Shown piece after piece: positions 1 to 64,000 of a stretch of 64,000 bases of DNA (positions are counted from its first letter, which is position 1; each line of letters begins with the position of its first letter). The translations under genes and the position numbers were made by a program. The notes under the pieces were generated by a model. That model saw only the letters and a program-made list of their open reading frames with translations. It searched no databases and was not told where the DNA came from. Source of the stretch: Escherichia phage VEc20; the sequence record MN022785.1. The stretch is one strand, 5' to 3'.

Positions 1-2178
1 TTAGGCCGCAAGGGCCTTCATAGTTTTAGCGATTTGAGAAACTTCATCATCACTTAAAGAGTTGCGATATCCGATGAAGTCGGAAACAATACGGAATTTC
101 TTGGTAAACTCAGCAACCATTTTATCACTGTTTTTTGAAGCATTATTTGATAATACATCAAAAAGATTAGTTACTGTCCAGATGTCATGACCGATGGTAT
201 CTTTTCCACCATTAAAATATACACCGCGCAATGAACTAACTATATTAGCGAGTCGTGTATATTCTTCAGAAACTTCATCTGTACTGAAGTACTTCATCAT
301 AAAATCTAGTTCAGGATACTTGATAATTTTATCAATATATCGTTGAGCTGAACTTGAATAACCTACGTACTTATCATAATCTACATCATCAAAAGCATCT
401 ACATATAAATCACGCAGAGTTTCAAAAATACATTGGCACTGACCGAGTTCTTTTACCTTTTTCTGCAAAAGCGGACGAATAACATAAAACTCATTAATGC
501 CAATAAGATTAGCCATACGAATCAAAATATTCATAGATGGATGACAAAGAGATGTAGTACCATCCATAGAGAAAATATCAGAACGATGCATATACGCTAC
601 ATACCCAGTAATTTCATCTGCTTCTGATGTGAGCGTAAATAATTCCTCTTTTTCCCAGCGCCCGTCTTTAATTTCAAACTTAAATGCTGTAGCAGCTTTA
701 GGACGAGGAGCTTTACTTTTAACTACCTTTGGAATATAGCTTTTAACTAAAGCTTCAATTTCTGACAAATAATGAATGTTAACTTCATCACTTTCAAACA
801 TCGCCATAATATCAGGAAGCAAATCAATCTGCGATTCTACTTCTGGATTAATAAACAGAAGGCGTTCGTTGTGATGAATATTCAAAGTGTTATTAAATTC
901 ACTATCATCTAACGCATGTGCTAATCCACGGACAATATTAACACGATTTTTAATATTATCAATAACGATATTAATTTTTGTTGCATTAATACCAAACAGA
1001 CGATAACTTGATGCAACGGCTGAAGTTTCATGACTTTGCTTAATGCGCTTCAGTCGAGGGTCAAGATTTACTTCATACACAACTCCTGCATTGCATAACT
1101 TACTATCAGGTTCAAACATGCTTTGCATCTTCTTATATGACAGATTTTTAGTCGTAAATTTGACTGAATTACTAATCATATAATCTCGAGCAGAATACCC
1201 CATCTTCATCAATTCACGATATGTATGACGGGGAGATGTGGATTCTTTAAATCGTTTTACATCTTCATTAAATGCTTTCTCACTGAGTTCTTTAACTCGT
1301 TCAATAATATTTTTACGAGTACGATCATCCAGTGAAAGAGCCTCGCGAGATGGAGCAATATCAAGTGAACCCATTGGAAACTTAATGTAATTCACTTCAT
1401 TGCGAATGCTTAGCCAGTTACGGTCTCTAATAACACCATCGATAGGATAAACAATACCGCCATAGATAGCATATAATCCACCACGATCAGGCCAGTATCT
1501 TTCTGGATTTACACCGTAATAGTCATCAAAATCCGGAAAATAATCAATTTCGCGGTCAAGACCATTAATGATAGCCAAATCTTTGAATGGTCGCATGATA
1601 TAAGAAACTTCATAAGCAAAGTTTCTAAAGTCTTTTTCTTCAACTGGAACTACGATTTCAATACCAGTTTTATCATCTGGACCCATTTCTTTTACGAATG
1701 TAGGTTTAATCTGTGGACCATCACCATCCATGTAAGCTACATAACCACGAATTTCACCTTTATGATACGAAGTAATACTAAATGTATCAGTATAACTAAA
1801 CGGAGATTTAGAACCTAAACCAAACCCGCCAATAAAGTCATTAGATTCAGCCTTAGATGAACTGAAGTATGAATTATATAACCCAGGAGAATTATCATCA
1901 CCCTGAATATCAAAATCACTCATACCCGGACCAAAATCTCGACAAACAAATCGCGGATCTAATCGTCCTGGAACTTGTATGATAAATTTTTCAGGATTTC
2001 CATTAAGTGCATGGGCATCAATCATATTAGTAATTAATTCACGGACTACTGCACGAATCTTGTTTGTATACAAATCAGATGACAGAATTTTAAATACTTT
2101 AGGAGATGCTGTGATGCTAAATGCTTTTGATTTAGAACCATTGCCAAGAATTGTTTCTTTTTCAGTGGTGATAATCAT
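1..2178 (-). CDS. rIIA: rIIA membrane-associated protein (Rex exclusion target)
   Basis: 725-aa ORF, N-terminus [14 protein letters not shown] and length match T4 rIIA; stop at window pos 1-3. Confidence 0.9.
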
Positions 2179-2188
2179 AATTTCCTCA

Positions 2189-2392
2189 TTAATTCATATT
2201 ACGCTTAATAACTTCAGCAACTTCTAGTAATTCATCTTTAGTTGCAGTGTCGGATTGAATTTTATCTCTAATATCTTTAAAGCGGTTTTTAAATTCTTCG
2301 GCTTCTCCCATATCGAAAAAGCGTTGAATGATTCTATATTCTCGATGAACTGCTTTATCAAAAAGTTCTAAATTTACTTTATATGATTTCAT
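2189..2392 (-). CDS. hypothetical protein (rIIA.1 position)
   Basis: 67-aa ORF directly upstream of rIIA, same strand. Confidence 0.6.
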
Positions 2393-2416
2393 TTCAATAT
2401 CCTCATTTGCCCAATT

Positions 2417-2448
2417 AATTATATCACATCCTTGTGGTAAAGTAAACT
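2417..2448 (-). promoter_or_regulatory. T4 early-type promoter (-35 GTTTAC, 17-18 nt, TGaTATAAT) driving rIIA.1/rIIA
   Basis: revcomp reads GTTTAC-tttaccacaaggatgtg-ATATAAT between gene 39 stop and rIIA.1 start. Confidence 0.6.
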
Positions 2449-4267
2449 ACTGGCTCATCCATTCTTTACGAAGGTCAGCATTATCTCCCATGAGCATTTC
2501 AAAAAGCTCTTTCCAGTTCTCAGGAAGTTTAACAACATCATATACTGGATTTTGAATCATCTCACGATATTCAGATTTTTCCAAAGAGCCAAGTCCTTTA
2601 ATATAACGGATGCTATGTTTAGGTAGAGCATCTTTAGCACTCTCATATTCAGCGACTGTATAAAACCATTCTTGTTTTTTACCAATCTGTGCGATGATTA
2701 CAGGAGTTTTGACAAAGCGAATTCGTCCTTGCTCAAACAGTTCTGGCCAATTACTAAAAAATCCAAGCAGAGAAGGATAAATGCTTCCTAGGCCATCATG
2801 GTCAGCATCAGTCATAATAGCGATATTATGATAATTCAAGTTTTCAGCTTTTTCACCGAGAACTAATCCAGTGATTGCGCAAATATCAAATAGTTCTTTG
2901 TTTTTAAGCATATCTGCATAAGACATACCCCAACTGTTGAGAACTTTACCGCGCAATGGATAACCACCGTGAAGTTCTTTATCACGAACATCAATAAGAT
3001 ATCCGATAGCCGAATCACCCTCAGTCAAGAAAAGAGTAGTGTCAGCATCTTTACCACAAAGATTCGCTTTGATATGTTTATGAACCTTAGCTTTAGATGC
3101 CTTTTTAGCTGCTTTAGTTTCTGCTGCTTTTTCTGCCGCCAATTTACGAGCCAAAGCAGCTTCAATAATTGGCATCAGAATTGCTTCATTATTCAAAATA
3201 GCACGTGAAATCTTTTTAGCATCAAGCTGAATATGACTACGGATTTCACCAAATGGAGAAGTCAAACGCTCTTTAGTTTGAGAATCAAATCGCATGTTTT
3301 TCATATCACGAACAAACATAACGATTGTCAAACATTCTTTAACGCGTGCTTTAGTCACATCAATTTTGAACTTACGTTTGATTTGTGGAATAAGGTCTTC
3401 ACAAATATCATCCATAACGCAGTCAATATGATGGCCACCATTCTTAGTATGAATGTTATTGACGTATGTTAATTGACGAAAACCATCCGGTGAACGACCA
3501 ACCGCAATAGAGCAATTTTCTTGTTCTTGAACAATAGCATGCTCATCATATTGGCGTGCATATTTCTTAAAATTGCCCTGAACCTTTTTACCATTAAAGG
3601 TAAATTGAATATCAGGATAAACTACTGCAAGTGTCTGGAGACGATCTAGTGTAATGTCAAGATAAACTTGGGACAGCTCATTAGTTTCAAATGACATAAA
3701 ATCAGGAATGAAAGTAACACGAGTTCCTTTCCATTTTCCAGGAATAGTTTCCCATGATTTATTTTCCATGCCATTTGAACAACGAACTACAATATTATTT
3801 TGACCATCACCAGTTTCACCGACAAACATCACAGAAAAAATGTTTGTCAAACTAGAACCAACACCATTCATACCGCCAGTGACGCGTTCTTTATCATCAC
3901 CAAAGTTACCACCTGCTTTTGGAATAGTCCATGCAGCAACAGGACCAGGAATTTCTTCACCGGTAGGTGTTTTAACCATCGCTTGTGGAATACCGCGACC
4001 GTTATCTTCAACTGTTACTTGATTGTTTTTAATAGTAACATTAATTTTATTTGCGAATTTAAACTTAGTACGAATACCTTCATCTACTGAGTTATCGATA
4101 ATTTCATCAATAAGCTTAACAAGACCAGGTACATACTGAACACTTTCCCATTTACCAAACAGAAAGCGCTCATGCATTTCATTAGCGGAAGAGCCAATGT
4201 ACATGCCGCTACGCTTTTTGATATGTTCAATATCGCTCAGAATTTTAATTTCATTCTTAATCATCAC
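2447..4267 (-). CDS. 39: DNA topoisomerase II large subunit, uninterrupted (gp39 + gp60 equivalent in one ORF)
   Basis: 606-aa ORF; GHKL ATPase motifs (VEDNGRGIP, GGNFGDDKERVTGGMNGVGSS) plus TOPRIM-like C-terminal part; no internal gap or stop. Confidence 0.9.
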   Translation of the reverse strand: MMIKNEIKILSDIEHIKKRSGMYIGSSANEMHERFLFGKWESVQYVPGLVKLIDEIIDNSVDEGIRTKFKFANKINVTIKNNQVTVEDNGRGIPQAMVKTPTGEEIPGPVAAWTIPKAGGNFGDDKERVTGGMNGVGSSLTNIFSVMFVGETGDGQNNIVVRCSNGMENKSWETIPGKWKGTRVTFIPDFMSFETNELSQVYLDITLDRLQTLAVVYPDIQFTFNGKKVQGNFKKYARQYDEHAIVQEQENCSIAVGRSPDGFRQLTYVNNIHTKNGGHHIDCVMDDICEDLIPQIKRKFKIDVTKARVKECLTIVMFVRDMKNMRFDSQTKERLTSPFGEIRSHIQLDAKKISRAILNNEAILMPIIEAALARKLAAEKAAETKAAKKASKAKVHKHIKANLCGKDADTTLFLTEGDSAIGYLIDVRDKELHGGYPLRGKVLNSWGMSYADMLKNKELFDICAITGLVLGEKAENLNYHNIAIMTDADHDGLGSIYPSLLGFFSNWPELFEQGRIRFVKTPVIIAQIGKKQEWFYTVAEYESAKDALPKHSIRYIKGLGSLEKSEYREMIQNPVYDVVKLPENWKELFEMLMGDNADLRKEWMSQ

Positions 4268-4316
4268 TTATCCTCGTTTGGTTTCGGGAATATTATACTC
4301 CGGTAATCATAAAGCT

Positions 4317-4335
4317 AAAGGCCCGAAGGCCTTTT
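4317..4335 (-). terminator. GC stem-loop (aaaggcc-cgaa-ggccttt), UUCG loop on transcript
   Basis: perfect 7-bp stem with 4-nt loop overlapping stop of ORF 4334..4603, upstream of gene 39. Confidence 0.45.
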
Positions 4336-4603
4336 ATTTAAAACGGATAGTCGAATCCTTGAAGAATAGACCAGAACACACGGTTCCTTCTACTTTCTGC
4401 CCAGTAGGTCCAATAGCACGAAATCCAGTATGTTGGAAATCATTTTCAGAGCAACCGAACCAGTTGTATCCAGTGATTTCAATATTAGTAAAACCACTTG
4501 AAGATAAAACTTTGGTTGCATTATCAGCATCAGTACATCCTGCTAAAGACACTGCTAATACTAATGCTGCGATAGAACGATTAATATATTTCATAGTTTT
4601 CAC
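4334..4603 (-). CDS. putative lipoprotein (39.1 position)
   Basis: 89-aa ORF; N-terminal signal peptide with lipobox LAGC. Confidence 0.6.
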   Translation of the reverse strand: MKTMKYINRSIAALVLAVSLAGCTDADNATKVLSSSGFTNIEITGYNWFGCSENDFQHTGFRAIGPTGQKVEGTVCSGLFFKDSTIRFK

Positions 4604-4971
4604 TTAAATTTAATGGCTTGAAGGAGACTAATAATTCTCAAGCGACTTCTTTCATCTTTAACCGTAAATGAAAGAGGGTCACCAGATTTCATAGTGATAG
4701 TGCATTCAAAATCAAAACCTTCGGGGACTTCTTCGAATAGGTCAAATTCTTCATCATATATTAGAACATTACTCTGAAAACTGTGAAGAATTTTTCCATC
4801 ATTTCCAGATGCTGTACTAATCATTGTAACATTATTACCTTTCATATCTTCAACGATAAATTCGCTTGTAGATATTACGGCATTAATAGAACCATTCCTA
4901 TAAATAGCAGAAAATAGATATTTCTGTTCTTCACCTTCACGAATGCGATATTTCTTACCGATTTTAAACAT
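4600..4971 (-). CDS. hypothetical protein
   Basis: 123-aa ORF, start overlaps stop of next ORF. Confidence 0.55.
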   Translation of the reverse strand: MFKIGKKYRIREGEEQKYLFSAIYRNGSINAVISTSEFIVEDMKGNNVTMISTASGNDGKILHSFQSNVLIYDEEFDLFEEVPEGFDFECTITMKSGDPLSFTVKDERSRLRIISLLQAIKFK

Positions 4972-4973
4972 AA

Positions 4974-5150
4974 TTACCCTTTAAGTAAGTCGTAAAATCC
5001 ACCATTCACATGCTTAGGAGCAGAAGGCCGACGAGTAGACAGACGATGACATTTAGGGCAAACATCATTTTCTCGTTCAGAAATCTTTTTAATTTTTTCA
5101 TATTCATGCCCGCAATCTTCGGATTGGCATTTATAATCATACATTGGCAT
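4974..5150 (-). CDS. small zinc-ribbon protein (CxxC...CxxC), 58 aa
   Basis: hand-translated MPMYDYKCQSEDCGHEYEKIKKISERENDVCPKCHRLSTRRPSAPKHVNGGFYDLLKG; below ORF-track cutoff; stop 2 nt from next start. Confidence 0.45.
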   Translation of the reverse strand: MPMYDYKCQSEDCGHEYEKIKKISERENDVCPKCHRLSTRRPSAPKHVNGGFYDLLKG

Positions 5151-5152
5151 AA

Positions 5153-5572
5153 TTATTCCTTAAAGTGTGCTTTCAACATCTGATACAAGGACCATGCTTG
5201 TTCATTATTTTCAATAGTAACTTTCATGATCGGGAATTCTGTGAAATCTTCTATTTGTTCTTGCTCTTCCTGCTCTTGTTCTTCAGCTGCCTGATATGGA
5301 TTTTCCACTTCATTAAAGAACTCAGCTTCGCTCGTTGAAAGCCAAATAAAATCTTCATCCAAAATATCTTTACCGGAGGATAACGCCAATCTTCCAGTAG
5401 ATGTCACAATTTTAGTAGGACGACCAAGATGGTCAATATCTATAACTTTAAAAGGTTCCATACCTAAACGCCGCGCATAGATTCCGTTATCAGTATGGTC
5501 TTTAATAAAATTTTCTTGAGCTTGTTTATTTTTAAATTGATACCATTTATTAACTTCAAATTTAATAGCCAT
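5153..5572 (-). CDS. hypothetical acidic protein (goF position in T4 order)
   Basis: 139-aa ORF with [10 protein letters not shown] acidic tract; name positional only. Confidence 0.5.
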
Positions 5573-5787
5573 TAATAAATTTCCTTCCAGTAAGTTGTAC
5601 CATCTTCAGTGATTTCACGAAATACACCGTAAATTGGTTGTTTATCCCCAACCTTTTCATACACATAAACCGAAGTCAAGTGAGTAAACTTAGCAGTGTG
5701 TTCCTTTTGAACTACTACCAAATCTGGATCGAATAACACATCTTCAAATTCGTCATTAGTGCAGTTCTGAACAATTTTACGTTTCAT
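5572..5787 (-). CDS. hypothetical protein (cef position in T4 order)
   Basis: 71-aa ORF; positional. Confidence 0.5.
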
Positions 5788-5866
5788 TACAATTTCCTCG
5801 TTAATTGAACATTGGAGCGATGCGTTTCAGAAGAGTAGCAGCACCTTTGGCAAATTTTCCATTTTA

Positions 5867-5909
5867 TTCTCCAAATTATTTTCTATATCAGTAGTTGATA
5901 TTGATATAG
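5867..5909. repeat. 13-bp perfect inverted repeat (atcagtagttgat / atcaactactgat) with 17-nt loop
   Basis: read directly; sits in 170-bp non-coding gap between the two flanking ORFs. Confidence 0.7.
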
Positions 5910-5959
5910 TACCATAATCAACTACTGATGTATATAGTTTTATGAAAAAATTTTAAACT

Positions 5960-6451
5960 TTATGCATAGCGAGCTTTGCTATAGTGTTTAATCCAACTTT
6001 CAGGAATGACTTTGTATGTTCCTAAAAATACCGCGTTGTATAACTTAACGCCATCTTCTACCCATTGATCAGTAATGTATGCACACATAGCGCGAGTACG
6101 CCGAGGAAGTGGTTGTCCACCTTCGGTAAATTCAAACTCATAAGGAGCAATGAACTTGATAGCTTGACCAAGTTTCCACTTAAAGTCTACACCTACATGC
6201 GAAGTATCAATCGTTTCAATTCCTTTAGCAGGAACAGCTTTCAAAAACGCAGGCTCAAGAAATTTCCATCGAACATAACCAAACTGGGGCTTAGACATTC
6301 CATCTTTAGCAATGATACGTACTTTTACTTCAGAATCTTCATCTTTAACACCGTGTTTAAGCTGAATGCTTACAACTTCGACCAATTTTCCTGCTGCTTT
6401 AGAACGGGATTTATCAGATACACGAGCAATTTCGCCGATATTAATATTCAT
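5960..6451 (-). CDS. MotB-like protein (positional)
   Basis: 163-aa ORF at motB position; C-terminal domain shared with ORF 6525..7028. Confidence 0.55.
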   Translation of the reverse strand: MNINIGEIARVSDKSRSKAAGKLVEVVSIQLKHGVKDEDSEVKVRIIAKDGMSKPQFGYVRWKFLEPAFLKAVPAKGIETIDTSHVGVDFKWKLGQAIKFIAPYEFEFTEGGQPLPRRTRAMCAYITDQWVEDGVKLYNAVFLGTYKVIPESWIKHYSKARYA

Positions 6452-6524
6452 AATTATCTCTCACTTGTTAAAAAGGTTTTATACTCCACAGGACCATTAT
6501 ACTCTGATCCCAAGAGTTTGTAAA

Positions 6525-7028
6525 CTAGCTTACACGAACATTAATCACTGCGCTGCGAGGAACGACAGAATACTCTCCAGCATGAACTACATTAAGAAGT
6601 TCAACGCCATCTTCAATCCACTGGTCAGTTACCCAACCGCCGACCGGATTCGCGAATGGACGACGAATGTAAACTGCCTTACACAACAAATCAGTCGGGT
6701 CTTCAATTTTTTCAACTGGTGCCACATACATAGAAACTAAATCCATATCAATATGGGATTTTTCCTGTTCTTCTTTTTCAATTTCTGTCAATAGACTAAA
6801 ATCTTTTTCATAAATAAGAAGCGATGACACCATTCCATAATAGTTTCTAATTTCAATATACATCATGCCGATAAGAATTCCGCTATTAACACTAATAACA
6901 GTAAAAGGATATCCGCCAGTTAAAGCAAGAAGTTCACAAAACTTATTATGAGCTGTATTAGACAGTACCGGAAAATTCTTAATTTCATCAAATTTTTTCA
7001 ATTGATAAACAGCATTATTTTTAATCAT
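6525..7028 (-). CDS. hypothetical protein, paralog of ORF 5960..6451 (shared C-terminal domain)
   Basis: 167 aa; C-terminus DQWIEDGVELLNVVHAGEYSVVP vs DQWVEDGVKLYNAVFLGTYKVIP. Confidence 0.55.
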   Translation of the reverse strand: MIKNNAVYQLKKFDEIKNFPVLSNTAHNKFCELLALTGGYPFTVISVNSGILIGMMYIEIRNYYGMVSSLLIYEKDFSLLTEIEKEEQEKSHIDMDLVSMYVAPVEKIEDPTDLLCKAVYIRRPFANPVGGWVTDQWIEDGVELLNVVHAGEYSVVPRSAVINVRVS

Positions 7029-7038
7029 AATTTTCTCT

Positions 7039-7539
7039 TTAATCTAAGGTAATAAAGCCTTTTAATTCGGCATGCGATTTGCGGAACATTACTTGATGTC
7101 CGCCAATGATAACTTGGTCATCTGGTACTTCGTATACAGCAAGATAAAATCCTTTCGAAGCTAATTCTTCACGCTCTTCTCGTGTGAACCATCTCATCAT
7201 ATCATATTCGCTAGCGAAAGCAAAATGATAAAGAGCTATAAACCATCCTGGAATATGATATTCTACTCCAACATAATCTTTCTTGAACTTAGTATTAATT
7301 ACTATATTAGCGTTTTTAACTAATAGTTTATCTTCGTGTGGTAAAGGAATTCTTTTATTATTATCGCTATGATGCATAAAATTAGGTCTGTCATAACCTA
7401 CGTGTAATAGCCACTCTTCGCTCCATGAATCTATTATACTCCTGTACGGCGTTATTTGAACACAAAGATTTCGACGTATTGTTATAGCATCTTCATAATC
7501 AAGAATACTAAACGATGATTCAACACGATAAATTTTCAT
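7039..7539 (-). CDS. hypothetical protein
   Basis: ORF track 7039..7578; start trimmed to ATG at 7539 with GAGGA RBS because the 5' extension overlaps promoter. Confidence 0.5.
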   Translation of the reverse strand: MKIYRVESSFSILDYEDAITIRRNLCVQITPYRSIIDSWSEEWLLHVGYDRPNFMHHSDNNKRIPLPHEDKLLVKNANIVINTKFKKDYVGVEYHIPGWFIALYHFAFASEYDMMRWFTREEREELASKGFYLAVYEVPDDQVIIGGHQVMFRKSHAELKGFITLD

Positions 7540-7563
7540 TTTATTATCCTCAGTAGCTATGGT

Positions 7564-7596
7564 GTTATAATACCACAACTAACCGAGGAAGTAAAC
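7564..7596 (-). promoter_or_regulatory. T4 early-type promoter
   Basis: GTTTAC -35 and GGTATTATAA -10 region on minus strand. Confidence 0.45.
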
Positions 7597-7602
7597 AACT
7601 TT

Positions 7603-8286
7603 TTATCGTTTTGTTGGAAGAGACAGAGGATCGCACTCTTCCTCTGACGGAGCATCTTCAAGACCCATAGCGTATCGCAAAGCATACTTCATCATCAGGA
7701 TGTCTTTCGCACAGTCATGAATAGAATCATGCGCAACGAATCCATCTAAAGTTCCTTTTGGAAGAGGACACGTGGTCATATCACGAACAAGCAGAAGTGC
7801 TTCAATTCTGGTACGAATATCACGCTGATTCCAGAATTTACATGGTTCTAACTTAAATGTGTCAAGCTCATTCTCAGAAACACCATTAAAACGTTGAATA
7901 TCACGAATAAGATCGACTAAAATTGGAAAATCAAACGACATTCCACGGCACCAGCCTTGAGATTTCCAAGGATCGATATTATGTGCATTGATGTAATCAT
8001 TAAATTTTGCAATACCATCGATAGTGCTTACATCTTCATCTGATGGTGCAATATTTTTTCGAGCTTCAGGAGATTGATTCTTCCACCATTCGATAGTGCT
8101 TTTAGTAAAAAGACGATGTCCTTTTTGGCTTTTTAAATCAAACTTGATTTTAATGCCGCGTGAAACTAATTCATCAAATGTTTCAACTACTTCTGGATTA
8201 GGGTCAAAGGCAATAACAGCCAAATCAATAACAGCTGCCTTTTCACCGCTTCCCATTGTTTCAAAATCTATAATAAAATCAAACAT
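7603..8286 (-). CDS. dexA: exonuclease A (DEDD 3'-5' exonuclease)
   Basis: 227-aa ORF, size and position match T4 dexA; acidic catalytic motifs (DFETMG). Confidence 0.8.
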   Translation of the reverse strand: MFDFIIDFETMGSGEKAAVIDLAVIAFDPNPEVVETFDELVSRGIKIKFDLKSQKGHRLFTKSTIEWWKNQSPEARKNIAPSDEDVSTIDGIAKFNDYINAHNIDPWKSQGWCRGMSFDFPILVDLIRDIQRFNGVSENELDTFKLEPCKFWNQRDIRTRIEALLLVRDMTTCPLPKGTLDGFVAHDSIHDCAKDILMMKYALRYAMGLEDAPSEEECDPLSLPTKR

Positions 8287-8528
8287 TAAATTTTCCTCGC
8301 TAAATCGCGAATTTGGCCTACAGTATAGTCTTGAATATAAACTTTATTAATAGGTTCATCAATAAATTTTGCCATAGATTCAATATCTTTTTGCATCTCT
8401 TCAAGACTGTATATTATCTTTAAAGCTTTTTCGCGAATAGTAATATTTTCAGGACCAGAATTTTTCTCAATGACAGCTTTAACATTTGTCATAAGAGATT
8501 TAAACTGACACCAACTTAATTCAATCAT
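8286..8528 (-). CDS. hypothetical protein (dexA.1 position)
   Basis: 80-aa ORF. Confidence 0.5.
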   Translation of the reverse strand: MIELSWCQFKSLMTNVKAVIEKNSGPENITIREKALKIIYSLEEMQKDIESMAKFIDEPINKVYIQDYTVGQIRDLARKI

Positions 8529-8781
8529 TAATAATCGCCTTATAAAGATAGCTAATTTCGCCTAAAATATAATCATTGATTGTAACAGTTTTCACTTCAC
8601 CGCAAAAGAATTCTAACGCAATCAAATCTCGTTCAATTTCTTCCAATTGAAGCATTAACTTGCCTGATTCAATTTTCACGTTTTTGCGATTTTTACTATA
8701 AGCTATTTCATAAATTTCGCTCACTTTATCTTGAAGCAGATAAAACTGGTCTTTAGTTATTTCCACGAATAGCTTCCTCAA
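8521..8781 (-). CDS. hypothetical protein (dexA.2 position)
   Basis: 86-aa ORF. Confidence 0.5.
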   Translation of the reverse strand: MRKLFVEITKDQFYLLQDKVSEIYEIAYSKNRKNVKIESGKLMLQLEEIERDLIALEFFCGEVKTVTINDYILGEISYLYKAIIND

Positions 8782-9013
8782 ATTTAATCAGCAGCTTACA
8801 GACACTTTCATCTAATGTAATTACCGTGTCTGTATTACTATGATATGATTGTTTTTCAATTCGTTTAATTGCTAGTATAGTATCACTTATAAGATTAAGT
8901 TTATAAAGGAGCTCAGCTCCTGTTACCATAACACTGAGGTTATCTTGCTTATCAGTATGCTTCTTTATACCATCTATTAGACGATTTAAATATTTTGAAT
9001 TGATGTTAATCAT
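8753..9013 (-). CDS. hypothetical protein
   Basis: 86-aa ORF. Confidence 0.45.
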   Translation of the reverse strand: MININSKYLNRLIDGIKKHTDKQDNLSVMVTGAELLYKLNLISDTILAIKRIEKQSYHSNTDTVITLDESVCKLLIKFEEAIRGNN

Positions 9014-9019
9014 ATATCC

Positions 9020-10339
9020 TCACACATAAAACACATCATAACGACCACGAGTAACACCAACATAAAGAAGCTGCTGAGCTAGTTCAGCGTCTGCATAATG
9101 AATACAAGGCGTATAAATGAAAGCACGGTCTACAGACATACCTTGAGCTTTATGGAATGTTGATGCAGGAAGTGCTTTCACTTTACTAAACTGTGATTTA
9201 GCATCCCAAAAATCACTCCATGGAGCTTTTCCGCCTTTGTTCCAATTTTTATAAGTTTCTGCCGTTTTACCTAAAAATAGGTTAAACTTATATAACTCTT
9301 CATCAGATGAAATTATTTTAATCTTTTCACGATAATATTCATCATCGCCGTAAGTTTCTACTGTTAAATCCCAATGACGAATTAAGTATTCTCCAGGAAC
9401 ACCACGAGCTTTAACAAACGTCGATGTATACTCTGCTTCTATAATACGAACTAATTGTCCGTTATTAAAAATAATTTCTGACACAGGCTTTCCATCAATT
9501 TTATATGTTTTAATTAATGGTTCCTGCATTACAATAATTTCACCGACAATAAAATCTTTATCAGTTTCAAAAATCTTTTTACGAATAATGCTATTTAACT
9601 TGTCAACAGATTTATTTGTAAATGCCATTACGCGATTTTCAAACAAATCGTCTAGTGATTTTACGATTGAAAAATAATTTACCATAAAATCGCGTAAAGC
9701 GGTATCACCAGTAAATCCACGTACTCCATGGCCGTCAACAACTTTATCATAAATCCACTTACCGTTGCGAACATCAGTAGCTACATCAATAATAGGAGCA
9801 TTACTGCGTTTAACTTCAGTGAGTTCACACTGATAAAAATCTTTATGTGTAAAGAATGGACTGATATAAGCAGTATTTTCTCCTGGGTCAACAGGTCTAA
9901 TTTGCTTATTATCACCTATTCCAATTATAGTACACCACGGCGGGATAGTTGAAAGCAGAATTTTAAATAGCTTTCTATCATACATTGACACTTCATCGCA
10001 GATTAATACCCTGCATTTAGCTAAATCTGGTACTTCCTTCTGCTCAAAGAGGACATTTTCTTCATATGTTACAGGGTTAATTTTAAGAATACTATGAATA
10101 GTACTTGCTTCTTTCCCTGATAGTTTTGAAAGAATCTTTTTAGCTGCATGAGTAGGAGCTGCTAAAATAATACCAGTTTCACCCGTAGATATTAAAGCTT
10201 CAATGATGAACTTAGTAAGAGTAGTCTTACCGGTACCGGCAGGTCCATTAATAGTTACATGATGTTTCTTTTCTTTAATAGCCTTCATAACAATGTTAAA
10301 GGCATTTTTCTGGCCTTCGGTCAAATCATCAAATGTCAT
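9020..10339 (-). CDS. dda: Dda DNA helicase (SF1B)
   Basis: 439-aa ORF; Walker A GPAGTGKT; sequence recognisable as T4 Dda. Confidence 0.9.
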   Translation of the reverse strand: MTFDDLTEGQKNAFNIVMKAIKEKKHHVTINGPAGTGKTTLTKFIIEALISTGETGIILAAPTHAAKKILSKLSGKEASTIHSILKINPVTYEENVLFEQKEVPDLAKCRVLICDEVSMYDRKLFKILLSTIPPWCTIIGIGDNKQIRPVDPGENTAYISPFFTHKDFYQCELTEVKRSNAPIIDVATDVRNGKWIYDKVVDGHGVRGFTGDTALRDFMVNYFSIVKSLDDLFENRVMAFTNKSVDKLNSIIRKKIFETDKDFIVGEIIVMQEPLIKTYKIDGKPVSEIIFNNGQLVRIIEAEYTSTFVKARGVPGEYLIRHWDLTVETYGDDEYYREKIKIISSDEELYKFNLFLGKTAETYKNWNKGGKAPWSDFWDAKSQFSKVKALPASTFHKAQGMSVDRAFIYTPCIHYADAELAQQLLYVGVTRGRYDVFYV

Positions 10340-10647
10340 CGTAAATTCCCTGCAATTGGTATACTAACAATACGCCCAGTATCTAAAATTCGCTGATATA
10401 ATCTTTGCGTGTCTACGTCAGGCTTAACATGTTTAACTTCTATTTTATTAAACCAAAATTTACGTGGAGTCTCAACTAATCTTGGAATTCCTTTACCTAA
10501 AGCTAGTCGATACTGCTCTTTAAGAGTGGTAAATACTTTATCAGCAATCTTCCATTCAAAAAATACAGCAGGACGATGTTCATCAAGTGGAACTGGCGCC
10601 GTAAATCCGTCTTTGTCTCGGTAAACTATCGCATATACATAAACCAT
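10336..10647 (-). CDS. hypothetical protein (dda.1 position)
   Basis: 103-aa ORF. Confidence 0.55.
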   Translation of the reverse strand: MVYVYAIVYRDKDGFTAPVPLDEHRPAVFFEWKIADKVFTTLKEQYRLALGKGIPRLVETPRKFWFNKIEVKHVKPDVDTQRLYQRILDTGRIVSIPIAGNLR

Positions 10648-10648
10648 A

Positions 10649-11395
10649 TTATCCTCGGATAAGTTTAAAAATTGAACAATTTAGCGGGTATCCTCTTTTC
10701 AGTTTAAGTTTATCAATAAAAGACAAGTTTTGATACCGCTCTACACCTTGAATAATTTTATCACACATATCATATTGCATTTCTGCTTCTGACAACTTTT
10801 TCACAGTTTTCCAATCCGAGCCTTTAAGAAGAACGTTCAATTTAACAACTTCAGTTCCTTCTGCTATACGAGAACCATCAATACGAGCTTTGAGTGCTAC
10901 AATCGTTAGCTTAACGTCAGAGGTCTGTTTTGATTTAGAAAGCTGAGAAATGTGCTCAATTCGGTTTTCACGTTTTTTCTGTATAGCTTTAATTTGATTA
11001 TAAGTCTTTTTGATTTTAGCCCATTTCTTTTCATCTAAATTTAGTTTATAAACTTTTTTCGCAGATGAACGACCAATTCGCAAAGCAAATAAATCACGCT
11101 TTTCAATCAACTCTTCTAAAGTATAATCAGAACGAAATGTATTGTACTTTTTCTTTACTGCAATAACATTCCCTTTAATGTATCCAACGTTATTATCAAA
11201 ACGTTCTAATGATAATTTCTCTCCTTCAATACGATTATCAAAAGGTTCTCCCGAGTAAGCACAAACTTTCTGATCTAAAATGTTCTTAATGTAATTGAAG
11301 TCTAAGTTAAAATCTTTAGAACGTCTTTTTGCAGATGCCTGAGTATGCTCTAGACGACGTTTAATTTTACGAATTTGGTTATTAGACAGCTTCAT
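10649..11395 (-). CDS. hypothetical basic protein (srd position in T4 order)
   Basis: 248-aa ORF between dda.1 and modA; positional. Confidence 0.5.
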   Translation of the reverse strand: MKLSNNQIRKIKRRLEHTQASAKRRSKDFNLDFNYIKNILDQKVCAYSGEPFDNRIEGEKLSLERFDNNVGYIKGNVIAVKKKYNTFRSDYTLEELIEKRDLFALRIGRSSAKKVYKLNLDEKKWAKIKKTYNQIKAIQKKRENRIEHISQLSKSKQTSDVKLTIVALKARIDGSRIAEGTEVVKLNVLLKGSDWKTVKKLSEAEMQYDMCDKIIQGVERYQNLSFIDKLKLKRGYPLNCSIFKLIRG

Positions 11396-11427
11396 ATTTT
11401 TCTCACATCTTACGGACGGTTAACTAC

Positions 11428-11461
11428 TTATACTATAACATTTTTACTTTAACTTGTAAAC
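11428..11461 (-). promoter_or_regulatory. T4 early-type promoter upstream of ORF 10649..11395
   Basis: GTTTAC, 17 nt, TGTTATAGT on minus strand. Confidence 0.45.
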
Positions 11462-11471
11462 AACTTTATGA

Positions 11472-11500
11472 AAAATGCTTTAAAACTTTCATGGTATAAT
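11472..11500 (+). promoter_or_regulatory. plus-strand MotA-box middle-promoter-like element (aaaaaTGCTTTA, 12 nt, TATAAT), antisense to modA
   Basis: TGCTTTA at 11476-11482, 12-nt spacer, TATAAT at 11495-11500 preceded by TGG. Confidence 0.35.
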
Positions 11501-11517
11501 GAATCTAAGTCCTTCCA

Positions 11518-12120
11518 TTATAGATTAAATCCTTCAAAATCAAGAGTATAGATAGTATATGTTGAATACTTTTTGTACTCATATCTATCTGCAATTCTAA
11601 ATACACTTCCAGCTGGTATCATTACTTCTTGTTCATCTGAAACTAATTCCATATTACGATAACGATGACTATCCGGAAACTTAAAGTTTGGATTGTATTC
11701 TTTACAGCGTAGAGCTTTTATAGCATACTCCTGGAAATTGAATACCATAGGAGCTTTGAATTCAAAAATAACTTGTGTGTTATACTCTAAACCGGAAGCA
11801 AAATGTAGAGCTATATTTTTATCATATGAAGCTGATACTACTTTATCAAATATAATAGTATCAATTCCTTGATTTAACACCTGCTTAGTCTCAGCTGGAA
11901 CACCTCTCCAAAGAGGTTTATCGTTTGGAACCAAACGAGATTTGATTATTTCATTTAACCAAGAATGATCGTCTGGTTTATTAGTAATACAATGAATTAA
12001 AAGTTCAATTTCAGATAAATTAAACCCTTCAGAAAGTAATTCTTCACGAATAGAAGCACGCACCGATGCATCCATTGATTTTATTTTAAAATCTTTTAGT
12101 TGCATTACTGAGTATTTCAT
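11518..12120 (-). CDS. modA: ADP-ribosyltransferase ModA
   Basis: 200-aa ORF, size and position match; tandem with 207-aa ORF. Confidence 0.7.
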   Translation of the reverse strand: MKYSVMQLKDFKIKSMDASVRASIREELLSEGFNLSEIELLIHCITNKPDDHSWLNEIIKSRLVPNDKPLWRGVPAETKQVLNQGIDTIIFDKVVSASYDKNIALHFASGLEYNTQVIFEFKAPMVFNFQEYAIKALRCKEYNPNFKFPDSHRYRNMELVSDEQEVMIPAGSVFRIADRYEYKKYSTYTIYTLDFEGFNL

Positions 12121-12740
12121 TCAACTACCTCAATATCATAAACTTTAAATGTTCCAAATGAATCGTGTAATTTTTCTTTTGAAATAGAAGTTATTCTATA
12201 CTTTCCAATTGGAATCATCCATTCTTGTTCACGCACAATCATCATTAAGTTATCAGTACGCTCTGAATCTAGCCCATCAGTATCTTCATACGTGTACTTA
12301 AACTCAGTATTAGGAGAAGAAAGTATAATATCGCTGATATGGTCAGAATAATTAAAAGCTTTATCAGTTTTTAAGCGAAATATTATTTCAGTGAAATATT
12401 CAGCATAAGAAAAAGAACACGCTGTATGCAAACTAGTAGTAAATGAATCTACTCTGTTCGTTGAAAACACTTCTCCAACTTGTAAATCTTTAATGAGTTC
12501 TTTTGTCGATTTTGATATACCACGATATAGCTGATAAGGCGATTTAGTTAAATGCTTTTTAACGATTTTATTCAACTGCTGATGAAGAGCTTCATTCTTT
12601 TTGGCTTCCATACATTGCCAAAGAACTGACTGCTCAAAGTCAGTAAATTTTTCACAGACTTTTTTATACATATCATATTGAAAATCGACACTTTCAGCTT
12701 TTATAGATAACTGTTCAACATCTGCGAGATTAATAATCAT
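12117..12740 (-). CDS. modB: ADP-ribosyltransferase ModB
   Basis: 207-aa ORF, size and position match T4 modB. Confidence 0.7.
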   Translation of the reverse strand: MIINLADVEQLSIKAESVDFQYDMYKKVCEKFTDFEQSVLWQCMEAKKNEALHQQLNKIVKKHLTKSPYQLYRGISKSTKELIKDLQVGEVFSTNRVDSFTTSLHTACSFSYAEYFTEIIFRLKTDKAFNYSDHISDIILSSPNTEFKYTYEDTDGLDSERTDNLMMIVREQEWMIPIGKYRITSISKEKLHDSFGTFKVYDIEVVE

Positions 12741-12768
12741 GATAGCCTCCGTATACTTCAGAAGCTAT

Positions 12769-12796
12769 CATATCATCGTTAGAAAGGAAAGTAAAC
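12769..12796 (-). promoter_or_regulatory. T4 early-type promoter upstream of modB
   Basis: GTTTAC, 17 nt, TGATATGAT. Confidence 0.45.
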
Positions 12797-12807
12797 AACT
12801 TTTTGAA

Positions 12808-12990
12808 TTATTTTGCCCAGGGAGCCCAAGGCGGAGGGTCAAGATGGTATGAAGCTAGTTCTTCTAGAAGAGCATCTGGGGCTTCAATTCCATAATTCTG
12901 TAATACTATACGGTACTCTTTCTTATAATCACTAGAATCATTCTGGATATTCATAGAATGATTATCTTCTAACATCTCAAATAAATCCAT
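12808..12990 (-). CDS. hypothetical protein
   Basis: 60-aa ORF. Confidence 0.45.
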   Translation of the reverse strand: MDLFEMLEDNHSMNIQNDSSDYKKEYRIVLQNYGIEAPDALLEELASYHLDPPPWAPWAK

Positions 12991-12998
12991 ATTAATTC

Positions 12999-13469
12999 CT
13001 AGCGATAAAAACCAAAATAACGATTAGCTTCAATAATCTTTCTTTCTTCTTCGGACATTCTCCAGCGTAGTCCAACGTCAAAATGAGCCCAGACCATCTT
13101 AACAAATGCATTTATATCTTTAATATCTTCAATAATGAATGTTTTACTTTTCGAAGGTTGACTCGCTAATTTAACTTTATCATCTTCAAACAGGTCAAAA
13201 AGACCATATTCATGAGCTCTTTTATAGCCTTTAATAGTTAAAGCTTCAGAAGAAGAAAACGGTGAATCAGTATTCTGCAAAATATCTTCAGTATGCTTTA
13301 TAATTAGAATAATATTTTCTGGATATTTTCTTTCTTTTATATCTTTAATTAAAAAATCCGGATTTTCTGCTAAAGGAATAATTAATGAGCATTTTTTATC
13401 AAGTGCATTTACTGATTTACCTTCTTTAGACATAAATTCTATTGAATAATGTTTTGCTACTTCAATCAT
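12999..13469 (-). CDS. hypothetical protein
   Basis: 156-aa ORF. Confidence 0.55.
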
Positions 13470-13626
13470 GTGATTTCCTTTTGCCTACTAATGGGCCGTC
13501 AGGAATTTTGTTTTCCTGGATATATTTCTCATTTTCTTCCATCATTTTACTGCCAATTTTAAGAAGCAAATCCAGTGCTTCATTTGCTTTAGCCTTGGCC
13601 TCTTCTAGCGTCATATCTCTGTTCAT
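13462..13626 (-). CDS. hypothetical small protein (54 aa)
   Basis: hand-translated; ATGA overlaps at both ends. Confidence 0.35.
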
Positions 13627-13826
13627 GATTTATCCCCATAGATATCTCTCATCAATTTAAGCGCTGAGCGTTCTAATTTCTTTTCTTTCTCAGCACTAAT
13701 CATTGATTTCATCCATTCTTCTGATTCGTTCTGCATTTCTTTATTTGCTTGTTCAACCCAACCATCATCAATATACATCGAGTTTGGTCTATTGAACCAT
13801 TCAAGCATCTTCTTCAGAGCTTTCAT
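13623..13826 (-). CDS. hypothetical protein
   Basis: 67-aa ORF. Confidence 0.5.
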
Positions 13827-14298
13827 TTGTTTTACCTAAAACAACAGTAGGAGCATCATCAAATTCATGAATTTTGAGCAAATTTGGATGTAAACTATTC
13901 CATACAGAAGAAATAAAGTATGATAAAGCATCTTCACTCGCAATTATAAATTTATTTCCTTTATCTATTTTCCAACTATATACTGAATCGTACGAATAAA
14001 AAGATAAAGGTTTATCATTATATTGTTCTGCGCTAACATTAATGTATTCTGATTTAGTAAATGCTTCAATTGCTCTAAACGGAATATTTGGTACAGTTTC
14101 AATAATACCAATCTTTTTAAGTTTTATTTCAGCATCTTCTGGAACTGGCATTGAAACGAAATTTTCTACGAGATACATTGGGTCACAATAACCCTTATCA
14201 ATCATTACTGCTACAGTAATTGGAACATCTTTAGCAAATGACAAACTATTACTGCTAATATACATTTCAAACAAAATCGCTTCCATAATTTTCCTCAA
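13801..14298 (-). CDS. hypothetical protein
   Basis: 165-aa ORF. Confidence 0.55.
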
Positions 14299-14633
14299 TC
14301 ACAAGATGTAGATGAACAACTAGAATCACAAGAACTTCCACATGAATCGCCCGTCCACACATGAACAGGAACATTAGTATCATATGAATCAGAACTAGAC
14401 TGTGTATTCTGCGTATTAGATGATGTAGGTGTTGACCAACGCCAAGGATTTTTATAATATTCCTGGGCTTCTTCATAAGTCATAGTAACTGCTTCTACTG
14501 TTCCATCTCCCATATAAACATATTCAACTACAGTTAAAGGAAGGTAGTCATTTGAAATAGGAACTACACCTTCTCCGGGAGTTGTAGAGAAAAAATCCGT
14601 AAAGAAACTTTTAAACCAATTAAAGATAAACAT
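14295..14633 (-). CDS. small membrane-anchored protein with Cys/Ser-rich C-terminal tail
   Basis: ORF track 14295..14678; start trimmed to ATG 14633 (TAATG overlap); hydrophobic N-terminus, tail [18 protein letters not shown]. Confidence 0.5.
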
Positions 14634-14845
14634 TACAAAAAGCCTCTTTGAAATTCGACTCTTTGAAATCCACCCCAATCAGTGTATCGCATTTCAGCAT
14701 TGAACTCGACTGAACCATCTGCATGCATCATGAATGAATGCGTGACGATATCACAATCCCAGCTTTTCATACCCCATTTATCAGAGATAGCTTTATCAAG
14801 AACCTTCTGGAGGTCTTCATTTGGTTTAATCCAACGATTTAACAT
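14633..14845 (-). CDS. hypothetical protein
   Basis: 70-aa ORF with GAGGAG RBS. Confidence 0.55.
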   Translation of the reverse strand: MLNRWIKPNEDLQKVLDKAISDKWGMKSWDCDIVTHSFMMHADGSVEFNAEMRYTDWGGFQRVEFQRGFL

Positions 14846-14870
14846 AGTGTTCTCCTCTATAAGATATTTT

Positions 14871-14902
14871 TATTATACCACACTCATTTTGACATGTAAA
14901 CC
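14871..14902 (-). promoter_or_regulatory. T4 early-type promoter (GTTTAC, 18 nt, TGGTATAAT)
   Basis: perfect extended -10 on minus strand upstream of ORF 14633..14845. Confidence 0.55.
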
Positions 14903-14914
14903 ATAAAATGAAAA

Positions 14915-14936
14915 AAGGAATCCCGGAGGATTCCTT
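14915..14936 (-). terminator. rho-independent terminator after soc
   Basis: 9-bp stem aaggaatcc/ggattcctt, loop cgga, followed on minus strand by UUUUUCAUUUU. Confidence 0.6.
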
Positions 14937-14943
14937 AAATTAT

Positions 14944-15180
14944 TTAACCATCTATTGATGTAGGCGTAAACATTGCAGCATTCTTAGTTTTCCAGTCAGC
15001 TGCATCAGAAACTACAGTAGAATATGCTGCCTTTTCAGAAGGAAAGGTCTGATAATGAGAATCTGCAATACGATGCTCGTTAGAATAGATTTCAAACGGA
15101 ACAGAAACTTCCATACCTTTAACTTCTTTGCCTTCACCTGCTGGATGAGTAAAGGTCTTTATATTAACGAAACCACCCAT
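14944..15180 (-). CDS. soc: small outer capsid protein Soc
   Basis: 78-aa ORF; VNIKTF and HYQTFPSEKAAYSTV segments recognisable as Soc. Confidence 0.8.
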   Translation of the reverse strand: MGGFVNIKTFTHPAGEGKEVKGMEVSVPFEIYSNEHRIADSHYQTFPSEKAAYSTVVSDAADWKTKNAAMFTPTSIDG

Positions 15181-15210
15181 AATAAACTCCTTTATTGTTT
15201 AATTACAGGT

Positions 15211-15218
15211 GTATTTAT
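15211..15218 (-). promoter_or_regulatory. T4 late promoter TATAAATA upstream of soc
   Basis: plus strand tatttata = revcomp TATAAATA, about 30 nt upstream of soc ATG. Confidence 0.6.
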
Positions 15219-15389
15219 ATCAATCTTCAATGAAAACTTGTGCCAGGAATTCATGCTCATCTTGAATTTGTTTATATAAAGCCATTACAGCATTTATGTT
15301 AGAGCTATCTACTTTAAGTTGATAAGCATACCACTCATGTAAATTAATTAAAGCTTTTTGACGTCTAATAAATTCTTCTTTGGATATTT

Positions 15390-15599
15390 TCATTTTGAAT
15401 GCTCTATAATTAATTTTAAGGCTTCTTCACTGACAAAAATTTCGTCAGGACCTTTTTCTACAACCCAATCAACCCAATCAACCATACGAAGCTGATTAGA
15501 AAAGAGCTCACATACGAGCTCCTTGTCATAATCTTTAAATAGCTGGTCAATACGCTTCTTGCGGGCTTTCTTGAGCTGGCGTTTATTTAAACGAGCCAT
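15390..15599 (-). CDS. hypothetical basic protein
   Basis: 69-aa ORF between soc and 56. Confidence 0.5.
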   Translation of the reverse strand: MARLNKRQLKKARKKRIDQLFKDYDKELVCELFSNQLRMVDWVDWVVEKGPDEIFVSEEALKLIIEHSK

Positions 15600-16117
15600 T
15601 AATATCCTCTGTCTTGACGAGCGAAGTTTTCAGCATTTTTCAGATAATAAAGTTTAAAGATTTCCTCAGCTGACATTCCAAGAGCAATGAATTTATTCAT
15701 GAAAAAGTGAAATTGATCAATCAGTTCAAATTTAATTTCAAGCTGATCTTCGGGAGATAAATCTTGAATTTTCTTGGATTGCATTTCAGAATAACGTTTC
15801 TTCCAAGGTTTCCATACGGCAGAAGCTTCTTTTTCACCATTACTCATACCACCAAGAGAAGTATATAGCTCGCGAGTTTCATCTGCGATATAATCGTCTT
15901 GGTTTCGCAACCAAGCAAGAACTTCTCCTGCAGTTTCAAGTGAATCAGGATGACGATTTGTTTCTGGTTTATCATTAGCCAAACGAATCTGTAAAGACCG
16001 CTGCATATCAAGCATAACCTGCAATGGGTCAATATTGTGCATAATATTCTCAGCATATGCACGAGTTGCTTTATCAACACCTTCGATCAAATGAGCACAT
16101 TCATTAAAGTGAGCCAT
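15599..16117 (-). CDS. 56: dCTP pyrophosphatase gp56 (MazG-like)
   Basis: ORF track 15599..16210; true start taken as MAHFNECAHLIEG at 16117 with GGA RBS. Confidence 0.85.
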   Translation of the reverse strand: MAHFNECAHLIEGVDKATRAYAENIMHNIDPLQVMLDMQRSLQIRLANDKPETNRHPDSLETAGEVLAWLRNQDDYIADETRELYTSLGGMSNGEKEASAVWKPWKKRYSEMQSKKIQDLSPEDQLEIKFELIDQFHFFMNKFIALGMSAEEIFKLYYLKNAENFARQDRGY

Positions 16118-16188
16118 TATTTTTCCTTTCAATTCATGGATTAATAGATTAATTATACAATAAATATATAAAGCAATAAGGAGGACAT

Positions 16189-16389
16189 ATGGTACAAAAA
16201 TTAATGGCACTTGTTAATGCCATAAAAGGTAATAAGAAACGTATAGCTTTTACTATTTCTGCTATGATAGGAATTTTACTTTGGAATTTTGTTCTATCAC
16301 CTGTTGCAATTGCACATGGTATTAATATTCCAGTAGTTACTCTTGATACATTCGTAGATTTAGCATTTGCTTTAGTTGGGTTAATTTAA
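16189..16389 (+). CDS. small hydrophobic protein on plus strand (66 aa)
   Basis: canonical SD AAGGAGG 4-5 nt before ATG; hydrophobic segments; divergent from flanking genes. Confidence 0.45.
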   Translation: MVQKLMALVNAIKGNKKRIAFTISAMIGILLWNFVLSPVAIAHGINIPVVTLDTFVDLAFALVGLI

Positions 16390-17414
16390 ATCTTGGCATA
16401 TTTAGATAACCGCATTTTAGCCATCAACCCCTGGGCAATATTATTTTTCATATATTCCATAATTTGTTCAGGGGTTGCACCTTCCTTTCTAATCATATCA
16501 TTAACATCTTTTGATTTCCAGGGAGATTTATCCCAAAACATAACCCTTTCTCCTGCATCAACTAATTTAGTCATTCGCTTAATAGTGTCAGGATGACGAG
16601 GTTCATTATCTAAAACCCACACACGTCTATCTTTAAATGGAACAACTTCTAGGTCTAATTGACCACCTGTAATAGCTATACCATTTTCAATAAAAAGTGA
16701 ATCTATAGGTCCTTCTAGAACATATACATCACCATCTTTAACTCGTTCGACTCCATAGATTTTTGTTGCCTCAGGATAAGCTTTGATGGTGATATATTTT
16801 TGAGGAGCATCTTTCTTTAATGCACGTCCTTGAAAAGACTCAGCTTTTCCATTAGCATTATAAATTGGAATAACAAGACGAGGCTCAGGTATTTCCTTTT
16901 TATATGTTCCTGGTGCTATACTATTAACTAATTTAGGCCATTCAGTTGTAAACCAAAGATATTTCCATTTATCCTTTGGAATACAACGAGCTTTTACGTA
17001 TTTTATAATTGGATGGTCTTCCGCCAATTTATCTAGTCTAATGCATGACGGAAGAGATTTAATTATTTTCTTCTCAGGTTGTTTAGGAAGTTCTTTAGGT
17101 TTTTCTACTGGACGACTTTTACCTTTTTCTTTTCTTATTTCAAAGATATACTCACGATATAAATCAGGTTCAAACTCCTTTAAATATATTCCGATTGGTG
17201 CATGATAGTTACAGTTATAACAATGAATATTTCCTTCATTATTATCACCATAATACCATCCACGAGCTTTATTCTGGTCGGTTTTTGAATCTCCACAAAC
17301 AGGGCATCTAAACCGCAATTTAAAAGTTGAACTATTATTTACTTGTGTGAATTTAGGTAAATGAGCTAATGCACGATACGCAAACTCATTATCAATCCAA
17401 GGTATTGATGACAT
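16386..17414 (-). CDS. 61: DNA primase gp61
   Basis: 342-aa ORF; zinc-ribbon CPVCGDSK...CYNC and TOPRIM-like core; recognisable as T4 gp61. Confidence 0.9.
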   Translation of the reverse strand: MSSIPWIDNEFAYRALAHLPKFTQVNNSSTFKLRFRCPVCGDSKTDQNKARGWYYGDNNEGNIHCYNCNYHAPIGIYLKEFEPDLYREYIFEIRKEKGKSRPVEKPKELPKQPEKKIIKSLPSCIRLDKLAEDHPIIKYVKARCIPKDKWKYLWFTTEWPKLVNSIAPGTYKKEIPEPRLVIPIYNANGKAESFQGRALKKDAPQKYITIKAYPEATKIYGVERVKDGDVYVLEGPIDSLFIENGIAITGGQLDLEVVPFKDRRVWVLDNEPRHPDTIKRMTKLVDAGERVMFWDKSPWKSKDVNDMIRKEGATPEQIMEYMKNNIAQGLMAKMRLSKYAKI

Positions 17415-17416
17415 TT

Positions 17417-17581
17417 TTACTCTTCTTTTTCTTTAGATTCCTCTTTTTTCTTTTTAGGAATCTGCTCAGGACCTTTATTTACTACAGAGCCTGACGTTGT
17501 TCCAGTAGAGATATTTTCAGGATTACCACCTGAATCTCCAGCGACCATATCTTCTTTGATAAATTCTTTATATGTTTTCAT
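17417..17581 (-). CDS. hypothetical protein (61.1 position), 54 aa
   Basis: hand-translated MKTYKEFIKEDMVAGD...; stop adjacent to gene 61 start. Confidence 0.4.
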   Translation of the reverse strand: MKTYKEFIKEDMVAGDSGGNPENISTGTTSGSVVNKGPEQIPKKKKEESKEKEE

Positions 17582-17582
17582 A

Positions 17583-17939
17583 TTAACCTCTATTCATAAA
17601 AGCATTAAAAATTTGGTCATCAATAGATGGTGCAGTAATATTTTCTGCATCATTTAGCAAATCATTAATTTCATCAGATAGCATAACACATGTACCTTTA
17701 TTTCCTGTAATTGTTACTGCGCAATTACGAACGTTTTCTTTATTAAATTTTAGGTTAATATTTTCGTAATGAAAATCCTTTAATGCTGAATATATTTTTA
17801 AAATAAAATTGTCTTTTACTACAATAAACCCAACCTCACTATTAAAACGTGGTTCATGGAAACTGTAATAAACCTTTTCATCTATAAAATCGTATGAAAT
17901 TTTTTCCATTTTTAAATATGAAAATTCAGAACTATACAT
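17583..17939 (-). CDS. hypothetical protein (61.2 position)
   Basis: 118-aa ORF. Confidence 0.55.
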   Translation of the reverse strand: MYSSEFSYLKMEKISYDFIDEKVYYSFHEPRFNSEVGFIVVKDNFILKIYSALKDFHYENINLKFNKENVRNCAVTITGNKGTCVMLSDEINDLLNDAENITAPSIDDQIFNAFMNRG

Positions 17940-17951
17940 ACTAACCTCTAA

Positions 17952-18245
17952 TTACTCACCTACCACTTCAGCGATGATATTTTTGTTATTAAAGTTTTTA
18001 TCGCAATACAGAACATAATTATACTACATTACACCACCAGACTTAAGCTGTTTTTGCACTTCGGCTTTCATTTCAGGACGATCGCGCTCAACGATATTCA
18101 TAATATCTGCTTCAATTTGAGTTTCAACCTCAGTCTGATCAGCAGTCATAGACCATTCGCACAAATCTTTATCATAACCTGCCATAGCAGGCTGAGCAGC
18201 ACAAGAAGATAAAGCAAAAATTGTAGCAAAGATAAATTTTTTCAT
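17952..18245 (-). pseudogene. sp: spackle (61.3) homologue interrupted by in-frame TAG at codon 74
   Basis: 73-aa ORF with signal peptide ends at TAG (18024-18026); 23 more in-frame sense codons (YNYVLYCDKNFNNKNIIAEVVGE) run to TAA just before next gene's RBS; total 97 codons. Confidence 0.55.
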
Positions 18246-18271
18246 GATAATCTCCTCAGCAGTTTATGTTT

Positions 18272-18303
18272 ATATAGTATCTCAATTTCCAACAAAAGTA
18301 AAC
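18272..18303 (-). promoter_or_regulatory. T4 early-type promoter upstream of spackle homologue
   Basis: GTTTAC, 18 nt, TACTAT. Confidence 0.45.
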
Positions 18304-18305
18304 AG

Positions 18306-18563
18306 TTATTTTAAAACTTCTGCGTAATCACATGTTACAAACTGTTTCTCTAGCTTAACGATCTTACGAAAATACCTTTTACACTGACGAATCTGTCGCT
18401 TCGTAGGACGTACAGCAAACTTAATAAATTCAACTCGACCAAATGGAGGACTTTCTTCTGCTGGAATATCTAACACCAATTCCCACGTATCTGAAATAAG
18501 TGCTTTGAATTGCGTATTTTTCCTGACGTTATACGGAGTAGGTTTAAATAAAACAATATGCAT
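18306..18563 (-). CDS. hypothetical protein (61.4 position)
   Basis: ORF track 18306..18605; start trimmed to internal ATG to avoid overlap with dmd. Confidence 0.45.
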   Translation of the reverse strand: MHIVLFKPTPYNVRKNTQFKALISDTWELVLDIPAEESPPFGRVEFIKFAVRPTKRQIRQCKRYFRKIVKLEKQFVTCDYAEVLK

Positions 18564-18564
18564 A

Positions 18565-18747
18565 TTATCCTCGGCAATCCACTTCACACACTTTCTTGTC
18601 ATCAATGAAAGCTTTAACTAATGCTTTATTAACTTCGGCATATTGAGTAGTAGCCCATTGAACGTCATCTTTCATCATTGTAGTTTCTTTAGTAAACATG
18701 CTTTCATTCTTAAACCACCCCATAAAAACTACCTTTACCAATTCCAT
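18565..18747 (-). CDS. dmd: Dmd (61.5), inhibitor of host RnlA/LsoA toxins
   Basis: 60-aa ORF immediately downstream of gene 41; size and position match. Confidence 0.7.
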   Translation of the reverse strand: MELVKVVFMGWFKNESMFTKETTMMKDDVQWATTQYAEVNKALVKAFIDDKKVCEVDCRG

Positions 18748-18805
18748 AACAATCTCCTCATTTAACCAACAAGACTACTATACCATAGTCTTGTCAGCTT
18801 GTAAA

Positions 18806-20233
18806 CTAAAATTTTAATTCATTTGCCAAAGCATCTAACTGAGCTCGAGTGGATTCATTTCTTTGATAGCGATTCTGCTCAGCCTGAATCTGTTGTGAAC
18901 CTGCTACTTCGTTCACTTCAGTTGGAGTAGAATCTTGTTCAATTTCTACCCATTTTTGATTTCCTTTTTGAACACCCATCAAAAACTTATTCCATTTGTT
19001 CTTATCACCATATCGTGATTTGATTTGCTTAATGAGTTGTTGTTCAGCAGCTGCTAGCTCCTCGGTTTCAATGACCGCAAGCATAAAATCGGCTGTTGCT
19101 GGAAGACCAGCAGATTCTGCAATATCGCTCATGTTAACATCAGAAGAATCCCAAGCCTGTTTACCAACCTGTGCTGCAGTCCAAAGAACAGTTTCGGTTT
19201 CAACAGCAAGAGCACGCAATTCCTCTGCAATAGCTTTAACAGTTGTGTAACTATTTTCTGAATAAACTCTAATGCGGCAAGATTTACAAATACCTAGATA
19301 GTCGACAATAATGATTGTTGGAACAAAATTCTTCTTGAGCTTCAATTCGTTTAAAAGTGATCGAAATGTATTAGCGTCTGCTCCACCAGTAGGATATTGC
19401 TTAACGATTAAACGACCAAGGGTAGATTTCTCACGCCATTTTTCCATTTTTCCTTTATATTCAGCGTAAGAAATATGCCCATCATCAATGTCATCAAGAG
19501 AAACATCAAGCATGTTAGCGTCAATACGCTTAGCACAGACTTCTTCTGCCATTTCCATGGAAATGTAAAGAACGTTATGACCAAGCTGCAAATAATCTGC
19601 TGCTAATGAACAAAGTCCTAATGATTTACCGACGTTAACGCCAGCCATTAAAACGTTCAGTGTTCCAGTCTCAGCTCCGCCTTTAGTAATTTTGTTTAGA
19701 ATTCTGAGTTTAAATGGAACCTTACGAGCTTTATTCATATAAGATAGCCAACGTGCTTCATAGTCATCCATCCAATCATGGCCAACGTAGCTATCAAATG
19801 AAATTGATAATGCTTGGCGCATGATGTCAGGAATAGCACCTACATCTGGCATTTTCTTATTTCGTTTTTCTGGAGGAAGCTCAGCATTGGTTTGAATTTC
19901 GATTATTTTAGACGTAGCATTAAACATCGCCCTTTGCTGAACATATTTTTCTGTTTCTTTTATTAACCAGCTGTGGTCTTCTGGAGAATCAGCCAGTTTT
20001 GAAATAAGTGTTTTTACACCAGAATATTCTGTTTCAGTAAATGAACTATTTTCTAATGCAACATTTAACGCATTAATAGATGGAACGCTATGATACTCAT
20101 TAACATGAGATTTAATTAATTTGAATGTATTTTTAGCTGGACCACTTTCAAAATATTCTGAATCCATATATGGCCAAACTTTTGAAAAATAAGCTTGATC
20201 AAATATGAGATGAGAAAGAATAATTTCTACCAC
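18806..20233 (-). CDS. 41: replicative DNA helicase gp41 (DnaB-like)
   Basis: 475-aa ORF; Walker A GVNVGKS; size matches T4 gp41. Confidence 0.9.
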   Translation of the reverse strand: MVEIILSHLIFDQAYFSKVWPYMDSEYFESGPAKNTFKLIKSHVNEYHSVPSINALNVALENSSFTETEYSGVKTLISKLADSPEDHSWLIKETEKYVQQRAMFNATSKIIEIQTNAELPPEKRNKKMPDVGAIPDIMRQALSISFDSYVGHDWMDDYEARWLSYMNKARKVPFKLRILNKITKGGAETGTLNVLMAGVNVGKSLGLCSLAADYLQLGHNVLYISMEMAEEVCAKRIDANMLDVSLDDIDDGHISYAEYKGKMEKWREKSTLGRLIVKQYPTGGADANTFRSLLNELKLKKNFVPTIIIVDYLGICKSCRIRVYSENSYTTVKAIAEELRALAVETETVLWTAAQVGKQAWDSSDVNMSDIAESAGLPATADFMLAVIETEELAAAEQQLIKQIKSRYGDKNKWNKFLMGVQKGNQKWVEIEQDSTPTEVNEVAGSQQIQAEQNRYQRNESTRAQLDALANELKF

Positions 20234-20242
20234 ACTTACTCC

Positions 20243-20605
20243 TTAAAAGAATTTAAATTTTTTCTTTGACCTTTTATTAAATGCATCTTGCAGTTGCATT
20301 GTAATACATTTTTCTACATGAGGAGCTAACTCAGCTTTTCTTTCTTGGTCAAGAACAGCAAAGTCCATTACAACCTTTCCATCAACCCAATCCAGTTTAG
20401 TTACATACACTATATGTGTAGAACCATCTTCTAGTTTAATGACAATCTCCTGGATAACATTTTCCATAGCGGATTTAATTATCTTAAGAGATTCATTAAA
20501 AAGACGTTCTTTTCTTTCTTCTTCCCCCTCCGAAGAGGGGGATTCATCGATAATTTCTAGATCTAAATCTAAATCATCTTTATTCATTAAATTCTTCCAT
20601 ATCAC
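20243..20605 (-). CDS. 40: gp40 head-assembly accessory protein (positional)
   Basis: 120-aa acidic ORF between 41 and uvsX. Confidence 0.6.
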   Translation of the reverse strand: MIWKNLMNKDDLDLDLEIIDESPSSEGEEERKERLFNESLKIIKSAMENVIQEIVIKLEDGSTHIVYVTKLDWVDGKVVMDFAVLDQERKAELAPHVEKCITMQLQDAFNKRSKKKFKFF

Positions 20606-21761
20606 TTAACTGTTCTAGGTCAGTTTCTAAATCAGCAGCTGATTTACTTTTACTTTCTGGAGATTTAAATTTTTCAACCTTTGAGTTAATCAATTCATCA
20701 ACTTCAGCTTCAACAATTTCATTACTATCAATAGCACCTAACTGATAAGCACGTTTAATAGCATCTCGGAATGGTTGATGCTTAAATAAAGGACCCCAGA
20801 ATGTAGTGCAGTTGGTATCTTTTGCACGCCAAGATTTTTCTTCGCGAATCATCTCACCGGTTTCTTCATCAAGAAATTCACGGGCATACCAGCCATTTTT
20901 AGGTTTTACTACAAATCCTAATTCTAGAGCCATATCTAACAATCCAGAATAAGGATCGATACCACCGTCAAATTTAACATCAATAAAGAATTTACTTTTT
21001 TCTTTAACGGTACGAGATTTTTCTACATTTAGAACAAATTGATACCCCTGAAGATCAGAACCATCTTTAATCTGACGTTTACCGATAATGAATACAGTAT
21101 CAGCCGAATACATTACGCCTGTACCACCTGTCATCACGGTTTTACTAAACATTTCAATTGTTTCAATTGTATGGTTAACCGCAACACACGGAATATTTTT
21201 AATGCTAAAATAAGGAGTAACGATACGGAATAATGACTTCAGTGATTTAGCACGAGTCATATCTGCCACAGATTTTTCATTCAAGGCATCTTCCGTTTCT
21301 TTCTTAGAAGCCATATTACCAATTGAGTCGATGAATACTATAACCTTTTCACCACGCTCAATAGCTTCAAGCTGATTCACCATATCAATTTTCAGCTGTT
21401 CAACTGATTGAATTGGCGTATGAATTACACGTTCCGGGTCAACTCCCATGGATCGCAAATAAGCTGGAGTAATACCAAATTCGCTATCATAGAATAGACA
21501 AACCGCGTCAGGATATTTGTTCAAATATGCCGCAACCATAGTCAAAGACATATTTGATTTAAAGTGTTTAGAAGGCCCTGCGAAAATAGTTAAACCAGAC
21601 TGCATACCGCCATCAATCGCACCAGAAATAGCAATATTCAGCATTGGAATTTTTGTACGGATTACATCCTTTTCATTAAAGAATTTAGATGTAGTCAGTT
21701 CAGCAGTCATTTTAGAAGTGGAAGCTTTAATCAAACGGGATTTTAAATCTGCAATAGACAT
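20580..21761 (-). CDS. uvsX: UvsX recombinase (RecA-like)
   Basis: 393-aa ORF; Walker A GPSKHFKS; near-identical to remembered T4 UvsX. Confidence 0.95.
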   Translation of the reverse strand: MSIADLKSRLIKASTSKMTAELTTSKFFNEKDVIRTKIPMLNIAISGAIDGGMQSGLTIFAGPSKHFKSNMSLTMVAAYLNKYPDAVCLFYDSEFGITPAYLRSMGVDPERVIHTPIQSVEQLKIDMVNQLEAIERGEKVIVFIDSIGNMASKKETEDALNEKSVADMTRAKSLKSLFRIVTPYFSIKNIPCVAVNHTIETIEMFSKTVMTGGTGVMYSADTVFIIGKRQIKDGSDLQGYQFVLNVEKSRTVKEKSKFFIDVKFDGGIDPYSGLLDMALELGFVVKPKNGWYAREFLDEETGEMIREEKSWRAKDTNCTTFWGPLFKHQPFRDAIKRAYQLGAIDSNEIVEAEVDELINSKVEKFKSPESKSKSAADLETDLEQLSDMEEFNE

Positions 21762-21814
21762 TCATTTTTTCCATAGGCATCATTATATTTTCCTCACTGG
21801 TTAAAGATAGAGTA

Positions 21815-21838
21815 ATTATAACACAATAAATTTAGGCA
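21815..21838 (-). promoter_or_regulatory. MotA-box-like middle promoter upstream of uvsX
   Basis: minus strand TGCCTAA (one mismatch to TGCTTTA), 11 nt, TATAAT. Confidence 0.35.
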
Positions 21839-22681
21839 TTAATCAACTGCTATTGGATGAATAGCATTAAACTTATGAAATGCTTCTGATTTTTCTTTAC
21901 GTGAAACGCACATGCGAAGAACCTTTAATGGCTCGTCTTCTTCACCCAACGATTTTCGTTTTTCAATATTAGAAGTTTTCCAACGAGCTTGCTCTGGAAA
22001 CTCTCTATTGATTTGCTCAAGCGCTCTATTATGTTTAGAATTACTACGAATTGAACTGCACCCGCCAGGAGCTTGTGCTTTTCCAGATACAACCAGATAT
22101 TTGAACAAGGCCAAATGCGGATAACCTTGATTAATTAAATTGAGAAATGCATACATATCTTCGCACAAATCAATTTTTCCATACCCAATTTGTTCTGTCG
22201 TAAGTTTTCCAAGGTCATACCATGTATTCGTGAATCCATATGAGTTTTCACGATAATTGCCCCAAGATGAAGTAATTTTAAAAATTGGTAGACGAGCATG
22301 ACCGTGATAATACCCGCAATCCATGGCATCTTCAACGTATTGAATTAATTCATAGAACTGTTCACGAGTTAATTGATTAATTTTATCTACACGCCGTTTA
22401 TCGTCTCTCTTTCGTATTGAACTCATACGAATAGTAGTATCATCATCAATCATCCAGATTCGTTGACCTGCATACATATCAGTAATTGCTTTACGAGTAC
22501 CGGCAATTCCATTAACATCATCAGGAATAGTTACAATTTTAGCTCTAGACCCATAAGCATCATAATAAGCTTTTTCTTCGTGTTCACGCACTACAATATG
22601 GGGTTCATAATCAGTCGGAAACATATTAAGGGCAGAAACTGCCCCTACACGCTGATAACTTGGAATTACGAATTGAATCAT
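21839..22681 (-). CDS. GT-A-fold glycosyltransferase (DxD motif), possibly a beta-alpha glucosyltransferase acting on HMC DNA
   Basis: 280-aa ORF at the beta-gt position; WMIDDDTTIRM motif; not the 351-aa T4 beta-gt. Confidence 0.6.
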   Translation of the reverse strand: MIQFVIPSYQRVGAVSALNMFPTDYEPHIVVREHEEKAYYDAYGSRAKIVTIPDDVNGIAGTRKAITDMYAGQRIWMIDDDTTIRMSSIRKRDDKRRVDKINQLTREQFYELIQYVEDAMDCGYYHGHARLPIFKITSSWGNYRENSYGFTNTWYDLGKLTTEQIGYGKIDLCEDMYAFLNLINQGYPHLALFKYLVVSGKAQAPGGCSSIRSNSKHNRALEQINREFPEQARWKTSNIEKRKSLGEEDEPLKVLRMCVSRKEKSEAFHKFNAIHPIAVD

Positions 22682-23319
22682 TTAAGTGCCTTACATTTGT
22701 CAAAATGGTATCTTGTCATATTTGGCCCACGTCCTTTTAGTCCGCAATGCGGACATATTTTTTCTATCAAATTATGAGGTTTTCCTTTACGATTTTTAGA
22801 CATCGTTTCTTTAATTATTTTAGCTTTTTCTACGCCAAAAATTTCTTCATAAGTTTTACCAGAATTTTCCTTGGCTCGATTTATAATTCCATATGCCTGC
22901 TCATTTTTACCATACATTGGATTACCTTCGCCTTTCATTCTTTTAGAATGATCAGGACGCTTGATTCCACGAAAGGCATTTCCGCACTTATATCTTTCTT
23001 CTGGAGATAGTTTTTTACCGTACATTCCATTTAATTTGCCTGGAAAACTTCCTCCCCATGCTTCATTCTTTAAATTATATGAATCCGGACAATTAGCAGC
23101 ATCTAAACAAGTTAAAATAATTTCTTCAACCTGTCTAAACATTGGTCCTTCATATAATATTTCTTTATTAAAGGATTTTATTCCATATTTCTTTTTAGCA
23201 TGTTGCCAAACTACACCCGAACCATCATAATTCGGGTTGTGACCATCATGACTTCCTATATACCACTTTTTAGTTTTAGGATGTTTATACTTATAAACAT
23301 GTGGCACATTTACTTCCAT
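22678..23319 (-). CDS. GIY-YIG homing endonuclease (Seg-like) with NUMOD3-type DNA-binding repeats
   Basis: 213-aa ORF; N-terminal VYKYKH...KWYIGSHDG; repeats GKLNGMYGKK and GEGNPMYGKN; overlaps both neighbours. Confidence 0.75.
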   Translation of the reverse strand: MEVNVPHVYKYKHPKTKKWYIGSHDGHNPNYDGSGVVWQHAKKKYGIKSFNKEILYEGPMFRQVEEIILTCLDAANCPDSYNLKNEAWGGSFPGKLNGMYGKKLSPEERYKCGNAFRGIKRPDHSKRMKGEGNPMYGKNEQAYGIINRAKENSGKTYEEIFGVEKAKIIKETMSKNRKGKPHNLIEKICPHCGLKGRGPNMTRYHFDKCKALK

Positions 23320-24050
23320 TTTCCAGTATAATCCTTTTTAGCAATATGAGTCTCACCGGTGTTCCACCAATGGTCAACTAAATAAAACTGATTTTCGTAC
23401 ACATGAAGACTTCCAACGTTCCATATAATAGAACCTGCTTTATATTGCCGCGATGGGTCGCCTGCATTCAAATCAGATACTAATTTATCTAGTACGTATT
23501 TTTGCCAAGCATAATCATTACGATAGCCTGCCCAGCAATCATTGCTTCTCATGCTAACAACCGCATTGACTTTCTTATCACGAATCAGGTACTGTACTGT
23601 ATTAGTACACATGAAATCTGACATACCATCTTTATTGTAGTCAAATTGCATGGATGGACGAGTATAAATCATGATACCACGTCGAGAATCAGGATTTTGA
23701 CCAAGTTCAGCTAAACACATATCATACTGGGCATAGTTATCTTCTGACCAAATAGCCCAACCATAATTCGAGTTAATTTCGCCTTTAGAAGATGCTACCT
23801 GCTGCCAAATCTTTGGTGTTTCACCTGGAATATCTTTAACGAACAAGCTCTTAGATTTATACCATTCAAGTTCACGCTGAATGTATTCATCATTAAGAGC
23901 GCCAAAAATAAACGGTTCATCTGCTATAAATGATGCGCCAATAATTTCAATAGTTTTAACGCCAGTTTTATCAACTACGAAATCTTTTTCTTTTAATGCA
24001 AGCCCCAAATGAAGACGGATTTCTTCAACTGTCATAGAGTCATTAATCAT
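23310..24050 (-). CDS. 42: dCMP hydroxymethylase gp42
   Basis: 246-aa ORF; thymidylate-synthase-like fold; size matches T4 gp42. Confidence 0.9.
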   Translation of the reverse strand: MINDSMTVEEIRLHLGLALKEKDFVVDKTGVKTIEIIGASFIADEPFIFGALNDEYIQRELEWYKSKSLFVKDIPGETPKIWQQVASSKGEINSNYGWAIWSEDNYAQYDMCLAELGQNPDSRRGIMIYTRPSMQFDYNKDGMSDFMCTNTVQYLIRDKKVNAVVSMRSNDCWAGYRNDYAWQKYVLDKLVSDLNAGDPSRQYKAGSIIWNVGSLHVYENQFYLVDHWWNTGETHIAKKDYTGKWK

Positions 24051-24057
24051 TTAAACC

Positions 24058-24207
24058 TCAATTGATGCATTCATATTTAAATTGTAACAGTAATAAACCC
24101 CACCCTATGATAAGAGTTGGAATCATAGCAGGAACTGTTACGCTATAGTATATACTTATTATAACCATCAAGATTAAAAGCAATGCTGCTATAATTTTGC
24201 TTTTCAT
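24058..24207 (-). CDS. small membrane protein (49 aa)
   Basis: hand-translated MKSKIIAALLLILMVIISIYYS...; ATGA overlap with imm stop. Confidence 0.35.
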   Translation of the reverse strand: MKSKIIAALLLILMVIISIYYSVTVPAMIPTLIIGWGLLLLQFKYECIN

Positions 24208-24455
24208 TCCTTCTCTCTGATGATAATTACTTGATTTGGCTGTGCAGACTTTTTAGTTTCACCCGCAATTGACCAAATAAATGTAATAAACCAACCAATA
24301 ATTGACCAGTTAAACAGTAAAGATGTGAAAAAGATTCCTACTGTCGATTTTGACCCACGCATCAAGGCGATAAACCATGGAAGCATGTATATAATAATAG
24401 CCAACACACCTGAAACTAAAACCATAAAAATTGAACCTGCTACTAAAGTTTCCAT
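24204..24455 (-). CDS. imm: Imm, superinfection immunity membrane protein
   Basis: 83-aa ORF with two transmembrane segments; size matches T4 Imm. Confidence 0.85.
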   Translation of the reverse strand: METLVAGSIFMVLVSGVLAIIIYMLPWFIALMRGSKSTVGIFFTSLLFNWSIIGWFITFIWSIAGETKKSAQPNQVIIIREKE

Positions 24456-24462
24456 GTTTTCC

Positions 24463-24855
24463 TCACTTAGTCAAATTTTTTACACATGAATTATAAGAAT
24501 TCACTACATACTCCATAGGAGCATTTTTACCTGTACGCCACTGGTAATTATTAGCCCAATTTGCCCAAAGTTCAGCGCAGTAGTTTTCAATTTTTTCTTC
24601 GCGTGTAATTACATCTGAATTACGATATGCTTGAGCAGATTCATCTGGACGAATAGCTTCGTCAAAATTCGCCTGCATTTGTTCTACTGTTTGCTTTGGA
24701 GCTTCTTTATAACACTTGACATTAGGATTATAAAATTTGCTTGAACAGTTTACAATTTTTCCTGCATCAGACTGATTTACTACCGGTCCTTGAGCTACAC
24801 AACCAGTAAGACCTAATGCAATAACCAAAATAGCGATTTTCATTTCATTCTCCAA
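24463..24855 (-). CDS. putative lipoprotein (imm.1 position)
   Basis: 130-aa ORF; signal peptide with lipobox LTGC. Confidence 0.6.
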   Translation of the reverse strand: MENEMKIAILVIALGLTGCVAQGPVVNQSDAGKIVNCSSKFYNPNVKCYKEAPKQTVEQMQANFDEAIRPDESAQAYRNSDVITREEKIENYCAELWANWANNYQWRTGKNAPMEYVVNSYNSCVKNLTK

Positions 24856-24876
24856 ATCCGTATTAGTTGATAGTTG

Positions 24877-24908
24877 TATAGTACCATGGAAGAACAGTCT
24901 TGTAAACA
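24877..24908 (-). promoter_or_regulatory. T4 early-type promoter (GTTTAC, 18 nt, TGGTACTAT)
   Basis: part of repeated promoter module also seen near 50102 and 52021. Confidence 0.55.
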
Positions 24909-24993
24909 GTTTTGTGAAAAATTTTTTAGGGAATTCTAAGGGTCCAGAATCATCTGTTTTTCATAAGTATAGATTTATATTACTTGTATGAAA

Positions 24994-25013
24994 AAGGGAC
25001 CCGGAGGTCCCTA
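24994..25013 (-). terminator. stem-loop terminator after gene 43 (agggacc-cgga-ggtccct)
   Basis: 7-bp GC stem followed by U-tract on minus strand. Confidence 0.55.
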
Positions 25014-25024
25014 GATTTATTCTA

Positions 25025-27721
25025 TCAGCCAAACAGGAAGTCTAACGAAGCTTTTTCTTCATAGTCCATACCAGCCGATTCACACATACCCGCAAGCGGT
25101 TTAACAAACGATTTTTGGAACAAAGTTGAGTAGTCAATCCAAGATAGTACATCAGAACGAATTTCTTTTGGAAGTTCTGTGCCCGACGGCCAAGCAATGC
25201 ACTTGTCACCAAATGGATTTCCTTCACGCAATGGAAGAACCATTACTTTATTTCCATCCAAAATTGGAGCTACACCCAGACCACTAACAGCTCGACGATA
25301 AGTTAGCACACCGCGAATATGGAACGGGCATTTAAATCCTGGCCAACCTTTATCATCATATTTCGCTATATCGTTCGCAGTTTTTACTTCAGCAATAACT
25401 TTATAGTCGAGTTGACGATATTCTTTCTCGAAGTTCTTGTAATATTCTTGGACAGACTCTTCACCTTCCTGAAGAATACGACGAATACTTTCTTCGAGAG
25501 CTTCTTGCACTGCTTTTGGTGTTGAACTCTGCTGAGTTTCCATACCCATGATTTTTAGATGTGGTTCAGCAAATCGCTTATCTTCCATATCATAAACGTT
25601 CAGAGCATAACGCTTTTTCGCTTTCCAAAATCCGCCAACGCCCTTTGAACCAAGCGGAGGGCAAGAAATAGCTTCACGGTCCATATGCATCAGATGCTCG
25701 CGGTTATTCATATAATCACATAACTCACGATATGCAACATCAATCATAGGTTCCATCTTTTTCTTACCGAACTGATTCATGAATTCAACCAAATCGTTCT
25801 GCTCTTTGAATCGGTCAAGACCTACTTTTTCAATAACTTTATCTACACAAACATATACCGAATCAGTATCACCTGCTGCAATGAAATCTTCGCCATTAGT
25901 TCCGCATACTTTATTCAGATATTCATTAATTTTACGAGCAATCCACTGAATACCGACTTGGCCAAAAATTGTGATAGCAGTAGCATTTCGCAAATCATAG
26001 TAACGGAAATGAATATTACCAAGAGCACCATAAAGACTGTTAATGAGAATTTTACGGTTCAGCTGATTTGTGTTAGCAAGTGTAGCAGCTTTTTCACATT
26101 CCTCAATCAGACTATTGAGAACAGATTCAGTATAATTCGACAGTTCATTTAAGAAATCATCACTGAACTTAACATATCGTTCAACTTCTGGTTTAGTTGA
26201 ACAAGACCCTGCGCCTTTCATAATAATCTTTTTAATAGCTTCGGCATTCATTTCTTCAGCGAACATTTTCTTTTTCCAGTCTTTACGCTGGAAAAATACT
26301 TTAGCGATTTCCTTTGGAATGATACCTTCTTGATGCTTATCATACATCCATCCATTCGGAGAACAAGAATATTCATCACTTGGTTTAGGAGCTGTTCCTG
26401 CGATATATTCATGAATTGGATGAACTTTAAACTGCCCACGAATAGTCTCAGGACTAATGTTAACCTGACGAATAATGCTAGGATACAGAGACGTCAAGTC
26501 AAAACTCATAATATATCGACGAGCAATTGGTTTAGGTTCAAATACAAATGCACCCGGAAAACTCTGTTTAACATGCGAACCTTGTTGAGGAATAACCTTG
26601 TGTTCACCTTTCAATGAGTTAAAAATAATAGCATCCCAAGTTTTAATAGGACTCATTACACCAGAAAAAGGCATTTTAGCATAATAAGACATACTTAAAA
26701 CTAGATCGATAAACCCGCGAATTTTATCAATTGCTTGAACTGATTCTACGTCAATGATGTTATAACTAATATATCGCTGATGATTAGTCTCACGAAGTTT
26801 ATTAATAGGACCATCGTACGGTAATTTACCTTTTTTGGTTTCATGTTGAGCAACTGATTCCAAAGAGAATGACGGCAAATTAGTAAATGCGAATTTCTTA
26901 TACAAATCTAAATAATCAAGAATAGATACGCCATCAATAGAATAAATTTCTTTGCTACCGTACATATTTTGAATTAGTTTAGATTTTACCCGACCGATTG
27001 GAGAGAAACGTTTCATACTGCGTTCACCGAGAACCATTTTAACGCGATTCATGATATACGGAACGTCAAATCCCTCAATATTCCAACCAGTAAAAATAGC
27101 AGGTCGTTTCTGTTCCCAGAGATTAATATATTCCATGAGCATATCACGCTCATTATCAAATGGCATATAAATTACTCGGTCAAGAATTTCTTGAGGAACT
27201 TCATCACCACCTTCACAGTCAAGCTTAGCAGCTAACTTTGCATCCCATTTTGATACTGAACCGTACATTGAATTCAAAAGGTCGAAAACATAAAAACGAT
27301 CGTCAATTGAATCATAATGAGTGATAGCATCAATTTCATATTCAGCTTTCATTGGGTCAGGAAATTTATCACCAGTAACCTCAATGTCACAGTTAGCTAC
27401 ACGAACAAATTTTCGGTCATAAACAATTTCTGAACCATACGTATCACTGATATAAGCGAGTTTAAAATCGTTCATACCAAGAGCTTCGAGACCGATGTCT
27501 TCCATTCGCTTCATCCAATCTCGAGCATCTTTCATTGATTGAAATTTTTGAGGAGCGCAATTTTTACCATAAATGTCTTTGTACTTTGACTCTTCCTTAC
27601 AATGCCTAAACATAGTTGGAAGATATTCTACTTCACGAGTACGTTCCTTTCCGTTTTCATCAATATAACGTTCAACAATGTTATTTCCGACTGTTTCGAT
27701 AGAGATATAAAATTCTTTCAT
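25025..27721 (-). CDS. 43: DNA polymerase gp43 (family B)
   Basis: 898-aa ORF; exonuclease and polymerase motifs (e.g. AAGDTDS); length matches T4 gp43. Confidence 0.95.
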   Translation of the reverse strand: MKEFYISIETVGNNIVERYIDENGKERTREVEYLPTMFRHCKEESKYKDIYGKNCAPQKFQSMKDARDWMKRMEDIGLEALGMNDFKLAYISDTYGSEIVYDRKFVRVANCDIEVTGDKFPDPMKAEYEIDAITHYDSIDDRFYVFDLLNSMYGSVSKWDAKLAAKLDCEGGDEVPQEILDRVIYMPFDNERDMLMEYINLWEQKRPAIFTGWNIEGFDVPYIMNRVKMVLGERSMKRFSPIGRVKSKLIQNMYGSKEIYSIDGVSILDYLDLYKKFAFTNLPSFSLESVAQHETKKGKLPYDGPINKLRETNHQRYISYNIIDVESVQAIDKIRGFIDLVLSMSYYAKMPFSGVMSPIKTWDAIIFNSLKGEHKVIPQQGSHVKQSFPGAFVFEPKPIARRYIMSFDLTSLYPSIIRQVNISPETIRGQFKVHPIHEYIAGTAPKPSDEYSCSPNGWMYDKHQEGIIPKEIAKVFFQRKDWKKKMFAEEMNAEAIKKIIMKGAGSCSTKPEVERYVKFSDDFLNELSNYTESVLNSLIEECEKAATLANTNQLNRKILINSLYGALGNIHFRYYDLRNATAITIFGQVGIQWIARKINEYLNKVCGTNGEDFIAAGDTDSVYVCVDKVIEKVGLDRFKEQNDLVEFMNQFGKKKMEPMIDVAYRELCDYMNNREHLMHMDREAISCPPLGSKGVGGFWKAKKRYALNVYDMEDKRFAEPHLKIMGMETQQSSTPKAVQEALEESIRRILQEGEESVQEYYKNFEKEYRQLDYKVIAEVKTANDIAKYDDKGWPGFKCPFHIRGVLTYRRAVSGLGVAPILDGNKVMVLPLREGNPFGDKCIAWPSGTELPKEIRSDVLSWIDYSTLFQKSFVKPLAGMCESAGMDYEEKASLDFLFG

Positions 27722-27739
27722 AGATATTCCTTAGTTTAT

Positions 27740-27757
27740 AGCCCGAGTTATTAGGCT
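27740..27757 (-). promoter_or_regulatory. putative gp43 translational operator hairpin upstream of SD
   Basis: minus strand AGCC-taataactcg-GGCT about 18 nt upstream of gene 43 ATG, next to AAGGA SD. Confidence 0.35.
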
Positions 27758-27779
27758 CTTGATATATTATACTCCAATT

Positions 27780-27797
27780 AAGGGGCCGAAGCCCCTT
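27780..27797 (-). terminator. GC stem-loop (aggggc-cgaa-gcccct)
   Basis: perfect stem with UUCG-type loop; weak U-tract, may be RNA-stability element. Confidence 0.4.
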
Positions 27798-27799
27798 GC

Positions 27800-28021
27800 T
27801 TAAATTAGTACTATTTGTCGGGTGAAAATTGTCAATCCATCTGCATTAATTGACTTAACGACCGCGGTAAAGTGTTTTTGTTCTGGGTGAACTAATTTTT
27901 GAAATTCTACCTGAAATTTTAGTTGAAGGTTTTCTGGTAAATCGAAAAGTGTTTCTGTTGCAGAAAGATTATATTTTTCTTTAAGAGACGCCATGTATTC
28001 TTGCGGAGTTATAGCAGTCAT
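27800..28021 (-). CDS. hypothetical protein
   Basis: ORF track 27800..28063; start trimmed to ATG 28021 next to regA stop. Confidence 0.45.
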   Translation of the reverse strand: MTAITPQEYMASLKEKYNLSATETLFDLPENLQLKFQVEFQKLVHPEQKHFTAVVKSINADGLTIFTRQIVLI

Positions 28022-28022
28022 A

Positions 28023-28391
28023 TTAATTACCAATCGTATATTTAGGAACGAGTTTCCATTCATGTTTTTGTTTAAAAGAAATAACTCGGAAGTTATTAGT
28101 TAAATCTTTCATAAAAGTTCTTTGACCAGGAACGATTTCAATCAGTCCCCAATCTTCTAATAGCCATGCAATCGAATCACGACGAACTTCATCTTCTTCT
28201 GTCATTTCAACTTGACGACCATCCATACGAAGCATTTCTTTAAAATGAACGATATAGTATAGTCCTTTTTTCTGAAGAATATGACAGGACTGATACAGAA
28301 CTTTATCTTTATTATTAGCAATTCCCATACGAGTCAAAGTTTCTTTTACTTTCAGAAAATCTTCAGGTTTTTTAAGAGTAATTTCAATCAT
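28023..28391 (-). CDS. regA: RegA translational repressor
   Basis: 122-aa ORF; size and position match. Confidence 0.85.
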   Translation of the reverse strand: MIEITLKKPEDFLKVKETLTRMGIANNKDKVLYQSCHILQKKGLYYIVHFKEMLRMDGRQVEMTEEDEVRRDSIAWLLEDWGLIEIVPGQRTFMKDLTNNFRVISFKQKHEWKLVPKYTIGN

Positions 28392-28392
28392 T

Positions 28393-28956
28393 TTACCATT
28401 CCAATGCTAGTTTTTTGAGTTGTTTCTGTTCTTTTACGTTCTTAGTCACTTCTTTCAAAAAATCATCCGTGACTAAACCTTTTAGTTCTTTTAATACTAA
28501 AGGAAGTTTTCCATTTTTAGTAAGAATTGATTTATAGTTAATTGCATCATTTGTATTAACTTGATACCGCTTAGCAAGTAACTTAATAATCAATACTTCG
28601 GTGGAATCTTCAACCAGTTTTGCCCATTTACCATATCTTTTACCACGAGGAACTGCAGCCATTAGATAATTAAAATGAGCTTCATCACTTAAGCCTGATC
28701 CAATTAAATTCATAGCATATACAGCTGGCATGCACTCTGGAAATTGTGATAATGCATTTTCAACCATGAATTTTGAATAATCTTTTTGGGCAATTGAGCA
28801 TTTAGTTTTATTATTAATAGCTCCAATTATTTCAAAAAATTCATTTTCAGCTTTTTCTTTAAAAGAATCAGCAGCAGATTGGACAGCTGTCCAATCTTTT
28901 GAATACCAAGCAACTTGATGCTCGTTTAATTGAATATCATCTTCAAATAAGCTCAT
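28393..28956 (-). CDS. 62: clamp loader small subunit gp62
   Basis: 187-aa ORF; size and position match. Confidence 0.85.
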
Positions 28957-28957
28957 A

Positions 28958-29917
28958 TCACTTCCACTGCATTTCGCATGCTAATTGAATGAAAAGATAA
29001 GCTAAATGCAATTCAGTATTAGCTGCAATACCATGATACTGATTATTTTCGCCGACAATTTCGTACATACGAATAATACTCTGTGGTGTTACACGTGAAT
29101 AGATTTCTTCGGCAAGTTTACCCACGAACCACGAATAATCGGCTGCATATTTTGGTGCTAAAGCTCTGAGTTGTTTAACATCTTTATTTTTGAGAGACTC
29201 AAGAACATCATCAATAGCACCACGATCGTTAGTAACCAGTGATAAAATACCAGCATCCAAAACACCTTTAGATGAATAACTATCGAGCTCGCCAATAGTT
29301 TTACGAAAATCAGGAAAATTCTTTTTAACCAAAGCTGCTACAACTTTCATATCAGCTATAGCAATACCTTCATGTTTACAGATTTCAGTCAATCGACGAA
29401 TCATCTGCTTCATCATTTCAATTTTATCTTCATCGGTCGGTTGACCGAACGTAATAACTCGGCAGCGTGACTGAAGTGGTTTAATAATACCATCAATATT
29501 GTTAGCAGTAATAATAATACTACAGTTTGAACTATAAGCTTCCATAAAGGAACGAAGATGTCGCTGAGATTCTGCTAAACCTGAGCGGTCAAATTCATCA
29601 ATAACGATTACTTTTTGACGACCATCAAATGAAGCTGCACTCGCAAAATTAGTTAAAGGACCACGAACGAAATCAATTTTACAGTCTGATCCATTTACAA
29701 ACATCATATCAGCATTTACATCATGACACAATGCTTTTGCTACAGTTGTTTTACCTGTTCCTGGAGAAGGAGAATGAAGAATAATATGTGGAATCTTACC
29801 TTTACTTGTAATAGATTTAAAGGTTTCTTTATCAAAGGCGGGAAGAATACATTCATCGATAGTAGATGGACGATATTTCTGTTCAAGAATGTGTTCTTTT
29901 TCATTTACGGTAATCAT
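28958..29917 (-). CDS. 44: clamp loader ATPase gp44
   Basis: Walker A SPGTGKTT; start taken as MITVNEKEH (319 aa) rather than the 5-codon-longer ORF-track start. Confidence 0.9.
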
Positions 29918-29949
29918 AATTTCCTCATTCAAGTTTTAGTGTAAATTAT

Positions 29950-29967
29950 AAAGGGCCGAAGCCCTTT
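29950..29967 (-). terminator. GC stem-loop (aaagggc-cgaa-gcccttt); identical copy at 34660
   Basis: 7-bp stem with 4-nt loop between genes 45 and 44. Confidence 0.45.
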
Positions 29968-29968
29968 A

Positions 29969-30655
29969 TTAAAAATCGTGGGTAGAATCAGCTTCAAGAG
30001 CTACTACATAATTCGCATGTTCACCTTCAAATTTAGCAGCGCCTTGTTTACCTTTTGCCCAAAGCAGAAGTTTATAATTTCCTGGTTGCATTTTCATATT
30101 TGCCATATTGATAATGAAATTAAATGTATTTTCACCATCATAATCACCAAGAGTCAAAGAATATTTAACACGTGTCAAAGCAGAATCTTCTACTTTATTA
30201 AAACCGTTAATTACGATTTTACCTTCTTTTACCGTGATAGCAATTGTATCAATTTGCAGACCACGAGATACACGCAACAGCTGTTGAAGGTCTTCAGCTT
30301 TAATTTCGGTAACAACAGATGCTACCGGGAATGGAATTGGTTTATTAGGAGCAACTACTGTACTCGGATCGGCTGCTGGCCAAAAAATTGTTGAGCGGGC
30401 ATCAGCAATTTTAATATTTCCATCTTCTGACTGGGAAATTTCTGCATCATCATTAACTAGAGACAGAATACCGAGAAAACCGTTCAAATCGTAAATTGCT
30501 ACATCAAAATCAATAACGTCAGAAATATTTGCTTCCGCATAAGTTGTACCATTAACTGCGCGAGTCATAATAAATTGACCTGATTTAAGCATAATACCAG
30601 AGTTAATAGTAGCGAAATTTTTAAGCAGAGCAGTAGTATCTTTAGACAGTTTCAT
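29969..30655 (-). CDS. 45: sliding clamp gp45
   Basis: 228-aa ORF; size and position match. Confidence 0.9.
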   Translation of the reverse strand: MKLSKDTTALLKNFATINSGIMLKSGQFIMTRAVNGTTYAEANISDVIDFDVAIYDLNGFLGILSLVNDDAEISQSEDGNIKIADARSTIFWPAADPSTVVAPNKPIPFPVASVVTEIKAEDLQQLLRVSRGLQIDTIAITVKEGKIVINGFNKVEDSALTRVKYSLTLGDYDGENTFNFIINMANMKMQPGNYKLLLWAKGKQGAAKFEGEHANYVVALEADSTHDF

Positions 30656-30684
30656 GTAATTTCCTTCAATTCAAATGAGATTTA

Positions 30685-30709
30685 ATTTTATAACTAATTA
30701 AATAAAGCA
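30685..30709 (-). promoter_or_regulatory. MotA-dependent middle promoter upstream of gene 45
   Basis: minus strand tTGCTTTA, 12 nt, TAAAAT. Confidence 0.5.
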
Positions 30710-30710
30710 A

Positions 30711-31100
30711 TTAACGATTAAAATCAGCTGCGATTGTTTCGGCAACAATTTGAGCAGCAACAATCAGACGTTCATCTGCATTGCCGCAATATTCATCTTC
30801 AAGGCGTTCACCACATGAAGTCATAATAAATTTAGCACCGGCGTTTAGGGATTCTGTAGTATGTTTGCGCATTAGTTCAATCCATTTATTACTTACTTCA
30901 CGATCGATAGCTTCATAATACGCATGACGAGCAGGTGCAGATTTAATTTTGTTCTGAATAACTTCCATTGCGTTATCAGAAAGAGACAAAACCCATGCTC
31001 GACGAATTTTATTTTGGTTTTGTGGATTTGATTCAGAACGCACGTGTTTTGGCTGAATATCTTTTACATCAACAGTATAATTCACAGTAATTTTAGTCAT
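30711..31100 (-). CDS. rpbA: RNA polymerase-binding protein RpbA
   Basis: 129-aa ORF; size and position match. Confidence 0.75.
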
Positions 31101-31109
31101 AATACACCT

Positions 31110-31298
31110 TTAGTCATAATAATCAGTAACAGTCCAAGCTTCATTTCTGTTGGACATTATTTTCGTATATTCTGCTTTAAATGCATTCTTAAGCATAGAT
31201 TCAGTAACTATATGCTCTTCATTAGAAAAATTATTTCTCAGAATATATCGTTTTATTTCAGGAATAGTTAATAGATGCTGTCCAGTTGAATATTCCAT
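31110..31298 (-). CDS. hypothetical protein (45.2 position)
   Basis: 62-aa ORF. Confidence 0.55.
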   Translation of the reverse strand: MEYSTGQHLLTIPEIKRYILRNNFSNEEHIVTESMLKNAFKAEYTKIMSNRNEAWTVTDYYD

Positions 31299-31353
31299 GT
31301 TTTTCCTCCATAGAGATTATACTCTAATAAATTAAAGCATAATCTCTTATAAA

Positions 31354-33036
31354 TTAAACCATTACAGTAAATCGACCAACTTTCTTCATTTGAAGATGCT
31401 GACCGTATGCTTGTGGGTCATGGTCTCTATGCGAAATAACAAAAACATTAGTATTTTTTAAACTATCTAAAATAGTTGAAATAGCTTTTACACCTTCAAC
31501 GTCGGTAGCTGAATCAAAAACTTCATCAAGAATTAGTGTGTTTATTTTAACACCTGAAACTTTTTCAGCAATATCACGCCAAGTAAATAAAAGAGCAATA
31601 TCAATTCGTGCTTTTTCACCTTGACTGAATGAAGCATAACTAAAATCTTCACGACCACGGGATTTAATTGTCTCATTAAATTCTTCATCTAATGTAAACA
31701 CATAATCCGCTTCCATTATTTTAAGATAATGGTTAATCTGCTTATTAAATAATGGAATGTACTTTTTAATAATAGCACCTTTAATACCAGAATCTTTGAG
31801 CATATCAGTCAAAATTCCTCGGTGGTATTTTTCCATTACTAAATTAGTTTTTGTCTTAACAATTTTATCAAGTTCTTCTTGAAGCAGTGCTATTTCATCA
31901 GCATGGTCAATAAACTCAGAAGATGCTTTTTCTATAGCCGCTTTAACTTTTTTAGCTTTATCTACCGTCGTGATTAGAGATTGCTTTTTATTGCGAATAT
32001 CATTTGCCAACGACTGCTGGGTTTTAATATTATCTCGGTATTCATCAACAAGAACTTTTAAATTATCACGATGTGTTGAAAGCTGTTCAAACGAATGTGT
32101 GCATTCAGAAACTTTATCTTTAATTTTAGAAACAACTTTATCACCGGAACTTAATTGTGACAAGCAGGTTGGACATAATCCACCTTCGTGATACATATTA
32201 ATGACTTTATTATATGAGTCAATTTTTGATTTAATTAAAACTGCTTCTTGACCGATTTTATTAAATGCATCAGTCGGGTCTTCATCTAAAACAATATTAA
32301 CTAATCTTTCATTAGCTTTTTCTATTTCCGATTTTAGCGTTCTAGCTTCTTTTGCCAAATCATCATACATATTTTGCAGACGAGTAAGATTGTCACCCGT
32401 TAATTTTTTCTGGCGTTCAACGTTATCATTATATATTTTAATTTGTTGGATAATACTATCTTTTTTAACGTCAAGCACTTGGTTTTGTGAATTTAATTCA
32501 CGTATTAGTGCTTTATTAAGCTTATCCATTTCAGCTAATGTTCCTACCTCAAGCAGGTCTTCCACAAGCTTTCTTCGCGCAGGGGTCGACAAACCCATGA
32601 AAGGGGTATACCCTGCTGTACCAAGGACAACAATCTGCTTGAAACTGGCATATGACATTCCGATAAGCTGTTCAAATTCTGCTTGGAAATCTTTACTGCT
32701 GGCAGATTCATTAAGACGTGTACCGTTAACGGTGATTTCAAAAACGTTCGGTTTTTGTCCTCTTTTGATATAGTACTTTTTCTCATCATATTCCATCCAC
32801 AGTTCAACTAAAAGTTCTTTCTTATTTGTGCTGTTTATTAATTGGCCTTTCTTTACATCACGAAATGGCTTGCCAAAAAGCCCAAATGTGATGGCTTCTA
32901 ACATAGTAGACTTACCACCGCCATTTCGTCCAGTAATAAGAGTTTTTTGAACCTTATCTAATTGAATGTCAATAGGATTTCCACCTACTGACATTATATT
33001 TTGATACCTAACTCGGTTTAGTTTAAAATTCTTCAC
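31354..33036 (-). CDS. 46: recombination nuclease subunit gp46 (Rad50/SbcC-like ATPase)
   Basis: 560-aa ORF; Walker A GRNGGGKST, central coiled coil, C-terminal signature region. Confidence 0.9.
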   Translation of the reverse strand: MKNFKLNRVRYQNIMSVGGNPIDIQLDKVQKTLITGRNGGGKSTMLEAITFGLFGKPFRDVKKGQLINSTNKKELLVELWMEYDEKKYYIKRGQKPNVFEITVNGTRLNESASSKDFQAEFEQLIGMSYASFKQIVVLGTAGYTPFMGLSTPARRKLVEDLLEVGTLAEMDKLNKALIRELNSQNQVLDVKKDSIIQQIKIYNDNVERQKKLTGDNLTRLQNMYDDLAKEARTLKSEIEKANERLVNIVLDEDPTDAFNKIGQEAVLIKSKIDSYNKVINMYHEGGLCPTCLSQLSSGDKVVSKIKDKVSECTHSFEQLSTHRDNLKVLVDEYRDNIKTQQSLANDIRNKKQSLITTVDKAKKVKAAIEKASSEFIDHADEIALLQEELDKIVKTKTNLVMEKYHRGILTDMLKDSGIKGAIIKKYIPLFNKQINHYLKIMEADYVFTLDEEFNETIKSRGREDFSYASFSQGEKARIDIALLFTWRDIAEKVSGVKINTLILDEVFDSATDVEGVKAISTILDSLKNTNVFVISHRDHDPQAYGQHLQMKKVGRFTVMV

Positions 33037-33296
33037 AAAAGATTCCTTTTAATGTATCTTTTAGACCATTCTATCATATCATCATAATCTAAAAAGTATT
33101 CATCAAATTCAGCCATGCAAACAACGCCTTGTGCTGTTTTTGATGTAATATAAATTATTCCAACATATCTAGAATCTTCTTCGGTATAATCAATGTTTGC
33201 TATGAATTCATCATTAATGTCAAATGTCGAAAACTTCACAGTATGCATCCTTAATACAAGATACGGCCATATCTCGTAATGACTTAGGTGTGTCAT
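33033..33296 (-). CDS. hypothetical protein (46.1 position); start uncertain
   Basis: 87-aa ORF; overlaps next ORF by 77 nt. Confidence 0.4.
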   Translation of the reverse strand: MTHLSHYEIWPYLVLRMHTVKFSTFDINDEFIANIDYTEEDSRYVGIIYITSKTAQGVVCMAEFDEYFLDYDDMIEWSKRYIKRNLL

Positions 33297-33483
33297 TATC
33301 TAAAATGTTGAAGTTAAAGGACACAGCCCAGTCAGTGCAGACCGTAACCTTTTTAATACAATTATCTTCAACCTCTAGCGGTTCAAACCAATATTCAATA
33401 ATTTCTTTATGCCCAATATCATCTTTTACTTCGCATTCAAAATGCTGACTCATCATAACATTTTTAAATTCATCAAAAGTCAT
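33220..33483 (-). CDS. hypothetical protein (46.2 position)
   Basis: 87-aa ORF. Confidence 0.45.
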   Translation of the reverse strand: MTFDEFKNVMMSQHFECEVKDDIGHKEIIEYWFEPLEVEDNCIKKVTVCTDWAVSFNFNILDNDTPKSLRDMAVSCIKDAYCEVFDI

Positions 33484-34499
33484 TGTGTTGCCTCTACATA
33501 TAGCTGATTTGCATATTGAATAAGTGCTTCACGGTCAGAATCGGTGATGTCTGGAATTGCATTAATGTATTCTTCCATCAATGTCTGAAGCGATTGAACT
33601 TCAACTTCTTCACTGTCATCTGACTCGACAGAGTTATCAATCTTTGACACAACTCGTAATGAATGCACAACTTTCTCTAGTTCAGATTCGAACTTCGTCA
33701 GATTTTTGTCTACTTCAGTTACTATAACACGTACTGATAGATTTGTAAAATCTTTATAGTCAATTTTTCCTTTAAATGGATAATGAATTCTACGATGCCA
33801 GGTAGTATTATTTGGAATAAATTCCATTCGTTCTGTTTCTGTATCAAACATCCAGAACCCACGAGGGTCATTCTCGTCACCTGCTGTTAGTGTCCATGGT
33901 GTCCCAATATATCTGACGTTAGCAGCCTCAGAAATAGTATGGAAGTGACCAGACCACACTTCTTTATAAGTCTTAAGGAAATCAGGTTCAAGACCATGAG
34001 ATTTCATTCCTTTATAAAAATAAAATCCATTCAGTTCCCAGTGACCAACACAAAAAGAAGCAGATGAAGTTTTGATATGCTCAAGAATTTCACCAGTATT
34101 TTCTTCACACATCCAAGGAATTAAATCAATTAAACATCCGTCAAAATCTACTGTAGTAGGCTTATCATATACTTTAACATTAGGATATTTAGCCAAAAGC
34201 TCAGTAGAGGCATTTGGATGCATTACATTTTTATAGTGGAGATCGTGATTTCCTACAATAGTATGTAATGTGATTCCAGCACCATCAAGCATTTGAACTA
34301 TTTCACGGGCAAACTCCATAGTTTTATGCGTGATTGCTTTTCGCACATCAAAAATATCACCATATTGAATCCATACAGTAATTCCATTTTTCTTAGAATA
34401 TTCTATCGCTTGCTTAATTCCATCAATTTGAATACCGCGAATCCACTCATCATCAGCTTTAACGCCTAAATGCCAATCACCTAAATTTAAAATTTTCAT
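33480..34499 (-). CDS. 47: recombination nuclease subunit gp47 (Mre11/SbcD-like phosphoesterase)
   Basis: 339-aa ORF; metallophosphoesterase motifs (GDWH, GNHD). Confidence 0.9.
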   Translation of the reverse strand: MKILNLGDWHLGVKADDEWIRGIQIDGIKQAIEYSKKNGITVWIQYGDIFDVRKAITHKTMEFAREIVQMLDGAGITLHTIVGNHDLHYKNVMHPNASTELLAKYPNVKVYDKPTTVDFDGCLIDLIPWMCEENTGEILEHIKTSSASFCVGHWELNGFYFYKGMKSHGLEPDFLKTYKEVWSGHFHTISEAANVRYIGTPWTLTAGDENDPRGFWMFDTETERMEFIPNNTTWHRRIHYPFKGKIDYKDFTNLSVRVIVTEVDKNLTKFESELEKVVHSLRVVSKIDNSVESDDSEEVEVQSLQTLMEEYINAIPDITDSDREALIQYANQLYVEATQ

Positions 34500-34636
34500 A
34501 TATCAAGAACCGTCATTGAAATGCAAAATAAAATTATTGAAATAAACCCATCTGGTGTGCTAAAGAAACCAATCCAGCATGCTCTAGTGAATAGATAAAA
34601 TGCAAGAAAAAGTATCACATATCCAAGAAATATCAT
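34496..34636 (-). CDS. small membrane protein (46 aa)
   Basis: hand-translated MIFLGYVILFLAFYLF...; stop overlaps gene 47 ATG. Confidence 0.3.
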   Translation of the reverse strand: MIFLGYVILFLAFYLFTRACWIGFFSTPDGFISIILFCISMTVLDI

Positions 34637-34659
34637 TATATCAAACTCCGTATAAAGCT

Positions 34660-34677
34660 AAAGGGCCGAAGCCCTTT
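34660..34677 (-). terminator. GC stem-loop, same sequence as 29950..29967
   Basis: aaagggccgaagccctttatt repeated exactly. Confidence 0.45.
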
Positions 34678-35878
34678 ATTTTGTAATAATGTCAAACTGT
34701 TCTTTAAAGCAGAAGCTTGAATCTTGATGCTGATACAAAAATTCATATGCTTTTTCTCGCTCACGGTCATAAAGAGCTCGGTCAGATGACAGTTCTTTAA
34801 TACGTTCAAACGTTGATTCCATATCATTTTCATCAAACCAAATGATACCGCTATCATGCGAGGTCAAAGGAGTATTATCAACACGGAATTTTAAATTTTC
34901 GCCAGTAGATTTCCAAAATACCGGAATTGTTCCACATGCACCAAGCTCGAGATGAGTATATTCTAAAGAACGTTGCAGATATTTTTTATCCAACTTACTC
35001 AACTGATAACCAAATCCGGATTTACTCATGCGTTCAAGCATTTCGCTATTTACATAACGGTCAAGAATTTGCGTTGGCAAATTAGGAGCAATTTTAATTT
35101 GGTCTACTTGATGAAGACGATAATACTCGTATGGAATTCCTTTTTCTTTAATAGGAATGAACGCTGGAGAACGTTCCAGACCTTCCATAATAGTACTTAG
35201 TCCTGCAGGTTTAAGATGTTTTTCATGAAAATCAAACATCTGATAAAAACCTTTCCATGTAGTCGTACGACCAATCCAACGGTTGATATTCATGTTAATT
35301 TCAGAAACATCTTTCCAGTAGGTTGACCGAACCTTCGCAATATCCATAGGAGGCTGAAAGTTATATACTGTCGGTGCTTCTTCAATATCATCAAACAGAG
35401 AAACAGTTTCTGGATACCATTCTTTCATCAGAACTTTATTAAAATCACCATTATCAGAATGACTAAAAATAACATCAGCTCGACGAACAGTTTCTTCTAA
35501 TCCCAAATTTCGACGCAAAGAAAGAGAAGAATGGTCATGTTGATAAACTACAACACGAACAGAAGGTTTAATGTTATCAATAATTTTTTTATAGTTATTA
35601 ATAGTGTCTTCTTCAACTGAAGTAGCAGGAACTGAATTGATAATTAGAATATCACAATCATTTACCAGCTTAAGTGTTTTATCGTATTCTTTTGCCAATA
35701 AAACCGGAATTGAAAATGATTTATAATCATGCGCACAGTTACGAGTAAATGATTTATCTTTGGCATAAACCAAAGTTACTTCATGACCATTTTTAATAAA
35801 CCAATCACGTTGCTCAAGTGAGAATTTTGTTACACCACAACCTTCAAGACCTCGAGCCATAAAAATACATACTTTCAT
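34676..35878 (-). CDS. agt: DNA alpha-glucosyltransferase
   Basis: 400-aa ORF; length and position match T4 alpha-gt. Confidence 0.85.
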   Translation of the reverse strand: MKVCIFMARGLEGCGVTKFSLEQRDWFIKNGHEVTLVYAKDKSFTRNCAHDYKSFSIPVLLAKEYDKTLKLVNDCDILIINSVPATSVEEDTINNYKKIIDNIKPSVRVVVYQHDHSSLSLRRNLGLEETVRRADVIFSHSDNGDFNKVLMKEWYPETVSLFDDIEEAPTVYNFQPPMDIAKVRSTYWKDVSEINMNINRWIGRTTTWKGFYQMFDFHEKHLKPAGLSTIMEGLERSPAFIPIKEKGIPYEYYRLHQVDQIKIAPNLPTQILDRYVNSEMLERMSKSGFGYQLSKLDKKYLQRSLEYTHLELGACGTIPVFWKSTGENLKFRVDNTPLTSHDSGIIWFDENDMESTFERIKELSSDRALYDREREKAYEFLYQHQDSSFCFKEQFDIITK

Positions 35879-35901
35879 TTAATATCCTCTTTGTTTTGGT
35901 T

Positions 35902-35929
35902 TATTTTACCAAAAATTTATAAAGCAATA
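35902..35929 (-). promoter_or_regulatory. MotA-dependent middle promoter upstream of agt
   Basis: minus strand TGCTTTA, 11 nt, TAAAAT. Confidence 0.45.
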
Positions 35930-35948
35930 TAGGAGCCGAAGCTCCTAT
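35929..35948 (-). terminator. GC stem-loop (aggagc-cgaa-gctcct)
   Basis: perfect stem, UUCG-type loop. Confidence 0.4.
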
Positions 35949-36136
35949 CCACATAATACGCCATACAGAGGCTCGTTAGAACTTTTAAATTTTATGCGCT
36001 TATATTTTATAGTTCCTTCTGCTTTAGCTTTATCATGAGACTCTTTAAAGCGTCTCATCATTTCCTCTTGAGAGGAACGAATTTTATTATAATCTATTTC
36101 AGAAGTCTGGTGTTCATCTTTCATAACTGCCACCAT
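35945..36136 (-). CDS. hypothetical protein
   Basis: 63-aa ORF. Confidence 0.45.
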   Translation of the reverse strand: MVAVMKDEHQTSEIDYNKIRSSQEEMMRRFKESHDKAKAEGTIKYKRIKFKSSNEPLYGVLCG

Positions 36137-36327
36137 TTTTTGACTTGATAAGAATCAACCCACACTTTCATATTGGGGTCTGCTCTTACAATAGGAGGAT
36201 TAACTTCTTTAATTGAACTATCATGGTATTCTTTTTCAGAAATTTTCACACAAAGATGACCATTCAAAGATTCAGTAAATCCTGCATTAATTTTAAGACG
36301 CTTGAATTTTACGTGTGTAAGCATCAA
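36121..36327 (-). CDS. hypothetical protein
   Basis: 68-aa ORF. Confidence 0.45.
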   Translation of the reverse strand: MMLTHVKFKRLKINAGFTESLNGHLCVKISEKEYHDSSIKEVNPPIVRADPNMKVWVDSYQVKKWWQL

Positions 36328-36610
36328 TCATATCCTCAATCTGCGATCTAGTAGTCTTCCAAAGAATACTGATGAGTTCATCGTTATATGGCTGTTTCAG
36401 AATATCCCGACTTTTCTTGATAGCATATTCGTATTGAGCAAAATTATTGTTTTCAGCTGCGATCTGAGCGTGCTTATAAAGACGATTCAGTTCGCGTTTG
36501 TTTTTAGACAATAACTTATTTGCTTTTCTTTCTGCTTCAAGACGGTTCTTTTCTTCAATAGAAGAAATAAGCTTTTCCACTTCATCATTAATTTCGGGTT
36601 TATCAGTCAT
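36293..36610 (-). CDS. hypothetical protein
   Basis: 105-aa ORF. Confidence 0.5.
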   Translation of the reverse strand: MTDKPEINDEVEKLISSIEEKNRLEAERKANKLLSKNKRELNRLYKHAQIAAENNNFAQYEYAIKKSRDILKQPYNDELISILWKTTRSQIEDMIDAYTRKIQAS

Positions 36611-36611
36611 A

Positions 36612-36830
36612 TTATTTCTCTAATATAAAATAAAAATCATCATCTGTTAAATGATACCTGTAATTTAATTCTACACCATTAGATTTAAAAGCGGTATCAT
36701 ACGGATTTTCTGGATCAATATCAATGTCAAGAGCTAAAACTTCCCTGAGATACATTTTAAGTAAATAGGGAATAGCTTCAACTTCAGGTATTTCTTCCAA
36801 GAATCCGGAGAGGTTAATCGTTAGCCTCAT
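36612..36830 (-). CDS. hypothetical protein
   Basis: 72-aa ORF. Confidence 0.5.
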
Positions 36831-37371
36831 ATAAAAAATCCAAACTAGGAGAATCGTCTACAACACTTTTCTTTTCAGCCCCCGGTGTTCTATAGGTTGA
36901 TTCTTCGTAATGCGTCATTTTATCGTAGATGTCTTGAATAAAAGTTTCATCTACTAACGCAACCATATCGTCGTCACGACTGTCATAGACATTGTGAACG
37001 AAGTAACTGTATTTCTTTGCAACTTCCTTACGTTCTTTTTTAATACGTTGGACGAATGCATTAAAACAAGCTTGAGTTATATATGCATGCGGGTTTTTAT
37101 ATTTCGTTTCATCAAAATTGTGAAGCCCCTTAATAGAAGCTTCTATACCATCTGCAATCATTTCTTGTTTCCAAGACTGGGTGTATCCTGAAAAGTTGAA
37201 ACGTTTAGATAAGCCTTCTGCAATAAGCATAATGGCTAATCCGATAGTATCATTCTGACGAACTACTTTATTTGGGTCTTTATTATTTGCTAATTCTGTT
37301 TTCCAATCAATAATAGCTTGTAAAAGCTCTTTATTGTTTACGTAATTATATTTAGGCTTAGTTTCTGACAT
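36814..37371 (-). CDS. 55: late-transcription sigma factor gp55
   Basis: start taken as [13 protein letters not shown] (185 aa); recognisable as T4 gp55. Confidence 0.9.
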
Positions 37372-37449
37372 TTTCACCTCTTAGCTCAATTCATAGATCT
37401 ATTATATCATAATATTTGAAGATCTATCTTAAAGCATAGAGGATATCAG

Positions 37450-37719
37450 TTATCTAAGTAAACAGTATGCTTGGAACACTTTTTCCATCATCTTTTTAAA
37501 TTCATGAATATCTATGTAATGACTAGTTAAATCAGCATGATATAAAAAGTCTAAAAACTTTTCATGTGTACTAACATATTCACTTTCATTTAATTCAGAA
37601 ACATGGCTTTCCCAATATCCAACACCAGTCTTATTTGGGAAAAATGAAATTTTCATGTATTTGTCAACATAGAAAATGCCATAATTTTCAATAGTAATAG
37701 AAATATTAATAAATTTCAT
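37450..37719 (-). CDS. hypothetical protein
   Basis: 89-aa ORF. Confidence 0.5.
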   Translation of the reverse strand: MKFINISITIENYGIFYVDKYMKISFFPNKTGVGYWESHVSELNESEYVSTHEKFLDFLYHADLTSHYIDIHEFKKMMEKVFQAYCLLR

Positions 37720-37931
37720 ACATTCATCAACTTAGCCGCTTCAAGAGCTGCATCTAGTGAATCAAATTGATCAACATATTCAATCAATTCGCCGTAATTA
37801 GCATATAGCCACCATTGGCTAAATTCATACTCAAGGATGAATCCGTTTCCTTCAATTTGAGTTAAACCAATGCCATTTGTATTTACTTCATACCCAGCAA
37901 GACGTAAATCGTTAATAAGAGCTTCGTTCAT
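37716..37931 (-). CDS. hypothetical protein
   Basis: 71-aa ORF. Confidence 0.5.
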   Translation of the reverse strand: MNEALINDLRLAGYEVNTNGIGLTQIEGNGFILEYEFSQWWLYANYGELIEYVDQFDSLDAALEAAKLMNV

Positions 37932-37933
37932 AA

Positions 37934-38260
37934 TTATACCTTAGTAATTTTCAGGTCTGCAAATTTTTTCTTGCGTTGATTTTTCATGCGACGAATAGTT
38001 TTATCGGAAATTTCATGCTTTTGATAAGCTTTAGATTCTACACCAAAAGCTTTAACATCAAATTCTGACAAGATATATTGAACCAACAATTCACGGACAG
38101 TATTGCGTCCAATCTTCTGATCATTCTGTTTCATCGTCTGATGAAGCTCTTTTTCCCATTTATCCAAAATTTGAGGAGTTACAATATCGCCTTTTTCTAG
38201 CAAAGAAACTACTTTATCATATGCGTAAGAATTAATGACGTTTTTAATTTGAATAGTCAT
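37934..38260 (-). CDS. hypothetical protein
   Basis: 108-aa ORF. Confidence 0.5.
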   Translation of the reverse strand: MTIQIKNVINSYAYDKVVSLLEKGDIVTPQILDKWEKELHQTMKQNDQKIGRNTVRELLVQYILSEFDVKAFGVESKAYQKHEISDKTIRRMKNQRKKKFADLKITKV

Positions 38261-38298
38261 ACATTATCCTCAATTACGTTAAAATTTTATTATCCAAA

Positions 38299-38314
38299 AA
38301 GGGCCGAAGCCCTT
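38299..38314 (-). terminator. GC stem-loop (aagggc-cgaa-gccctt)
   Basis: perfect stem, UUCG-type loop. Confidence 0.4.
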
Positions 38315-38513
38315 AGCTAAACTTTTTGGCACCCTTCCAGCCTTCGTACATCATTGCGACTGACAATGACAAAGCTCCTTCACATGCTGCATACTTATTA
38401 TTCCAGAACCAATTTAGAAAAACTTCATCCTCAATACCATTGTGTTTCATGTTCTGGAAAAATTTGGCGCGTTCTTCAGCAATTCGCTGCGATAATTTAG
38501 ATTCAGGATTCAT
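38313..38513 (-). CDS. hypothetical protein
   Basis: 66-aa ORF. Confidence 0.5.
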   Translation of the reverse strand: MNPESKLSQRIAEERAKFFQNMKHNGIEDEVFLNWFWNNKYAACEGALSLSVAMMYEGWKGAKKFS

Positions 38514-38645
38514 TTAAATTTCCCAATTACCATTTTCATCAATAAATTTAATCCAGTCATTTACTGACCACTTAGTTGTATCGCCTTTTGGAGTAACATT
38601 TAAAGTATATAACCCCTGCTTAAAAAGCATTCGTTTGATATTCAT
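38514..38645 (-). CDS. hypothetical small protein (43 aa)
   Basis: ORF track 38514..38729 trimmed to ATG 38645 with GAGGAAAAT RBS. Confidence 0.4.
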   Translation of the reverse strand: MNIKRMLFKQGLYTLNVTPKGDTTKWSVNDWIKFIDENGNWEI

Positions 38646-38652
38646 ATTTTCC

Positions 38653-38946
38653 TCAGCTATAACGATAACACTCGTTTGATTTACGTTTAGCAACTCGTTG
38701 AGAAGTATTGTAATCAAAATCATCGTCAATGTAAACTGATTTTTTCAACTTTCTTACTTCACCACGTAATTGGCGATTTAGCTCATCTTTAACTTCTGAA
38801 TCGATGCCTTTCATTCTACGCCATTTATCAGAGCGAAAAATGTTTTCAACCATATCTTTATGACTTACACCATCAGGAGCTTTACGCTTTCCGAAATAGT
38901 CATAATCACGAACTTTCAAGTCTTTACGACGATACGTTTTACCCAT
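38653..38946 (-). CDS. hypothetical basic protein
   Basis: ORF-track start is GTG at 38991; ATG at 38946 with AAGGA RBS preferred. Confidence 0.45.
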   Translation of the reverse strand: MGKTYRRKDLKVRDYDYFGKRKAPDGVSHKDMVENIFRSDKWRRMKGIDSEVKDELNRQLRGEVRKLKKSVYIDDDFDYNTSQRVAKRKSNECYRYS

Positions 38947-39115
38947 GGAGTTTAATTTCCTTAGCAACTGAACTAAATACAGCACGATCACAAATCAAGC
39001 GTTTATTCCATTTAAGTAAAGTATAGTGAACCTCAAAATCATCTACTGCTGTAACAATAACGATATGTCCATTAACACGATAATACTGATCTCTTTTAAT
39101 CTCTTTATTAACCAT
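38939..39115 (-). CDS. hypothetical small protein (58 aa)
   Basis: hand-translated MVNKEIKRDQYYRVNGHIVIVTAVDD...; GAGGA RBS; downstream of promoter 39142..39175. Confidence 0.4.
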   Translation of the reverse strand: MVNKEIKRDQYYRVNGHIVIVTAVDDFEVHYTLLKWNKRLICDRAVFSSVAKEIKLHG

Positions 39116-39141
39116 ATCAAATCCTCAAAGGTAATTCATGT

Positions 39142-39175
39142 GTTAATAATACCATAGTTTGAACTCGTTGTAAAC
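39142..39175 (-). promoter_or_regulatory. T4 early-type promoter (GTTTAC, 18 nt, TGGTATTAT)
   Basis: promoter half of a promoter + stem-loop module. Confidence 0.5.
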
Positions 39176-39256
39176 AACTTTGTGAAAAATATTTTAGGGA
39201 ATGATAAGAAAGGAACGATAACTTAGAATGGTAATATACAGAATGTGAGAAAGAAA

Positions 39257-39270
39257 GGCCCAGAGGGCCC
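39257..39270 (-). terminator. short GC stem-loop followed by U-rich tract
   Basis: ggcc..ggcc stem, UUUCUUUCUC downstream on minus strand. Confidence 0.35.
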
Positions 39271-39273
39271 GTC

Positions 39274-39597
39274 TTAATCTTCTATGATATCTCTATCATA
39301 TCCAAGTGAAATGAGAGTTTCTTTGAAGTGTTTAATGTTCTTTTGTCTAGAATCATTAATAAAAATGACTGGATAACGAATGTTAAGAGATGTGAATCCA
39401 GCGCGTTTAGCAAGAGATACAATCAGCGGACGATCATACTCAATCTTACCATTATTTGTAAGAACTTTATAGAAAGTAAAAGGAGCATTGAGCTCCTTTA
39501 GAAGTTTTGTAACTGATTGACATCCAGGACAACGACCTACTTCATCTGGAATTCCATAGACTTCAATCTTATTCTTTAAGTTCGAGTTTTGTTCCAC
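39274..39597 (-). CDS. glutaredoxin/NrdH-like redoxin (CPGC), start codon uncertain
   Basis: C-terminal 100 residues of the 150-aa ORF carry CPGC; no in-frame ATG after upstream ORF stop, GTG at 39597 with AAGGAA RBS proposed. Confidence 0.5.
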   Translation of the reverse strand: MEQNSNLKNKIEVYGIPDEVGRCPGCQSVTKLLKELNAPFTFYKVLTNNGKIEYDRPLIVSLAKRAGFTSLNIRYPVIFINDSRQKNIKHFKETLISLGYDRDIIED

Positions 39598-39880
39598 GAG
39601 AAATAATTCCTTGGTAAGCCCAATAAGGAGGATTAACAGAATCCTCGCCAGAGTTTTCTTCAGGAAAATAAACCTGGATAACAAATCCAGATGCATCAAA
39701 GGTAAAATAAACCGTAGGCAGTTCACCTAACAATTCGGCACGAGCATTAATTTCTTCGAGATCTCGTTCACGTCCAGCCCAAAAACTAGGATTTAGACTA
39801 CATTCGTAAAAATAATAGTCATTACCGAACATATCAAAACCCTTCCAACTCTCTACCACATACCGCTCAAAACTAATCAT
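39569..39880 (-). CDS. hypothetical protein
   Basis: 103-aa ORF. Confidence 0.5.
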   Translation of the reverse strand: MISFERYVVESWKGFDMFGNDYYFYECSLNPSFWAGRERDLEEINARAELLGELPTVYFTFDASGFVIQVYFPEENSGEDSVNPPYWAYQGIISRGTKLELKE

Positions 39881-39882
39881 AA

Positions 39883-40098
39883 TTAAGCCTTTTTATCAAG
39901 AACAGAATTCAGCTTGTTAGTAATTTTATCCAGACGCTCATTGAACTCGCTAGAAGATAAACCCTTTTCTGGAGAAATCAAACTAATCACGAAAAATATA
40001 GCAATAAAAGGAATAAGGAAAATAGCTCCAACTGCCATAAACAGAAAGAATGTTACAGTTGTAAGAAAATCAGCTAAACCTTTACGAAATTTATACAT
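39883..40098 (-). CDS. small membrane protein
   Basis: 71-aa ORF with two hydrophobic segments. Confidence 0.5.
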   Translation of the reverse strand: MYKFRKGLADFLTTVTFFLFMAVGAIFLIPFIAIFFVISLISPEKGLSSSEFNERLDKITNKLNSVLDKKA

Positions 40099-40213
40099 AT
40101 TTTACCCTTAATTGATTAACCAAGCATTGATAAGCACTAAACTATACTGCGAATAAAATTCTGGACCAAAATGAAAAATCATATCATTTATAGTATCCAT
40201 AATGTAATTCAAT

Positions 40214-40684
40214 TTAATCATGTTTCCACACCCCATCGGTATTTGACCAAAGCCGCTGATTATCTGATCCTCTCCACAGCTTTTTGGTCGGAAGATTTTT
40301 CTCATACTTCCCATCAATAATAACATCAACATATTTAAGCATTTCTAGTTGTTTAATATCTTCAAACTTATATCCTGTCCACAACCAAATGCTTTTATTT
40401 GGATAAAGATTTTTTACTGTTTGAACAATGCAATGAATAACATCTCGATTATCAGGATAGAGAGGGTCTCCTCCAGTTATAGTTAATCCTTCTATATAAT
40501 CATTATTCAAACATTCAATTAATTGTTCTAGTGTTTCACCAGTGAATGGAATACCATTTCTAGCATTCCATGTTGATTTATTATAACACCCTTCGCATTT
40601 ATGCAAACAACCTGTAACGAAAAGAACGACCCTGCAACCAGGGCCATTCACAAAATCGCAAGGATAAAATCTATCATAATTCAT
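40214..40684 (-). CDS. nrdG: anaerobic ribonucleotide reductase activating protein NrdG (radical SAM)
   Basis: 156-aa ORF; Cys cluster CLHKCEGC. Confidence 0.85.
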   Translation of the reverse strand: MNYDRFYPCDFVNGPGCRVVLFVTGCLHKCEGCYNKSTWNARNGIPFTGETLEQLIECLNNDYIEGLTITGGDPLYPDNRDVIHCIVQTVKNLYPNKSIWLWTGYKFEDIKQLEMLKYVDVIIDGKYEKNLPTKKLWRGSDNQRLWSNTDGVWKHD

Positions 40685-42498
40685 TGATGCTTAACCCTAT
40701 GCATGATTTCTTTATTTTTGCCGAGATTAAATCCGCGTTCGTTCGGATTTCCCAAATAACCACACGTTCTTCTTATTGTATTCATCTTTTTAGGATCAGT
40801 TTCTCCACAAATAGAACAAACAAATCCGTTTTCAGTAGGAGTCATTTCATGGGTACTTCCGCATGTAAAACATTTATCCACTGGCATATTAACACCAAAA
40901 TAATCTAAATGTTGTGCAGCATAATCCCATACGGCCTCAAGACCTTTCAAGTTATTTTTCATATCAGGAAGTTCAACATAAGAAATGTGACCACCTGTCG
41001 CAATGAAATGATATGGCGCTTCACGAGAAATCTTTTCAAACGGAGTAATATTTTCTTCTACTGAGACATGGAAACTGTTAGTGTACCAGCCTTTATCGGT
41101 AACATCTTTTACGCTTCCATATTTTTCTGTATCGAGTTTACAGAAGCGATAACAAAGGTTTTCAGCAGGAGTCGAATATAAACTAAAAGCAAATCCGGTT
41201 CTTTCAGTCCACTGTTTAAGATGAGCATTCATTTTAGTTAAAATTTCTCGTCCAATATCACGACCGACAAGAATATTCAATTCGTGAATACCAATGTATC
41301 CTAAAGACACTGAACTTCTACCGTTTTTAAATAACTCAATTATATCGTCATCAGGTTTAAGACGAACCCCAAATGCACCTTCTTGGTAAAGAATAGGAGC
41401 AACAGTAGCTTTAACTCCTTTTAAGGAACTAATTCTACACATCAAAGCTTCAAAACATAAATCCATTCGTTCATTGAACAATTCAACAAATTTCTGTTCA
41501 TTGAACTGTGTTCCAATATAAGAATCTAACGCGATGCGAGGAAGATTCAGTGTTACAACACCAAGATTATTACGTCCATCAAGAATTTCATTACCAGTCG
41601 AATCTTTCCATACGCCCAAGAAACTACGGCAACCCATTGGAGAAACAGGAATAGATGAGCCGGTGATAGCTTTATTGTTCTTAGCTGAAATAATATCAGG
41701 ATACATCCTTTTGCTTGCACACTCTAAAGCAAGCTGCTTAATATCATAGTTCGGATCGTCTTTATAAAGATTAACGCCTTCTTCAACGAACATAACAAGC
41801 TTAGGGAAAATAGGAGTTATCCCATCACGACCGAGACCTTTAATACGATTTTTCAGAATTGCTTTCTGAATCATTCGTTCAGTCCAGTCAGTTCCCGTAC
41901 CAAATGTAATTGTTACAAAAGGAGTCTGTCCGTTTGAACTAAAGAGAGTATTTACTTCATATTCATAAGCTTGGAATGCATCGTATACATCTTTTTCTGT
42001 TTTAGATTGAGCATAATTCAACGCATCAGCGATTTGCCATTTTTCTGCATCCTCAATATGTTTTGCATAGGTGCGTTTAACATAAGGAGAAAGTACTTTA
42101 TCGACATTAGCAAATGTAGTTCCGCCATATTGGTGAGAAGCAACCTGTGCAGTAATTTGTGCCATAATTGCAGTAGCAACACCGATTGATTTAGGAGTTT
42201 CAATCTGTGCATTACCAAGCTTAAATCCGTTTTCAAGCATTCCTTTTAAATCTACTAAACAACAATTAGTAAATGGAAGAGCAGGGGAATAATCAATATC
42301 ATGGAAATGAATAATTCCGCTTTCATGCGCTTTCATAATAAAAGACGGGACCATATTTTTGGCAATGTGTTTAGACACAATACCAGCCATAAGGTCCCGT
42401 TGAGTTGGAAAAACACGAGAATCTTTATTAGCATTCTCGTTTAAAAGGTCTTTATTAGTTTTATGAATCAATCCTTCAATTTCTTTTTCAATTGTCAT
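40681..42498 (-). CDS. nrdD: anaerobic ribonucleoside-triphosphate reductase NrdD, intron-less
   Basis: 605-aa continuous ORF; C-terminal zinc ribbon CFTCGS...CSICG and glycyl-radical region. Confidence 0.9.
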   Translation of the reverse strand: MTIEKEIEGLIHKTNKDLLNENANKDSRVFPTQRDLMAGIVSKHIAKNMVPSFIMKAHESGIIHFHDIDYSPALPFTNCCLVDLKGMLENGFKLGNAQIETPKSIGVATAIMAQITAQVASHQYGGTTFANVDKVLSPYVKRTYAKHIEDAEKWQIADALNYAQSKTEKDVYDAFQAYEYEVNTLFSSNGQTPFVTITFGTGTDWTERMIQKAILKNRIKGLGRDGITPIFPKLVMFVEEGVNLYKDDPNYDIKQLALECASKRMYPDIISAKNNKAITGSSIPVSPMGCRSFLGVWKDSTGNEILDGRNNLGVVTLNLPRIALDSYIGTQFNEQKFVELFNERMDLCFEALMCRISSLKGVKATVAPILYQEGAFGVRLKPDDDIIELFKNGRSSVSLGYIGIHELNILVGRDIGREILTKMNAHLKQWTERTGFAFSLYSTPAENLCYRFCKLDTEKYGSVKDVTDKGWYTNSFHVSVEENITPFEKISREAPYHFIATGGHISYVELPDMKNNLKGLEAVWDYAAQHLDYFGVNMPVDKCFTCGSTHEMTPTENGFVCSICGETDPKKMNTIRRTCGYLGNPNERGFNLGKNKEIMHRVKHQ

Positions 42499-42968
42499 TT
42501 TAAACTCTTTCTAAGCTGCTTCTTAAATGAAGCTATTAACTGTGTTTTGGTGTCAGATTCATTATATTCAAATCCTCTTTGAAGCATCTCGGCCATCATT
42601 TCCTCTTTTCCTAAACGAGAAAATTCCTTTGATTTATCTCCAACAAAGTTAGGGTGAATATTATTTTGGGTGTAATCGGATTTTAAATAAGTAAGTAAAT
42701 TTTCTAACCATTCAAGATAATCAACACCTTGTCCCTTTAAGCCAGAACGATTAAATTTGTGCTTCATTTGACCTTCTGCAGCATTGCAGAGATTACAAAG
42801 CAATCCACGTACCTTTCCTGCTTTTGGTCCATTTAATTCATGGTCATGGTCGAGGTGATTAGCTTGAACATCAGGATTTAGTTCTCGTTGGCAAATTAAG
42901 CATTTACCGTTTTGTGCATTATAAAATTTTTGTTTTTCTTCTTTGTATAATTTGCCAGTCAATAACAT
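42495..42968 (-). CDS. 49: endonuclease VII gp49 (Holliday junction resolvase)
   Basis: 157-aa ORF; zinc-binding cysteines; size matches T4 gp49. Confidence 0.85.
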   Translation of the reverse strand: MLLTGKLYKEEKQKFYNAQNGKCLICQRELNPDVQANHLDHDHELNGPKAGKVRGLLCNLCNAAEGQMKHKFNRSGLKGQGVDYLEWLENLLTYLKSDYTQNNIHPNFVGDKSKEFSRLGKEEMMAEMLQRGFEYNESDTKTQLIASFKKQLRKSLK

Positions 42969-43010
42969 AATAAAACCCTTACCTTAAATAGATAAGGGTA
43001 TTTATTATTT

Positions 43011-43057
43011 TTAAGTATTGTAAAACATTCGATGCAATCGTTTATACTGTCGAATCA
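43011..43057. repeat. imperfect direct repeat copy 1 (about 46 bp); copy 2 at 43224..43269
   Basis: about 40 of 46 positions identical between copies. Confidence 0.7.
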
Positions 43058-43187
43058 TCTTTTTAGTAGGACGAGAATAGGTTCCTACGCAAGTGGTCAT
43101 ATGAGGGTCCGTAGAATGTCCTTTAATAAAAAGTTTCCAAACCTTACCGCCATTTAACTTTTCAGTATAAACCAATTCGGTTTTCAT
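43011..43187 (-). CDS. hypothetical small protein (58 aa) whose C-terminal 14 residues duplicate the pin C-terminus
   Basis: hand-translated; ends IRQYKRLHRMFYNT vs pin IRQYKRLHQMFYNT. Confidence 0.35.
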   Translation of the reverse strand: MKTELVYTEKLNGGKVWKLFIKGHSTDPHMTTCVGTYSRPTKKMIRQYKRLHRMFYNT

Positions 43188-43199
43188 TAAAATGTCCTG

Positions 43200-43298
43200 T
43201 CAGAAAAAGAATTTTGAGTTTTTTCAAGTATTGTAAAACATTTGATGCAATCGCTTATATTGCCGAATCTTTTGGTCAGAAAAAGAAATTTGAGTTTC
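43200..43298. repeat. duplicated pin 3'-end segment: 23-bp B-repeat (43200-43222, 43276-43298) flanking A-repeat copy 2
   Basis: tcagaaaaagaattttgagtttt vs tcagaaaaagaaatttgagtttc. Confidence 0.65.
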
Positions 43299-43709
43299 AA
43301 GCCATTCAATGTACTCTGCGGCAGCTTGCATCAGGTTACCTTCATAGCCATCGTTATTTTCTTGTGCAGCTAATTTAGCTAATGCGTATGAAATACGTTC
43401 ACCTTGAAAATCGGCTTTAGGCTTCTGAACAACTTGATTAGTTCTCTCTACAACTTCCTCGATTTCACCATTTTCAACGGATTCAGTATTCCACAAACAC
43501 CAATACGTAATTGGCTTATCATAGATGTTAATAATCTTTCCGTCGGAAAGTTCAATTTCAACAATTCCAGTGTCAGGCTCTATATCATCTTCACATTCTT
43601 TTGCAAGTTCACGAACTTTAAAGACAGTACCTGCACTAAGTTCCGGCCAGTAATTACATAGCCCTGTATCAATACGATTAATTCTAAACCACTTATCTAC
43701 TGTAATCAT
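43224..43709 (-). CDS. pin: Pin, inhibitor of host Lon protease
   Basis: start taken as MITVDKWF (161 aa); ORF track gives TTG-start 167-aa version. Confidence 0.7.
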   Translation of the reverse strand: MITVDKWFRINRIDTGLCNYWPELSAGTVFKVRELAKECEDDIEPDTGIVEIELSDGKIINIYDKPITYWCLWNTESVENGEIEEVVERTNQVVQKPKADFQGERISYALAKLAAQENNDGYEGNLMQAAAEYIEWLETQISFSDQKIRQYKRLHQMFYNT

Positions 43710-43828
43710 GTCCCATCTCCATATCAATTAAGTCATTTATCGTTGGTTCATTATATACTGTTTCTTCATCAGTGTAAACCGGTTCTTCCGGCTCTGGCTC
43801 TACAGTTTCCCATCTAGCCGCCCACCAA

Positions 43829-44002
43829 GGTTTAACCCCGAAGCTTATTAAGTTCTTCATAATCAATCCAGGATTCTAATCCTGATGGCAAATCAGATTC
43901 AATTTCCCAAAGAAGTTCTTCAATTTTATGAAGACGATCTAGTTCTTCGGCTGGAATAGTAACCATTGACGGAGTTCTTGATACATTAATATCGTAAATC
44001 AT
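43829..44002 (-). CDS. hypothetical small protein (57 aa)
   Basis: hand-translated MIYDINVSRTPSMVTIPAEELDRLHKIEELLWEI... Confidence 0.3.
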
Positions 44003-44004
44003 AT

Positions 44005-44220
44005 TTACCCCAATTTAACCATACAATCGCCGTATTTCCACTTAGAAATAGACTTTTCACCGTTAGAATAATAAACTTCGAGTTTAGCACGATTATTTTT
44101 AATTTGAATAACCTTGGCTGTCATCAAAGTTCCATACCCATAATAAACTGCAACTTCATCACCTACATATACCGCGCTTCCGCGGTAATCATGAATATAG
44201 TCAGTTCCTTCGAGCATCAT
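44005..44220 (-). CDS. hypothetical protein
   Basis: 71-aa ORF. Confidence 0.5.
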   Translation of the reverse strand: MMLEGTDYIHDYRGSAVYVGDEVAVYYGYGTLMTAKVIQIKNNRAKLEVYYSNGEKSISKWKYGDCMVKLG

Positions 44221-44480
44221 TTAAAGTATTCCCGCAATTGATCAAATCCACCAATATGACTTCCATCAGGAGCAAATACCTGAGGCATTGTCAAGCCTAT
44301 TTGAGTATCACGACCTAGTTTAGTCAGAAGCTCAGCGATTTTCTCATCATCAAAAACACCTTTTTCCGGCATAATATTGATAAATTCAAACGGCTGTTTC
44401 TTCACAGTCAAAAGACGTTTTGCATTATCACAATACACACATTTATGGATGTTGCTATCATAACCATATACTTTAAACAT
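44217..44480 (-). CDS. nrdC: thioredoxin/glutaredoxin NrdC
   Basis: 87-aa ORF with CVYC active site; matches T4 thioredoxin. Confidence 0.85.
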   Translation of the reverse strand: MFKVYGYDSNIHKCVYCDNAKRLLTVKKQPFEFINIMPEKGVFDDEKIAELLTKLGRDTQIGLTMPQVFAPDGSHIGGFDQLREYFK

Positions 44481-44481
44481 A

Positions 44482-44724
44482 TTATTCCTTAATTCCTAGT
44501 ACTTGTTTAAAAGTCTCGTCGTAATCAAGACTTTGGCCCGTTTGTTCTTTATGTTTGTATATAATATCACTTACTTCTGATAGCATATTTTTATATGAAC
44601 GAGTTAAAGCAGATTTAAGCACGCTGTATCTATCAGGAAATTTACCGTGTTCATTATAATAAGCTATTGCTAATTCACGGACTGCCTTTTCAGCAGCCTC
44701 CATATATTCTTTACGCTTGGTCAT
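44482..44724 (-). CDS. hypothetical protein (nrdC.1 position)
   Basis: 80-aa ORF. Confidence 0.5.
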
Positions 44725-44726
44725 TT

Positions 44727-45116
44727 TTAATCCAAAATATTATTAGGCATTGGTTGAACACTCACAAGTTCTTTAAAGAACTCAGTAGAGTCAGGCAATT
44801 TAACCATTTCCGGAGCATGCTTACTGAATTTATGTTTACATTGACGGCATTTATATTCAAGCTCTGGTTTACGCCAGTTAATCAACTGAACTTGTTCAGT
44901 ACCGCATTCAGGGCAATTAGGAACGTTTTTAGAAGCTCTTTCACGTCGTTCAACCATAGCCATAATAGCATCCCATGCTGGAGGTTTAAAATCTAAATCG
45001 TCGCAGCCGTGAATCTTTCCACGCATTTCCATATCATCTTCCTCACCAGCCATAATAATTTTAATTAGACTAGAATTACTTGAAGCTGCAATGTCTTCTA
45101 ATAAACGCTTTTTCAT
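44727..45116 (-). CDS. zinc-finger protein (CPECG...CRQCKH)
   Basis: 129-aa ORF. Confidence 0.5.
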
Positions 45117-46042
45117 TTCAATACCTCAATAGCATTACGTAAACCATTTGCTTTTGCATTAAGAGCTTTTAACAATTTGGTGTGTTCTGCAATTTGGGCT
45201 TCAACTTCAATCAAACGGGCATTGAGATATTCACGTTCTTCACTCAGATTATCAACCTTTTCTACTTTAGGCTCTTTTACAACTGTCTTATATGTATTAG
45301 GGTTCTTCAGTTTAATTAGAATGCGTGAACTGTATAACATTGAACCATTATCTTCGGTTTCGTCATACATTTCCACTACGTCCATAATTTTTAACATCAT
45401 GCGGAGTTTATAAGACAACGAACGAATAGTTTTGTTGTGCTTATTAATTTCTTTAGCTGTCATGGTGCCAAGATTACGTGAGTAATAATAAGGAACCTGG
45501 ATATTAATTAATACTGATGAACCACCTGGCTTGTGTGTTACTTCATCAGCAATAACCCAATCCTTAACATGAACTGTATTTGTACGGTCATCGCCCGCGG
45601 TAAATAGTTTACGAGCATGCTTAAAAAGCATATTCACTTGGTCATTGAATTGACAAGCGAATTTATCAGCAAATTTAGTTTCGGGAATGGTAGATAACCA
45701 ATCAGCCAAATGGGTCTTTTTAACATCGTTAACAATAGTAAATTCAACCAAATCGGTTATAGATGTCGCAGTTTTAATGAATCTCGGCTTCATAAAGTTT
45801 TTAATGTTATCGCGAGCTACAGTAGAAGATAACATACGAGAACGTTTAAACCATTCAAGTAAATTGCCTAACGAATGAGAATAAGCGTTCTGAGTATCTT
45901 TACAGATATGATTTTCCTGGCCAACATACTGAAGGAAATCACGAAGAATATTATTGATTACTGCTCTGTGTCCTATCTGATAATCACGATGTTTAGTAAT
46001 AAGACTGTCAAAATAATCAATATAATGTTTACGAGTTTTCAT
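45113..46042 (-). CDS. paralog-family protein with C-terminal coiled coil (member 1 of 4)
   Basis: 309 aa; shares LF-K--RKL--GDD-like core motif with following three ORFs. Confidence 0.55.
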   Translation of the reverse strand: MKTRKHYIDYFDSLITKHRDYQIGHRAVINNILRDFLQYVGQENHICKDTQNAYSHSLGNLLEWFKRSRMLSSTVARDNIKNFMKPRFIKTATSITDLVEFTIVNDVKKTHLADWLSTIPETKFADKFACQFNDQVNMLFKHARKLFTAGDDRTNTVHVKDWVIADEVTHKPGGSSVLINIQVPYYYSRNLGTMTAKEINKHNKTIRSLSYKLRMMLKIMDVVEMYDETEDNGSMLYSSRILIKLKNPNTYKTVVKEPKVEKVDNLSEEREYLNARLIEVEAQIAEHTKLLKALNAKANGLRNAIEVLK

Positions 46043-46096
46043 GTTCTTCTCACTTGGTTAATGGTTTATACTCCGAGCCATCCTTGGCTTTAAATT

Positions 46097-47098
46097 TTAC
46101 TTAATTAACTGTAAAGCTTGTTCAAGACGATCCAGGCGATTAACAGATTCTTCCCAAATCCTTTTAGCCTGCTCATATTCTTTCTGTGCTTTATTAGAAA
46201 TTTCTAGAACTTCTTTATAAGCTTTTTCTAATGCAATAACTTCTGGACGAATTTCTACCGGTTCAGGTGAATCATCAAGATTATCCATTAGTTCCTCAAG
46301 GGTAGTTTCTTCTTTAGGAGTATTCACAATTTCATCACATTTTTGTTGGTAAATTTCTTTATCAGTCGGTGAGTACGCACACTTTACTTCACGAAGACTA
46401 ACTACAATTTTATATCCTTCCCAACCGCATATATTCTTAAAAGGATAAGTATGAATATTTTCTACCGTTTCCATACAAAGTAATGCAGTCTCTAACTGAC
46501 GAGTTGTATCACTAGCAATTGAGAAAAATTTATTAATGTTCTTTTGATTAGCTTCTGGTGTAAAAAATTCATAATTCACAAAAATAGCTGCTTTATTTTT
46601 ATCAAGTTCATATTCTTTTATGATAATCATATCAGAAGCCAAAGGATGAATTTGACGATAATCGCCATAACATAATTTAGAAGCTGATTTTAGAATTTGC
46701 TTCTTGAAAAGTCTAAAATTACTAATCCAACGACGAGTAAAAATATTCTCAGGGTCTTCTTTATTATTAAGATGATAAGAATTAACATCACCGAACCAAC
46801 TGTATCCTACTACATCTTTGGTTCGTTTAATTTCTTTCCCAAAATTACTAAGAATATCTTGATTAACTAAATATGAAAGAAGACGAGACCCTTTAAAGGT
46901 TTCCTTAATATCATCTTTATCTACACGACTAGAAATTTTATGAACTTCATGAATAAATTTGCTGGAAGAAACAATACTTGCATCAGTATTGTTGAGCCAC
47001 TGATTGATAATAGAAAGAACACTATTCTGACTAGACATAGGTTTAACTTTATCATCAATAACGCTATTGAATGATTTGATATATTCGTTACGAGTCAT
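46097..47098 (-). CDS. paralog-family protein with C-terminal coiled coil (member 2 of 4)
   Basis: ORF track 46097..47149 trimmed to ATG 47098 with GAGGAG RBS; motif FRLFKKQILKSASKL. Confidence 0.55.
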   Translation of the reverse strand: MTRNEYIKSFNSVIDDKVKPMSSQNSVLSIINQWLNNTDASIVSSSKFIHEVHKISSRVDKDDIKETFKGSRLLSYLVNQDILSNFGKEIKRTKDVVGYSWFGDVNSYHLNNKEDPENIFTRRWISNFRLFKKQILKSASKLCYGDYRQIHPLASDMIIIKEYELDKNKAAIFVNYEFFTPEANQKNINKFFSIASDTTRQLETALLCMETVENIHTYPFKNICGWEGYKIVVSLREVKCAYSPTDKEIYQQKCDEIVNTPKEETTLEELMDNLDDSPEPVEIRPEVIALEKAYKEVLEISNKAQKEYEQAKRIWEESVNRLDRLEQALQLIK

Positions 47099-47128
47099 AT
47101 TAATCTCCTCAGTAGAAAGTAAGAACAT

Positions 47129-47156
47129 TATACCACATCCTTGTGGCAAAGTAAAC
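47129..47156 (-). promoter_or_regulatory. T4 early-type promoter, near-identical to rIIA.1 promoter at 2417..2448
   Basis: GTTTAC-tttgccacaaggatgtg-GTATAAT. Confidence 0.55.
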
Positions 47157-48175
47157 TAGTTCAGTGCATTTAGTGCATTGTTCAATTTAGAACGTTGCTT
47201 CGTGAGATTTTTGACTTTTTCTTGAGCTTTTTCTAGCATCTTTTCAGCTTCTAGCACTTCATTAGTTGCTTTAACGAGTTCATCATCTACTGCCTTGATA
47301 GACTTCTCAATCGCATCCGCGTGCCATTTTTCAACAGGTTTAAGACTCGGATTTTCAATAGGAAGAAAATTCACTTTATTGAATTTCCATGCATCTTTAT
47401 TACCTGAGCTATACATCCAAAATTTAGGATCGTTTGATGAGCAATTAGATAAATTTAAGTTATCTTGCACTTCCTGCTTTTTCTCTTGCGGGACTTCATC
47501 CTTTCTCAAAAAATCGTATTTAAATGAAACGATCATATCAAGTTCATACGTTGTTGTATGTTCCCAATTTCGCTCAAAATGAGGTAAAATCTTAGACTGA
47601 ACAGCGGCAACAACATCCATATACTTAAATGCTTCTGTCAACTGTGATTTAAGGCATTCACAAATTGAAAGAGAATTTTTTGTATTAGGTTTAAAGCTAA
47701 TTCGTGCAGTTCTATTATTTTCTTTTAATGGTCTTACTTCCATCTGAAGAGTATAACCATCAAATTTCAGGTTCTTTAAGTTAATGTCAGAACCTTTTAA
47801 TCGACTAGCCGTCGACAAAATTTGCTTTAATTGTTTACGGAATAGAGCAATAAATCTCCATTCAAGACGGTAATGATTTGGATTAAAAAATCCTGTTGAT
47901 AAATCAACCTTACTCTGACCAACGCCTTGAACAAATAGAGGATTTTTATAATCAATAGTTTTACAGAAATCGGTGAGCTGTTCGCGAGCAGTCATTTGCG
48001 TAATATATCCAGCTTTATCAAAATGTCGCAGCCATTCACTGCTATTCATATACTTAAAGTGAATGGAACTATTAACTCTATCAGGGTCTAAATTATTTTG
48101 GCACAAAAATGTCATAACATCACGAGTATAACTGGCATTACGAACCATATCTTCAATTTGAGAACGAGTTTTCAT
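47156..48175 (-). CDS. paralog-family protein with C-terminal coiled coil (member 3 of 4)
   Basis: 339 aa; motif FIALFRKQLKQILSTASRL. Confidence 0.55.
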   Translation of the reverse strand: MKTRSQIEDMVRNASYTRDVMTFLCQNNLDPDRVNSSIHFKYMNSSEWLRHFDKAGYITQMTAREQLTDFCKTIDYKNPLFVQGVGQSKVDLSTGFFNPNHYRLEWRFIALFRKQLKQILSTASRLKGSDINLKNLKFDGYTLQMEVRPLKENNRTARISFKPNTKNSLSICECLKSQLTEAFKYMDVVAAVQSKILPHFERNWEHTTTYELDMIVSFKYDFLRKDEVPQEKKQEVQDNLNLSNCSSNDPKFWMYSSGNKDAWKFNKVNFLPIENPSLKPVEKWHADAIEKSIKAVDDELVKATNEVLEAEKMLEKAQEKVKNLTKQRSKLNNALNALN

Positions 48176-48183
48176 GGTGTTCC

Positions 48184-49089
48184 TTAAGATTTAAGTAAAT
48201 CAACAATTTTAATTAACTTTTCACGCTCAGATTTAGCTTTACTACTCAATCCAGATAGTCTGAAAATTTCATCATCATATTGTTGAATAGAAATATTCAG
48301 CTCTTCAATCTGTTTATTAAAATAATCAATTTGTTCAGAATGTTTTTCGTTACTACGAACTGGTACAGGTTTTGTAGGCAATTTAGTTGAACTGGATTCA
48401 TCCGGGCGATAAATTAAAATACAATTTGAACCAATCGGGCATTTAGCACCAGACACATATTCTAGTGTTCCAGCTTCTTTTAAAACTTCAAAAGCTAAAC
48501 GGAGATGATGACCCATATTGACATAATCTGTAGAGTGAGCTCTGATATAATAATCATCTCCACGAGTACTAAATTTAAAGCATTTAAGGTCTTCTGTATT
48601 ATTAGTTTTAAAAATCATTTGTTTATCTAGACCTTTAGCTAATCGAGCACCTAATGCTAATAATCGTCGTTGATTTTCCCATAAATCCGCAATCATTTGA
48701 TCGAATGACAATTTCGGCATTAGTCGACCATAAAGGTCATATCCTTTATTATAATTGCGAAGAATTTCACTCGCGTTAATACGAGACAACGCTCCAATTT
48801 TATTAAGGGCTTTCATGATGCGATTAGATAAACTCATTCCAGACCCGTTTGTTCGCTGTAAATGTTTTTCTAATCCAAATCCAATATCAACTTTAAATTT
48901 ATCTAAAATTTTGGCATGAACATCTCTGTCAATAACATTCAAATCCAAAGTTGGGTTAAATCTATGAAAAAATTTATCTGGCTCTCCACGACGAAGTACA
49001 GTCCATTCATTCATCATTTTTTTATTAACTAAAGATTTAATTACTGCATTGACATTATTAATTACTACTGACATATTTTCCTCACTCAA
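48184..49089 (-). CDS. paralog-family protein with C-terminal coiled coil (member 4 of 4)
   Basis: 301 aa; motif RRLLALGARLAKGLDKQ. Confidence 0.5.
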   Translation of the reverse strand: MSEENMSVVINNVNAVIKSLVNKKMMNEWTVLRRGEPDKFFHRFNPTLDLNVIDRDVHAKILDKFKVDIGFGLEKHLQRTNGSGMSLSNRIMKALNKIGALSRINASEILRNYNKGYDLYGRLMPKLSFDQMIADLWENQRRLLALGARLAKGLDKQMIFKTNNTEDLKCFKFSTRGDDYYIRAHSTDYVNMGHHLRLAFEVLKEAGTLEYVSGAKCPIGSNCILIYRPDESSSTKLPTKPVPVRSNEKHSEQIDYFNKQIEELNISIQQYDDEIFRLSGLSSKAKSEREKLIKIVDLLKS

Positions 49090-49490
49090 TTTTCAATTTT
49101 ACTAAATACGCAGAATATAATGGAAAAGACTATATAAGCACCACACACAGATTGAACTAATACCATTCCAAAGAACCAAACAATATTATCAAACCATGTC
49201 TGTTTTACGTCGAAAGGACGTAAACTTACAGTAATATTATCACCTTTTTCTATTGAAGAATACATCTCCGGTGAAATATATTCGCTAAATCTATAACCGT
49301 CTTTGAGTTCATATACAGCAATAAACGATAAACTAGACCCCTTTCCTTGAGTTCCTGTAAGGGTATTAACTACAGTAACATCATAATCTTTATAATGCAT
49401 ATAATCATTAATAGCATAATAACCATATGCAACTACTACACATAAACAGCATATCAATAAATTCAATCTTTTAATTATCAACTGTTTCAT
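49086..49490 (-). CDS. membrane protein
   Basis: 134-aa ORF with N- and C-terminal transmembrane segments. Confidence 0.55.
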   Translation of the reverse strand: MKQLIIKRLNLLICCLCVVVAYGYYAINDYMHYKDYDVTVVNTLTGTQGKGSSLSFIAVYELKDGYRFSEYISPEMYSSIEKGDNITVSLRPFDVKQTWFDNIVWFFGMVLVQSVCGAYIVFSIIFCVFSKIEN

Positions 49491-49545
49491 AATAATCTCA
49501 ATTAAAAGGGCTTAGAACCATTATACCATCCTTGGTATAAAGCGG

Positions 49546-50073
49546 TTATGCGAGTACCGTCTTTAACCGTTCTTCAAACTTCCGAAGAGTATTCTGGCGT
49601 TCAGCTCTTTGCTTTTTGTAAGTTTCAATACGCTCTGAAATGAGAGTGTATCGTTCATTTACTGATTCTTTCATAAAATCAGGAATTTCACGAGAAGCTT
49701 TAATCTCATCAAATTTATCAATAACAGCTTGCTCTTCAGCAATTAAGTTATCATACATCAAAATATCTTTCTTGATGAACTCAATATCTTCTTGAGTTAC
49801 ACGAGATAACTTAGATGCTTTATCCTTTTTGTAATGTTCATTAGTATCACGAGACCAGTGTAATGTACGATTTTTATTCGTATTCTTGTAAATTTCTACA
49901 ATACCAATCTCATCGATAATAACGATCCAATTCCAACGGGATTTGTAAATTTGTCCTCCATCAACCGTGATTTCACCTCCGATTGAGATGTCATTAAAGA
50001 ACTTGCTTTGCGCTTCAGATTTAAATTTACCATCGTTGTAATTTACCAGGTTGAAAATATCTTTAGCGTTCAT
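49546..50073 (-). CDS. hypothetical protein
   Basis: ORF track 49546..50133 trimmed to MNAKDIF at 50073 with GGAGG RBS. Confidence 0.5.
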   Translation of the reverse strand: MNAKDIFNLVNYNDGKFKSEAQSKFFNDISIGGEITVDGGQIYKSRWNWIVIIDEIGIVEIYKNTNKNRTLHWSRDTNEHYKKDKASKLSRVTQEDIEFIKKDILMYDNLIAEEQAVIDKFDEIKASREIPDFMKESVNERYTLISERIETYKKQRAERQNTLRKFEERLKTVLA

Positions 50074-50101
50074 TTTGTGTTCCTCCGTAGTTGATAGTTG
50101 T

Positions 50102-50131
50102 ATAGTACCACAGAGGAACAGTCTTGTAAAC
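50102..50131 (-). promoter_or_regulatory. T4 early-type promoter (GTTTAC, 18 nt, TGGTACTAT)
   Basis: about 45-bp module near-identical to 24870-24915 and 52012-52058. Confidence 0.55.
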
Positions 50132-50133
50132 AA

Positions 50134-50448
50134 CTAAAAGAAACTTCTTTCACAATTTTTTCCACTAAACCATGCGCTAACCGCTTTCTTAGTCTCAGGA
50201 GCAGTGTTATCCATAAACCATTCAAAGGCAGCCTTTTTATGATTCTGGAGGGCTTCTCGGGCTTTAATCTGCTCACGGTCTATTAACACTAACATATGAG
50301 CCTTTCTTGTCACCAGGGGCTTCTTATGATTTTTTGAATACTCCCAATCATTTGTCCATCGCATCGTTGTTGCGAATTGAAGTACAGCTTCTTTAATCTT
50401 AGTTTCGTAAATTTCACGAGCCTTTGAGTATAACATCATTACCTCCAT
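50134..50448 (-). CDS. hypothetical protein
   Basis: 104-aa ORF. Confidence 0.5.
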   Translation of the reverse strand: MEVMMLYSKAREIYETKIKEAVLQFATTMRWTNDWEYSKNHKKPLVTRKAHMLVLIDREQIKAREALQNHKKAAFEWFMDNTAPETKKAVSAWFSGKNCERSFF

Positions 50449-50538
50449 TTACCAGTTTAATTCTAGTCATCTTTTTAATGGCAGTCCATATAATCTATTT
50501 CTGAACTGCCTTTTTGTCTTAGAAGTCCTCTTATGAAT

Positions 50539-51519
50539 TTATTTCAGAAGAGTAACCTCAGCGATTTCTTCCCAACCGTTTTTGTCGGTCATAATAAAGT
50601 CAGCAAGATAAAGAGCAGTACGCAGTGAAACATTACGTAAACGGTTAACATTGACTTTCATCCATGATAATGCTTTATAAGTTTCTTCATCAGAAAGACC
50701 GCGCTTTTGCATCATGTCGGTTGAAAGAATAACATCTTCAACCCTGACCATAATTTCTTCATTAGTGTGAACACCCAAATCTAAATAAACTGAGCGGGAC
50801 ACTAATGCTTGTAAATGTGGAGCAAGTTTAGTACCACGGTCTAATTCGCGGTCAATGTCAACGTTTGTGATAAAAACAATCGTTCCTTTAAATTCAAACT
50901 CACGCTCAATGCCTTTTTCTTCTAAGTAAGAAGATGCGGTGCTCCAGCAGACTTTGCGGGTCTCTCCGGTGTCCAGAGCAGCTTTCAGAAGATTAAGAAT
51001 GTCCATATCAGAGAAAACATCCACATCATCAATCAAAAGGACAGAATTCTCTTCACGATTATTCCAAAGCTGTTCATAAAGACCGATACCGGAGATTTTA
51101 CCGTTAATGCTTTTATATTCAATGTATCCATTATCATTTGCTTTATTCAAAGCTTTATCTAAAGAATACGTTTTACCAATACCCGCCGCACCAGAGATAA
51201 TTAATGAACGAATGTTTCCGTTAATAATACCATTCGTCATCATTCCCATAACATTAAATCTTTTATTAATGCGGGTTTTCATATCTTCATATGATTCTTT
51301 AACTTCTTCAACTTTTACACCATCATATGAAATGTCTGATTTGTAAACCCAAACACCGCGACGCTTACCGTCAATTTCAACAAAAACTTTACCATCTCCT
51401 TGTGCATCCACCGGAGCATTATCTGGGAACCATTCACCTAAGAGCTCAAAAGTTCCAGAGATTTCTTTACCAAAGTAGATACCCTTATTGATAGTTACAG
51501 TTTTCATTTTATTCTCCAA
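50539..51519 (-). CDS. P-loop AAA-type ATPase of unknown function
   Basis: 326-aa ORF; Walker A GAAGIGKT, Walker B VLLIDDVD. Confidence 0.65.
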   Translation of the reverse strand: MENKMKTVTINKGIYFGKEISGTFELLGEWFPDNAPVDAQGDGKVFVEIDGKRRGVWVYKSDISYDGVKVEEVKESYEDMKTRINKRFNVMGMMTNGIINGNIRSLIISGAAGIGKTYSLDKALNKANDNGYIEYKSINGKISGIGLYEQLWNNREENSVLLIDDVDVFSDMDILNLLKAALDTGETRKVCWSTASSYLEEKGIEREFEFKGTIVFITNVDIDRELDRGTKLAPHLQALVSRSVYLDLGVHTNEEIMVRVEDVILSTDMMQKRGLSDEETYKALSWMKVNVNRLRNVSLRTALYLADFIMTDKNGWEEIAEVTLLK

Positions 51520-51542
51520 TTTTACATTTGTTTTGATAGGGT

Positions 51543-51573
51543 AATAGTATCACACTACTACCCTGCTGTAAAC
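51543..51573 (-). promoter_or_regulatory. T4 early-type promoter upstream of AAA ATPase
   Basis: GTTTAC, 18 nt, TGATACTAT. Confidence 0.45.
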
Positions 51574-51576
51574 AAT

Positions 51577-51840
51577 TTATTTTAATGTTTGCCAAATTTT
51601 TACTGCTTCGCGACGAGATACTTCTACAGCTCCAAGTTCTACAGCTTTTTGGCGTCGCCGAGCGTGTAAGTCATAATGTTTAATGCGTTTATCTTGAAAC
51701 CAAGAACGTTTCATTCCTATTGCTTCTGCCATTTCGTGAAGCTCTTCAATATCTCCATCAGTGAACATATGACAATTTTTAGTTGGATGACCGCGAAGTT
51801 TCCATCCATGATTCATTAAAACATCTACGTAAACTGTCAT
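51577..51840 (-). CDS. hypothetical protein
   Basis: 87-aa ORF. Confidence 0.5.
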   Translation of the reverse strand: MTVYVDVLMNHGWKLRGHPTKNCHMFTDGDIEELHEMAEAIGMKRSWFQDKRIKHYDLHARRRQKAVELGAVEVSRREAVKIWQTLK

Positions 51841-51986
51841 TGATTCTTCTCCAAATAAGTTTCGATAATTTTCTGGGCGAGATAAACCGCGTTATCTTCA
51901 GTTGCGTCTTCTAAGAAACTTTCAAAACACTCTGAAATTTCTTCTGTATCAATCAACTTTTTTACTTCAATTGGTGTAATTTTCAT
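51837..51986 (-). CDS. hypothetical small acidic protein (49 aa)
   Basis: hand-translated MKITPIEVKKLIDTEEISECF...; ATGA overlap with next gene. Confidence 0.35.
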   Translation of the reverse strand: MKITPIEVKKLIDTEEISECFESFLEDATEDNAVYLAQKIIETYLEKNQ

Positions 51987-52020
51987 TTTGTTTTCCGTTT
52001 AAGTGTTTGTTTTGATAGTT

Positions 52021-52052
52021 GTATAGTACCATAAAGCTTTATGCTTGTAAAC
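52021..52052 (-). promoter_or_regulatory. T4 early-type promoter (GTTTAC, 18 nt, TGGTACTAT)
   Basis: promoter half of a promoter + stem-loop module. Confidence 0.5.
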
Positions 52053-52054
52053 AA

Positions 52055-52085
52055 CTTTGTGAAAAATTTTTGAAATAAAAAAGGG
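52055..52085. repeat. 31-bp exact direct repeat copy 1 (ctttgtgaaaaatttttgaaataaaaaaggg); copy 2 at 52675..52705
   Basis: identical 31-mers 620 bp apart, flanking ORF 52111..52611. Confidence 0.8.
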
Positions 52086-52106
52086 GACCTCTAGGGCCCC
52101 TTTTAT
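52085..52106 (-). terminator. stem-loop (aaaagggg ... ccccttttt)
   Basis: 8-bp stem with 10-nt loop, U-tract on both sides. Confidence 0.4.
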
Positions 52107-52110
52107 GCTT

Positions 52111-52611
52111 TTATTCCATTTCTATTATATGCATGCTCTTTTTGCTATCAAAATATATGTTTTTAACTGTTAACTCCGAATTAATTGGCAATAAAAACTC
52201 TCTTTCATAATCCACCATAGAAAGATTATCATAAAGCTTATTAAGCTTATCATCATCAATCTGGCCAGATTCTTCAATTGCGATTAAATTTTCTAAAATT
52301 TCAATCATAGCAGTTGAATAGTCAAAAACGTTTGCATTTTTTAACACTATTAAAACATTAGTCATATAGCGTTCTGCCGCAAATGTTTCAGCTATATGAG
52401 ATTCACTACTAAAGGAAGTTATTCTTTTAAATTTGATTCTCCTATTAACTTCAAACTTATAAGATAGTACTTCCTCTATTGTAAGTCCTCTAAAAAGCAC
52501 GTCTTTAATCTCAAGTTTGTCTTTAATGTAATCATTAACACGCTTATGATTAAAATCATTAATTTTGTTGCCAAGGCATTTCATTAAAATATGCATTGTG
52601 TTTCTCTTCAA
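52111..52611 (-). CDS. hypothetical protein in promoter/stem-loop cassette
   Basis: 166-aa ORF with own early promoter, flanked by hairpins and 31-bp direct repeats. Confidence 0.55.
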   Translation of the reverse strand: MKRNTMHILMKCLGNKINDFNHKRVNDYIKDKLEIKDVLFRGLTIEEVLSYKFEVNRRIKFKRITSFSSESHIAETFAAERYMTNVLIVLKNANVFDYSTAMIEILENLIAIEESGQIDDDKLNKLYDNLSMVDYEREFLLPINSELTVKNIYFDSKKSMHIIEME

Positions 52612-52643
52612 TTTTTAAAGAACAATTAATTAACTACAAATAT

Positions 52644-52673
52644 ATTATAATATGCTTTATGATAGAAGTAAAC
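52644..52673 (-). promoter_or_regulatory. T4 early-type promoter (GTTTAC, 17 nt, TTATAAT)
   Basis: upstream of ORF 52111..52611. Confidence 0.5.
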
Positions 52674-52674
52674 C

Positions 52675-52705
52675 ACTTTGTGAAAAATTTTTGAAATAAA
52701 AAAGG
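52675..52705. repeat. 31-bp exact direct repeat copy 2
   Basis: identical to 52055..52085. Confidence 0.8.
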
Positions 52706-52721
52706 GAGCCCGAAGGCTCCC
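52704..52721 (-). terminator. GC stem-loop (gggagcc-cgaa-ggctccc)
   Basis: perfect 7-bp stem, UUCG-type loop, after nucleotidyltransferase gene. Confidence 0.45.
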
Positions 52722-52723
52722 TA

Positions 52724-53737
52724 TCATTTATAATAACTTCGGTGGTTTTCAAGATAGACCTTCTCAAGGAAGTCATCCCAGAAACCCATGTCCACTTTTT
52801 GCTGCATACCGTTCTTAGAAGCTTCAGTAGATGCTGCTTCTACTTGATCGACCACATCTTCCAAAAACTCTTGAACGGTTTTAAATGGATGTTTACCCAA
52901 CTTCACGTCGAGAATAAATGGAGCGTCTTGAAGTGGATAAATCAAGTCGCCAGTTTTGTAAATTTCCAATAGTTGGAGTCCACCACGGCAAGCATGACTC
53001 AAAGCTTTCCAGTTAATACCTTCATTGGCTTCGGCCTTACGAGCACGTTCACCATATTCAGCATCTAATTTGTTCAGTGACTGCTTAAGCTCAATAAGAG
53101 AAAGAGTTGTCTGATATTTACGACCCAACACAGTGTAGAACGTTTGTGGACCTGTTTTCTCATGATTATGGAACACCCATTCACAGAATTCATTTTCTGG
53201 AAGACGATGCTTAATATCTTCAACTTTAGTGCGGCGCTGCTTAATAGAACCATCTTCTTGGTAATCAACCCATTGCTCGGGGATTTGATTAACTACTTTC
53301 AATACATCACGTAATGCAGCCAAACGAGAACCCTTAACGCCGTATTTAGAAGCTTGCTTACGGACATATCCTAAATATGATTTCATGTTAGTCGTATAAA
53401 AACGAGAACGATTGTCTTGAATAAACTTCCATACATCAGGCAAATCTGATTTAACCACTAGCTCAGGTGGAGTGTGAAGCATATCCAACGCTACAGTTTC
53501 ACCATCTGCTGCTAATTTAAAGAAATATTTAAGACTGTATAGTTCATGGTCAATATCATCTTTAGTGTTTTTAGATGATGTGTTGTTAGTGTTTTTACTC
53601 ATATGCTCTTTGACATTTCCGATAAGAATATCGCGAGCAGGAGGAACAAAGATTTCTTTAAAATCGACATCAGATTCTGGTGTAGAAGTTCCATAAAGAT
53701 GACTACCAAAATAACTTTTCATTACTGTTTTCATCAT
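52724..53737 (-). CDS. Pol-beta-superfamily nucleotidyltransferase of unknown function
   Basis: 337-aa ORF; N-terminal GSHLYGTSTPESDVDF fits GS-x(9-13)-DxD motif. Confidence 0.55.
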   Translation of the reverse strand: MMKTVMKSYFGSHLYGTSTPESDVDFKEIFVPPARDILIGNVKEHMSKNTNNTSSKNTKDDIDHELYSLKYFFKLAADGETVALDMLHTPPELVVKSDLPDVWKFIQDNRSRFYTTNMKSYLGYVRKQASKYGVKGSRLAALRDVLKVVNQIPEQWVDYQEDGSIKQRRTKVEDIKHRLPENEFCEWVFHNHEKTGPQTFYTVLGRKYQTTLSLIELKQSLNKLDAEYGERARKAEANEGINWKALSHACRGGLQLLEIYKTGDLIYPLQDAPFILDVKLGKHPFKTVQEFLEDVVDQVEAASTEASKNGMQQKVDMGFWDDFLEKVYLENHRSYYK

Positions 53738-54195
53738 TCAGCCTTATATTCAATAACAGGACACACTTTAGCTTTACGAGCTTTTAAAAATTCAACGATA
53801 ATCGATTTCTTGGGTTGAATAGGAGGTAAACCTTTATTTTTCCTATCAATGTTTTCTACGTGTAAAGCATAATCCTTTTTCCATTTATAATCTTTATATT
53901 TTTCACGCAAATGTACAGGAATAACAAATGAACCAATAATAAGTAAAACAAGCAAAATGGCAAGTATAAATGCTGATGGAAGCAAAGTCCATAAACTACC
54001 GAAAATAAGCCATCGTTGTAAGCTTTCTGCACAAATAATTGTTAGCCCTACGAGTATAGCACACCCAAAAATAGAAACGAAAAATGTAGGGATAACAATA
54101 GACCAAAAATATGCGCATAGTGTCTTAGGTCGTTGCCATTCATCGTTAAACAATTTGAATAATTTATAGTGCCAAGAGTTTTCATTAATAATCAT
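53734..54195 (-). CDS. integral membrane protein
   Basis: 153-aa ORF with about 3 transmembrane segments; ATGA overlap with nucleotidyltransferase. Confidence 0.55.
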   Translation of the reverse strand: MIINENSWHYKLFKLFNDEWQRPKTLCAYFWSIVIPTFFVSIFGCAILVGLTIICAESLQRWLIFGSLWTLLPSAFILAILLVLLIIGSFVIPVHLREKYKDYKWKKDYALHVENIDRKNKGLPPIQPKKSIIVEFLKARKAKVCPVIEYKAE

Positions 54196-54197
54196 AA

Positions 54198-54719
54198 CTA
54201 TCCTTTCATTGAAGGCGTAACAGTTGTTAAATACTTAATCATAGCTTCAGCTTCTGATTTTGATAGTGAAATTTCTCCATTGTTTTGACGAATAGAAATA
54301 AAATCCGGATGACGGTCACCACCAGCTTTTAAAACACACATATAAGTATCAGTTTCATCTTCAATATTTGAAATGATTGAAGCAGTTCCACATGAATGCG
54401 GTTTTTGATAAATCAATACAGCTTTTCTTCCGCCATTTGACTGTTCATAAACTTTTAATACATCAAACAAATCACTTCTTTTATCAATAGCTAAAATGTT
54501 ATTTTCATCTTCAATGTTAAATCCTTCGGATACTTCATAAAGTGTCACCCATAAATCGCCAATATCAATAACAGCGTTCACTTTTCCATGACTTTCAAGA
54601 GCATGACAAATTTTCTTGATTTCGTCATAACTCATTTTAATAATATCATCTCCTTGAATAAGAAAGATGTCATTTTTAAATTCAACACGAATTAAACCAC
54701 TTCCACTTGAAATAAACAT
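54198..54719 (-). CDS. hypothetical protein, tandem paralog A
   Basis: 173 aa; C-terminus SKSEAEAMIKYLTTVTPSM resembles next ORF. Confidence 0.5.
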   Translation of the reverse strand: MFISSGSGLIRVEFKNDIFLIQGDDIIKMSYDEIKKICHALESHGKVNAVIDIGDLWVTLYEVSEGFNIEDENNILAIDKRSDLFDVLKVYEQSNGGRKAVLIYQKPHSCGTASIISNIEDETDTYMCVLKAGGDRHPDFISIRQNNGEISLSKSEAEAMIKYLTTVTPSMKG

Positions 54720-54725
54720 ATTTCC

Positions 54726-55283
54726 TCACTTTGAAATCATAGTTGGAATGACAGAATCAAGATAAGTCTTTAGTGCAATAGCTTCGTCTTTGGTAAATGT
54801 GACAATATGTGATCGAAAATCGTCGATTTGGCGAATAGTTAAGACATCTCCCTCTTCATAACATTTTGATACATTTAAAAGAGTTTCATCATTCTGATTG
54901 CAAGAGTTAGTAATAATAGCATTGCAATTTTTGAGCCATTTTAAACTATGTTTTCTTTCATTAGAATAATAAAAATATTTAATCTTAGCTATAAAACTAT
55001 CCCAATGGATAACTGATAAACACATTGACTCACTTTTAATATTAAATCCTGGGCATGAAGAATAAAAATGAATTTTGTGCTCATCATTGATACTTACTAT
55101 TTTATCAGTATAAGGATATTCAATTTGGGTTAAATGAATGATTTCACTAGGCGTAAAATATAGCATATCGTCTTCTTGCGTCAAACGATACATGTTATTT
55201 ACTTTTTCTATAGCCAATTCACCAAAAAGCGGACTAACTTCTAATACTAATCGTTTCATATTGATTCTCTTCGACTCACTCAC
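54726..55283 (-). CDS. hypothetical protein, tandem paralog B
   Basis: 185 aa (GTG start in ORF track); C-terminus TKDEAIALKTYLDSVIPTM. Confidence 0.5.
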   Translation of the reverse strand: MSESKRINMKRLVLEVSPLFGELAIEKVNNMYRLTQEDDMLYFTPSEIIHLTQIEYPYTDKIVSINDEHKIHFYSSCPGFNIKSESMCLSVIHWDSFIAKIKYFYYSNERKHSLKWLKNCNAIITNSCNQNDETLLNVSKCYEEGDVLTIRQIDDFRSHIVTFTKDEAIALKTYLDSVIPTMISK

Positions 55284-55408
55284 AATTACATACTCCTTTG
55301 AATAATATCAATAATGTTGTTCACCAGATTATAAGTAAACATTGGGTAATTATATTGAATCATTACATACACAACAAACAAAACTTTCATTCTCTTCTCC
55401 TTGACAGT

Positions 55409-55448
55409 TGACAAGATTACTATACCATAACCTTGCCAACTTGTAAAC
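55409..55448 (-). promoter_or_regulatory. T4 early-type promoter (GTTTAC, 18 nt, TGGTATAGT)
   Basis: upstream of ORF 54726..55283. Confidence 0.45.
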
Positions 55449-55450
55449 CG

Positions 55451-55624
55451 TTAAATGTTGTTTTCAATAAAATTCTGAAGCTTTGTGTGAGCATCAACCA
55501 TGATTTTCATTTCTTCTTTGGCGAAAGCTGTACCTCTTTCCCGAGAAGAACACTCATAGTCAGAAACTGCATTAGCATATTCTTCAATTAGTTTCATTAA
55601 AAACATCTGCTTTTCAGTTTTCAT
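55451..55624 (-). CDS. small protein (57 aa), MKTEKQ paralog 1
   Basis: hand-translated MKTEKQMFLMKLIEEYANAV...; RBS GGTGGAACA. Confidence 0.35.
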   Translation of the reverse strand: MKTEKQMFLMKLIEEYANAVSDYECSSRERGTAFAKEEMKIMVDAHTKLQNFIENNI

Positions 55625-55808
55625 TGTTCCACCTAATCATTTCAAGATATTGAACTAACTTAGCTTTAGATTTATCCAAATCCTTTTTAGCTGCTTCTAT
55701 ACCATCGTATGAATATCCTTCACAATGCTCAACTGCTAATTGATATGAATCTATTTCAATATCACGTGCTAATTTAATGATTTTTTCAAACTGTTCGCGT
55801 GTTAGCAT
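55614..55808 (-). CDS. hypothetical protein
   Basis: 64-aa ORF. Confidence 0.5.
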   Translation of the reverse strand: MLTREQFEKIIKLARDIEIDSYQLAVEHCEGYSYDGIEAAKKDLDKSKAKLVQYLEMIRWNNEN

Positions 55809-55810
55809 AC

Positions 55811-56014
55811 TTACACTCTCGTATTATGATCGATAATTTCATCAAGAAACATATCTAACGCTTCTATAGCATTATCCACTTTAGTTTCAAAGTCTTTAAT
55901 GCCTTTATTCGAAATACCCGATGAATACCAAGCAAAGTCAATCAGCTCTTCATCTGCTTTGCGAATTGAAGCCACTAATTCCTTAATTTTATCCGCTTGC
56001 TTTTCAGTTTTCAT
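55811..56014 (-). CDS. small protein (67 aa), MKTEKQ paralog 2
   Basis: ORF track 55811..56050 trimmed to [12 protein letters not shown]; RBS GGTGGAATA. Confidence 0.4.
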   Translation of the reverse strand: MKTEKQADKIKELVASIRKADEELIDFAWYSSGISNKGIKDFETKVDNAIEALDMFLDEIIDHNTRV

Positions 56015-56202
56015 TATTCCACCACATATGAAAGAGAGAATATTGCACACGCCATGTGAGTTGCAACTTCATCACACATATTATAACGTTTCTTGAGAAG
56101 TTCTACAAGTTCTTCACTAGTAACTTCATCCATGTCGACGAAAAAATCACCATTAATGATGACGTAGATATTTCCTTCTTGATTAAGTGCTTCAATTTTC
56201 AT
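56014..56202 (-). CDS. hypothetical acidic protein
   Basis: ORF track 56014..56247 trimmed to ATG 56202 (GAGGAG RBS) because extension overlaps promoter. Confidence 0.45.
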
Positions 56203-56227
56203 GATGTTCTCCTCTTTATCCGATGGT

Positions 56228-56260
56228 TGTATAGTACCACAGCTCAAACGGAAAGTAAAC
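56228..56260 (-). promoter_or_regulatory. T4 early-type promoter (GTTTAC, 18 nt, TGGTACTAT)
   Basis: promoter half of a promoter + stem-loop module. Confidence 0.5.
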
Positions 56261-56275
56261 CGGTAAAATGAAAAA

Positions 56276-56293
56276 AGTCTCCCGAAGGAGACT
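56276..56293 (-). terminator. GC stem-loop (gtctcc-cgaa-ggagac)
   Basis: perfect stem, UUCG-type loop. Confidence 0.45.
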
Positions 56294-56297
56294 AATG

Positions 56298-56684
56298 TTA
56301 TTCGAGGGAAAGAAGATACTTACTCTGGTAAAACATTCCAGTAATATCATCTATCGTGCTTTGGATGGCTGGAGGCATTTCTTTATAAATGCTGTTAGAT
56401 TGGTCTAGTATACGATCAATCATTTTAATTGTGTCGGTAGGAAGTTTACTGGCATCTGGAATTGAAGGTGTGTATTTTCTACCAGAATACCCCAAATATT
56501 GCTCACCAAATTTATCAATCAAATCTGGCAACTCGGAGAAAATAAAATCGTATGCTTTGTGTCTAGCATAACTTTTAGTTTCAAAATGTGCAGAATGAAA
56601 ATAAGCTTGTGCAGCCATTAATAAACCTAAGTATTCATCTGCCTTTGAAGGTTTTCCACTTTGTGAAAAGTCGCTGAATTTCAT
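56298..56684 (-). CDS. hypothetical protein (rI.-1 position)
   Basis: 128-aa ORF. Confidence 0.55.
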
Positions 56685-56974
56685 TCAGTCTCCAATTTAA
56701 TGTTCATAATTCTAGCGTATGATTGTGCCATCTCCGCGCCTCGTTCTATACATTCAAAATCAGAAGAGCACGGGTCATTTTTATAGGTCGTTCTCATAAA
56801 ACTATAGAATTGTTCAGACGATTCTACGCTTTTATTTTCAAAAAGTGTATAAACGTGCCTAATACCAGATTCCATAAATTTATCAAAATGAGGATCGACA
56901 TTCGCTTCAATCGGTGGAGATAAAGCAAACGCTAATCCTAGCATGGCAAATAGTGCCGTTGCTTTTAAGGCCAT
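56681..56974 (-). CDS. rI: RI lysis-inhibition regulator (antiholin)
   Basis: 97-aa ORF with N-terminal signal-anchor; size and position match. Confidence 0.75.
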   Translation of the reverse strand: MALKATALFAMLGLAFALSPPIEANVDPHFDKFMESGIRHVYTLFENKSVESSEQFYSFMRTTYKNDPCSSDFECIERGAEMAQSYARIMNIKLETE

Positions 56975-56986
56975 AAAGGCCTCCTA

Positions 56987-57199
56987 TCATTTTTGTCCTG
57001 TATTTACTTTATGCCGATGCACGGCCTTAACTTTATCAAGGTATTTTTCAAAATTTCGCAATCTAGTATAGTCTGCCGGAGATTGGTTGAGTGATACTTC
57101 TCGACGCAAAGCTGAAATGATATTTCCAACTTCCCTACGAATTTCATCTAATTGAAGCACAGTAAGATTGCGAAGTTGCTTTTCAGTTAATTGTAGCAT
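56987..57199 (-). CDS. hypothetical protein (rI.1 position)
   Basis: 70-aa ORF with AAAGGGG RBS. Confidence 0.5.
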
Positions 57200-57224
57200 A
57201 TATACCCCTTTAGTTAGATAAACC

Positions 57225-57232
57225 TATTTATA
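57225..57232 (-). promoter_or_regulatory. T4 late promoter TATAAATA upstream of rI.1/rI
   Basis: plus strand tatttata about 26 nt upstream of ATG at 57199. Confidence 0.5.
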
Positions 57233-57241
57233 ACTTTTGCA

Positions 57242-57823
57242 CTAACCGAGCTTTTTAGTTAATTCATTCCAATGTTTTCTACACAAAGAAACATAAATTT
57301 CATCACCAATACAGATTTGATTACCTTCTTTAACGGGTGTTCCATCTTCCATTAATCGAGCTGTCATAATAGCTTTTTTACCACAATGACAAACTGCCTT
57401 TAGTTCAATAAGTTTATCTGCAATCGCTAAAAGTTCTTTAGAACCTTCAAACAATTTTCCAGCGAAATCAGTCCTTAATCCATAAGCCATAACAGGAACA
57501 TTATATGTATCAACAATTCGACTTAATTGATGCACTTGTTCAGTTTTTAAAAACTGGGCTTCATCTACAAATACGCAATGAATATCTTTTTGTGCTTCAG
57601 CCCATTTATAGAACTCGAAAATATCCATATCATCTGTAATAATATTCGCTTCCTGTTTAATTCCAATGCGAGAAACAACTTCACAGACAGAATCGCGAGT
57701 ATCAATAGCGGGTTTAAGAACTAATACACTCATTCCACGTTCTTTATAATTATGTGCGGCAGTCAAAAGAGAAGCAGATTTTCCAGCATTCATTGCTGCA
57801 TAAGTAAAAATTAAACTCGCCAT
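57242..57823 (-). CDS. tk: thymidine kinase
   Basis: 193-aa ORF; P-loop AMNAGKS and C-terminal zinc-binding cysteines. Confidence 0.9.
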   Translation of the reverse strand: MASLIFTYAAMNAGKSASLLTAAHNYKERGMSVLVLKPAIDTRDSVCEVVSRIGIKQEANIITDDMDIFEFYKWAEAQKDIHCVFVDEAQFLKTEQVHQLSRIVDTYNVPVMAYGLRTDFAGKLFEGSKELLAIADKLIELKAVCHCGKKAIMTARLMEDGTPVKEGNQICIGDEIYVSLCRKHWNELTKKLG

Positions 57824-57832
57824 ATCACCTTC

Positions 57833-58018
57833 TTAAAGCGTATTCACATAAGCTATTAATTCATTTTCTTTCTTATCAAACCGATCAGCAAATTCTTCCT
57901 GCTGTTCGGGAGATAACGGGCCGTATTCATCATAAAAGGTGTTTGCTTCTGTATGCTCATCTAGAAGTTCATGGATAAGCTCAAATAATTTATCTTTTTG
58001 TTCTTTACTCAGACTCAT
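57833..58018 (-). CDS. hypothetical acidic protein
   Basis: 61-aa ORF. Confidence 0.5.
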   Translation of the reverse strand: MSLSKEQKDKLFELIHELLDEHTEANTFYDEYGPLSPEQQEEFADRFDKKENELIAYVNTL

Positions 58019-58188
58019 ATATTAATTTCCAAAAGTTTTAAAATAATTCGCTTTTGCTTAAATATTTCCACAGTTAAATGATCAGTATCTTTTTGACCGA
58101 TTCCAATGACAAAACCTTTATTAACAGCGAGTTCAATTAAATTATCAAGCTCACGTAACACTTCGTATTGTAACTCAAAACTATTCAT
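58015..58188 (-). CDS. hypothetical small protein (57 aa)
   Basis: hand-translated MNSFELQYEVLRELDNLIELAVNKGF...; stop overlaps next ATG. Confidence 0.35.
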   Translation of the reverse strand: MNSFELQYEVLRELDNLIELAVNKGFVIGIGQKDTDHLTVEIFKQKRIILKLLEINI

Positions 58189-58397
58189 TTTGGTTTACCT
58201 TCTTTAACGAAATCTGGATAAAGATAAAATCCCGAATAAAATCCTTCACCTTTATGATTGATGCATCCTTTATTAGAACAATAGCACCAATAATCGAAAT
58301 CACAAACCATTTCATCGTTGCATAAAGCAAAAACAACCGGCCATTTACACTTTTCGCAGTGGGCATTTTTAAGAATACTAGTTTGGCTCATAACCAT
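58185..58397 (-). CDS. Cys-rich zinc-binding protein
   Basis: 70-aa ORF with about 8 cysteines (CEKCKW...CDFDYWCYCSNKGC). Confidence 0.5.
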   Translation of the reverse strand: MVMSQTSILKNAHCEKCKWPVVFALCNDEMVCDFDYWCYCSNKGCINHKGEGFYSGFYLYPDFVKEGKPK

Positions 58398-58615
58398 GTC
58401 ACCTTCAAGCAGTATTCTTCTACATGCTGTTTACGACCTTTCTTATCAATAAAGGTATATTCAACGAATGTTCCAATGTAGTCTTTATCTACATCATGCG
58501 GACTATTAATTGGACATTTAGTACGGCAAATGCGTTCCCATTGACGAATAATTACTGCCTTATTCTTTGGGTCATATGGATGTGGATAATGTATATTCAT
58601 AATAACGGTTCCCAA
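58388..58615 (-). CDS. hypothetical protein
   Basis: 75-aa ORF. Confidence 0.5.
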   Translation of the reverse strand: MGTVIMNIHYPHPYDPKNKAVIIRQWERICRTKCPINSPHDVDKDYIGTFVEYTFIDKKGRKQHVEEYCLKVTWL

Positions 58616-59064
58616 TCAACAATCACAATTTCTAATTTAGAGGAATATGTATCTAAAATCCCCTCAATAATATCCCAGTTCCCTTTACCTATGCCTGCAC
58701 CAATCCTAGGCATATAGATTGTAGGTTTAATCAGTTTATTTTCACCAAACTCATTTAATTCTAACATACAATTCATTAAAGCGGAATACTCAAAATTTGG
58801 CCCTGGTTGAAATTGAGTATAAAGATTAAAGCAGTAAGCTTTATGAGTCCTAAAGTATTTTTCATAAACTGAGTAAGAACCAAGTTTAGTTACATCACCC
58901 CATTCAGTCTGTAATTTATCAGCTTCCAAAATTTTAGGGAAAGCTTTGGTTAATTGACCCGCTACGCCTGAACCCATAGTATGAAAACAATTACATCCAT
59001 GCGCAATATTTTTACCTTCAGCGAAAAGGGCGACAATATCGCCCTTGATATATTTTACAATCAT
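58597..59064 (-). CDS. macro-domain protein (ADP-ribose binding/hydrolase-like)
   Basis: 155-aa ORF; motifs HGCNCFHTMGSGVAG and PRIGAGIGKG typical of macrodomains. Confidence 0.6.
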   Translation of the reverse strand: MIVKYIKGDIVALFAEGKNIAHGCNCFHTMGSGVAGQLTKAFPKILEADKLQTEWGDVTKLGSYSVYEKYFRTHKAYCFNLYTQFQPGPNFEYSALMNCMLELNEFGENKLIKPTIYMPRIGAGIGKGNWDIIEGILDTYSSKLEIVIVDWEPLL

Positions 59065-59408
59065 CTAGTACTCAATCCTCGATTATAAGAATCTACCAAA
59101 CGGTCAACCATTGAATGACAAGCGGCTTTATCTTTCTCCTCCGCAACTGAACATTCTAAGGTATTCCACTTTTTAGCATATCGTTTTAATAATGTATCGT
59201 TTTTGTATCTGCTTGATTTATCTCTTTCTCCGTCTTTATATGCATATATTAATTTCTGTGCAAATTCAGCTTGGCATGCTTTATTTTTCCCACAATAATC
59301 TGCCGCAGTGCGGTTTACATATTCTCTAATTTCAGTATATGATGTATCTGCTGACGCAGAAGCAGAAAATGAAATTAATCCTATACATAAAACCAAAATT
59401 TTAGTCAT
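59061..59408 (-). CDS. secreted protein (vs position)
   Basis: 115-aa ORF with cleavable signal peptide. Confidence 0.5.
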   Translation of the reverse strand: MTKILVLCIGLISFSASASADTSYTEIREYVNRTAADYCGKNKACQAEFAQKLIYAYKDGERDKSSRYKNDTLLKRYAKKWNTLECSVAEEKDKAACHSMVDRLVDSYNRGLSTR

Positions 59409-59946
59409 TTACTATTTCCAAAAGTTTATTATTTTTAAGGTAATTAGCCTTTTCTAGGACTTCAGAAGCATATTTAGAACCTGCTTTAACATTCCATCCC
59501 GAATTATAAGAGGATATTGCTTTTCTTATATCGCCCTTATGTATATTTAACCAATAAGAAAGTTCAATGTACGCCCAGGAAGCTGAATTGGATCGTTTAT
59601 TCAACATTCTTTTTATTTCAGCATCGGTCATATTATAACCAAGTTCCTTAACTCTTGCTCGCATAGTAGGCAAATAATTTTGGAACATTCCATAAGCGTG
59701 ATGCTTTGGTTTAGGTTTTAAATTAACTCCGCCAGAGCTTTCTTGCCATAAAATAGCAGCCATTATATGACCTAATCCGCTCTTGTGGATATTTTTGTGT
59801 GTTTTATATTTTCCATCCTTAGAAAATTGTTCCCCGAATTGATACGCGTAACGCATGTTATCGAGTTGGACATTACTGAAAGTATGCTCGGAGCTATGTG
59901 CCATCATTGAAATGGCCAATAGACCAGCGAGTAGTGCTTTTCTCAT
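59401..59946 (-). CDS. secreted lytic-transglycosylase-like protein
   Basis: 181-aa ORF; signal peptide; QESSGG...YGMFQ resembles SLT catalytic motif. Confidence 0.5.
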   Translation of the reverse strand: MRKALLAGLLAISMMAHSSEHTFSNVQLDNMRYAYQFGEQFSKDGKYKTHKNIHKSGLGHIMAAILWQESSGGVNLKPKPKHHAYGMFQNYLPTMRARVKELGYNMTDAEIKRMLNKRSNSASWAYIELSYWLNIHKGDIRKAISSYNSGWNVKAGSKYASEVLEKANYLKNNKLLEIVND

Positions 59947-59953
59947 GCTTACC

Positions 59954-60415
59954 TCATTGAGTTTTAATTACTGCTTTAGAAGCCTTTCCTGGTAAACGAC
60001 GACTATTGATAATTGCCATCCTGCACTGAAGTGACGGGTCTTTGAACTTCGCATTAGGTTTACAAACTGTAAATCCAAGCCAAAGATTTCCATCTGTGAT
60101 TTCTAAACGTCCAGGACGATATTCAACCCCATCAATAAAATCCTCGTCAATATCAGGACGCGGAGGCATACTCAGGAATTCATTAACTTCTAAAACATGG
60201 TCTTTTATTTTATGGAATAATTCAAAAACGTATGTCTCATCAATCTCCCGTTGAATTGCGCGATCAAGAAGATGTTGAGAATATTTTAGATGAAACGATG
60301 AGACTCCTGCTGCTTTTGATGCCTCACGAATCTCATTGTTAATTTGACGAAACTCCGACTCAAAGTGACGACGAAGCTTATTTCGACGGATAAAAACTTC
60401 TGTATTGATAGTCAT
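59954..60415 (-). CDS. regB: RegB endoribonuclease
   Basis: 153-aa ORF; size and position match. Confidence 0.8.
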   Translation of the reverse strand: MTINTEVFIRRNKLRRHFESEFRQINNEIREASKAAGVSSFHLKYSQHLLDRAIQREIDETYVFELFHKIKDHVLEVNEFLSMPPRPDIDEDFIDGVEYRPGRLEITDGNLWLGFTVCKPNAKFKDPSLQCRMAIINSRRLPGKASKAVIKTQ

Positions 60416-60442
60416 GTTATTCTCCTCTTAACTGATAGAAAA

Positions 60443-60472
60443 ATTATACCACAGTCAAGAGGAAAAGTAAAC
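60443..60472 (-). promoter_or_regulatory. T4 early-type promoter upstream of regB (GTTTAC, 18 nt, TGGTATAAT)
   Basis: perfect extended -10. Confidence 0.55.
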
Positions 60473-60474
60473 AG

Positions 60475-60795
60475 TTATTCTTTAAATCTAATCAATTTAT
60501 TCATAGACTTTGAAACTTCTGCACGAACCTCATGTAGATTTTTGAGCTGTTCAAGACGCTGCGTATAGTAAGCAATTTCATCTTCTTCGAGACAGTCCTG
60601 TGAATCTTCTTTAAGATACCGTGCATAGTCCTGGAAAGCGTTACGGACTACTTCCTGGAAGTCATCAAGACTTTGAATTTTCTTAGGAGCAGCAGACACA
60701 CGACGAGGGGCAGTATAATACTCATAACCAAACCCTGCGCTTAATTGAGCCATTAGTATTTTTCCTCTGGTTGGAACACAGCACGACAAGCCCAC
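60475..60795 (-). CDS. hypothetical protein (vs.3 position)
   Basis: 106-aa ORF. Confidence 0.5.
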
Positions 60796-61055
60796 ATACT
60801 GGCTTCTTTGAGTTTCGTTTTAGCAATAGCTAACTGATCGAGGCTTTCAGCATAATTCTTCGCGAGTTCAAAGTCTTCGCAATCGTCCCACGCTTCCCAG
60901 AATTCATCATATAAAGCATCAAAGATAAGTCCTAAACGAACTTCAGCGTCTTTAATAGCATTTACTTTACCGATTTTTTCGTCGGTATGTGGTTTATAAC
61001 CCTTAATATCTTCAATCATATTTGACTTCCTCACCAGTGCATAAATCGTATTCAA
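60753..61055 (-). CDS. hypothetical protein (vs.4 position; T4 vs.4 is the anti-CBASS sponge Acb2)
   Basis: 100-aa ORF; assignment positional only. Confidence 0.45.
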
Positions 61056-61233
61056 CTAAACGAATAGGTTCATGAATGCCATATCCCTGAACAGAAATTT
61101 CTGTCGTAGGATAAATTCCATCAATATCACCCATATTCCAGGCTTCATTAAATTGCTGTTCGCCTGAATTACTAAACCACTCGGCGAAAGCATTTAGCAC
61201 ATCTTCAGAACCTTCAATAATTATCTTTGCCAT
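61012..61233 (-). CDS. hypothetical protein
   Basis: 73-aa ORF. Confidence 0.5.
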   Translation of the reverse strand: MAKIIIEGSEDVLNAFAEWFSNSGEQQFNEAWNMGDIDGIYPTTEISVQGYGIHEPIRLVEYDLCTGEEVKYD

Positions 61234-61595
61234 TACAAACTCTCGGTAAAGGTACGAGCGATAACGTCGCGCTGCTGTTCCGGAGTCAGAGAGTTAAAGC
61301 GAACTGCATAACCGGATACACGGATGGTCAGCTGCGGATATTTTTCCGGATGCTTAACTGCATCTTCCAGAGTTTCACGACGCAGAACGTTAACGTTCAG
61401 GTGTTGACCACCTTCAATTTTAACTGTAGGCTGTGGCTCAATTTCAATTTCACGGGCATGCAAACCATAGAAAATTTCTGGGTCTACAAAAGAGTCCTCT
61501 TTAAAGGTTTTAGAAACGATAATTCGTGCTTGAATACCATCTTCAAAATAAATAGTGCCTTTGTGTGTGCCTTCAAGAATTTGATATGCTTTCAT
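61233..61595 (-). CDS. autonomous glycyl radical cofactor (GrcA/YfiD-like)
   Basis: 120-aa ORF; C-terminal [59 protein letters not shown] matches E. coli GrcA radical domain. Confidence 0.85.
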
Positions 61596-61602
61596 ATAAA
61601 CC

Positions 61603-61983
61603 TCAATTAGAAAATAAATTTATCCAAGATTGTTCTTTAATTAAAAACGGCTCAGAATCATATGCCATTAAACTTTGCGTAATTAATCCTTTAAAAGGTC
61701 CATCAATAAATTCCATGGTAAAATACGGAATTTTATTCATTAATCTTGCATTAGGAGCAGTGCACAAAACTCTGCATCCTTTGAATACGCCTTTTTGTAA
61801 TTTGTATTGCTTGGGATAAAATTCGCTCAAAATGTTATTTTTTGCCAAAATTTCAAAATGATTCACCAATTTATTTTTAATAGTTTTTGGTGAAAAATAA
61901 AGATATTCGAAAAGCTGAGTGTCTGTCATCATTGCATTCCGATTACGAAAAACTGTGGACGAGTAATACCACCAATGCAACAT
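61603..61983 (-). CDS. hypothetical protein
   Basis: 126-aa ORF. Confidence 0.5.
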
Positions 61984-62516
61984 TTAATATTACAGCAGCA
62001 GTGTACAGTGTCAATATGGACACTATAAATCTTATCCATATCAGGAGATTTGACAGGCTCATCAATTATATACAAAATTCGCGAAAGCGATAAACCTCTG
62101 AACTTGCTTCCTTTATTACCAATAAAACTGCGCACAGAATCAGTAAATAAACGAAAACGTATATCATCATTAGAATAACGCGAAAATTCCTTTTTAATAT
62201 TATCTGCGGAAATTTTAGCGTAAGCTGAAGTATTAGAAAGAACAATAACTGTTCCACCGTCATACAACCAATTAGCGGCAAAATTAGTTACTGCAGTTGA
62301 TTTACCAGATTGACGCCCACCATCTAGTCGAAGTGTACAATACTGTTTAAGTAAGTCTTCAAATGGCGGGATATATTCGTTTTTACAAATTTCTTCTACT
62401 CTAGCATCAGAATGGTGTGTAAAAGCATTCATCAGGGATAGATAAGGACCAGTTAAAAATGTTCTCATTTTGTTCTCTCTAGGTTTGGGCCATTCCATGG
62501 CGCATGAATTGTCCAT
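61929..62516 (-). CDS. small P-loop NTPase
   Basis: 195-aa ORF; Walker A GGRQSGKST, Walker B ILYIIDEP; C-terminal Cys cluster. Confidence 0.5.
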   Translation of the reverse strand: MDNSCAMEWPKPRENKMRTFLTGPYLSLMNAFTHHSDARVEEICKNEYIPPFEDLLKQYCTLRLDGGRQSGKSTAVTNFAANWLYDGGTVIVLSNTSAYAKISADNIKKEFSRYSNDDIRFRLFTDSVRSFIGNKGSKFRGLSLSRILYIIDEPVKSPDMDKIYSVHIDTVHCCCNIKCCIGGITRPQFFVIGMQ

Positions 62517-62613
62517 TTCTGTATTTACCCATTACCGCACTTGGGCTCGACCTTATTACAGGTTGGCGGGAATCCCTCACAGAATCATGAGGTCCAGGTT
62601 ATTCCCATGTTAT

Positions 62614-63030
62614 TTAAATGTAAATATTTTTGCCGTAATACTTATACCAGTGTGGCTTCATTAAAATTTTTTCATCGAGTCGTTGTTGACTCAACTTAAT
62701 AGCTGATTTGCATGGATTATAATCATTTTTCCATTCTACTGGAATATCGCTGATGTCAGGAACTTCAGTATCTTTTATACTGAACCCGCGTTTTAAGCAT
62801 TCCGTTATAATGTCCGATTGACGCTTTCGCAAAAATTCTAACTTATCGTAAAAGAAAGTAACATGACCAGAACCTAAAATAAATTTAGAAGATATTTTAA
62901 AATCTTTAACGCGCTTACCGTTTGCCACATGCTTACGAACTATACCAAAAACACGCGGCAATTCACGGTATTCTGCGATTAAATGTTGATCAGCAAGTTC
63001 AGATACTAAAGTCAAATTAATACGAGTCAT
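62614..63030 (-). CDS. denV: endonuclease V (pyrimidine-dimer DNA glycosylase)
   Basis: 138-aa ORF; N-terminus [17 protein letters not shown] recognisable. Confidence 0.9.
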
Positions 63031-63049
63031 TTTATCCCTCCAAGTAACT

Positions 63050-63085
63050 GTGAATATACTATCACAATTCTAGGAGAAAGTAAAC
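63050..63085 (-). promoter_or_regulatory. T4 early-type promoter upstream of denV
   Basis: GTTTAC, 18 nt, TGATAGTAT. Confidence 0.45.
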
Positions 63086-63089
63086 AACT

Positions 63090-63620
<531 letters not shown>

Positions 63621-64000
63621 TTAAAAGAGGCTGTTCATTATTCGGTAAAGTGAAGGACCCATCACATATTGCCACTGAGTACGAGGAATAAGAGCAAAAG
63701 CATCCATCTCTGGAATCATAACGCCATCTTTATTTTCAAAATAAGACTCGCAATGGCAATTTCTAAACATCTTATGCTCTACTGGAATCGTATAATAAAA
63801 TAACTGTAAGTCTTTATTACTAGAATATTTAAATACACCTAGGTCTTCTAGAAGGTCTGGATTATAATTGCTAAAACCGGTCTCTTCTAAGCATTCTCTT
63901 TTTGCAGCTTCCAGTGCATTCAAATCAGAACTTTCTACACGTCCCTTTGGAATATCCCAGCGATGTGCCATCATTCCAGGCTTACGAGAACCAGTAACCC
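63621..64000 (-). CDS. nudE: Nudix hydrolase NudE, 5' end truncated by window
   Basis: Nudix box AKRECLEETGF; ORF open to window end. Confidence 0.75.
   Translation of the reverse strand, partial: VTGSRKPGMMAHRWDIPKGRVESSDLNALEAAKRECLEETGFSNYNPDLLEDLGVFKYSSNKDLQLFYYTIPVEHKMFRNCHCESYFENKDGVMIPEMDAFALIPRTQWQYVMGPSLYRIMNSLF

Follow-up and report, generated by a model that had tools for sequence, protein, structure and literature searches.

A predicted Seg-like GIY-YIG endonuclease gene at the gene 42/gt junction of a T2-like Escherichia phage and the gene 42 haplotype that accompanies it

Described endonucleases and the gene 42/gt locus

In T-even phages, free-standing homing endonucleases give rise to mosaicism and to localised marker exclusion. 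To our knowledge, characterised examples are limited to the T4 set and a few more (SegH, Hef). T4 SegA, a proven free-standing GIY-YIG endonuclease, is encoded between uvsX and beta-gt in the order uvsX-segA-beta-gt-42 and cleaves uvsX (PMC2988022, Table 1). SegC is encoded at gene 5.1/5.3, and SegF and SegG illustrate how cleavage at a distance can be combined with co-conversion (PMC2988022). I-TevI is encoded in the T4 td intron, carries a zinc finger in its linker and has a helix-turn-helix at its DNA-binding end.

We analysed 64,000 nt of Escherichia phage VEc20 (MN022785.1), hereafter the window. The source phage is T2-like, and the open reading frame (ORF) considered here codes for a relative, so far uncharacterised, of the T4 Seg enzymes, ordinary in kind. 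The ORF and its neighbours are:

21839..22681, minus strand: beta-glucosyl-HMC-alpha-glucosyltransferase gene (gt), downstream neighbour (PHROG 842, Pfam TAGT)
22678..23319, minus strand: putative Seg-like free-standing GIY-YIG homing endonuclease gene, 213 aa (PHROG 314, 77 carriers, dN/dS)
23310..24050, minus strand: gene 42 (dCMP hydroxymethylase), upstream neighbour and presumed target gene (Pfam Thymidylat_synt)

The ORF begins with ATG, its first residues being MEVNVPHVYKYKHPKTKKWYIGSHDG in the open-reading-frame list. An earlier sequence-only reading placed it between gt and gene 42, overlapping both, and the same list bears this out: the last 10 nt of gene 42 lie inside the ORF, whose stop shares 4 nt with the gt start (ATGA at 22678-22681). 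The gt product (280 aa) matches PHROG 842 (beta-glucosyl-HMC-alpha-glucosyltransferase) at E = 1e-88. The insertion is base-precise and lies at the gene 42 stop/gt start overlap of T2, T6 and most relatives. Because stop/start overlaps are kept on both sides, the ORF is probably co-transcribed with gene 42 and gt, and translational coupling with these neighbours is possible. A search for a dedicated promoter or regulatory RNA structure found none: a sigma-70 promoter and terminator scan gave no excess over shuffled sequence, neither an exact T4 late promoter (TATAAATA) nor a convincing MotA box was seen upstream of the ORF, and the start-codon region forms no stable RNA structure (z = -0.12).

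The ORF product resembles SegA in falling within PHROG 314, in its Y-x-G-S-G motif, in being free-standing and of similar length (213 vs 221 aa), and in its uvsX-gt-42 neighbourhood. SegA contains NUMOD3, for which the ORF product has sub-threshold repeats. Similarity is, however, confined to the catalytic core (44% identity, E = 3e-11 by BLASTP, limited to residues 18-84) and one short stretch, and SegA has no C-terminal CCHC finger. The segA gene also lies on the opposite side of gt, as the sequence-only reading had it. We therefore rejected the ORF as a displaced copy or orthologue of T4 segA, given the different locus and the short span of similarity. Phages PD112 and CE1 carry segA (98% identity) and lack the 42/gt ORF; the window shows the reverse, with a uvsX-gt spacer of 77 nt. 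Since each occurs without the other, the two are independent elements, and the suggestion of an insertion distinct from segA holds.

SegC (35% identity, residues 7-138, E = 2e-7 by tblastn) and Seg-like endonucleases of KVP40, Acinetobacter and Aeromonas T4-like phages are further relatives, at 26-36% identity (tblastn), and several of the non-coli proteins match over the full length (residues 4-210), including the C-terminal finger. These proteins are encoded at other genomic positions, have low identity and are not orthologues. The ORF product shares with I-TevI the catalytic-domain fold and a modular "beads on a string" layout with a zinc finger, but identity is only about 20%, the finger is C-terminal rather than in the linker, and no helix-turn-helix was detected in the product. 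The ORF itself shows the traits of a Seg-type gene, being intergenic, not intron-encoded, located between conserved genes and polymorphic for presence and absence. It has no paralogue elsewhere within the 64-kb window. No endonuclease at the 42/gt junction was described in the literature searched, and a search on the names segH-segK returned unrelated papers only.

Family assignment and domain layout

The ORF product matches PHROG 314 ("homing endonuclease") at E = 2.3e-31 over residues 1-211. Searches with the whole product or its isolated N-terminal domain gave no match to Pfam GIY-YIG (PF01541) or SegE_GIY-YIG (PF19835), even at E = 10, and the sole NCBIfam match, TIGR01453, was sub-threshold (24 bits vs a 56-bit cut-off). 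SegA matches PF01541 at 3e-9. Within a family alignment of 31 sequences (the window ORF and 30 homologues), PF19835 matches 11 members, PF01541 six and NUMOD3 20. The profile built from this family retrieved the I-TevI catalytic domain from PDB (E = 0.006). The AlphaFold2 model of the ORF product has a pLDDT of 87, with 10-residue-block means of 85-98 across residues 1-90, and its top three Foldseek matches in PDB are I-TevI catalytic domains (1MK0/1LN0; probability 1.0, TM 0.63-0.66 normalised to target length, rmsd 2.9-3.1 over 93-99 columns), followed at lower rank by the GIY-YIG domains of UvrC and PD-T4-3. A phmmer search of PDB sequences gave a single match, to a sugar-binding protein, which was judged to be chance. 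The GIY-YIG assignment of the sequence-only reading thus failed in Pfam for the query itself and stood with PHROG 314, the SegA core, the family profile and Foldseek; we consider the missing direct Pfam match to be overridden by the PHROG, SegA, family-member, profile and fold evidence. Sequence and predicted fold together support membership of the ORF product in the GIY-YIG/Seg family. Three modules can be delineated:

23044..23304, minus strand: predicted GIY-YIG catalytic domain, residues about 6-92 (SegA core, I-TevI 1LN0 profile match, Foldseek)
22900..23040, minus strand: two NUMOD3-like repeats, residues about 94-140, NGMYGK and NPMYGK (Pfam NUMOD3, sub-threshold)
22690..22764, minus strand: C-terminal CCHC zinc-finger-like module, C189-x2-C192 ... 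H205-x3-C209 (conservation, model, weak PHROG matches)

The GIY...YIG pattern reads V8-Y9-K10 ... Y20-I21-G22. Its tyrosines are spaced as Y6 and Y17 of I-TevI, and fit the superfamily pattern of two motif tyrosines about 10-11 residues apart. Other key residues of the domain are Y31-G33-S34-G35, E65 and N82, and the profile alignment with I-TevI 1LN0 pairs Y6/Y17/E75/N90 with Y9/Y20/E65/N82. Y20 and G22 are invariant in the 31 sequences, and Y9, E65 and N82 are at least 90% conserved. I-TevI R27 falls in an insertion relative to the ORF family, and the stretch between Y20 and G46 contains no Arg. Of the catalytic residues expected, four are in place and the R27 equivalent is absent from the linear alignment. 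This absence is not disqualifying, because T4 SegA likewise has no residue aligned to Arg27 yet is active (PMC2988022).

Both of the NUMOD3-like repeats noticed earlier are present as N(G/P)MYGK motifs (residues 97-102 and 133-138); Pfam NUMOD3 scores only the second, and below its cut-off (18.0 bits vs a gathering score of 20.4, E = 0.0027). The 20 NUMOD3 matches in the aligned family are at E up to 0.01, the best being 4.5e-10. The CCHC module is the most conserved part of the family, with C189, C192, R203, H205, F206 and C209 invariant in the 31 sequences. It appears in the AlphaFold model as a beta-beta-alpha unit (residues 186-206). In PHROG it weakly matches other endonuclease families of phages, and in Pfam it matches none. 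From the N-terminus, the layout would be a GIY-YIG nuclease domain followed by a pair of NUMOD3-like DNA-binding repeats and a helical linker, with the CCHC zinc finger at the C-terminus.

Distribution of the ORF and the linked gene 42 haplotype

The ORF is found in 77 phage records at 95-100% identity, 71 of them at at least 99%; because they are closely related, these carriers are not independent observations. One of the carriers, phage ACG-C40, is 99.4% identical to the window in this region. The junction measures 1440 bp in carriers and 808 bp in roughly 400 records with an empty site, a figure estimated by subtracting the ORF carriers from the 478 records in which coverage of the query reached 80% or more. 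T2 and T6 are among the records in which the empty site is clean, so that an insertion at the gt-42 junction, as first proposed from the sequence, is matched by presence and absence across related T-even genomes. Conservation in the carriers indicates that the ORF is a genuine gene and not a chance reading frame. Against diverged homologues, dN/dS is 0.12-0.45 (dS being saturated), and purifying selection extends along the entire ORF length in diverged lineages. Decay forms also occur, as frameshifted copies in some records and as C-terminal remnants, of which those at three loci (L068-L070) persist as zinc-finger-only ORFs.

Homologues sharing 57-70% identity occur immediately downstream of gene 42 in T4-like phages of Klebsiella and Yersinia and from metagenomes. 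The homologue is followed by beta-alpha-gt in Jiaodavirus, by a T4-type beta-gt in Yersinia phage MHG19 and by an unrelated 116-aa gene in two metagenomic clades. Gene 42 precedes the homologue in five diverged lineages irrespective of the downstream gene, which suggests that the ORF lineage associates with gene 42 rather than with gt.

A three-way MAFFT alignment (window, T2, BYEP02) smeared the T2 gene 42 3' end over the insertion, and genes were aligned one by one instead. Comparison of 10 ORF-carrying with 6 ORF-less sequences identified 40 fixed sites at which carriers and T2-type ORF-less genomes have no allele in common, all within gene 42 nt 502-740; in gt, the same 10 and 6 sequences gave zero ORF-linked fixed differences in 767 nt compared. 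The haplotype and its three patches are:

23311..23549, minus strand: ORF-linked haplotype covering gene 42 nt 502-740 (3' third), 40 sites (gene alignments)
23523..23549, minus strand: patch P1, gene 42 nt 502-528, 17 fixed differences in 27 nt (alignments)
23445..23457, minus strand: patch P2, gene 42 nt 594-606, DPSRQ vs DSTRQ (alignments)
23388..23397, minus strand: patch P3, gene 42 nt 654-663, YENQFY vs YSRHFY (alignments)

P1 encodes RSND-CWAGY, where T2, T4 and T6 have RSND-VVFGF, and is the best candidate for an immunity or target determinant. The window-type P1 52-mer was found in 75 records. All 15 ORF-carrying sequences inspected have P1-P3, despite differing backgrounds just upstream of nt 500, and the ORF combined with T2-type patches was not seen. 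Some ORF carriers were absent from the P1 megablast list, and a T2-type allele in them was considered and rejected: five of them encode CWAGY but differ by silent changes that interrupt the 28-nt word. The partial recombinants found were all ORF-less and all keep P1; SP21535 has P1 only, and PD112 and CE1 have P1-P3. Among 80 gene 42 loci in IMG/VR, xWAGY was present in 11 of 11 with the ORF or a remnant, and no VVFG-type locus had either. In the sequences compared, then, the ORF appears always to travel with an unusual version of gene 42. In about 15% of Tequatrovirus records this foreign-looking patch occupies the most conserved motif of gene 42; the ORF would account for its presence, which matters for phylogenies and for engineering at the 42/gt locus.

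Proposed action on gene 42 and alternative explanations

On these sequence comparisons and the structural model, the ORF product is probably a homing endonuclease, cutting gene 42 of the T2/T4 type and taking a resistant allele of that gene along with it. Its nuclease activity, its target and any homing or marker exclusion are all inferred here. In a mixed infection, the enzyme would break both strands of the genome that lacks the endonuclease, somewhere in the 3' third of gene 42, with a candidate cut site at or next to the RSND-VVFGF-RND coding sequence, about 200-250 bp upstream of the insertion point. Repair by recombination from the carrier genome would copy the donor gene 42 3' end and, where the conversion tract was long enough, the endonuclease gene too; the donor allele (CWAGY and the two further patches) would guard against self-cleavage. 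The ORF-linked haplotype and the ORF-less partial convertants are consistent with co-conversion of flanking markers. The sequence-only reading had proposed marker exclusion of the gt/42 region; because the linked markers lie in gene 42 and not in gt, any exclusion should concern the 3' third of gene 42 rather than gt.

The proposed scheme resembles that of SegF and SegG, in which the break falls in an adjacent conserved gene, hundreds of bp off, and donor markers are co-converted (PMC2988022), and the population pattern of gene 42 fits this type of action. It differs in that their targets are genes 56 and 32, while the target proposed here, gene 42, is deduced from sequence. More tentatively, this Seg lineage may specifically target the sequence coding for the catalytic RSND-VVFGF-RND motif about 220 bp away and spread a CWAGY plus ENQ active-site allele of an essential DNA-modification enzyme by co-conversion, a version that we consider less likely than not. 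If true, a selfish element would have reshaped the gene 42 active site across Tequatrovirus, Jiaodavirus, a Yersinia phage and uncultured T4-like phages. In two other clades, too, ORF-linked divergence starts within gene 42, at nt 405-490, which favours a target in that gene. In the clade of L014 and L018, carriers and ORF-less members are identical over nt 485-744 and differ at nt 245-485, a pattern that does not pin the cleavage site to P1.

An active homing endonuclease could instead recognise a site spanning the empty gene 42/gt junction, so that insertion alone gives immunity. The patches would then be passengers that came with the first donor and persist through linkage and through epistasis within gp42. 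The base-precise insertion at the ATGA overlap and the shared gene 42 3' end of the L014/L018 pair agree with this. So does the covariation of P1 and P3, seen throughout the gp42 family and not dependent on the ORF (WAGY with ..Q, VFG[F/Y] with.RH), through which epistasis could hold both patches without an immunity role. We nevertheless think it unlikely. Carriers have several haplotypes immediately upstream of nt 500 yet keep 40 of 40 linked sites across the 240 bp from P1 to the ORF, an interval inside which the ORF-less SP21535, PD112 and CE1 show crossovers. Moreover, the downstream side varies by lineage (beta-alpha-gt, beta-gt or an unrelated gene), and a junction-spanning site would therefore not be conserved.

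That the ORF is a relic, catalytically dead or kept for another role such as a DNA-binding regulator or a translational coupler for gt, would suit the missing Arg27 equivalent, the lack of a promoter found for it, stop/start overlaps that make gt expression potentially ORF-dependent, the frameshifted copies and the persisting zinc-finger ORFs, but is quite improbable in view of active SegA, full-length purifying selection, conservation of Y9, Y20, E65 and N82, and a presence/absence polymorphism whose flanking haplotype is tightly linked, as an active element would produce.

Cleavage of gene 42 with carriage of a resistant allele, our preferred reading, gives a concrete, testable prediction of both a target and an immunity allele. 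The ORF adds a gene-42-associated Seg lineage absent from T2, T4 and T6, and leaves the general picture of how homing endonucleases work unchanged. In GenBank the ORF is mostly annotated as "hypothetical protein", and its carriers were isolated on clinical, food-borne and veterinary hosts.

Locus and family membership of the putative endonuclease

The window derives from a T2/T6-like Tequatrovirus, and the 2.4 kb around the 213-aa ORF share 99.4% identity with Escherichia phage vB_EcoM_ACG-C40. On the minus strand the order is 41, 40, uvsX, a 280-aa glucosyltransferase (gt), the ORF, gene 42 (dCMP hydroxymethylase), imm and 43. The coordinates, N-terminal VYK...YIG pattern and overlap with both neighbours described in the sequence-only reading were all confirmed: the gene 42 3' end overlaps the ORF by 10 nt, and the ORF stop and glucosyltransferase ATG overlap as ATGA.

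Features of the gene 42/glucosyltransferase region in the window
21839-22681, minus strand, glucosyltransferase (PHROG 842; Pfam PF20691)
23319 down to 22678, minus strand, the ORF, 213 aa
23310-24050, minus strand, gene 42 (Pfam thymidylate-synthase family)

PHROG 842 (E = 1e-88) identifies the glucosyltransferase as the T2/T6-type beta-glucosyl-HMC-alpha-glucosyltransferase. Its match to PF20691 'TET-associated glycosyltransferase' (21839-22681, E = 3e-10) ties this gentiobiosyl-forming T2/T6 enzyme to the wider TET-associated family. A terminator-like element, a 9-bp GC-rich hairpin with a T-rich run after it (22627-22647, minus strand), lies in the first 55 nt of its coding sequence; T2 has the same, and a terminator is annotated within the gene in two related phage records. 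No late or middle promoter and no regulatory hairpin was assignable to the ORF, which is probably expressed by read-through from gene 42.

The ORF had been read as a GIY-YIG endonuclease with two NUMOD3-like repeats. Curated models do not recognize the nuclease domain from the ORF alone: Pfam at E = 10 gave no GIY-YIG match to the whole ORF or its isolated N-terminal domain, TIGR01453 scored 24 bits (cut-off 56), and a phmmer search of PDB sequences returned nothing meaningful. Nevertheless, four lines of sequence and model evidence agree in assigning the protein to the GIY-YIG family. Residues 1-211 match PHROG 314 'homing endonuclease' (E = 2.3e-31), to which the segA product is also assigned in a T4 record. 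T4 SegA, itself matched by Pfam GIY-YIG (E = 3e-9), shares 44% identity with residues 18-84, including the Y-x-G-S-G motif (BLASTP, E = 3e-11), and SegC shares 35% with residues 7-138 (tblastn). In an alignment of the ORF with 30 of 70 homologues from a 5.8-billion-protein set, Pfam identified SegE_GIY-YIG in 11, GIY-YIG in six and NUMOD3 in 20 of the 31 members; a PDB search with the family profile picked out the I-TevI catalytic domain (E = 0.006), pairing Y9, Y20, E65 and N82 with I-TevI Y6, Y17, E75 and N90. Finally, the three best Foldseek PDB matches of the AlphaFold2 model (mean pLDDT 87, with block values of 85-98 across residues 1-90) are I-TevI catalytic-domain structures (probability 1.0; TM 0.63-0.66, normalised by target length). 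Arg27 of I-TevI is the only canonical residue lacking a counterpart, a gap shared by T4 SegA, an endonuclease proven biochemically (PMC2988022).

Downstream of the nuclease domain are two NUMOD3-type N(G/P)MYGK repeats, a helical segment and a C-terminal module. The repeats are present as described; NUMOD3, the sole Pfam match of the ORF, is sub-threshold (18.0 versus 20.4 bits). The C-terminal module (C189-x2-C192...H205-x3-C209) does not vary among the 31 aligned sequences and was modelled as a beta-beta-alpha unit; it matches no Pfam family and, weakly, other phage endonuclease PHROGs.

On sequence grounds, we conclude that the ORF encodes a Seg-family free-standing GIY-YIG endonuclease orthologous to no T4 seg gene. 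The resemblance to SegA and SegC does not extend beyond the catalytic core and the NUMOD region; locus and C-terminal finger differ. As the sequence-only reading had it, segA sits on the opposite side of the gt gene: the T4 order is uvsX-segA-beta-gt-42, and segA is tabulated between uvsX and beta-gt, cutting in uvsX (PMC2988022). In the window the uvsX-gt spacer is just 77 nt and holds no segA. The T2-like phages PD112 and CE1, which lack the gene-42-side endonuclease, carry true segA orthologues independent of the ORF (98% identity over 184 aa), located between beta-alpha-gt and uvsX (L085/L086, 2701-3252). GenBank records name the ORF in conflicting ways: 'hypothetical protein', 'homing endonuclease', 'site-specific intron-like DNA endonuclease', 'SegD', 'similar to segC' and 'putative endonuclease segE'.

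Insertion site and linked gene 42 alleles

In the phage collection, 77 records carry the ORF, 71 of them at >=99% identity. A joined-flanks query gave 478 records with gene 42 and a glucosyltransferase gene adjacent; the span across the junction is 1440 bp in ORF carriers versus 808 bp in roughly 400 records (a count by subtraction), where the gene 42 TGA overlaps the gt ATG. T2 and T6 have empty sites, and the ORF is inserted with single-base precision between ...TGGAA and ATGATTC..., bearing out the proposal of a distinct insertion. The ORF copies of REP2/REP3, PYps5T and Shinka have single-base frameshifts in homopolymer runs, reflecting either early decay or sequencing error.

Gene 42 of the window is about 98% identical to that of T2 over the first third and mostly >90% identical to about nt 480, after which there are three dense difference patches and differing last codons.

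ORF-linked patches in gene 42, window versus T2
P1, nt 502-528, RSND-CWAGY (window) versus RSND-VVFGF (T2)
P2, nt 594-606, window versus T2 differences
P3, nt 654-663, YENQFY (window) versus YSRHFY (T2)

Between 10 ORF-carrying and 6 T2-type ORF-less sequences, 40 sites lack a shared allele, all within gene 42 nt 502-740, versus none in 767 nt compared of the glucosyltransferase gene; the ORF carriers are closely kin, so this sample holds few independent events. All three patches occur in 15/15 inspected ORF-carrying sequences, despite varied haplotypes just upstream of nt 500, and none of the 15 combines the ORF with T2-type patches. The window-type P1 52-mer is present in 75 records. A T2-type allele in the ORF carriers missing from that list was ruled out: five still have CWAGY, and synonymous substitutions disrupt their megablast word. 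Every intermediate genome found is ORF-less: P1 alone is present in SP21535, and PD112 and CE1 have P1-P3 with a T2-type gene 42 end and an empty site.

Among 80 diverse IMG/VR gene 42 loci, xWAGY occurs in 11/11 with the ORF or a remnant, and no VVFG-type locus has either. Genomes with and without the ORF likewise start to diverge at gene 42 nt about 405-490 in the two metagenomic clades; the L014/L018 pair differs at nt 245-485, not at P1.

Two gp42 positions covary across 80 diverse loci (L004-L083; window 23388-23549): xWAGY pairs with Gln in an (H/F)xY-E/S-x-Q-F/Y motif, and VVFG(F/Y) with Arg-His. This pairing suggests structural contact close to the active site; gp42 of SP21535 naturally mixes the two types (CWAGY with SRH). 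Escherichia phage BYEP02 (OR757454.1; L002, 1898-2715), in which the ORF is absent and the junction T2-type, has a 77-nt tandem duplication in gene 42 (about nt 566-642) that frameshifts the gene into two annotated CDSs; its first copy encodes the window-type DPSRQ and its second the T2-type DSTRQ. The duplication is either an aberrant break-repair scar between both alleles or a mis-assembled mixed lysate.

Proposed target and immunity

The simplest reading of these alleles is a Seg-type homing endonuclease that targets T2/T4/T6-type gene 42 within its 3' third. Self-immunity would come from the variant gene 42 allele of the donor, and this allele would be co-converted into recipients, short conversion tracts yielding ORF-less genomes with P1 and long tracts transferring the ORF. 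T4 SegF and SegG provide an established precedent for distant cleavage inside a neighbouring gene with co-conversion (PMC2988022). P1 makes the strongest candidate for what determines immunity: of all the markers it lies at the greatest distance from the ORF and yet is never separated from it, it is the sole patch kept in SP21535, and it lies in the most conserved motif of gp42. Epistasis within gp42 could instead hold P1 and P3 together, as the two covary across the whole gp42 family; alternatively, the target may span the gene 42/gt junction. No paper on an endonuclease at this junction was found, with subscription literature covered in part; the value added by this reading is that it predicts both target and immunity allele in specific, testable terms.

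Homologues in distant phages

A Klebsiella Jiaodavirus encodes a homologue (70% identity) in the order 42-endonuclease-beta-alpha-gt. Yersinia phage MHG19 has one (65%) directly after gene 42 and ahead of a beta-gt of T4 type (351 aa). Uncultured T4-like phages of two IMG/VR clades also carry homologues (58-62%) directly after gene 42, here followed by an unrelated 116-aa ORF. As the downstream gene varies, gene 42, not the glucosyltransferase, is the constant partner. Among these lineages the endonuclease (57-69% amino-acid identity) and gp42 (51-75%) have diverged similarly. Endonuclease dN/dS is 0.12-0.45, rough ratios with dS saturated, and points to a protein under purifying selection.

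In one metagenomic clade (L014, L016, L017; about 3239-3267), a 29-nt spacer between gene 42 and the homologue includes a perfect match to the T4 late-promoter consensus, TATAAATA; spacer and motif are both missing from the window copy. A C-terminal remnant alone occupies the same position in three further IMG/VR loci and in Klebsiella phage vB_KpnM_GF (MK421971.1; L097, about 1490-1600). In the latter, a partial genome record in which assembly error is possible, a deletion of the gp42 C-terminus and most of the endonuclease fuses gene 42, broken near nt 640 (…IIWNAPSP*), to the final ~33 endonuclease codons (…PHNLIKRSCPHCGKVGSGPNMTRYHFDKCKDKK*), directly before gt. In the three IMG/VR loci (L068-L070, 3183-3392), a 67-aa ORF overlapping the gene 42 end keeps only the C-terminal zinc-finger module (…CPYCAKIGRRPNMTRYHFNKCK); intact in all three, it might be retained rather than just decaying.

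Follow-up and report, generated by a model that had tools for sequence, protein, structure and literature searches.

In phage T4, the interval from uvsX to gene 42 holds segA and b-gt, whereas in Escherichia phage VEc20 (MN022785.1) a different glycosyltransferase gene lies between the same two genes. The question that this locus raises is which enzyme has taken the place of the T4 beta-glucosyltransferase and, consequently, which sugars the DNA of this phage is expected to carry. The whole stretch of 64,000 nucleotides analysed here is referred to as the window, and the features that bear on the question are collected in Table 1.

Table 1. Features of the VEc20 window relevant to DNA glucosylation (coordinates refer to the window).
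Feature	Position	Strand	Evidence
ba-gt/ggt, beta-glucosyl-HMC-alpha-glucosyltransferase (TAGT, predicted GT-A fold), 280 aa	21839..22681	-	ORF, T2/T6 identity, PF20691, PHROG 842
uvsX, 393 aa, downstream neighbour of ba-gt	20580..21761	-	Pfam T4_UVSX_C, 4.7e-39
Homing-endonuclease-like ORF, 213 aa	22678..23319	-	PHROG 314; T4 SegA similarity
Gene 42, dCMP hydroxymethylase, 246 aa	23310..24050	-	93% to T4 gp42; Pfam Thymidylat_synt
alpha-gt, 400 aa	34676..35878	-	T4/T6 identity; PHROG 2888, E 7e-223
Gene 56, dCTPase/dUTPase, 172 aa	15599..16117	-	100% to T6 gp56
D79-D80-D81 codons, DxD-type motif	22439..22447	-	Read directly; invariant in 10 homologues
E174-D175 codons (C-E-D-M-Y), candidate catalytic-base region, inverting GT-A	22157..22162	-	Conservation, GT2 analogy

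Genomic Context

The window, which opens with the rIIA ORF (1..2178), has a GC content of about 35% and carries nearly every gene on the minus strand; it comes from the early genes of a T4-like phage, genus Tequatrovirus. According to blastn it is collinear with T6-like phages at about 97%, and for positions 15000..39000 the closest record is Escherichia phage vB_EcoM_DalCa (97.5% identity, 100% coverage). The ORF map, the T2/T6 annotation and blastn all place the ba-gt ORF between uvsX and gene 42, with a shared direction of transcription. The homology to T4 DNA ends at position 21749 and starts again at 23318, and the statement of an earlier note on this DNA, that the ORF occupies the beta-gt position, was correct.

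Identity of the 280-aa ORF

The ORF is intact, begins with ATG and encodes W-M-I-D-D-D at residues 76-81, as the earlier note had read it. Its product is 97% identical to the T2 protein over 280 aa, 97% identical over 261 aa to the T6 ggt product (MH550421, annotated as beta-glucosyl-HMC-alpha-glucosyl-transferase) and 96% identical over 280 aa to that of the other T6 record (AP018814). The comparison with the T2/T6 enzymes, which the earlier note had proposed as the way to check its suggestion of a T2/T6-style beta-alpha glucosyltransferase, hence supports that suggestion, in agreement with the match to PHROG 842, "beta-glucosyl-HMC-alpha-glucosyltransferase" (E 1e-88), and to the Pfam family PF20691 (TET-associated glycosyltransferase, TAGT). 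The latter reached 40.8 bits, above the gathering threshold of 27.5 bits, and aligned residues 3-207 with positions 2-205 of the 205 of the model. No NCBIfam model matched either this glycosyltransferase or alpha-gt.

The possibility that the ORF is a homologue of the T4 beta-gt was rejected, since BLASTP revealed no similarity between the two proteins (E 4.1), the ORF did not match PF09198, the family of the T4 enzyme, in Pfam, and a tblastn search with T4 beta-gt across the 64-kb window gave a best E-value of only 1.4. This bears out the earlier claim that the product is not the 351-aa T4 beta-glucosyltransferase. On the whole, we consider it very probable (roughly 94%) that this ORF is orthologous to ba-gt (ggt) of T2/T6 and encodes a TAGT-family enzyme making gentiobiosyl-hmC.

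Fold and Conserved Motifs

A database search retrieved homologues of the ba-gt product down to 28-53% identity, all of them carrying PF20691. In an alignment of ten sequences, reaching down to 31% identity, D79, D80 and D81 are invariant, as are I6-P7-S8-Y9, R11 and D175, with E174 nearly so. The AlphaFold2 model built from this alignment is of moderate confidence (pLDDT 73.6, pTM 0.75) and poor in two loops (residues 135-150 and 194-211, pLDDT <50); it predicts a single Rossmann-like nucleotide-diphospho-sugar transferase fold of the GT-A type, in which the DDD triplet follows a predicted strand (74-77) and the E174-D175 pair stands at the start of a predicted helix (174-184). The structural neighbours of the model are GT2-type enzymes acting on polysaccharides, teichoic acids and lipid carriers. 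The description of the protein as a GT-A enzyme with a DxD motif, put forward beforehand, thus holds.

A search of the PDB with the single ba-gt sequence returned nothing, and a profile search gave one marginal match, in which the first 83 positions, from beta1 to the DxD motif, aligned with AvpGT, a GT2 enzyme (E 0.24); this is weak corroboration. Neither search found a solved structure of a family member. From what is known of GT-A enzymes in general, DDD79-81 would be expected to bind the metal and the UDP-sugar, while the resemblance to the ED/TED motifs found in GT2 enzymes makes E174/D175 the candidate base.

The Probable Modification Pathway

The genes of the hmC pathway (those of gp56 and gp42) and alpha-gt are intact in the window. 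The T4-like 400-aa alpha-gt recognised in the earlier note is indeed present, its product being 91.5% identical to that of T4 and 91.8-92% identical to that of T6. Its substitutions relative to T6 are concentrated at residues about 240-300 (34979..35161; for example YYRLHQVDQIKIAPNLPTQILDRYVN versus YYGNREIDKMNLAPNQPAQILDCYIN), and the remainder of the protein is nearly identical to T6.

The orthology, synteny and family membership established here, together with the fold class, the conserved motifs and the upstream pathway genes, can be arranged into a scheme whose ba-gt chemistry we infer from the T2/T6 literature, along with the catalytic residues and the activity in VEc20. According to this scheme, gp56 would keep unmodified dCTP out of the pool and gp42 would supply hm-dCMP, so that replication would build hmC into DNA from hm-dCTP precursors; alpha-gt would then put an alpha-linked glucose on hmC. 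The ba-gt product, a TAGT enzyme of GT-A fold that is presumably soluble and expressed early, would use UDP-glucose as donor and attach a second glucose, beta-1,6-linked, to alpha-glucosyl-hmC in duplex DNA, yielding gentiobiosyl-hmC. Since the donor is UDP-alpha-glucose and the new linkage is beta, the mechanism would have to be an inverting one; DDD79-81 would then hold the metal and the UDP-sugar, and a conserved acid, probably E174/D175, would serve as base. The di-glucosylated base would in turn protect the DNA against Brig1 and other enzymes recognising alpha-glucosyl-hmC.

This scheme can be compared with data on related phages. The DNA of T6 deleted for ba-gt carries alpha-glucosyl-hmC only, and the mutant withstands the Brig1 DNA glycosylase less well (PMC11078745); the effect on modification-dependent defence that the earlier note had anticipated is thereby demonstrated for T6. 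In addition, HPLC/MS of ten Tequatrovirus phages from Durham that possess alpha-GT and TAGT and lack beta-GT revealed hmdC, alpha-glc-mdC and alpha-gentiobiosyl-mdC, with no beta-glc-mdC. By analogy, the same pattern of bases is to be expected in VEc20 DNA, that is, hmC, alpha-glucosyl-hmC and gentiobiosyl-hmC present and beta-glucosyl-hmC absent.

Activity of the Enzyme and Extent of Di-Glucosylation

The alternative that best withstands the evidence, although we regard it as unlikely, is that ba-gt is inactive or barely active and that the DNA is mono-alpha-glucosylated with free hmC, at a T2-like or lower level of di-glucosylation. Indeed, T2 has an intact 280-aa gene and yet gentiobiosyl-hmC is reported to reach only about 5% in this phage, against 72% in T6 (PMC13390438); since the enzymes of these two phages share 98% identity and differ at five sites, the presence of the gene does not fix the extent of the modification. 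Moreover, both independent T6 sequences bear private lesions in ba-gt, so that propagation of stocks may damage this gene. In MH550421 codon 10 is changed from CAG to TAG (L001 7951..7953), and the annotated product accordingly begins at M20 and has 261 aa; in AP018814/NC_054907 one GAT of GATGATGAT is lost, which turns the invariant DDD into DD (L005 near 1745..1753). Neither change was found among the other ~470 records, and the lesions are either sequencing errors or stock mutations. The T6 RefSeq protein is the reference TAGT in PMC13216743.

A further point in favour of low activity might be a terminator-like hairpin inside the gene (TAGGGGCAG-TTT-CTGCCCTTA followed by a T-rich tail, 22627..22647 on the minus strand, codons 12-19), which the DalCa record annotates as a rho-independent terminator and which is conserved in T2. 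It is, however, conserved in T6 too, and a promoter and terminator scan of 21600..24300 gave counts not above the shuffled expectation, so that no regulatory claim is made. Against an inactive gene stand the intact ORF of the window, in which all conserved residues are kept, and the finding that all ten of the sequenced Durham phages with alpha-GT and TAGT have gentiobiosyl-mdC at about 40% to two-thirds of their cytosines.

As for the extent of di-glucosylation, it cannot be read from the sequence, given the mixture of T2-like and T6-like residues: the window protein differs from those of T2/T6 at about 8-10 residues, none of them in invariant columns; at the five sites that separate T2 from T6 it is T2-like at 41, 55 and 106 and T6-like at 11 and 251, and it has six private substitutions. 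The Durham phages form two groups, one with hmC, alpha-glucosyl and gentiobiosyl forms at roughly 1:2:2 and the other with about one-third hmC and two-thirds gentiobiosyl; a Dam-like gene was noted by those authors in the 1:2:2 group only. In the window no dam is present between genes 56 and 61 (16118..16385), where T4 has one, and tblastn with T4 Dam found no match anywhere in the 64 kb. This absence is a weak hint, and a correlational one, of a T6-like modification pattern. The only ORF of that interval encodes 66 aa on the plus strand (16189..16389), and T6 and DalCa are alike in this respect.

A Homing-Endonuclease-Like Gene and the Gene 42 Allele

Between gene 42 and ba-gt the window carries a 213-aa ORF that was absent from the earlier note. 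Judging from its match to PHROG 314, "homing endonuclease" (2e-31), and from an identity of 37% with the N-terminal portion of T4 SegA (E 1e-9), it is probably a free-standing GIY-YIG-like homing endonuclease gene. With respect to T2/T6 it is a clean insertion of 630 bp (22684..23313) at the junction of the two genes, and it overlaps both of them, the stop of gene 42 with its own start and the ATG of ba-gt with its own stop (ATGA). Only 77 phage records contain the gene, 70 of them with an identity of at least 99%, and the usual annotation is "hypothetical protein".

The adjacent 3' part of gene 42 (23320..23620, 301 nt) shows a sharply bimodal identity: 86 records reach at least 95%, 413 lie at only 80-90%, and there is almost nothing between the two classes. 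The 86 records with this allele roughly match the 77 that bear the endonuclease. The changes of the allele are clustered near the SND active-site region (SNDCWAGY versus SNDVVFGF; VYENQFY versus VYSRHFY). The appearance of the tract suggests co-conversion or cleavage immunity in linkage with the homing endonuclease. One might speculate that the ba-gt allele of the window and the linked endonuclease insertion set a level or specificity of gentiobiosylation unlike those of both T2 and T6, which, if true, could help explain the long-unexplained difference between these two phages; in our opinion this is a long shot.

Other Specificities and Substrates

It appears extremely improbable that the enzyme is a TAGT with a specificity unlike that of T2/T6, using another donor (such as arabinose), another acceptor (such as bare hmC or beta-glucosyl-hmC) or another linkage. 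The family is functionally heterogeneous, with homologues found beside alpha-GT, beside beta-GT or alone and with specificities that are mostly untested (PMC13216743), and Mosigvirus phages have putative DNA arabinosyltransferases (PMC13390438). Nevertheless, the window protein is 96-97% identical to those of T2/T6 and keeps every invariant column, and no T4-type beta-gt is present in the window to supply a beta-glucosyl acceptor. Arabinosylation, for its part, requires a 5-hydroxy-dCMP synthase and an arabinose-precursor gene cluster (PMC13390438), and such Mosigvirus-type companion genes are not found in this T6-collinear window. The arabinosyltransferase assignment was rejected on the gene context, in view of the T4-type gp42, the alpha-gt and the T6-like collinearity.

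The chance that the ORF encodes a non-DNA glycosyltransferase, with, for instance, a glycan of the host envelope or a protein as its substrate, that merely sits at the ba-gt locus is negligible in spite of the substrates of its structural neighbours, given that the deletion of the T6 orthologue removes the second glucose from DNA (PMC11078745) and that ba-gt belongs to a family associated with DNA modification and lies amid DNA-modification and replication genes.

Distribution and Annotation of ba-gt

The ba-gt gene, for which the assignment to the T2/T6 orthologue is retained, was matched in 478 phage records, with at least 90% DNA identity in all but four of them, and many of these records carry its product name; the T4-type b-gt was found in 29 records only, mostly T4 itself and its laboratory relatives. 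On these counts ba-gt is the standard arrangement in the genus, and it is T4 that departs from it. In this respect the earlier note was mistaken, for it implied something unusual where the common and already published state of Tequatrovirus is found. The T2/T6 ba-gt genes were reportedly first sequenced by Winkler and Rueger in 1993. The finding made here is real but ordinary and already known: RefSeq and PHROGs name ba-gt, and papers of 2024-2026 describe its distribution, fold, synteny and defence phenotype (PMC11078745, PMC13216743, PMC13390438).

The public annotation of ba-gt and b-gt is confused. The RB55 and RB59 records label a T4-type b-gt as "beta-glucosyl-HMC-alpha-glucosyl-transferase", the Shigella phage SH7 record labels a TAGT gene as "beta-glucosyltransferase", and in AP018813, the T2 record, ba-gt is no more than a "hypothetical protein" and the gp41 helicase goes under "major capsid protein". 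The pattern of bases predicted for VEc20 bears on the sensitivity to defences that read modified DNA and may be useful for host-range or phage-therapy annotation, with no new biological insight.

Comparison with Known Glycosyltransferases

One of the closest counterparts is the T2 gene (EcT2_00043, AP018813 22282-23124), which, like that of the window, encodes 280 aa with the DDD triplet and lies between uvsX and gene 42. The two proteins are separated by eight substitutions (R11H, N19D, V50I, I89M, K95R, R97C, I101V and P251S), and the genes differ at their upstream junction, where in T2 the start of ba-gt directly overlaps the stop of gene 42, whereas in the window the homing-endonuclease gene is inserted. 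The synteny of T6 (MH550421; AP018814 = NC_054907) is that of the window, but the window copy of ba-gt is intact, whereas each T6 sequence on record shows its own lesion.

The T4 b-gt shares with ba-gt the genomic interval and the type of reaction, both being inverting, UDP-glucose-dependent DNA glucosyltransferases that form a beta linkage. The acceptor, however, is bare hmC for the T4 enzyme and alpha-glucosyl-hmC for ba-gt, and the two proteins, the former of 351 aa with a GT-B fold (PF09198) and the latter with a predicted GT-A fold, have no sequence similarity. The PF20691 TAGT proteins of other phages have the N-terminal IPSY..R and the DDD triplet in common with the window protein; the genomic contexts of the distant members (~30% identity, such as P0011) differ from that of the window. 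Finally, the cellular GT2 enzymes of GT-A fold (BcsA, TarP/TarS, GlfT2 and AvpGT) are only 7-15% identical to the window protein; their acceptors are polysaccharides, teichoic acids or lipid-linked molecules rather than DNA. The window protein is free of membrane domains.

Follow-up and report, generated by a model that had tools for sequence, protein, structure and literature searches.

The window considered here, which is the whole 64,000-nt stretch of Escherichia phage VEc20 DNA that was analysed (MN022785.1), begins at rIIA, and its early genes all lie on the minus strand, as do all the promoters and hairpins described below. At about 24.9 kb, the junction between gene 43 and imm.1 contains, in the direction of transcription, a predicted terminator hairpin after gene 43 (24995..25012; AGGGACC-UCCG-GGUCCCU and then UUUUUCA; dG -13.9, z -3.5) and, 88 nt further on, the imm.1 early promoter. 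This promoter comprises an UP element (approximately 24908-24930), a core, GTTTACAAGACTGTTCTTCCATGGTACTAT, in which a -35 element, a 17-nt spacer, TGn and a -10 element can be recognised (24878..24907, orthologous to T4 27051-27080), and a leader with Shine–Dalgarno sequence and ATG (24843-24877).

Megablast searches with 24000-26500 and 40000-64000 gave hundreds of matches to members of Tequatrovirus (T4, T6, RB32, RB14 and relatives) at 95-99% identity, with no identical genome for either segment among these matches, and chained blastn gave mean identities of 94.3-96.9% to six complete relatives (T4, PST, T6, fFiEco06, ACG-C40 and RB14; overall identity to Tequatrovirus genomes was 94-99%). 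By these similarities, the window is a genome segment of a T4/T6/RB14-like Tequatrovirus, and its genome appears to be a fine-scale mosaic of lineages of that genus that are already known. The RefSeq record of T4 carries no promoter features, so that T4 promoter names could not be transferred to sites in the window. One region (14550-15250) is 100% identical to phage vB_EcoM_NBG2, yet this phage is not among the best matches for 24-26.5 kb or 40-64 kb.

The first-pass annotation had described a near-identical module at 24.9, 50.1 and 52.0 kb, with a similar one at 56.2 kb, and this description holds: an 18-mer, GATAGTTGTATAGTACCA, occurs exactly at 24869, 50093 and 52014 and with one mismatch at 56222, where 0.02 matches would be expected from shuffles (none of which reached 5), and a repeat search of the window grouped 24867, 50091, 52012 and 56220 as a single family. 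The minus-strand sequence of all four is GTTTAC-N14-TGGTACTATACAAC(T/C)ATC, in which a -35 element is followed, after a spacer of 17 nt, by a -10 element with the TGn extension and then by the initial transcribed region; besides the core, all four carry an UP element, the extended -10 and a leader. They precede imm.1, nrdC.8 (50102..50131, a promoter-only module without a preceding hairpin), ORFs Y1 and Y2 (52023..52052, discussed below) and mobD.5 (56231..56260). A generic sigma-70 scan was uninformative in so A/T-rich a window (87 sites against 85 in shuffles), and for this reason a T4-specific pattern was used. This pattern, GTTTAC-N18-TAnnnT, has 21 minus-strand matches and none on the plus strand, an asymmetry found in all six relatives (19-23 : 0), and the stricter GTTTAC-N12-16-TGGTAYWAT matches nine times against an expectation of 0.00. 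Orthologous sites are present in T4 at imm.1 (27.08 kb), nrdC.8 (53.94 kb), nrdC.10 (55.38 kb) and mobD.5 (58.78 kb), and the sites are kept at orthologous positions in the six genomes. With a GTTTAC -35 element, TGn, a -10 element of the form TAnnnT, an UP element, the orientation of the early genes and orthology in T4, these modules were rightly annotated as early promoters.

The similarity between modules goes, moreover, beyond the promoter consensus. Over the 15 positions of the spacer, identity is 14/15 between the promoters of rIIA.1 (2418..2447) and nrdC.4 (47127..47156), 12/15 between those at 24.9 and 50.1 kb (pair 24907/50131), and 11/15 between those of dmd (18777..18806) and mobD.2 (55419..55448); in column-preserving shuffles, three pairs with at least 11/15 arose in 0.2% of trials, and two pairs with at least 12 never did. 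As these identical spacer positions are not part of the consensus, common descent or conversion, and not consensus alone, would be the source of the similarity. The paralogous dmd and mobD.2 promoters also contain a 9-bp inverted repeat, ACAAGACTA...TAGTCTTGT, embracing the -10 element, which could be an operator or a hairpin at the 5' end of the RNA.

A scan of IMG/VR for the 18-mer found it at 27 loci, on a handful of T4-like contigs and in at most eight copies per genome. In an alignment of these loci and the reference genomes with T4 and PST, at least nine unrelated genes were preceded by the same -10/+1 18-mer, and loci from outside the region of the window had only a module of 65-105 nt in common with the window or T4. 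At two of the loci (L017 3284 and L030 2819; IMG/VR contig IMGVR_UViG_2974787500_000001), the module is degraded: the UP element and -35 have been lost, and the terminator hairpin directly abuts the -10 element.

Terminator-type hairpins had been annotated at promoters in four places, and stems do fold at all four (dG -10.8 to -15.7 kcal/mol, z -3.5 to -4.4): in addition to that after gene 43, they follow soc (14915..14936, dG -13.7), ahead of the mrh.2 promoter (14872..14901), nrdH (39256..39270, with a weak U-tract, dG -15.7), ahead of the 55.6 promoter (39146..39175), and rI.-1 (56276..56293, dG -10.8, z -4.4), ahead of the mobD.5 promoter. The description of all four as UUCG-type needs correction, as it fits only the last (56293-56276, C(UUCG)G); the loops at 14936-14915 and 25012-24995 are UCCG, and that at 39270-39256 has 3 nt. 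Two further modules of hairpin and promoter had been overlooked, one consisting of a hairpin after ORF X (52084..52100; GGGGCCCUAGAGGUCCCC and then a U-run; dG -12.9) with the promoter at 52052-52023, and the other of a C(UUCG)G hairpin after nrdC.11 (52703..52722; dG -17.7, z -4.4) with the promoter at 52673-52644. Six promoters are therefore preceded by terminator hairpins, with a true UUCG loop in two (56293-56276 and 52722-52703). The distance from hairpin to promoter is 14-33 nt at 14.9, 52.05, 52.67 and 56.26 kb, and looser (81-88 nt) at 24.9 and 39.2 kb; no stem-loop lies just upstream of the 50.1-kb promoter or of most of the other 14 promoters.

In the 8 nt that follow the stem there are 5-7 U residues at 14.9, 25.0, 52.09, 52.71 and 56.28 kb, the run after the 39.26-kb hairpin being weaker, and the hairpins with their U-runs are best seen as putative intrinsic terminators of the gene upstream. 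Their sequences differ between modules, and an Rfam gathering search of the whole window returned no family. The transcribed strand of the window has nine C(UUCG)G hairpins in all, two being the terminator stems before promoters just described. The other seven (4334-4317, 20542-20523, 27797-27780, 29969-29948, 34678-34659, 35948-35929 and 38314-38299, all on the minus strand) are situated in early and middle genes or in the gaps between them, have no U-tail and adjoin no early promoter; they are probably elements of mRNA stability or translational control rather than terminators.

In the interval between nrdC.10 and nrdC.11, the window has 1134 nt (51520..52653) and T4, PST, T6 and RB14 have about 35 nt. 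This promoter-bounded insertion, absent from those four phages, is made up of an ORF-X cassette and an ORF-Y cassette. The former has the order promoter (52644..52673), ORF X (52111-52596), hairpin, UP element, and is flanked by a direct repeat of 40-50 nt, CCCTTTTTTATTTCAAAAATTTTTCACAAAGT(G/T)GTTTAC; fFiEco06 lacks the cassette, the overlap at the junction being 50 nt. The ORF-Y cassette, which is flanked by TACTAT-N6-CTATCAAAACAAA, contains ORF Y1 (51837-51986) and ORF Y2 (51577-51840, a DUF4031 protein). The core and spacer of its early promoter are those that drive nrdC.10 in T4, PST, T6 and RB14; in other words, the T4 nrdC.10 promoter, spacer included, drives ORF Y in the window, and nrdC.10 here has a different early promoter (51544..51573), at the lower boundary of the inserted cassettes. 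The ORF X product (161 aa, minus strand like ORFs Y1 and Y2) is ADP-ribosylase-like, with a match to PHROG 832, RNA polymerase ADP-ribosylase (E 7.5e-24), and no match in Pfam; the ORF was also placed at L040 2605-3090. The arrangement in the window was found in 9 of 554 records, with at least five alternative states, and the promoters at 52.0, 52.67 and 51.55 kb mark a hot spot. In Citrobacter phage CF1, a Moonvirus, the equivalent of 52012-52690 is 96% identical to the window, with nrdC.10 at 73.6% and nrdC.11 at 67.7%, and the block of high identity extends from within one promoter into the next. The position of these edges in two promoters points to a recent movement of the promoter-bounded cassette between Tequatrovirus and Moonvirus.

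Modules coincide with variation at three other loci. T6 lacks 2598 nt of the regB-to-e interval (60.47/63.08 kb), and the endpoints are the early promoters of regB (60443..60472) and below gene e (63056..63085): the T6 junction consists of the upstream half of the 63.08-kb promoter up to TTGTTTACTTT, followed by the 60.47-kb promoter, the crossover falling inside the two -35 elements with an overlap of 14 nt. Between imm.1 and gene 43, some 60% of records sampled at even intervals have an extra 246-268 nt directly below the promoter, with an extra ORF at this 24.9-kb locus being present or absent between genomes; homology at the junction is limited to ATGAAAAT, and is weak. At soc/mrh.2 (14.9 kb), the partial matches were of two kinds, covering query positions 1-401 or 270-670, with nothing but the module in common, from which it follows that the flanking alleles of soc and mrh assort independently around it. 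The 63.08-kb promoter also stands at the right edge of a variable denV/internal-protein locus, the edge (63031-63041) being in the leader just below the promoter: there, T4 has an insertion of 1094 nt with ipII and ipIII, 62618-63033 is replaced in PST, ACG-C40 and RB14, and the window has denV and no ip gene.

Other junctions are almost invariant. The genes are colinear in 498 of some 502 Tequatrovirus records at nrdC.9/nrdC.8 (50.1 kb), in 498 of 501 at rI.-1/mobD.5 (56.2 kb), where phage Shinka is the single exception, with its break at the -10 element, and in 504 of 505 at nrdH/55.6 (39.2 kb). Of six hairpin/promoter modules that were examined, three are thus invariant in about 99% of some 500 genomes, and several modules, including two of the four near-identical copies, are fixed across the genus. 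The suggestion that modules delimit exchangeable blocks of genes is therefore borne out at 51.55/52.0/52.67, 60.47/63.08, 14.9 and 24.9 kb, but not at 39.2, 50.1 and 56.2 kb.

How general is the association? The blastn HSPs of the window against each of the six relatives were chained by dynamic programming, and gaps of at least 100 nt were collected, giving a map with 55 distinct breakpoints. Eight of these (24836, 43836, 51519, 52085, 52654, 60473, 63033 and 63072) are no more than 60 nt from a promoter core, compared with an expectation from the 4.9% of the sequence so placed, an approximately threefold enrichment over random positions (binomial p=0.005) that arises because promoters sit at gene boundaries, as do most indels. 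When the gene junction was taken as the unit, using a crude longest-ORF set of gene calls, 6/19 promoter-bearing junctions were broken as against 33/103 without promoters (Fisher OR 0.98, p=1.0), and among junctions whose spacer measured 40 nt or more the figures were 6/18 and 13/28. There is therefore no enrichment at the level of junctions, and modules are not favoured over ordinary gene boundaries; mapping of modules against synteny breakpoints, the check proposed in the first-pass annotation, reveals local coincidence but no general rule.

Most of the other events were insertions of homing-endonuclease genes or introns, or indels with junction overlaps of 2-9 nt. Clean indels with an overlap of at least 14 nt numbered six, three of them in promoter modules (24836; 52085/52654; 60473/63072), and the other three being two insertions of mobC near 40.68 kb, one in T4 and one in PST, and an event at a repeat (43056/43221). 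This repeat, a 63-nt direct repeat (42994-43056 and 43207-43269, 83% identical) that represents the pin/gene 49 regulatory region and is not an early promoter, flanks a 58-aa ORF (43011-43187) that is present in fFiEco06 and absent from T4, PST, T6, ACG-C40 and RB14 (junction overlap 49-51 nt); the 43-kb locus is a second kind of ORF insertion flanked by regulatory repeats.

A different kind of exchange is suggested by comparison of promoter cores between loci. The core at the imm.1 locus is identical (30/30) to the phage's own e.8 promoter in PST and T6, and to its own nrdC.8 promoter in fFiEco06, while that of T4, to which the window is identical (30/30), is a hybrid of the e.8 and nrdC.8 types (26/30 to each); in RB14, the leader at this locus is likewise of the e.8 type. 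Orthologues differ at up to 6/30 positions among the imm.1-locus cores, and at no more than 1/30 among those of nrdC.8. It looks as though the imm.1-locus promoter has been converted by its paralogues in several genomes, and the pattern indicates that dispersed promoter copies may exchange ectopically without rearrangement.

From all this, we consider it very probable that the modules are boundaries of T4-type early transcription units, of the kind that have been termed promoter-early stem-loops (PeSLs), and that they are occasionally passive substrates for recombination. Their main job would be transcription. Along the minus strand, a module would have, in order, a terminator hairpin (in most modules), an A/T-rich UP element, the GTTTAC -35, the 17-nt spacer, TGGTAYWAT, and a leader with Shine–Dalgarno sequence and ATG; the intrinsic terminator would end the upstream gene, and the host's sigma-70 RNA polymerase would, judging from sequence and T4 orthology, fire the promoter immediately after infection. 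The modules are near-repeats of 60-110 nt scattered in a genome in which short homologies are enough for very efficient recombination, and for that reason they would now and then become substrates for ectopic homologous recombination. Its outcomes here are of three kinds: gene conversion between promoter copies, the loss of DNA between two promoters, and small self-expressed cassettes of promoter, ORF and terminator that have been acquired, lost or transferred horizontally. A role in recombination is partly supported at nrdC.10/nrdC.11, regB-to-e, imm.1 and soc/mrh.2, where its traces are visible; most modules are stable, and for most indels of the region the sites are ordinary gene boundaries or homing-endonuclease genes.

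Might the modules be purely regulatory, alike through selection for a single optimum, with breakpoints nearby only because both occur at gene boundaries? The equal breakage of junctions with and without promoters, the fixity of the 39.2-, 50.1- and 56.2-kb modules in some 500 genomes and the unusually long consensus of T4 early promoters (Hinton, 2010; PMC2988021) are all in keeping with this. Selection for one optimum would not, however, be expected to bring the non-consensus spacer positions of three pairs to 11-14/15 identity, to place the crossovers of the T6 deletion and the ORF-X indel inside module sequence (overlaps of 14 and 50 nt), to end a 96%-identity block held in common with a Moonvirus phage in two promoters, or to switch the imm.1-locus promoter between paralogue types, and we think this explanation improbable. 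Least credible of all, to the point that we give it virtually no weight, is that the similarity is a chance artefact of low-complexity, A/T-rich intergenic DNA. The generic sigma-70 scan, taken alone, would have allowed it, but chance was rejected on the specific patterns (5-9 observed against 0.00-0.02 expected), the complete strand bias (21:0) and the retention of orthologous positions in six genomes.

It is very unlikely, though somewhat less so than chance, that a dedicated site-specific enzyme, such as a recombinase or homing nuclease that recognises the hairpin or promoter, moves an active mobile element of which the modules are the ends. A protein recognising a GGGG...CCCC stem was raised as a possibility by Arbiol et al. 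(2010; PMC2839356), the cassettes are small and self-contained, and this region in the relatives is rich in homing-endonuclease genes. Against it, the points of crossover vary (-35, hairpin tail/UP element, +1 region, ATG), there are neither terminal inverted repeats nor target duplications, the hairpin sequences differ between modules, and the cassettes encode no recombinase, ORF X being ADP-ribosylase-like and ORF Y2 DUF4031; a MITE-like element was rejected on the same variation in crossovers and lack of repeats, duplications and recombinase.

Within the preferred explanation, that of transcription-unit boundaries that sometimes recombine, the observations may be joined into a more specific reading, which we hold to have about an even chance of being right. 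Distant modules would evolve in concert by ectopic conversion (the imm.1 copy having been overwritten by the e.8 type in PST, T6 and RB14, and by the nrdC.8 type in fFiEco06), modules would have bounded the recent transfer of an RNA-polymerase ADP-ribosylase-like gene between Tequatrovirus and Moonvirus, and, on the scale of the genus, PeSL junctions would be no more breakable than others. If this is so, PeSLs are occasional passive homology patches, and there is no dedicated shuffling system.

Modules of this kind would explain how small accessory genes are expressed as insulated units in T4-like phages, and how phages can acquire, shed or exchange them with the neighbouring genes undisturbed, which is relevant to the evolution of host range in phages and to the engineering of therapeutic T4-like phages. 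What the present analysis adds is a calibration: only a minority of the modules serve as points of exchange, and an ordinary gene boundary is just as likely to be broken.

Both the element and the recombination hypothesis are already known for T4-like phages. PeSLs were defined for RB49 and phi1 (Arbiol et al., 2010; PMC2839356) and then extended to PST/T4 and nt-1/KVP40, with the T-even consensus TTTACW-N17-TAYWAT, by Comeau, Arbiol & Krisch (2014; PMC4122927), who propose the same role in recombination as did our first-pass annotation. All the modules cited here fit the T-even promoter form, and alignment and consensus reveal the A/T-rich stretch upstream of the -35 and the Shine–Dalgarno sequence and start codon at the 3' end. 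The likeness to PeSLs extends to the stem-loop, AT-rich region, -35 and -10 elements, Shine–Dalgarno sequence and ATG, to the T-even consensus and to membership of the same genus as PST and T4, as well as to deletion between two PeSLs and gain or loss of cassettes; the two IMG/VR loci with fused hairpin and -10 (L017 and L030) match the 'half PeSLs' of PST. The 50.1-kb module differs in being without a stem-loop, and otherwise there is no difference in kind. A junction-level null, a survey of fixity in about 500 genomes and switching between paralogue types of promoter were not found in the portions seen of either paper (PMC2839356, PMC4122927). The junction-level null, the pattern of conversion and the inter-genus ADP-ribosylase cassette are modest additions.

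Among T4 early promoters, comparison of T4-like phages placed GTTTAC at -36 to -31 (Nolan et al., 2006; PMC1524935), and T4 early promoters have been reviewed as 'uber' UP/-35/TGn/-10 promoters with extra conserved positions (Hinton, 2010; PMC2988021). The promoters of the window resemble them in GTTTAC, the TGn-extended -10, the UP element, their location upstream of early genes and their T4 orthology; they differ in that one sub-family of the window, TGGTACTATACAACTATC, has TACTAT rather than TATAAT as its -10, and has spacer and leader sequence in common.

Intercistronic regions of T4 reportedly contain C(UUCG)G tetraloop hairpins, which Tuerk and colleagues are said to have described in PNAS in 1988. 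The nine such hairpins on the transcribed strand of the window are similar; three of the four hairpins originally noted at promoters differ in not being UUCG, and most UUCG hairpins of the window have no U-tail or promoter. Finally, in lambdoid phage mosaics, as seen in the theory of modular evolution, short conserved linker or boundary sequences occur where unrelated modules join. Like these, the modules described here are short conserved sequences at gene boundaries, but they differ from lambdoid linkers in having a defined regulatory function and in being repeated many times in one genome.

Follow-up and report, generated by a model that had tools for sequence, protein, structure and literature searches.

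A recombination scar between pin and a DUF7279 gene upstream of gene 49 in a T4-like phage

Genes, repeats and signals between gene 49 and pin

The window analyzed here is a stretch of 64,000 nucleotides from Escherichia phage VEc20 (MN022785.1), a T4-like genome whose nearest records are Tequatrovirus phages with 97-99% identity. The region of interest corresponds to the nrdD / gene 49 / pin / 49.x / nrdC segment and all of its genes are located on the minus strand. Two direct repeats, called R1 and R2 below, are situated between gene 49 and pin. The following features could be assigned:

40681-42498, minus strand: nrdD (ORF list)
42495-42968, minus strand: gene 49, endonuclease VII, 157 aa (ORF list; annotated as endonuclease VII in T4 and relatives)
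42975-42999, minus strand: gene 49 leader hairpin, 10 pairs, then UUUUAUUAUG (terminator/hairpin scan and RNA fold)
42999-43006, minus strand: candidate late promoter AATAAATA, a 7/8 match to the T4 late promoter TATAAATA (read from the sequence)
43011-43187, minus strand: ORF58, a complete DUF7279 gene of 58 codons plus stop (PF23945, phrog_3272)
43011-43056, minus strand: R1A, native 46-nt copy, the last 14 codons and stop of ORF58 (predicted C-terminal helix)
43187-43221, minus strand: apparent remnant of the ancestral unfused pin 3' end, 35 nt (alignment with form B phages, see below)
43199-43221, minus strand: R2A, within the remnant
43216-43229, minus strand: recombination junction, ACTTGAAAA followed by AACTC on the coding strand
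43224-43269, minus strand: R1B, grafted 46-nt copy, Pin codons 148-161 plus stop, from DUF7279 codons 45-58
43224-43709, minus strand: pin, the fused T4-type allele of 161 codons (PF10465, 161.3 bits)
43275-43297, minus strand: R2B, in-place 23-nt copy, Pin codons about 139-146 (ETQISFSD)

Gene 49 is the constant downstream neighbor in every form of the locus. Its leader hairpin segment, which includes the gene 49 ribosome-binding site and is annotated as "terminator" in OE5505, G8 and G2285, is the same in all forms and marks the right-hand boundary of every rearrangement. Sequestration of ribosome-binding sites in T4 late genes has been reviewed, with the gene 49 paper as reference 60 of that review, although its gene list prints '39', apparently meaning gene 49 (PMC2988022). 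The late-promoter-like AATAAATA lies directly past the stop codon of the small gene and, like the hairpin, is intact in every form; the homologous TATAAATA of Mosigvirus SA35RD is annotated as a late promoter.

Both flanks of the interval differ from T4. In the window nrdD is a single unbroken 605-codon ORF, while in the T4 record its two exons are separated by the intron endonuclease I-TevII. On the other side, the pin-nrdC interval is another variable patch: its genes (43693-44220, minus strand) encode proteins of 57, 56 and 71 aa and differ in number and size from T4 49.1, 49.2 and 49.3 (51, 106 and 102 aa). Two related records, fFiEco06 and SG1, list the 56-aa ORF as 'antitoxin from a toxin-antitoxin system', and a strong sigma-70/early-promoter-like site (TTTACA-17-TATAAT, 11/12, 43778-43750, minus strand) sits in a 49.1-like ORF immediately upstream of pin.

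An earlier reading made from the sequence alone (the sequence-only reading) had claimed two direct repeats here, and its coordinates are correct to within 1 nt. According to the repeat finder, R1 (43011-43056 versus 43224-43269) is identical at 41 of 46 positions with a start-to-start spacing of 213, and R2 (43199-43221 versus 43275-43297) at 22 of 23 with a spacing of 76. Chance similarity, which would have disposed of the claim, was modeled by simulating the entire 64-kb window 30 times as a first-order Markov chain with the same dinucleotide transition frequencies. The best simulated 46-nt direct match within 500 bp reached 29-33 identities, and a chance origin of the 41/46 match of R1 is thus ruled out. 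The 58-aa ORF noted in the same reading is present at 43011-43187 on the minus strand. It was said to end with the same 14 residues as Pin; the two tails are indeed near-identical, however, the last 14 residues of ORF58 (IRQYKRLHRMFYNT) and Pin (IRQYKRLHQMFYNT) agree at 13 positions and differ by R versus Q at one.

The small gene and the C-terminus of Pin

ORF58 scores 62.7 bits against the Pfam model of DUF7279 (PF23945, gathering cut-off 24.5), with residues 7-56 aligned to model positions 1-53, and matches phrog_3272 over residues 1-58 (3.4e-34). Its reading frame is intact in all 13 other loci extracted, the small gene being intact in six of six form A and four of four form B loci examined, and dN/dS against 8 non-identical homologues is 0.08-0.20. 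Conservation of the ORF, left as a question by the sequence-only reading, is thereby established, and these values argue for a real gene under purifying selection and for a functional product. A DUF7279 gene is found upstream of gene 49 in three genera, namely Tequatrovirus, Mosigvirus and Dhakavirus. ORF58 is thus an old, conserved phage gene that is both resident and ancestral at this locus.

In an alignment of 10 homologues, the best-conserved segment of DUF7279 is the C-terminal RPTKKMIRQYKRLHRxFY. This tail is present in every DUF7279 homologue examined. A profile search of 1.8 billion representatives returned only nine hits, three of them clear relatives or fragments of the small gene and one a more remote protein of 54 aa in which the tail motif is preserved, while the long repetitive proteins among the nine are probably spurious. 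AlphaFold2 predicts three β-strands followed by a C-terminal helix (residues 42-56), and the predicted helix would correspond to the tail; one of the five models is confident (best pLDDT 81.6, the other four about 53). A Foldseek comparison of the ORF58 model with the PDB gave nothing below E = 0.27, and a literature search found no paper that mentions DUF7279.

The same genome encodes a second DUF7279 protein, the homologue of T4 gp61.4 (18306-18605, minus strand; PF23945, 1.1e-20). T4 gp61.4 belongs to the same Pfam family as ORF58 and shares the motif RPTKRxIRQxKR with it, but is longer (85-99 aa), unlinked and has no part in the repeats. The gp61.4 homologue lies immediately downstream of and overlaps dmd (18565-18747, minus strand), which encodes the antitoxin against RnlA/LsoA. 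As ORF58 lies beside pin, DUF7279 genes adjoin two host-interference/anti-defence genes.

Pin of the window scores 161.3 bits against PF10465 (PinA peptidase inhibitor I24; cut-off 27) over residues 4-141 and, as a family member, is a putative Lon inhibitor. It is 96-97% identical to other 161-aa Pin proteins (Pin161). T4 PinA (UniProt P07068), which ends in SFSDRMIQQYKRLHQMFYNT, has the same fused 161-aa form and is known to bind Lon and block degradation (PMC8835725). Residues 147-161 of Pin fall outside PF10465 and outside phrog_2167, which covers residues 1-146. Instead, they match phrog_3272 positions 44-58, in agreement with a six-frame profile scan of the window; the Pfam and PHROG models of DUF7279 extend through the tail whereas the Pin models stop at 141-146. 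These matches indicate that it is Pin that is the chimera, consisting of a PinA Lon-inhibitor domain and a 15-residue tail derived from DUF7279.

Pin tails deviate from DUF7279 at positions that never vary in that family, with R53Q in every tail, H52N in those of the RB6 group and R46Q in that of T4, so the constraint on the tail has been altered or relaxed. About 140 genomes manage without a tail on Pin, and the tail may be a neutral appendage. The structure model of Pin is poor (pLDDT 59), with the tail as a low-confidence continuation of the last helix, and no solved structure related to Pin by sequence was found. Comparison of the tail with the SulA sul20 degron (sequence from PMC8087443) gave KIHSNLYH versus RLHRMFYN as the best ungapped match, which is not significant (BLOSUM62 score 17-18, shuffle p = 0.06-0.15).

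Forms of the locus in Tequatrovirus and related genera

Comparing the 49-pin junction across T-even genomes, as the sequence-only reading had proposed, resolved four forms. All four are common among sequenced phages:

Form A (113 records, counted as matches to 151 nt across the junction at 96-100% identity): window, fFiEco06, PYps11T, pSe_SNUABM_01, SG1, AV119; fused pin, junction ACTTGAAAA followed by AACTCAAAATTC, remnant (..TQNSFSDRTF or ..KAF, then stop; TAATG) and complete small gene
Form B (73 records, as forms A and B together number 186): OE5505, GEP001, CE1, KIT03; Pin of 148 aa ending in SFSDRAF, its stop overlapping the start of the small gene (TAATG)
Form C (about 240 records, estimated from evenly spaced samples of the hit list): T4, T2, RB6, RB18, G8; Pin of 161 aa, small gene absent
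Form D (about 70 records, estimated likewise): R5505, JoYop, ime09; Pin148, small gene cleanly deleted (169 nt, 3-nt microhomology)

In total, about 500 Tequatrovirus records were considered. About 30 loci were read base by base, and the remaining records were counted by BLAST coverage classes. Estimated from these classes, tail-less Pin148, with or without the small gene, accounts for about 29% of sequenced Tequatrovirus. In more than 20 phages, the only annotated neighbors between gene 49 and pin are Pin, a hypothetical protein and endonuclease VII.

The T4 interval shares with the window the same pin gene, the fused 161-aa architecture and the gene 49 leader, but has a single copy of the repeated unit, lacks the DUF7279 gene and is 214 bp shorter; the window has, in addition, an intact small gene and what is left of the former pin 3' end. 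Form B phages (vB_EcoM_OE5505, KIT03, CE1, GEP001) encode the same DUF7279 gene at the same position. In contrast to the window, their Pin is tail-less and repeats are absent, and the sequence corresponding to the remnant is the genuine pin 3' end (CTCAAATTTCTTTTTCTGACCGAGCATTTTAATG). The small gene of form B is translationally coupled through TAATG with a weak GAG upstream, not AGGA.

The remnant itself reads ..(E)TQNSFSDRTF and its TAA stop overlaps the ATG of ORF58 as TAATG. Pin of form A stops 36 nt upstream of this ATG. The remnant is now the leader of ORF58, with an AGGA Shine-Dalgarno sequence at 43195-43198, 7 nt before the ATG. Former Pin codons for R-A (CGAGC) have become AGGAC in the window group or AAGGC in SG1 and AV119, i.e. 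3 substitutions in 5 nt. These changes are confined to remnants (0 of 13 Pin148 clusters, 0 of 7 form B/D loci); all 13 Pin148 clusters end in SFSDRA[F/L] while remnants end in RTF or KAF. This pattern fits dead coding sequence recruited as a ribosome-binding site, and the gained Shine-Dalgarno sequence would be further evidence that the small gene is expressed.

Outside Tequatrovirus, Pin homologues are tail-less, ending in ..SD(R/K/E)(A/G)F or ..ERRLS, and the more distant ones in ..SKSF or ..DRGF. Downstream of Mosigvirus Pin, which ends in ..EYLERRLS, lies a separate DUF7279 gene of 59 aa or, after a clean 193-nt deletion, none. In Dhakavirus, a 57-aa C-terminal half of Pin ending in ..FSDEAF precedes the DUF7279 gene; the two overlap directly as TAATG in one contig, an overlap shared with Tequatrovirus form B, while an extra ORF intervenes in others. 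The only tail on Pin found outside Tequatrovirus is that of one Mosigvirus contig, where it was fused independently. With Pin tail-less elsewhere and the tail present in all DUF7279 homologues examined, form B represents the ancestral state and the Pin tail is derived.

Dhakavirus PinA is split and permuted (JS10, L004 1703-2360; L006-L010). JS10 encodes a 57-aa ORF matching PF10465 positions 88-136, then a 100-aa ORF matching positions 3-74, then DUF7279 and gene 49. Further contigs of this genus have an unrelated ORF of 89-90 aa or no ORF at all in the middle position, or lack the Pin half. All are linked by overlapping stop and start codons.

In Mosigvirus, DUF7279 paralogues flank pin on both sides (L011 SA35RD 2311-2481; L029 1329-1499). 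Two metagenome contigs (L030/L031 1501-2076) carry a 1-nt deletion that removes the stop of the upstream paralogue and yields a 191-aa DUF7279-Pin fusion; one of the two has very low coverage and could conceivably reflect a sequencing error. The independently fused Mosigvirus tail (L029 1501-1926, a single Logan contig) attaches the C-terminal 9 residues of the DUF7279 protein encoded downstream to Pin (..EYLERR-FHRDFYNVY), directly followed by gene 49, through a 168-nt deletion at a 6-nt ACGTTT microhomology. Clean losses of the small gene also occurred independently in two genera, by 169 nt at AAT in form D (L003, L027, L028) and by 193 nt at a 1-nt match in Mosigvirus (L013, L014), both sparing the gene 49 late promoter and leader. 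The recurring 169-, 193- and 168-nt deletions indicate that such a mechanism operates at this locus. Overall, Pin and DUF7279 genes appear to have fused at least three times, which hints at a shared function; adjacency alone could equally account for it.

Origin and meaning of the tandem junctions

We consider the window to contain a fused and an ancestral pin/DUF7279 junction in succession and explain it in four steps, with a probability of roughly 0.8. First, as the outgroups show, ancestral Pin had 148 codons ending in SFSDRAF, with its stop overlapping (TAATG) the start of a 58-codon DUF7279 gene that ended shortly before the late promoter and leader hairpin of gene 49. Second, alignment shows a 137-nt deletion that took the two final codons of pin together with its stop and codons 1-43 of DUF7279, so that Pin codon 147 is continued in frame by DUF7279 codons 44-58; the outcome is the 161-aa T4 Pin, with the small gene lost. 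Third, an unequal, microhomology-mediated crossover during mixed infection may have joined a fused allele (..ACTTGAAAA), broken just after the pin stop, to the inside of pin in an ancestral allele (AACTCAAA..). The product would be a fused pin and an intact DUF7279 gene, with 35 nt of the former pin end left between them as a dead remnant. Fourth, the small gene would have lost its translational coupling to pin and the remnant acquired a canonical Shine-Dalgarno sequence (AGGA or AAGG, 7-8 nt upstream), so that both proteins could be made.

The deletion can be read directly from form B and T4, whose alignment shows one 137-nt gap: TCTGACCGA is followed in form B by a segment running from GCATTTTAATG to ACTAAAAAG, which T4 lacks, and then by ATGATTC. 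Given the +2 offset of the small gene from the pin frame, loss of 137 nt puts DUF7279 codons 44-58 in the pin frame. The spacings of the repeats differ by the same length (213 - 76 = 137), which indicates that form A contains a fused and an unfused copy of one unit in tandem. The 76-nt unit (R2 plus R1) occurs twice, the second time interrupted by exactly 137 nt, as expected from an unequal crossover. Fused Pins are all 161 aa long, the junction varies by point changes only (DRM-IQQ, DQM-IRQ, DQK-IRQ) and all fused tails carry Q at the invariant R53 of DUF7279 (6 form A loci, 5 form C loci, 6 Pin161 clusters), which together argue for one fusion event. A second, independent junction (SDQK-IRQ versus SDRM-IQQ in T4) was considered and ruled out on the same grounds of length, position and substitution type.

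The form A junction is identical in six of six form A phages examined and thus appears to be of single origin. It can be read as fused ..ACAATACTTGAAAA-TAATAAATA joined to ancestral GGCTTGA-AACTCAAA.. through an A-rich microhomology of 2 to 7 nt. A simple crossover in CTTGAAA predicts 3-4 A's, however, the junction carries 6, so a 2-nt microhomology or later slippage is needed. The simplest route would, in our view, be an unequal crossover during co-infection by a form C and a form B phage, as it takes one step from two abundant alleles. It should be noted that tail haplotypes are common to forms A and C (SG1 and RB6; window and Sf21), and the flanking sequence therefore gives the event no direction.

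The second and third steps may also have occurred in another order, as the same structure could be reached by tandem duplication followed by deletion. In this unlikely but serviceable alternative, a 213-nt unit consisting of the pin end and DUF7279 was duplicated in tandem in an ancestral allele, a 137-nt in-frame deletion in the upstream copy gave form A, and the T4 type arose later through recombination between the R1 copies; form B could be regenerated by recombination between the R2 copies. The fused Pin would then have arisen without the small gene ever being lost, and the junction ACTTGAAAA-AACTC is obtained equally well from two ancestral alleles. Moreover, if R1B and R1A of an SG1-type form A recombined within the 21 nt that they share (ATGTTTTACAATACTTGAAAA), the product would be exactly form C of the RB6 type. 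The cost is one extra step to form A and two to T4, and no locus with two complete DUF7279 copies occurs among the loci read. In addition, form C phages with an R1B tail identical to that of the window retain a TGA stop and its flank, whereas R1A of the window type has TAA; such form C phages are thus not simple deletion products of window-type form A.

The sequence-only reading took the small ORF for a cassette inserted into the pin 3' end with duplication of its target, or for a chimeric gene created by partial duplication of pin. Within the window alone, the order repeat, ORF, repeat does resemble an insertion and the locus is indeed a presence/absence polymorphism. A recombination footprint at the pin 3' end and the chimeric nature of one of the two genes both stand, however, the polarity is reversed. 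An inserted cassette is contradicted by the constant position of the DUF7279 gene upstream of gene 49 in three genera and by the absence of terminal inverted repeats and of integrase, transposase or homing endonuclease genes. A tail taken from Pin fails because Mosigvirus and Dhakavirus combine a tailed small gene with a tail-less Pin and because the tail belongs to the DUF7279 family model, which Pin residues 147-161 match, and to unlinked gp61.4. This reading is therefore highly improbable.

As the reason for conservation of the repeats, a nucleic-acid signal that would be required in two copies upstream of gene 49, such as an RNA structure, a processing site or a promoter element, is scarcely conceivable. 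R1 does lie immediately ahead of the late promoter and leader hairpin of gene 49, but of the four coding differences that separate R1A from R1B three are synonymous, the fifth difference swaps one stop codon for another, the segment varies synonymously across genera while the peptide is preserved, and forms C and D function with one copy or none. The sole stable structure of the interval is the gene 49 leader hairpin (fold z-score of the interval only -1.84), and Rfam gave no family at threshold, its two sub-threshold hits both lying on this hairpin.

Three kinds of mobile or modular element were also rejected. A transposable element or IS with target-site duplication finds no inverted repeats at the boundaries, the sole inner ORF is the 58-aa DUF7279 gene and both repeats (46 and 23 nt) consist of coding sequence. 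A cassette driven by a homing endonuclease finds no endonuclease ORF of that kind between gene 49 and pin. PeSL cassettes of T4-type phages are variable segments bounded by repeated early promoter and stem-loop modules; neither a sigma-70-like promoter nor a hairpin is present in or beside R1 or R2, the only hairpin being that of the gene 49 leader.

The mechanism favored here, i.e. in-frame deletion and short-homology unequal recombination with loss and gain of a small accessory gene in a T4-type variable region, is ordinary. Gene fusion by deletion between neighbors (Rosetta-stone type) and short-homology illegitimate recombination and duplication in T4 are familiar processes, and the locus resembles them in its in-frame deletion, its junction homology of 0-6 nt and an unequal crossover leading to a partial tandem duplication. 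It differs from them in that only the last helix of the downstream gene was kept, the lost gene was restored beside the fusion and both junctions are found in one genome. The locus is thus an ordinary recombination scar with a modest evolutionary twist; what is new, if minor, is the origin of the PinA C-terminus, the reconstruction of four co-circulating alleles and the link between Pin and DUF7279.

Among phage inhibitors of Lon, PinA serves as the reference, and all published biochemistry was done on the T4 protein. Our analysis indicates that its last 15 residues do not belong to the Pin family but correspond to the C-terminal helix of a neighboring gene product. The repeated fusions with Pin provide a first functional lead for DUF7279, a family to which T4 gp61.4 beside dmd also belongs. 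It is a rather doubtful proposition that DUF7279 proteins act as partners of Pin, for example as modules that are directed at Lon or bind Pin, with a basic-aromatic C-terminal helix contacting Lon or Pin, and that selection therefore grafted them, in whole or in part, onto Pin at least three times (the 15-residue tail in Tequatrovirus, the 9-residue tail in Mosigvirus and the full-length N-terminal fusion in Mosigvirus). If true, the biochemically studied PinA would be a two-component inhibitor merged into a single chain, and both versions would be present in form A phages. Apart from this, the locus is a textbook case of deletion, fusion and unequal recombination in a heavily recombining phage population. 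Phages with tail-less Pin148, with or without DUF7279, represent natural variants for testing the contributions of the tail and of DUF7279.
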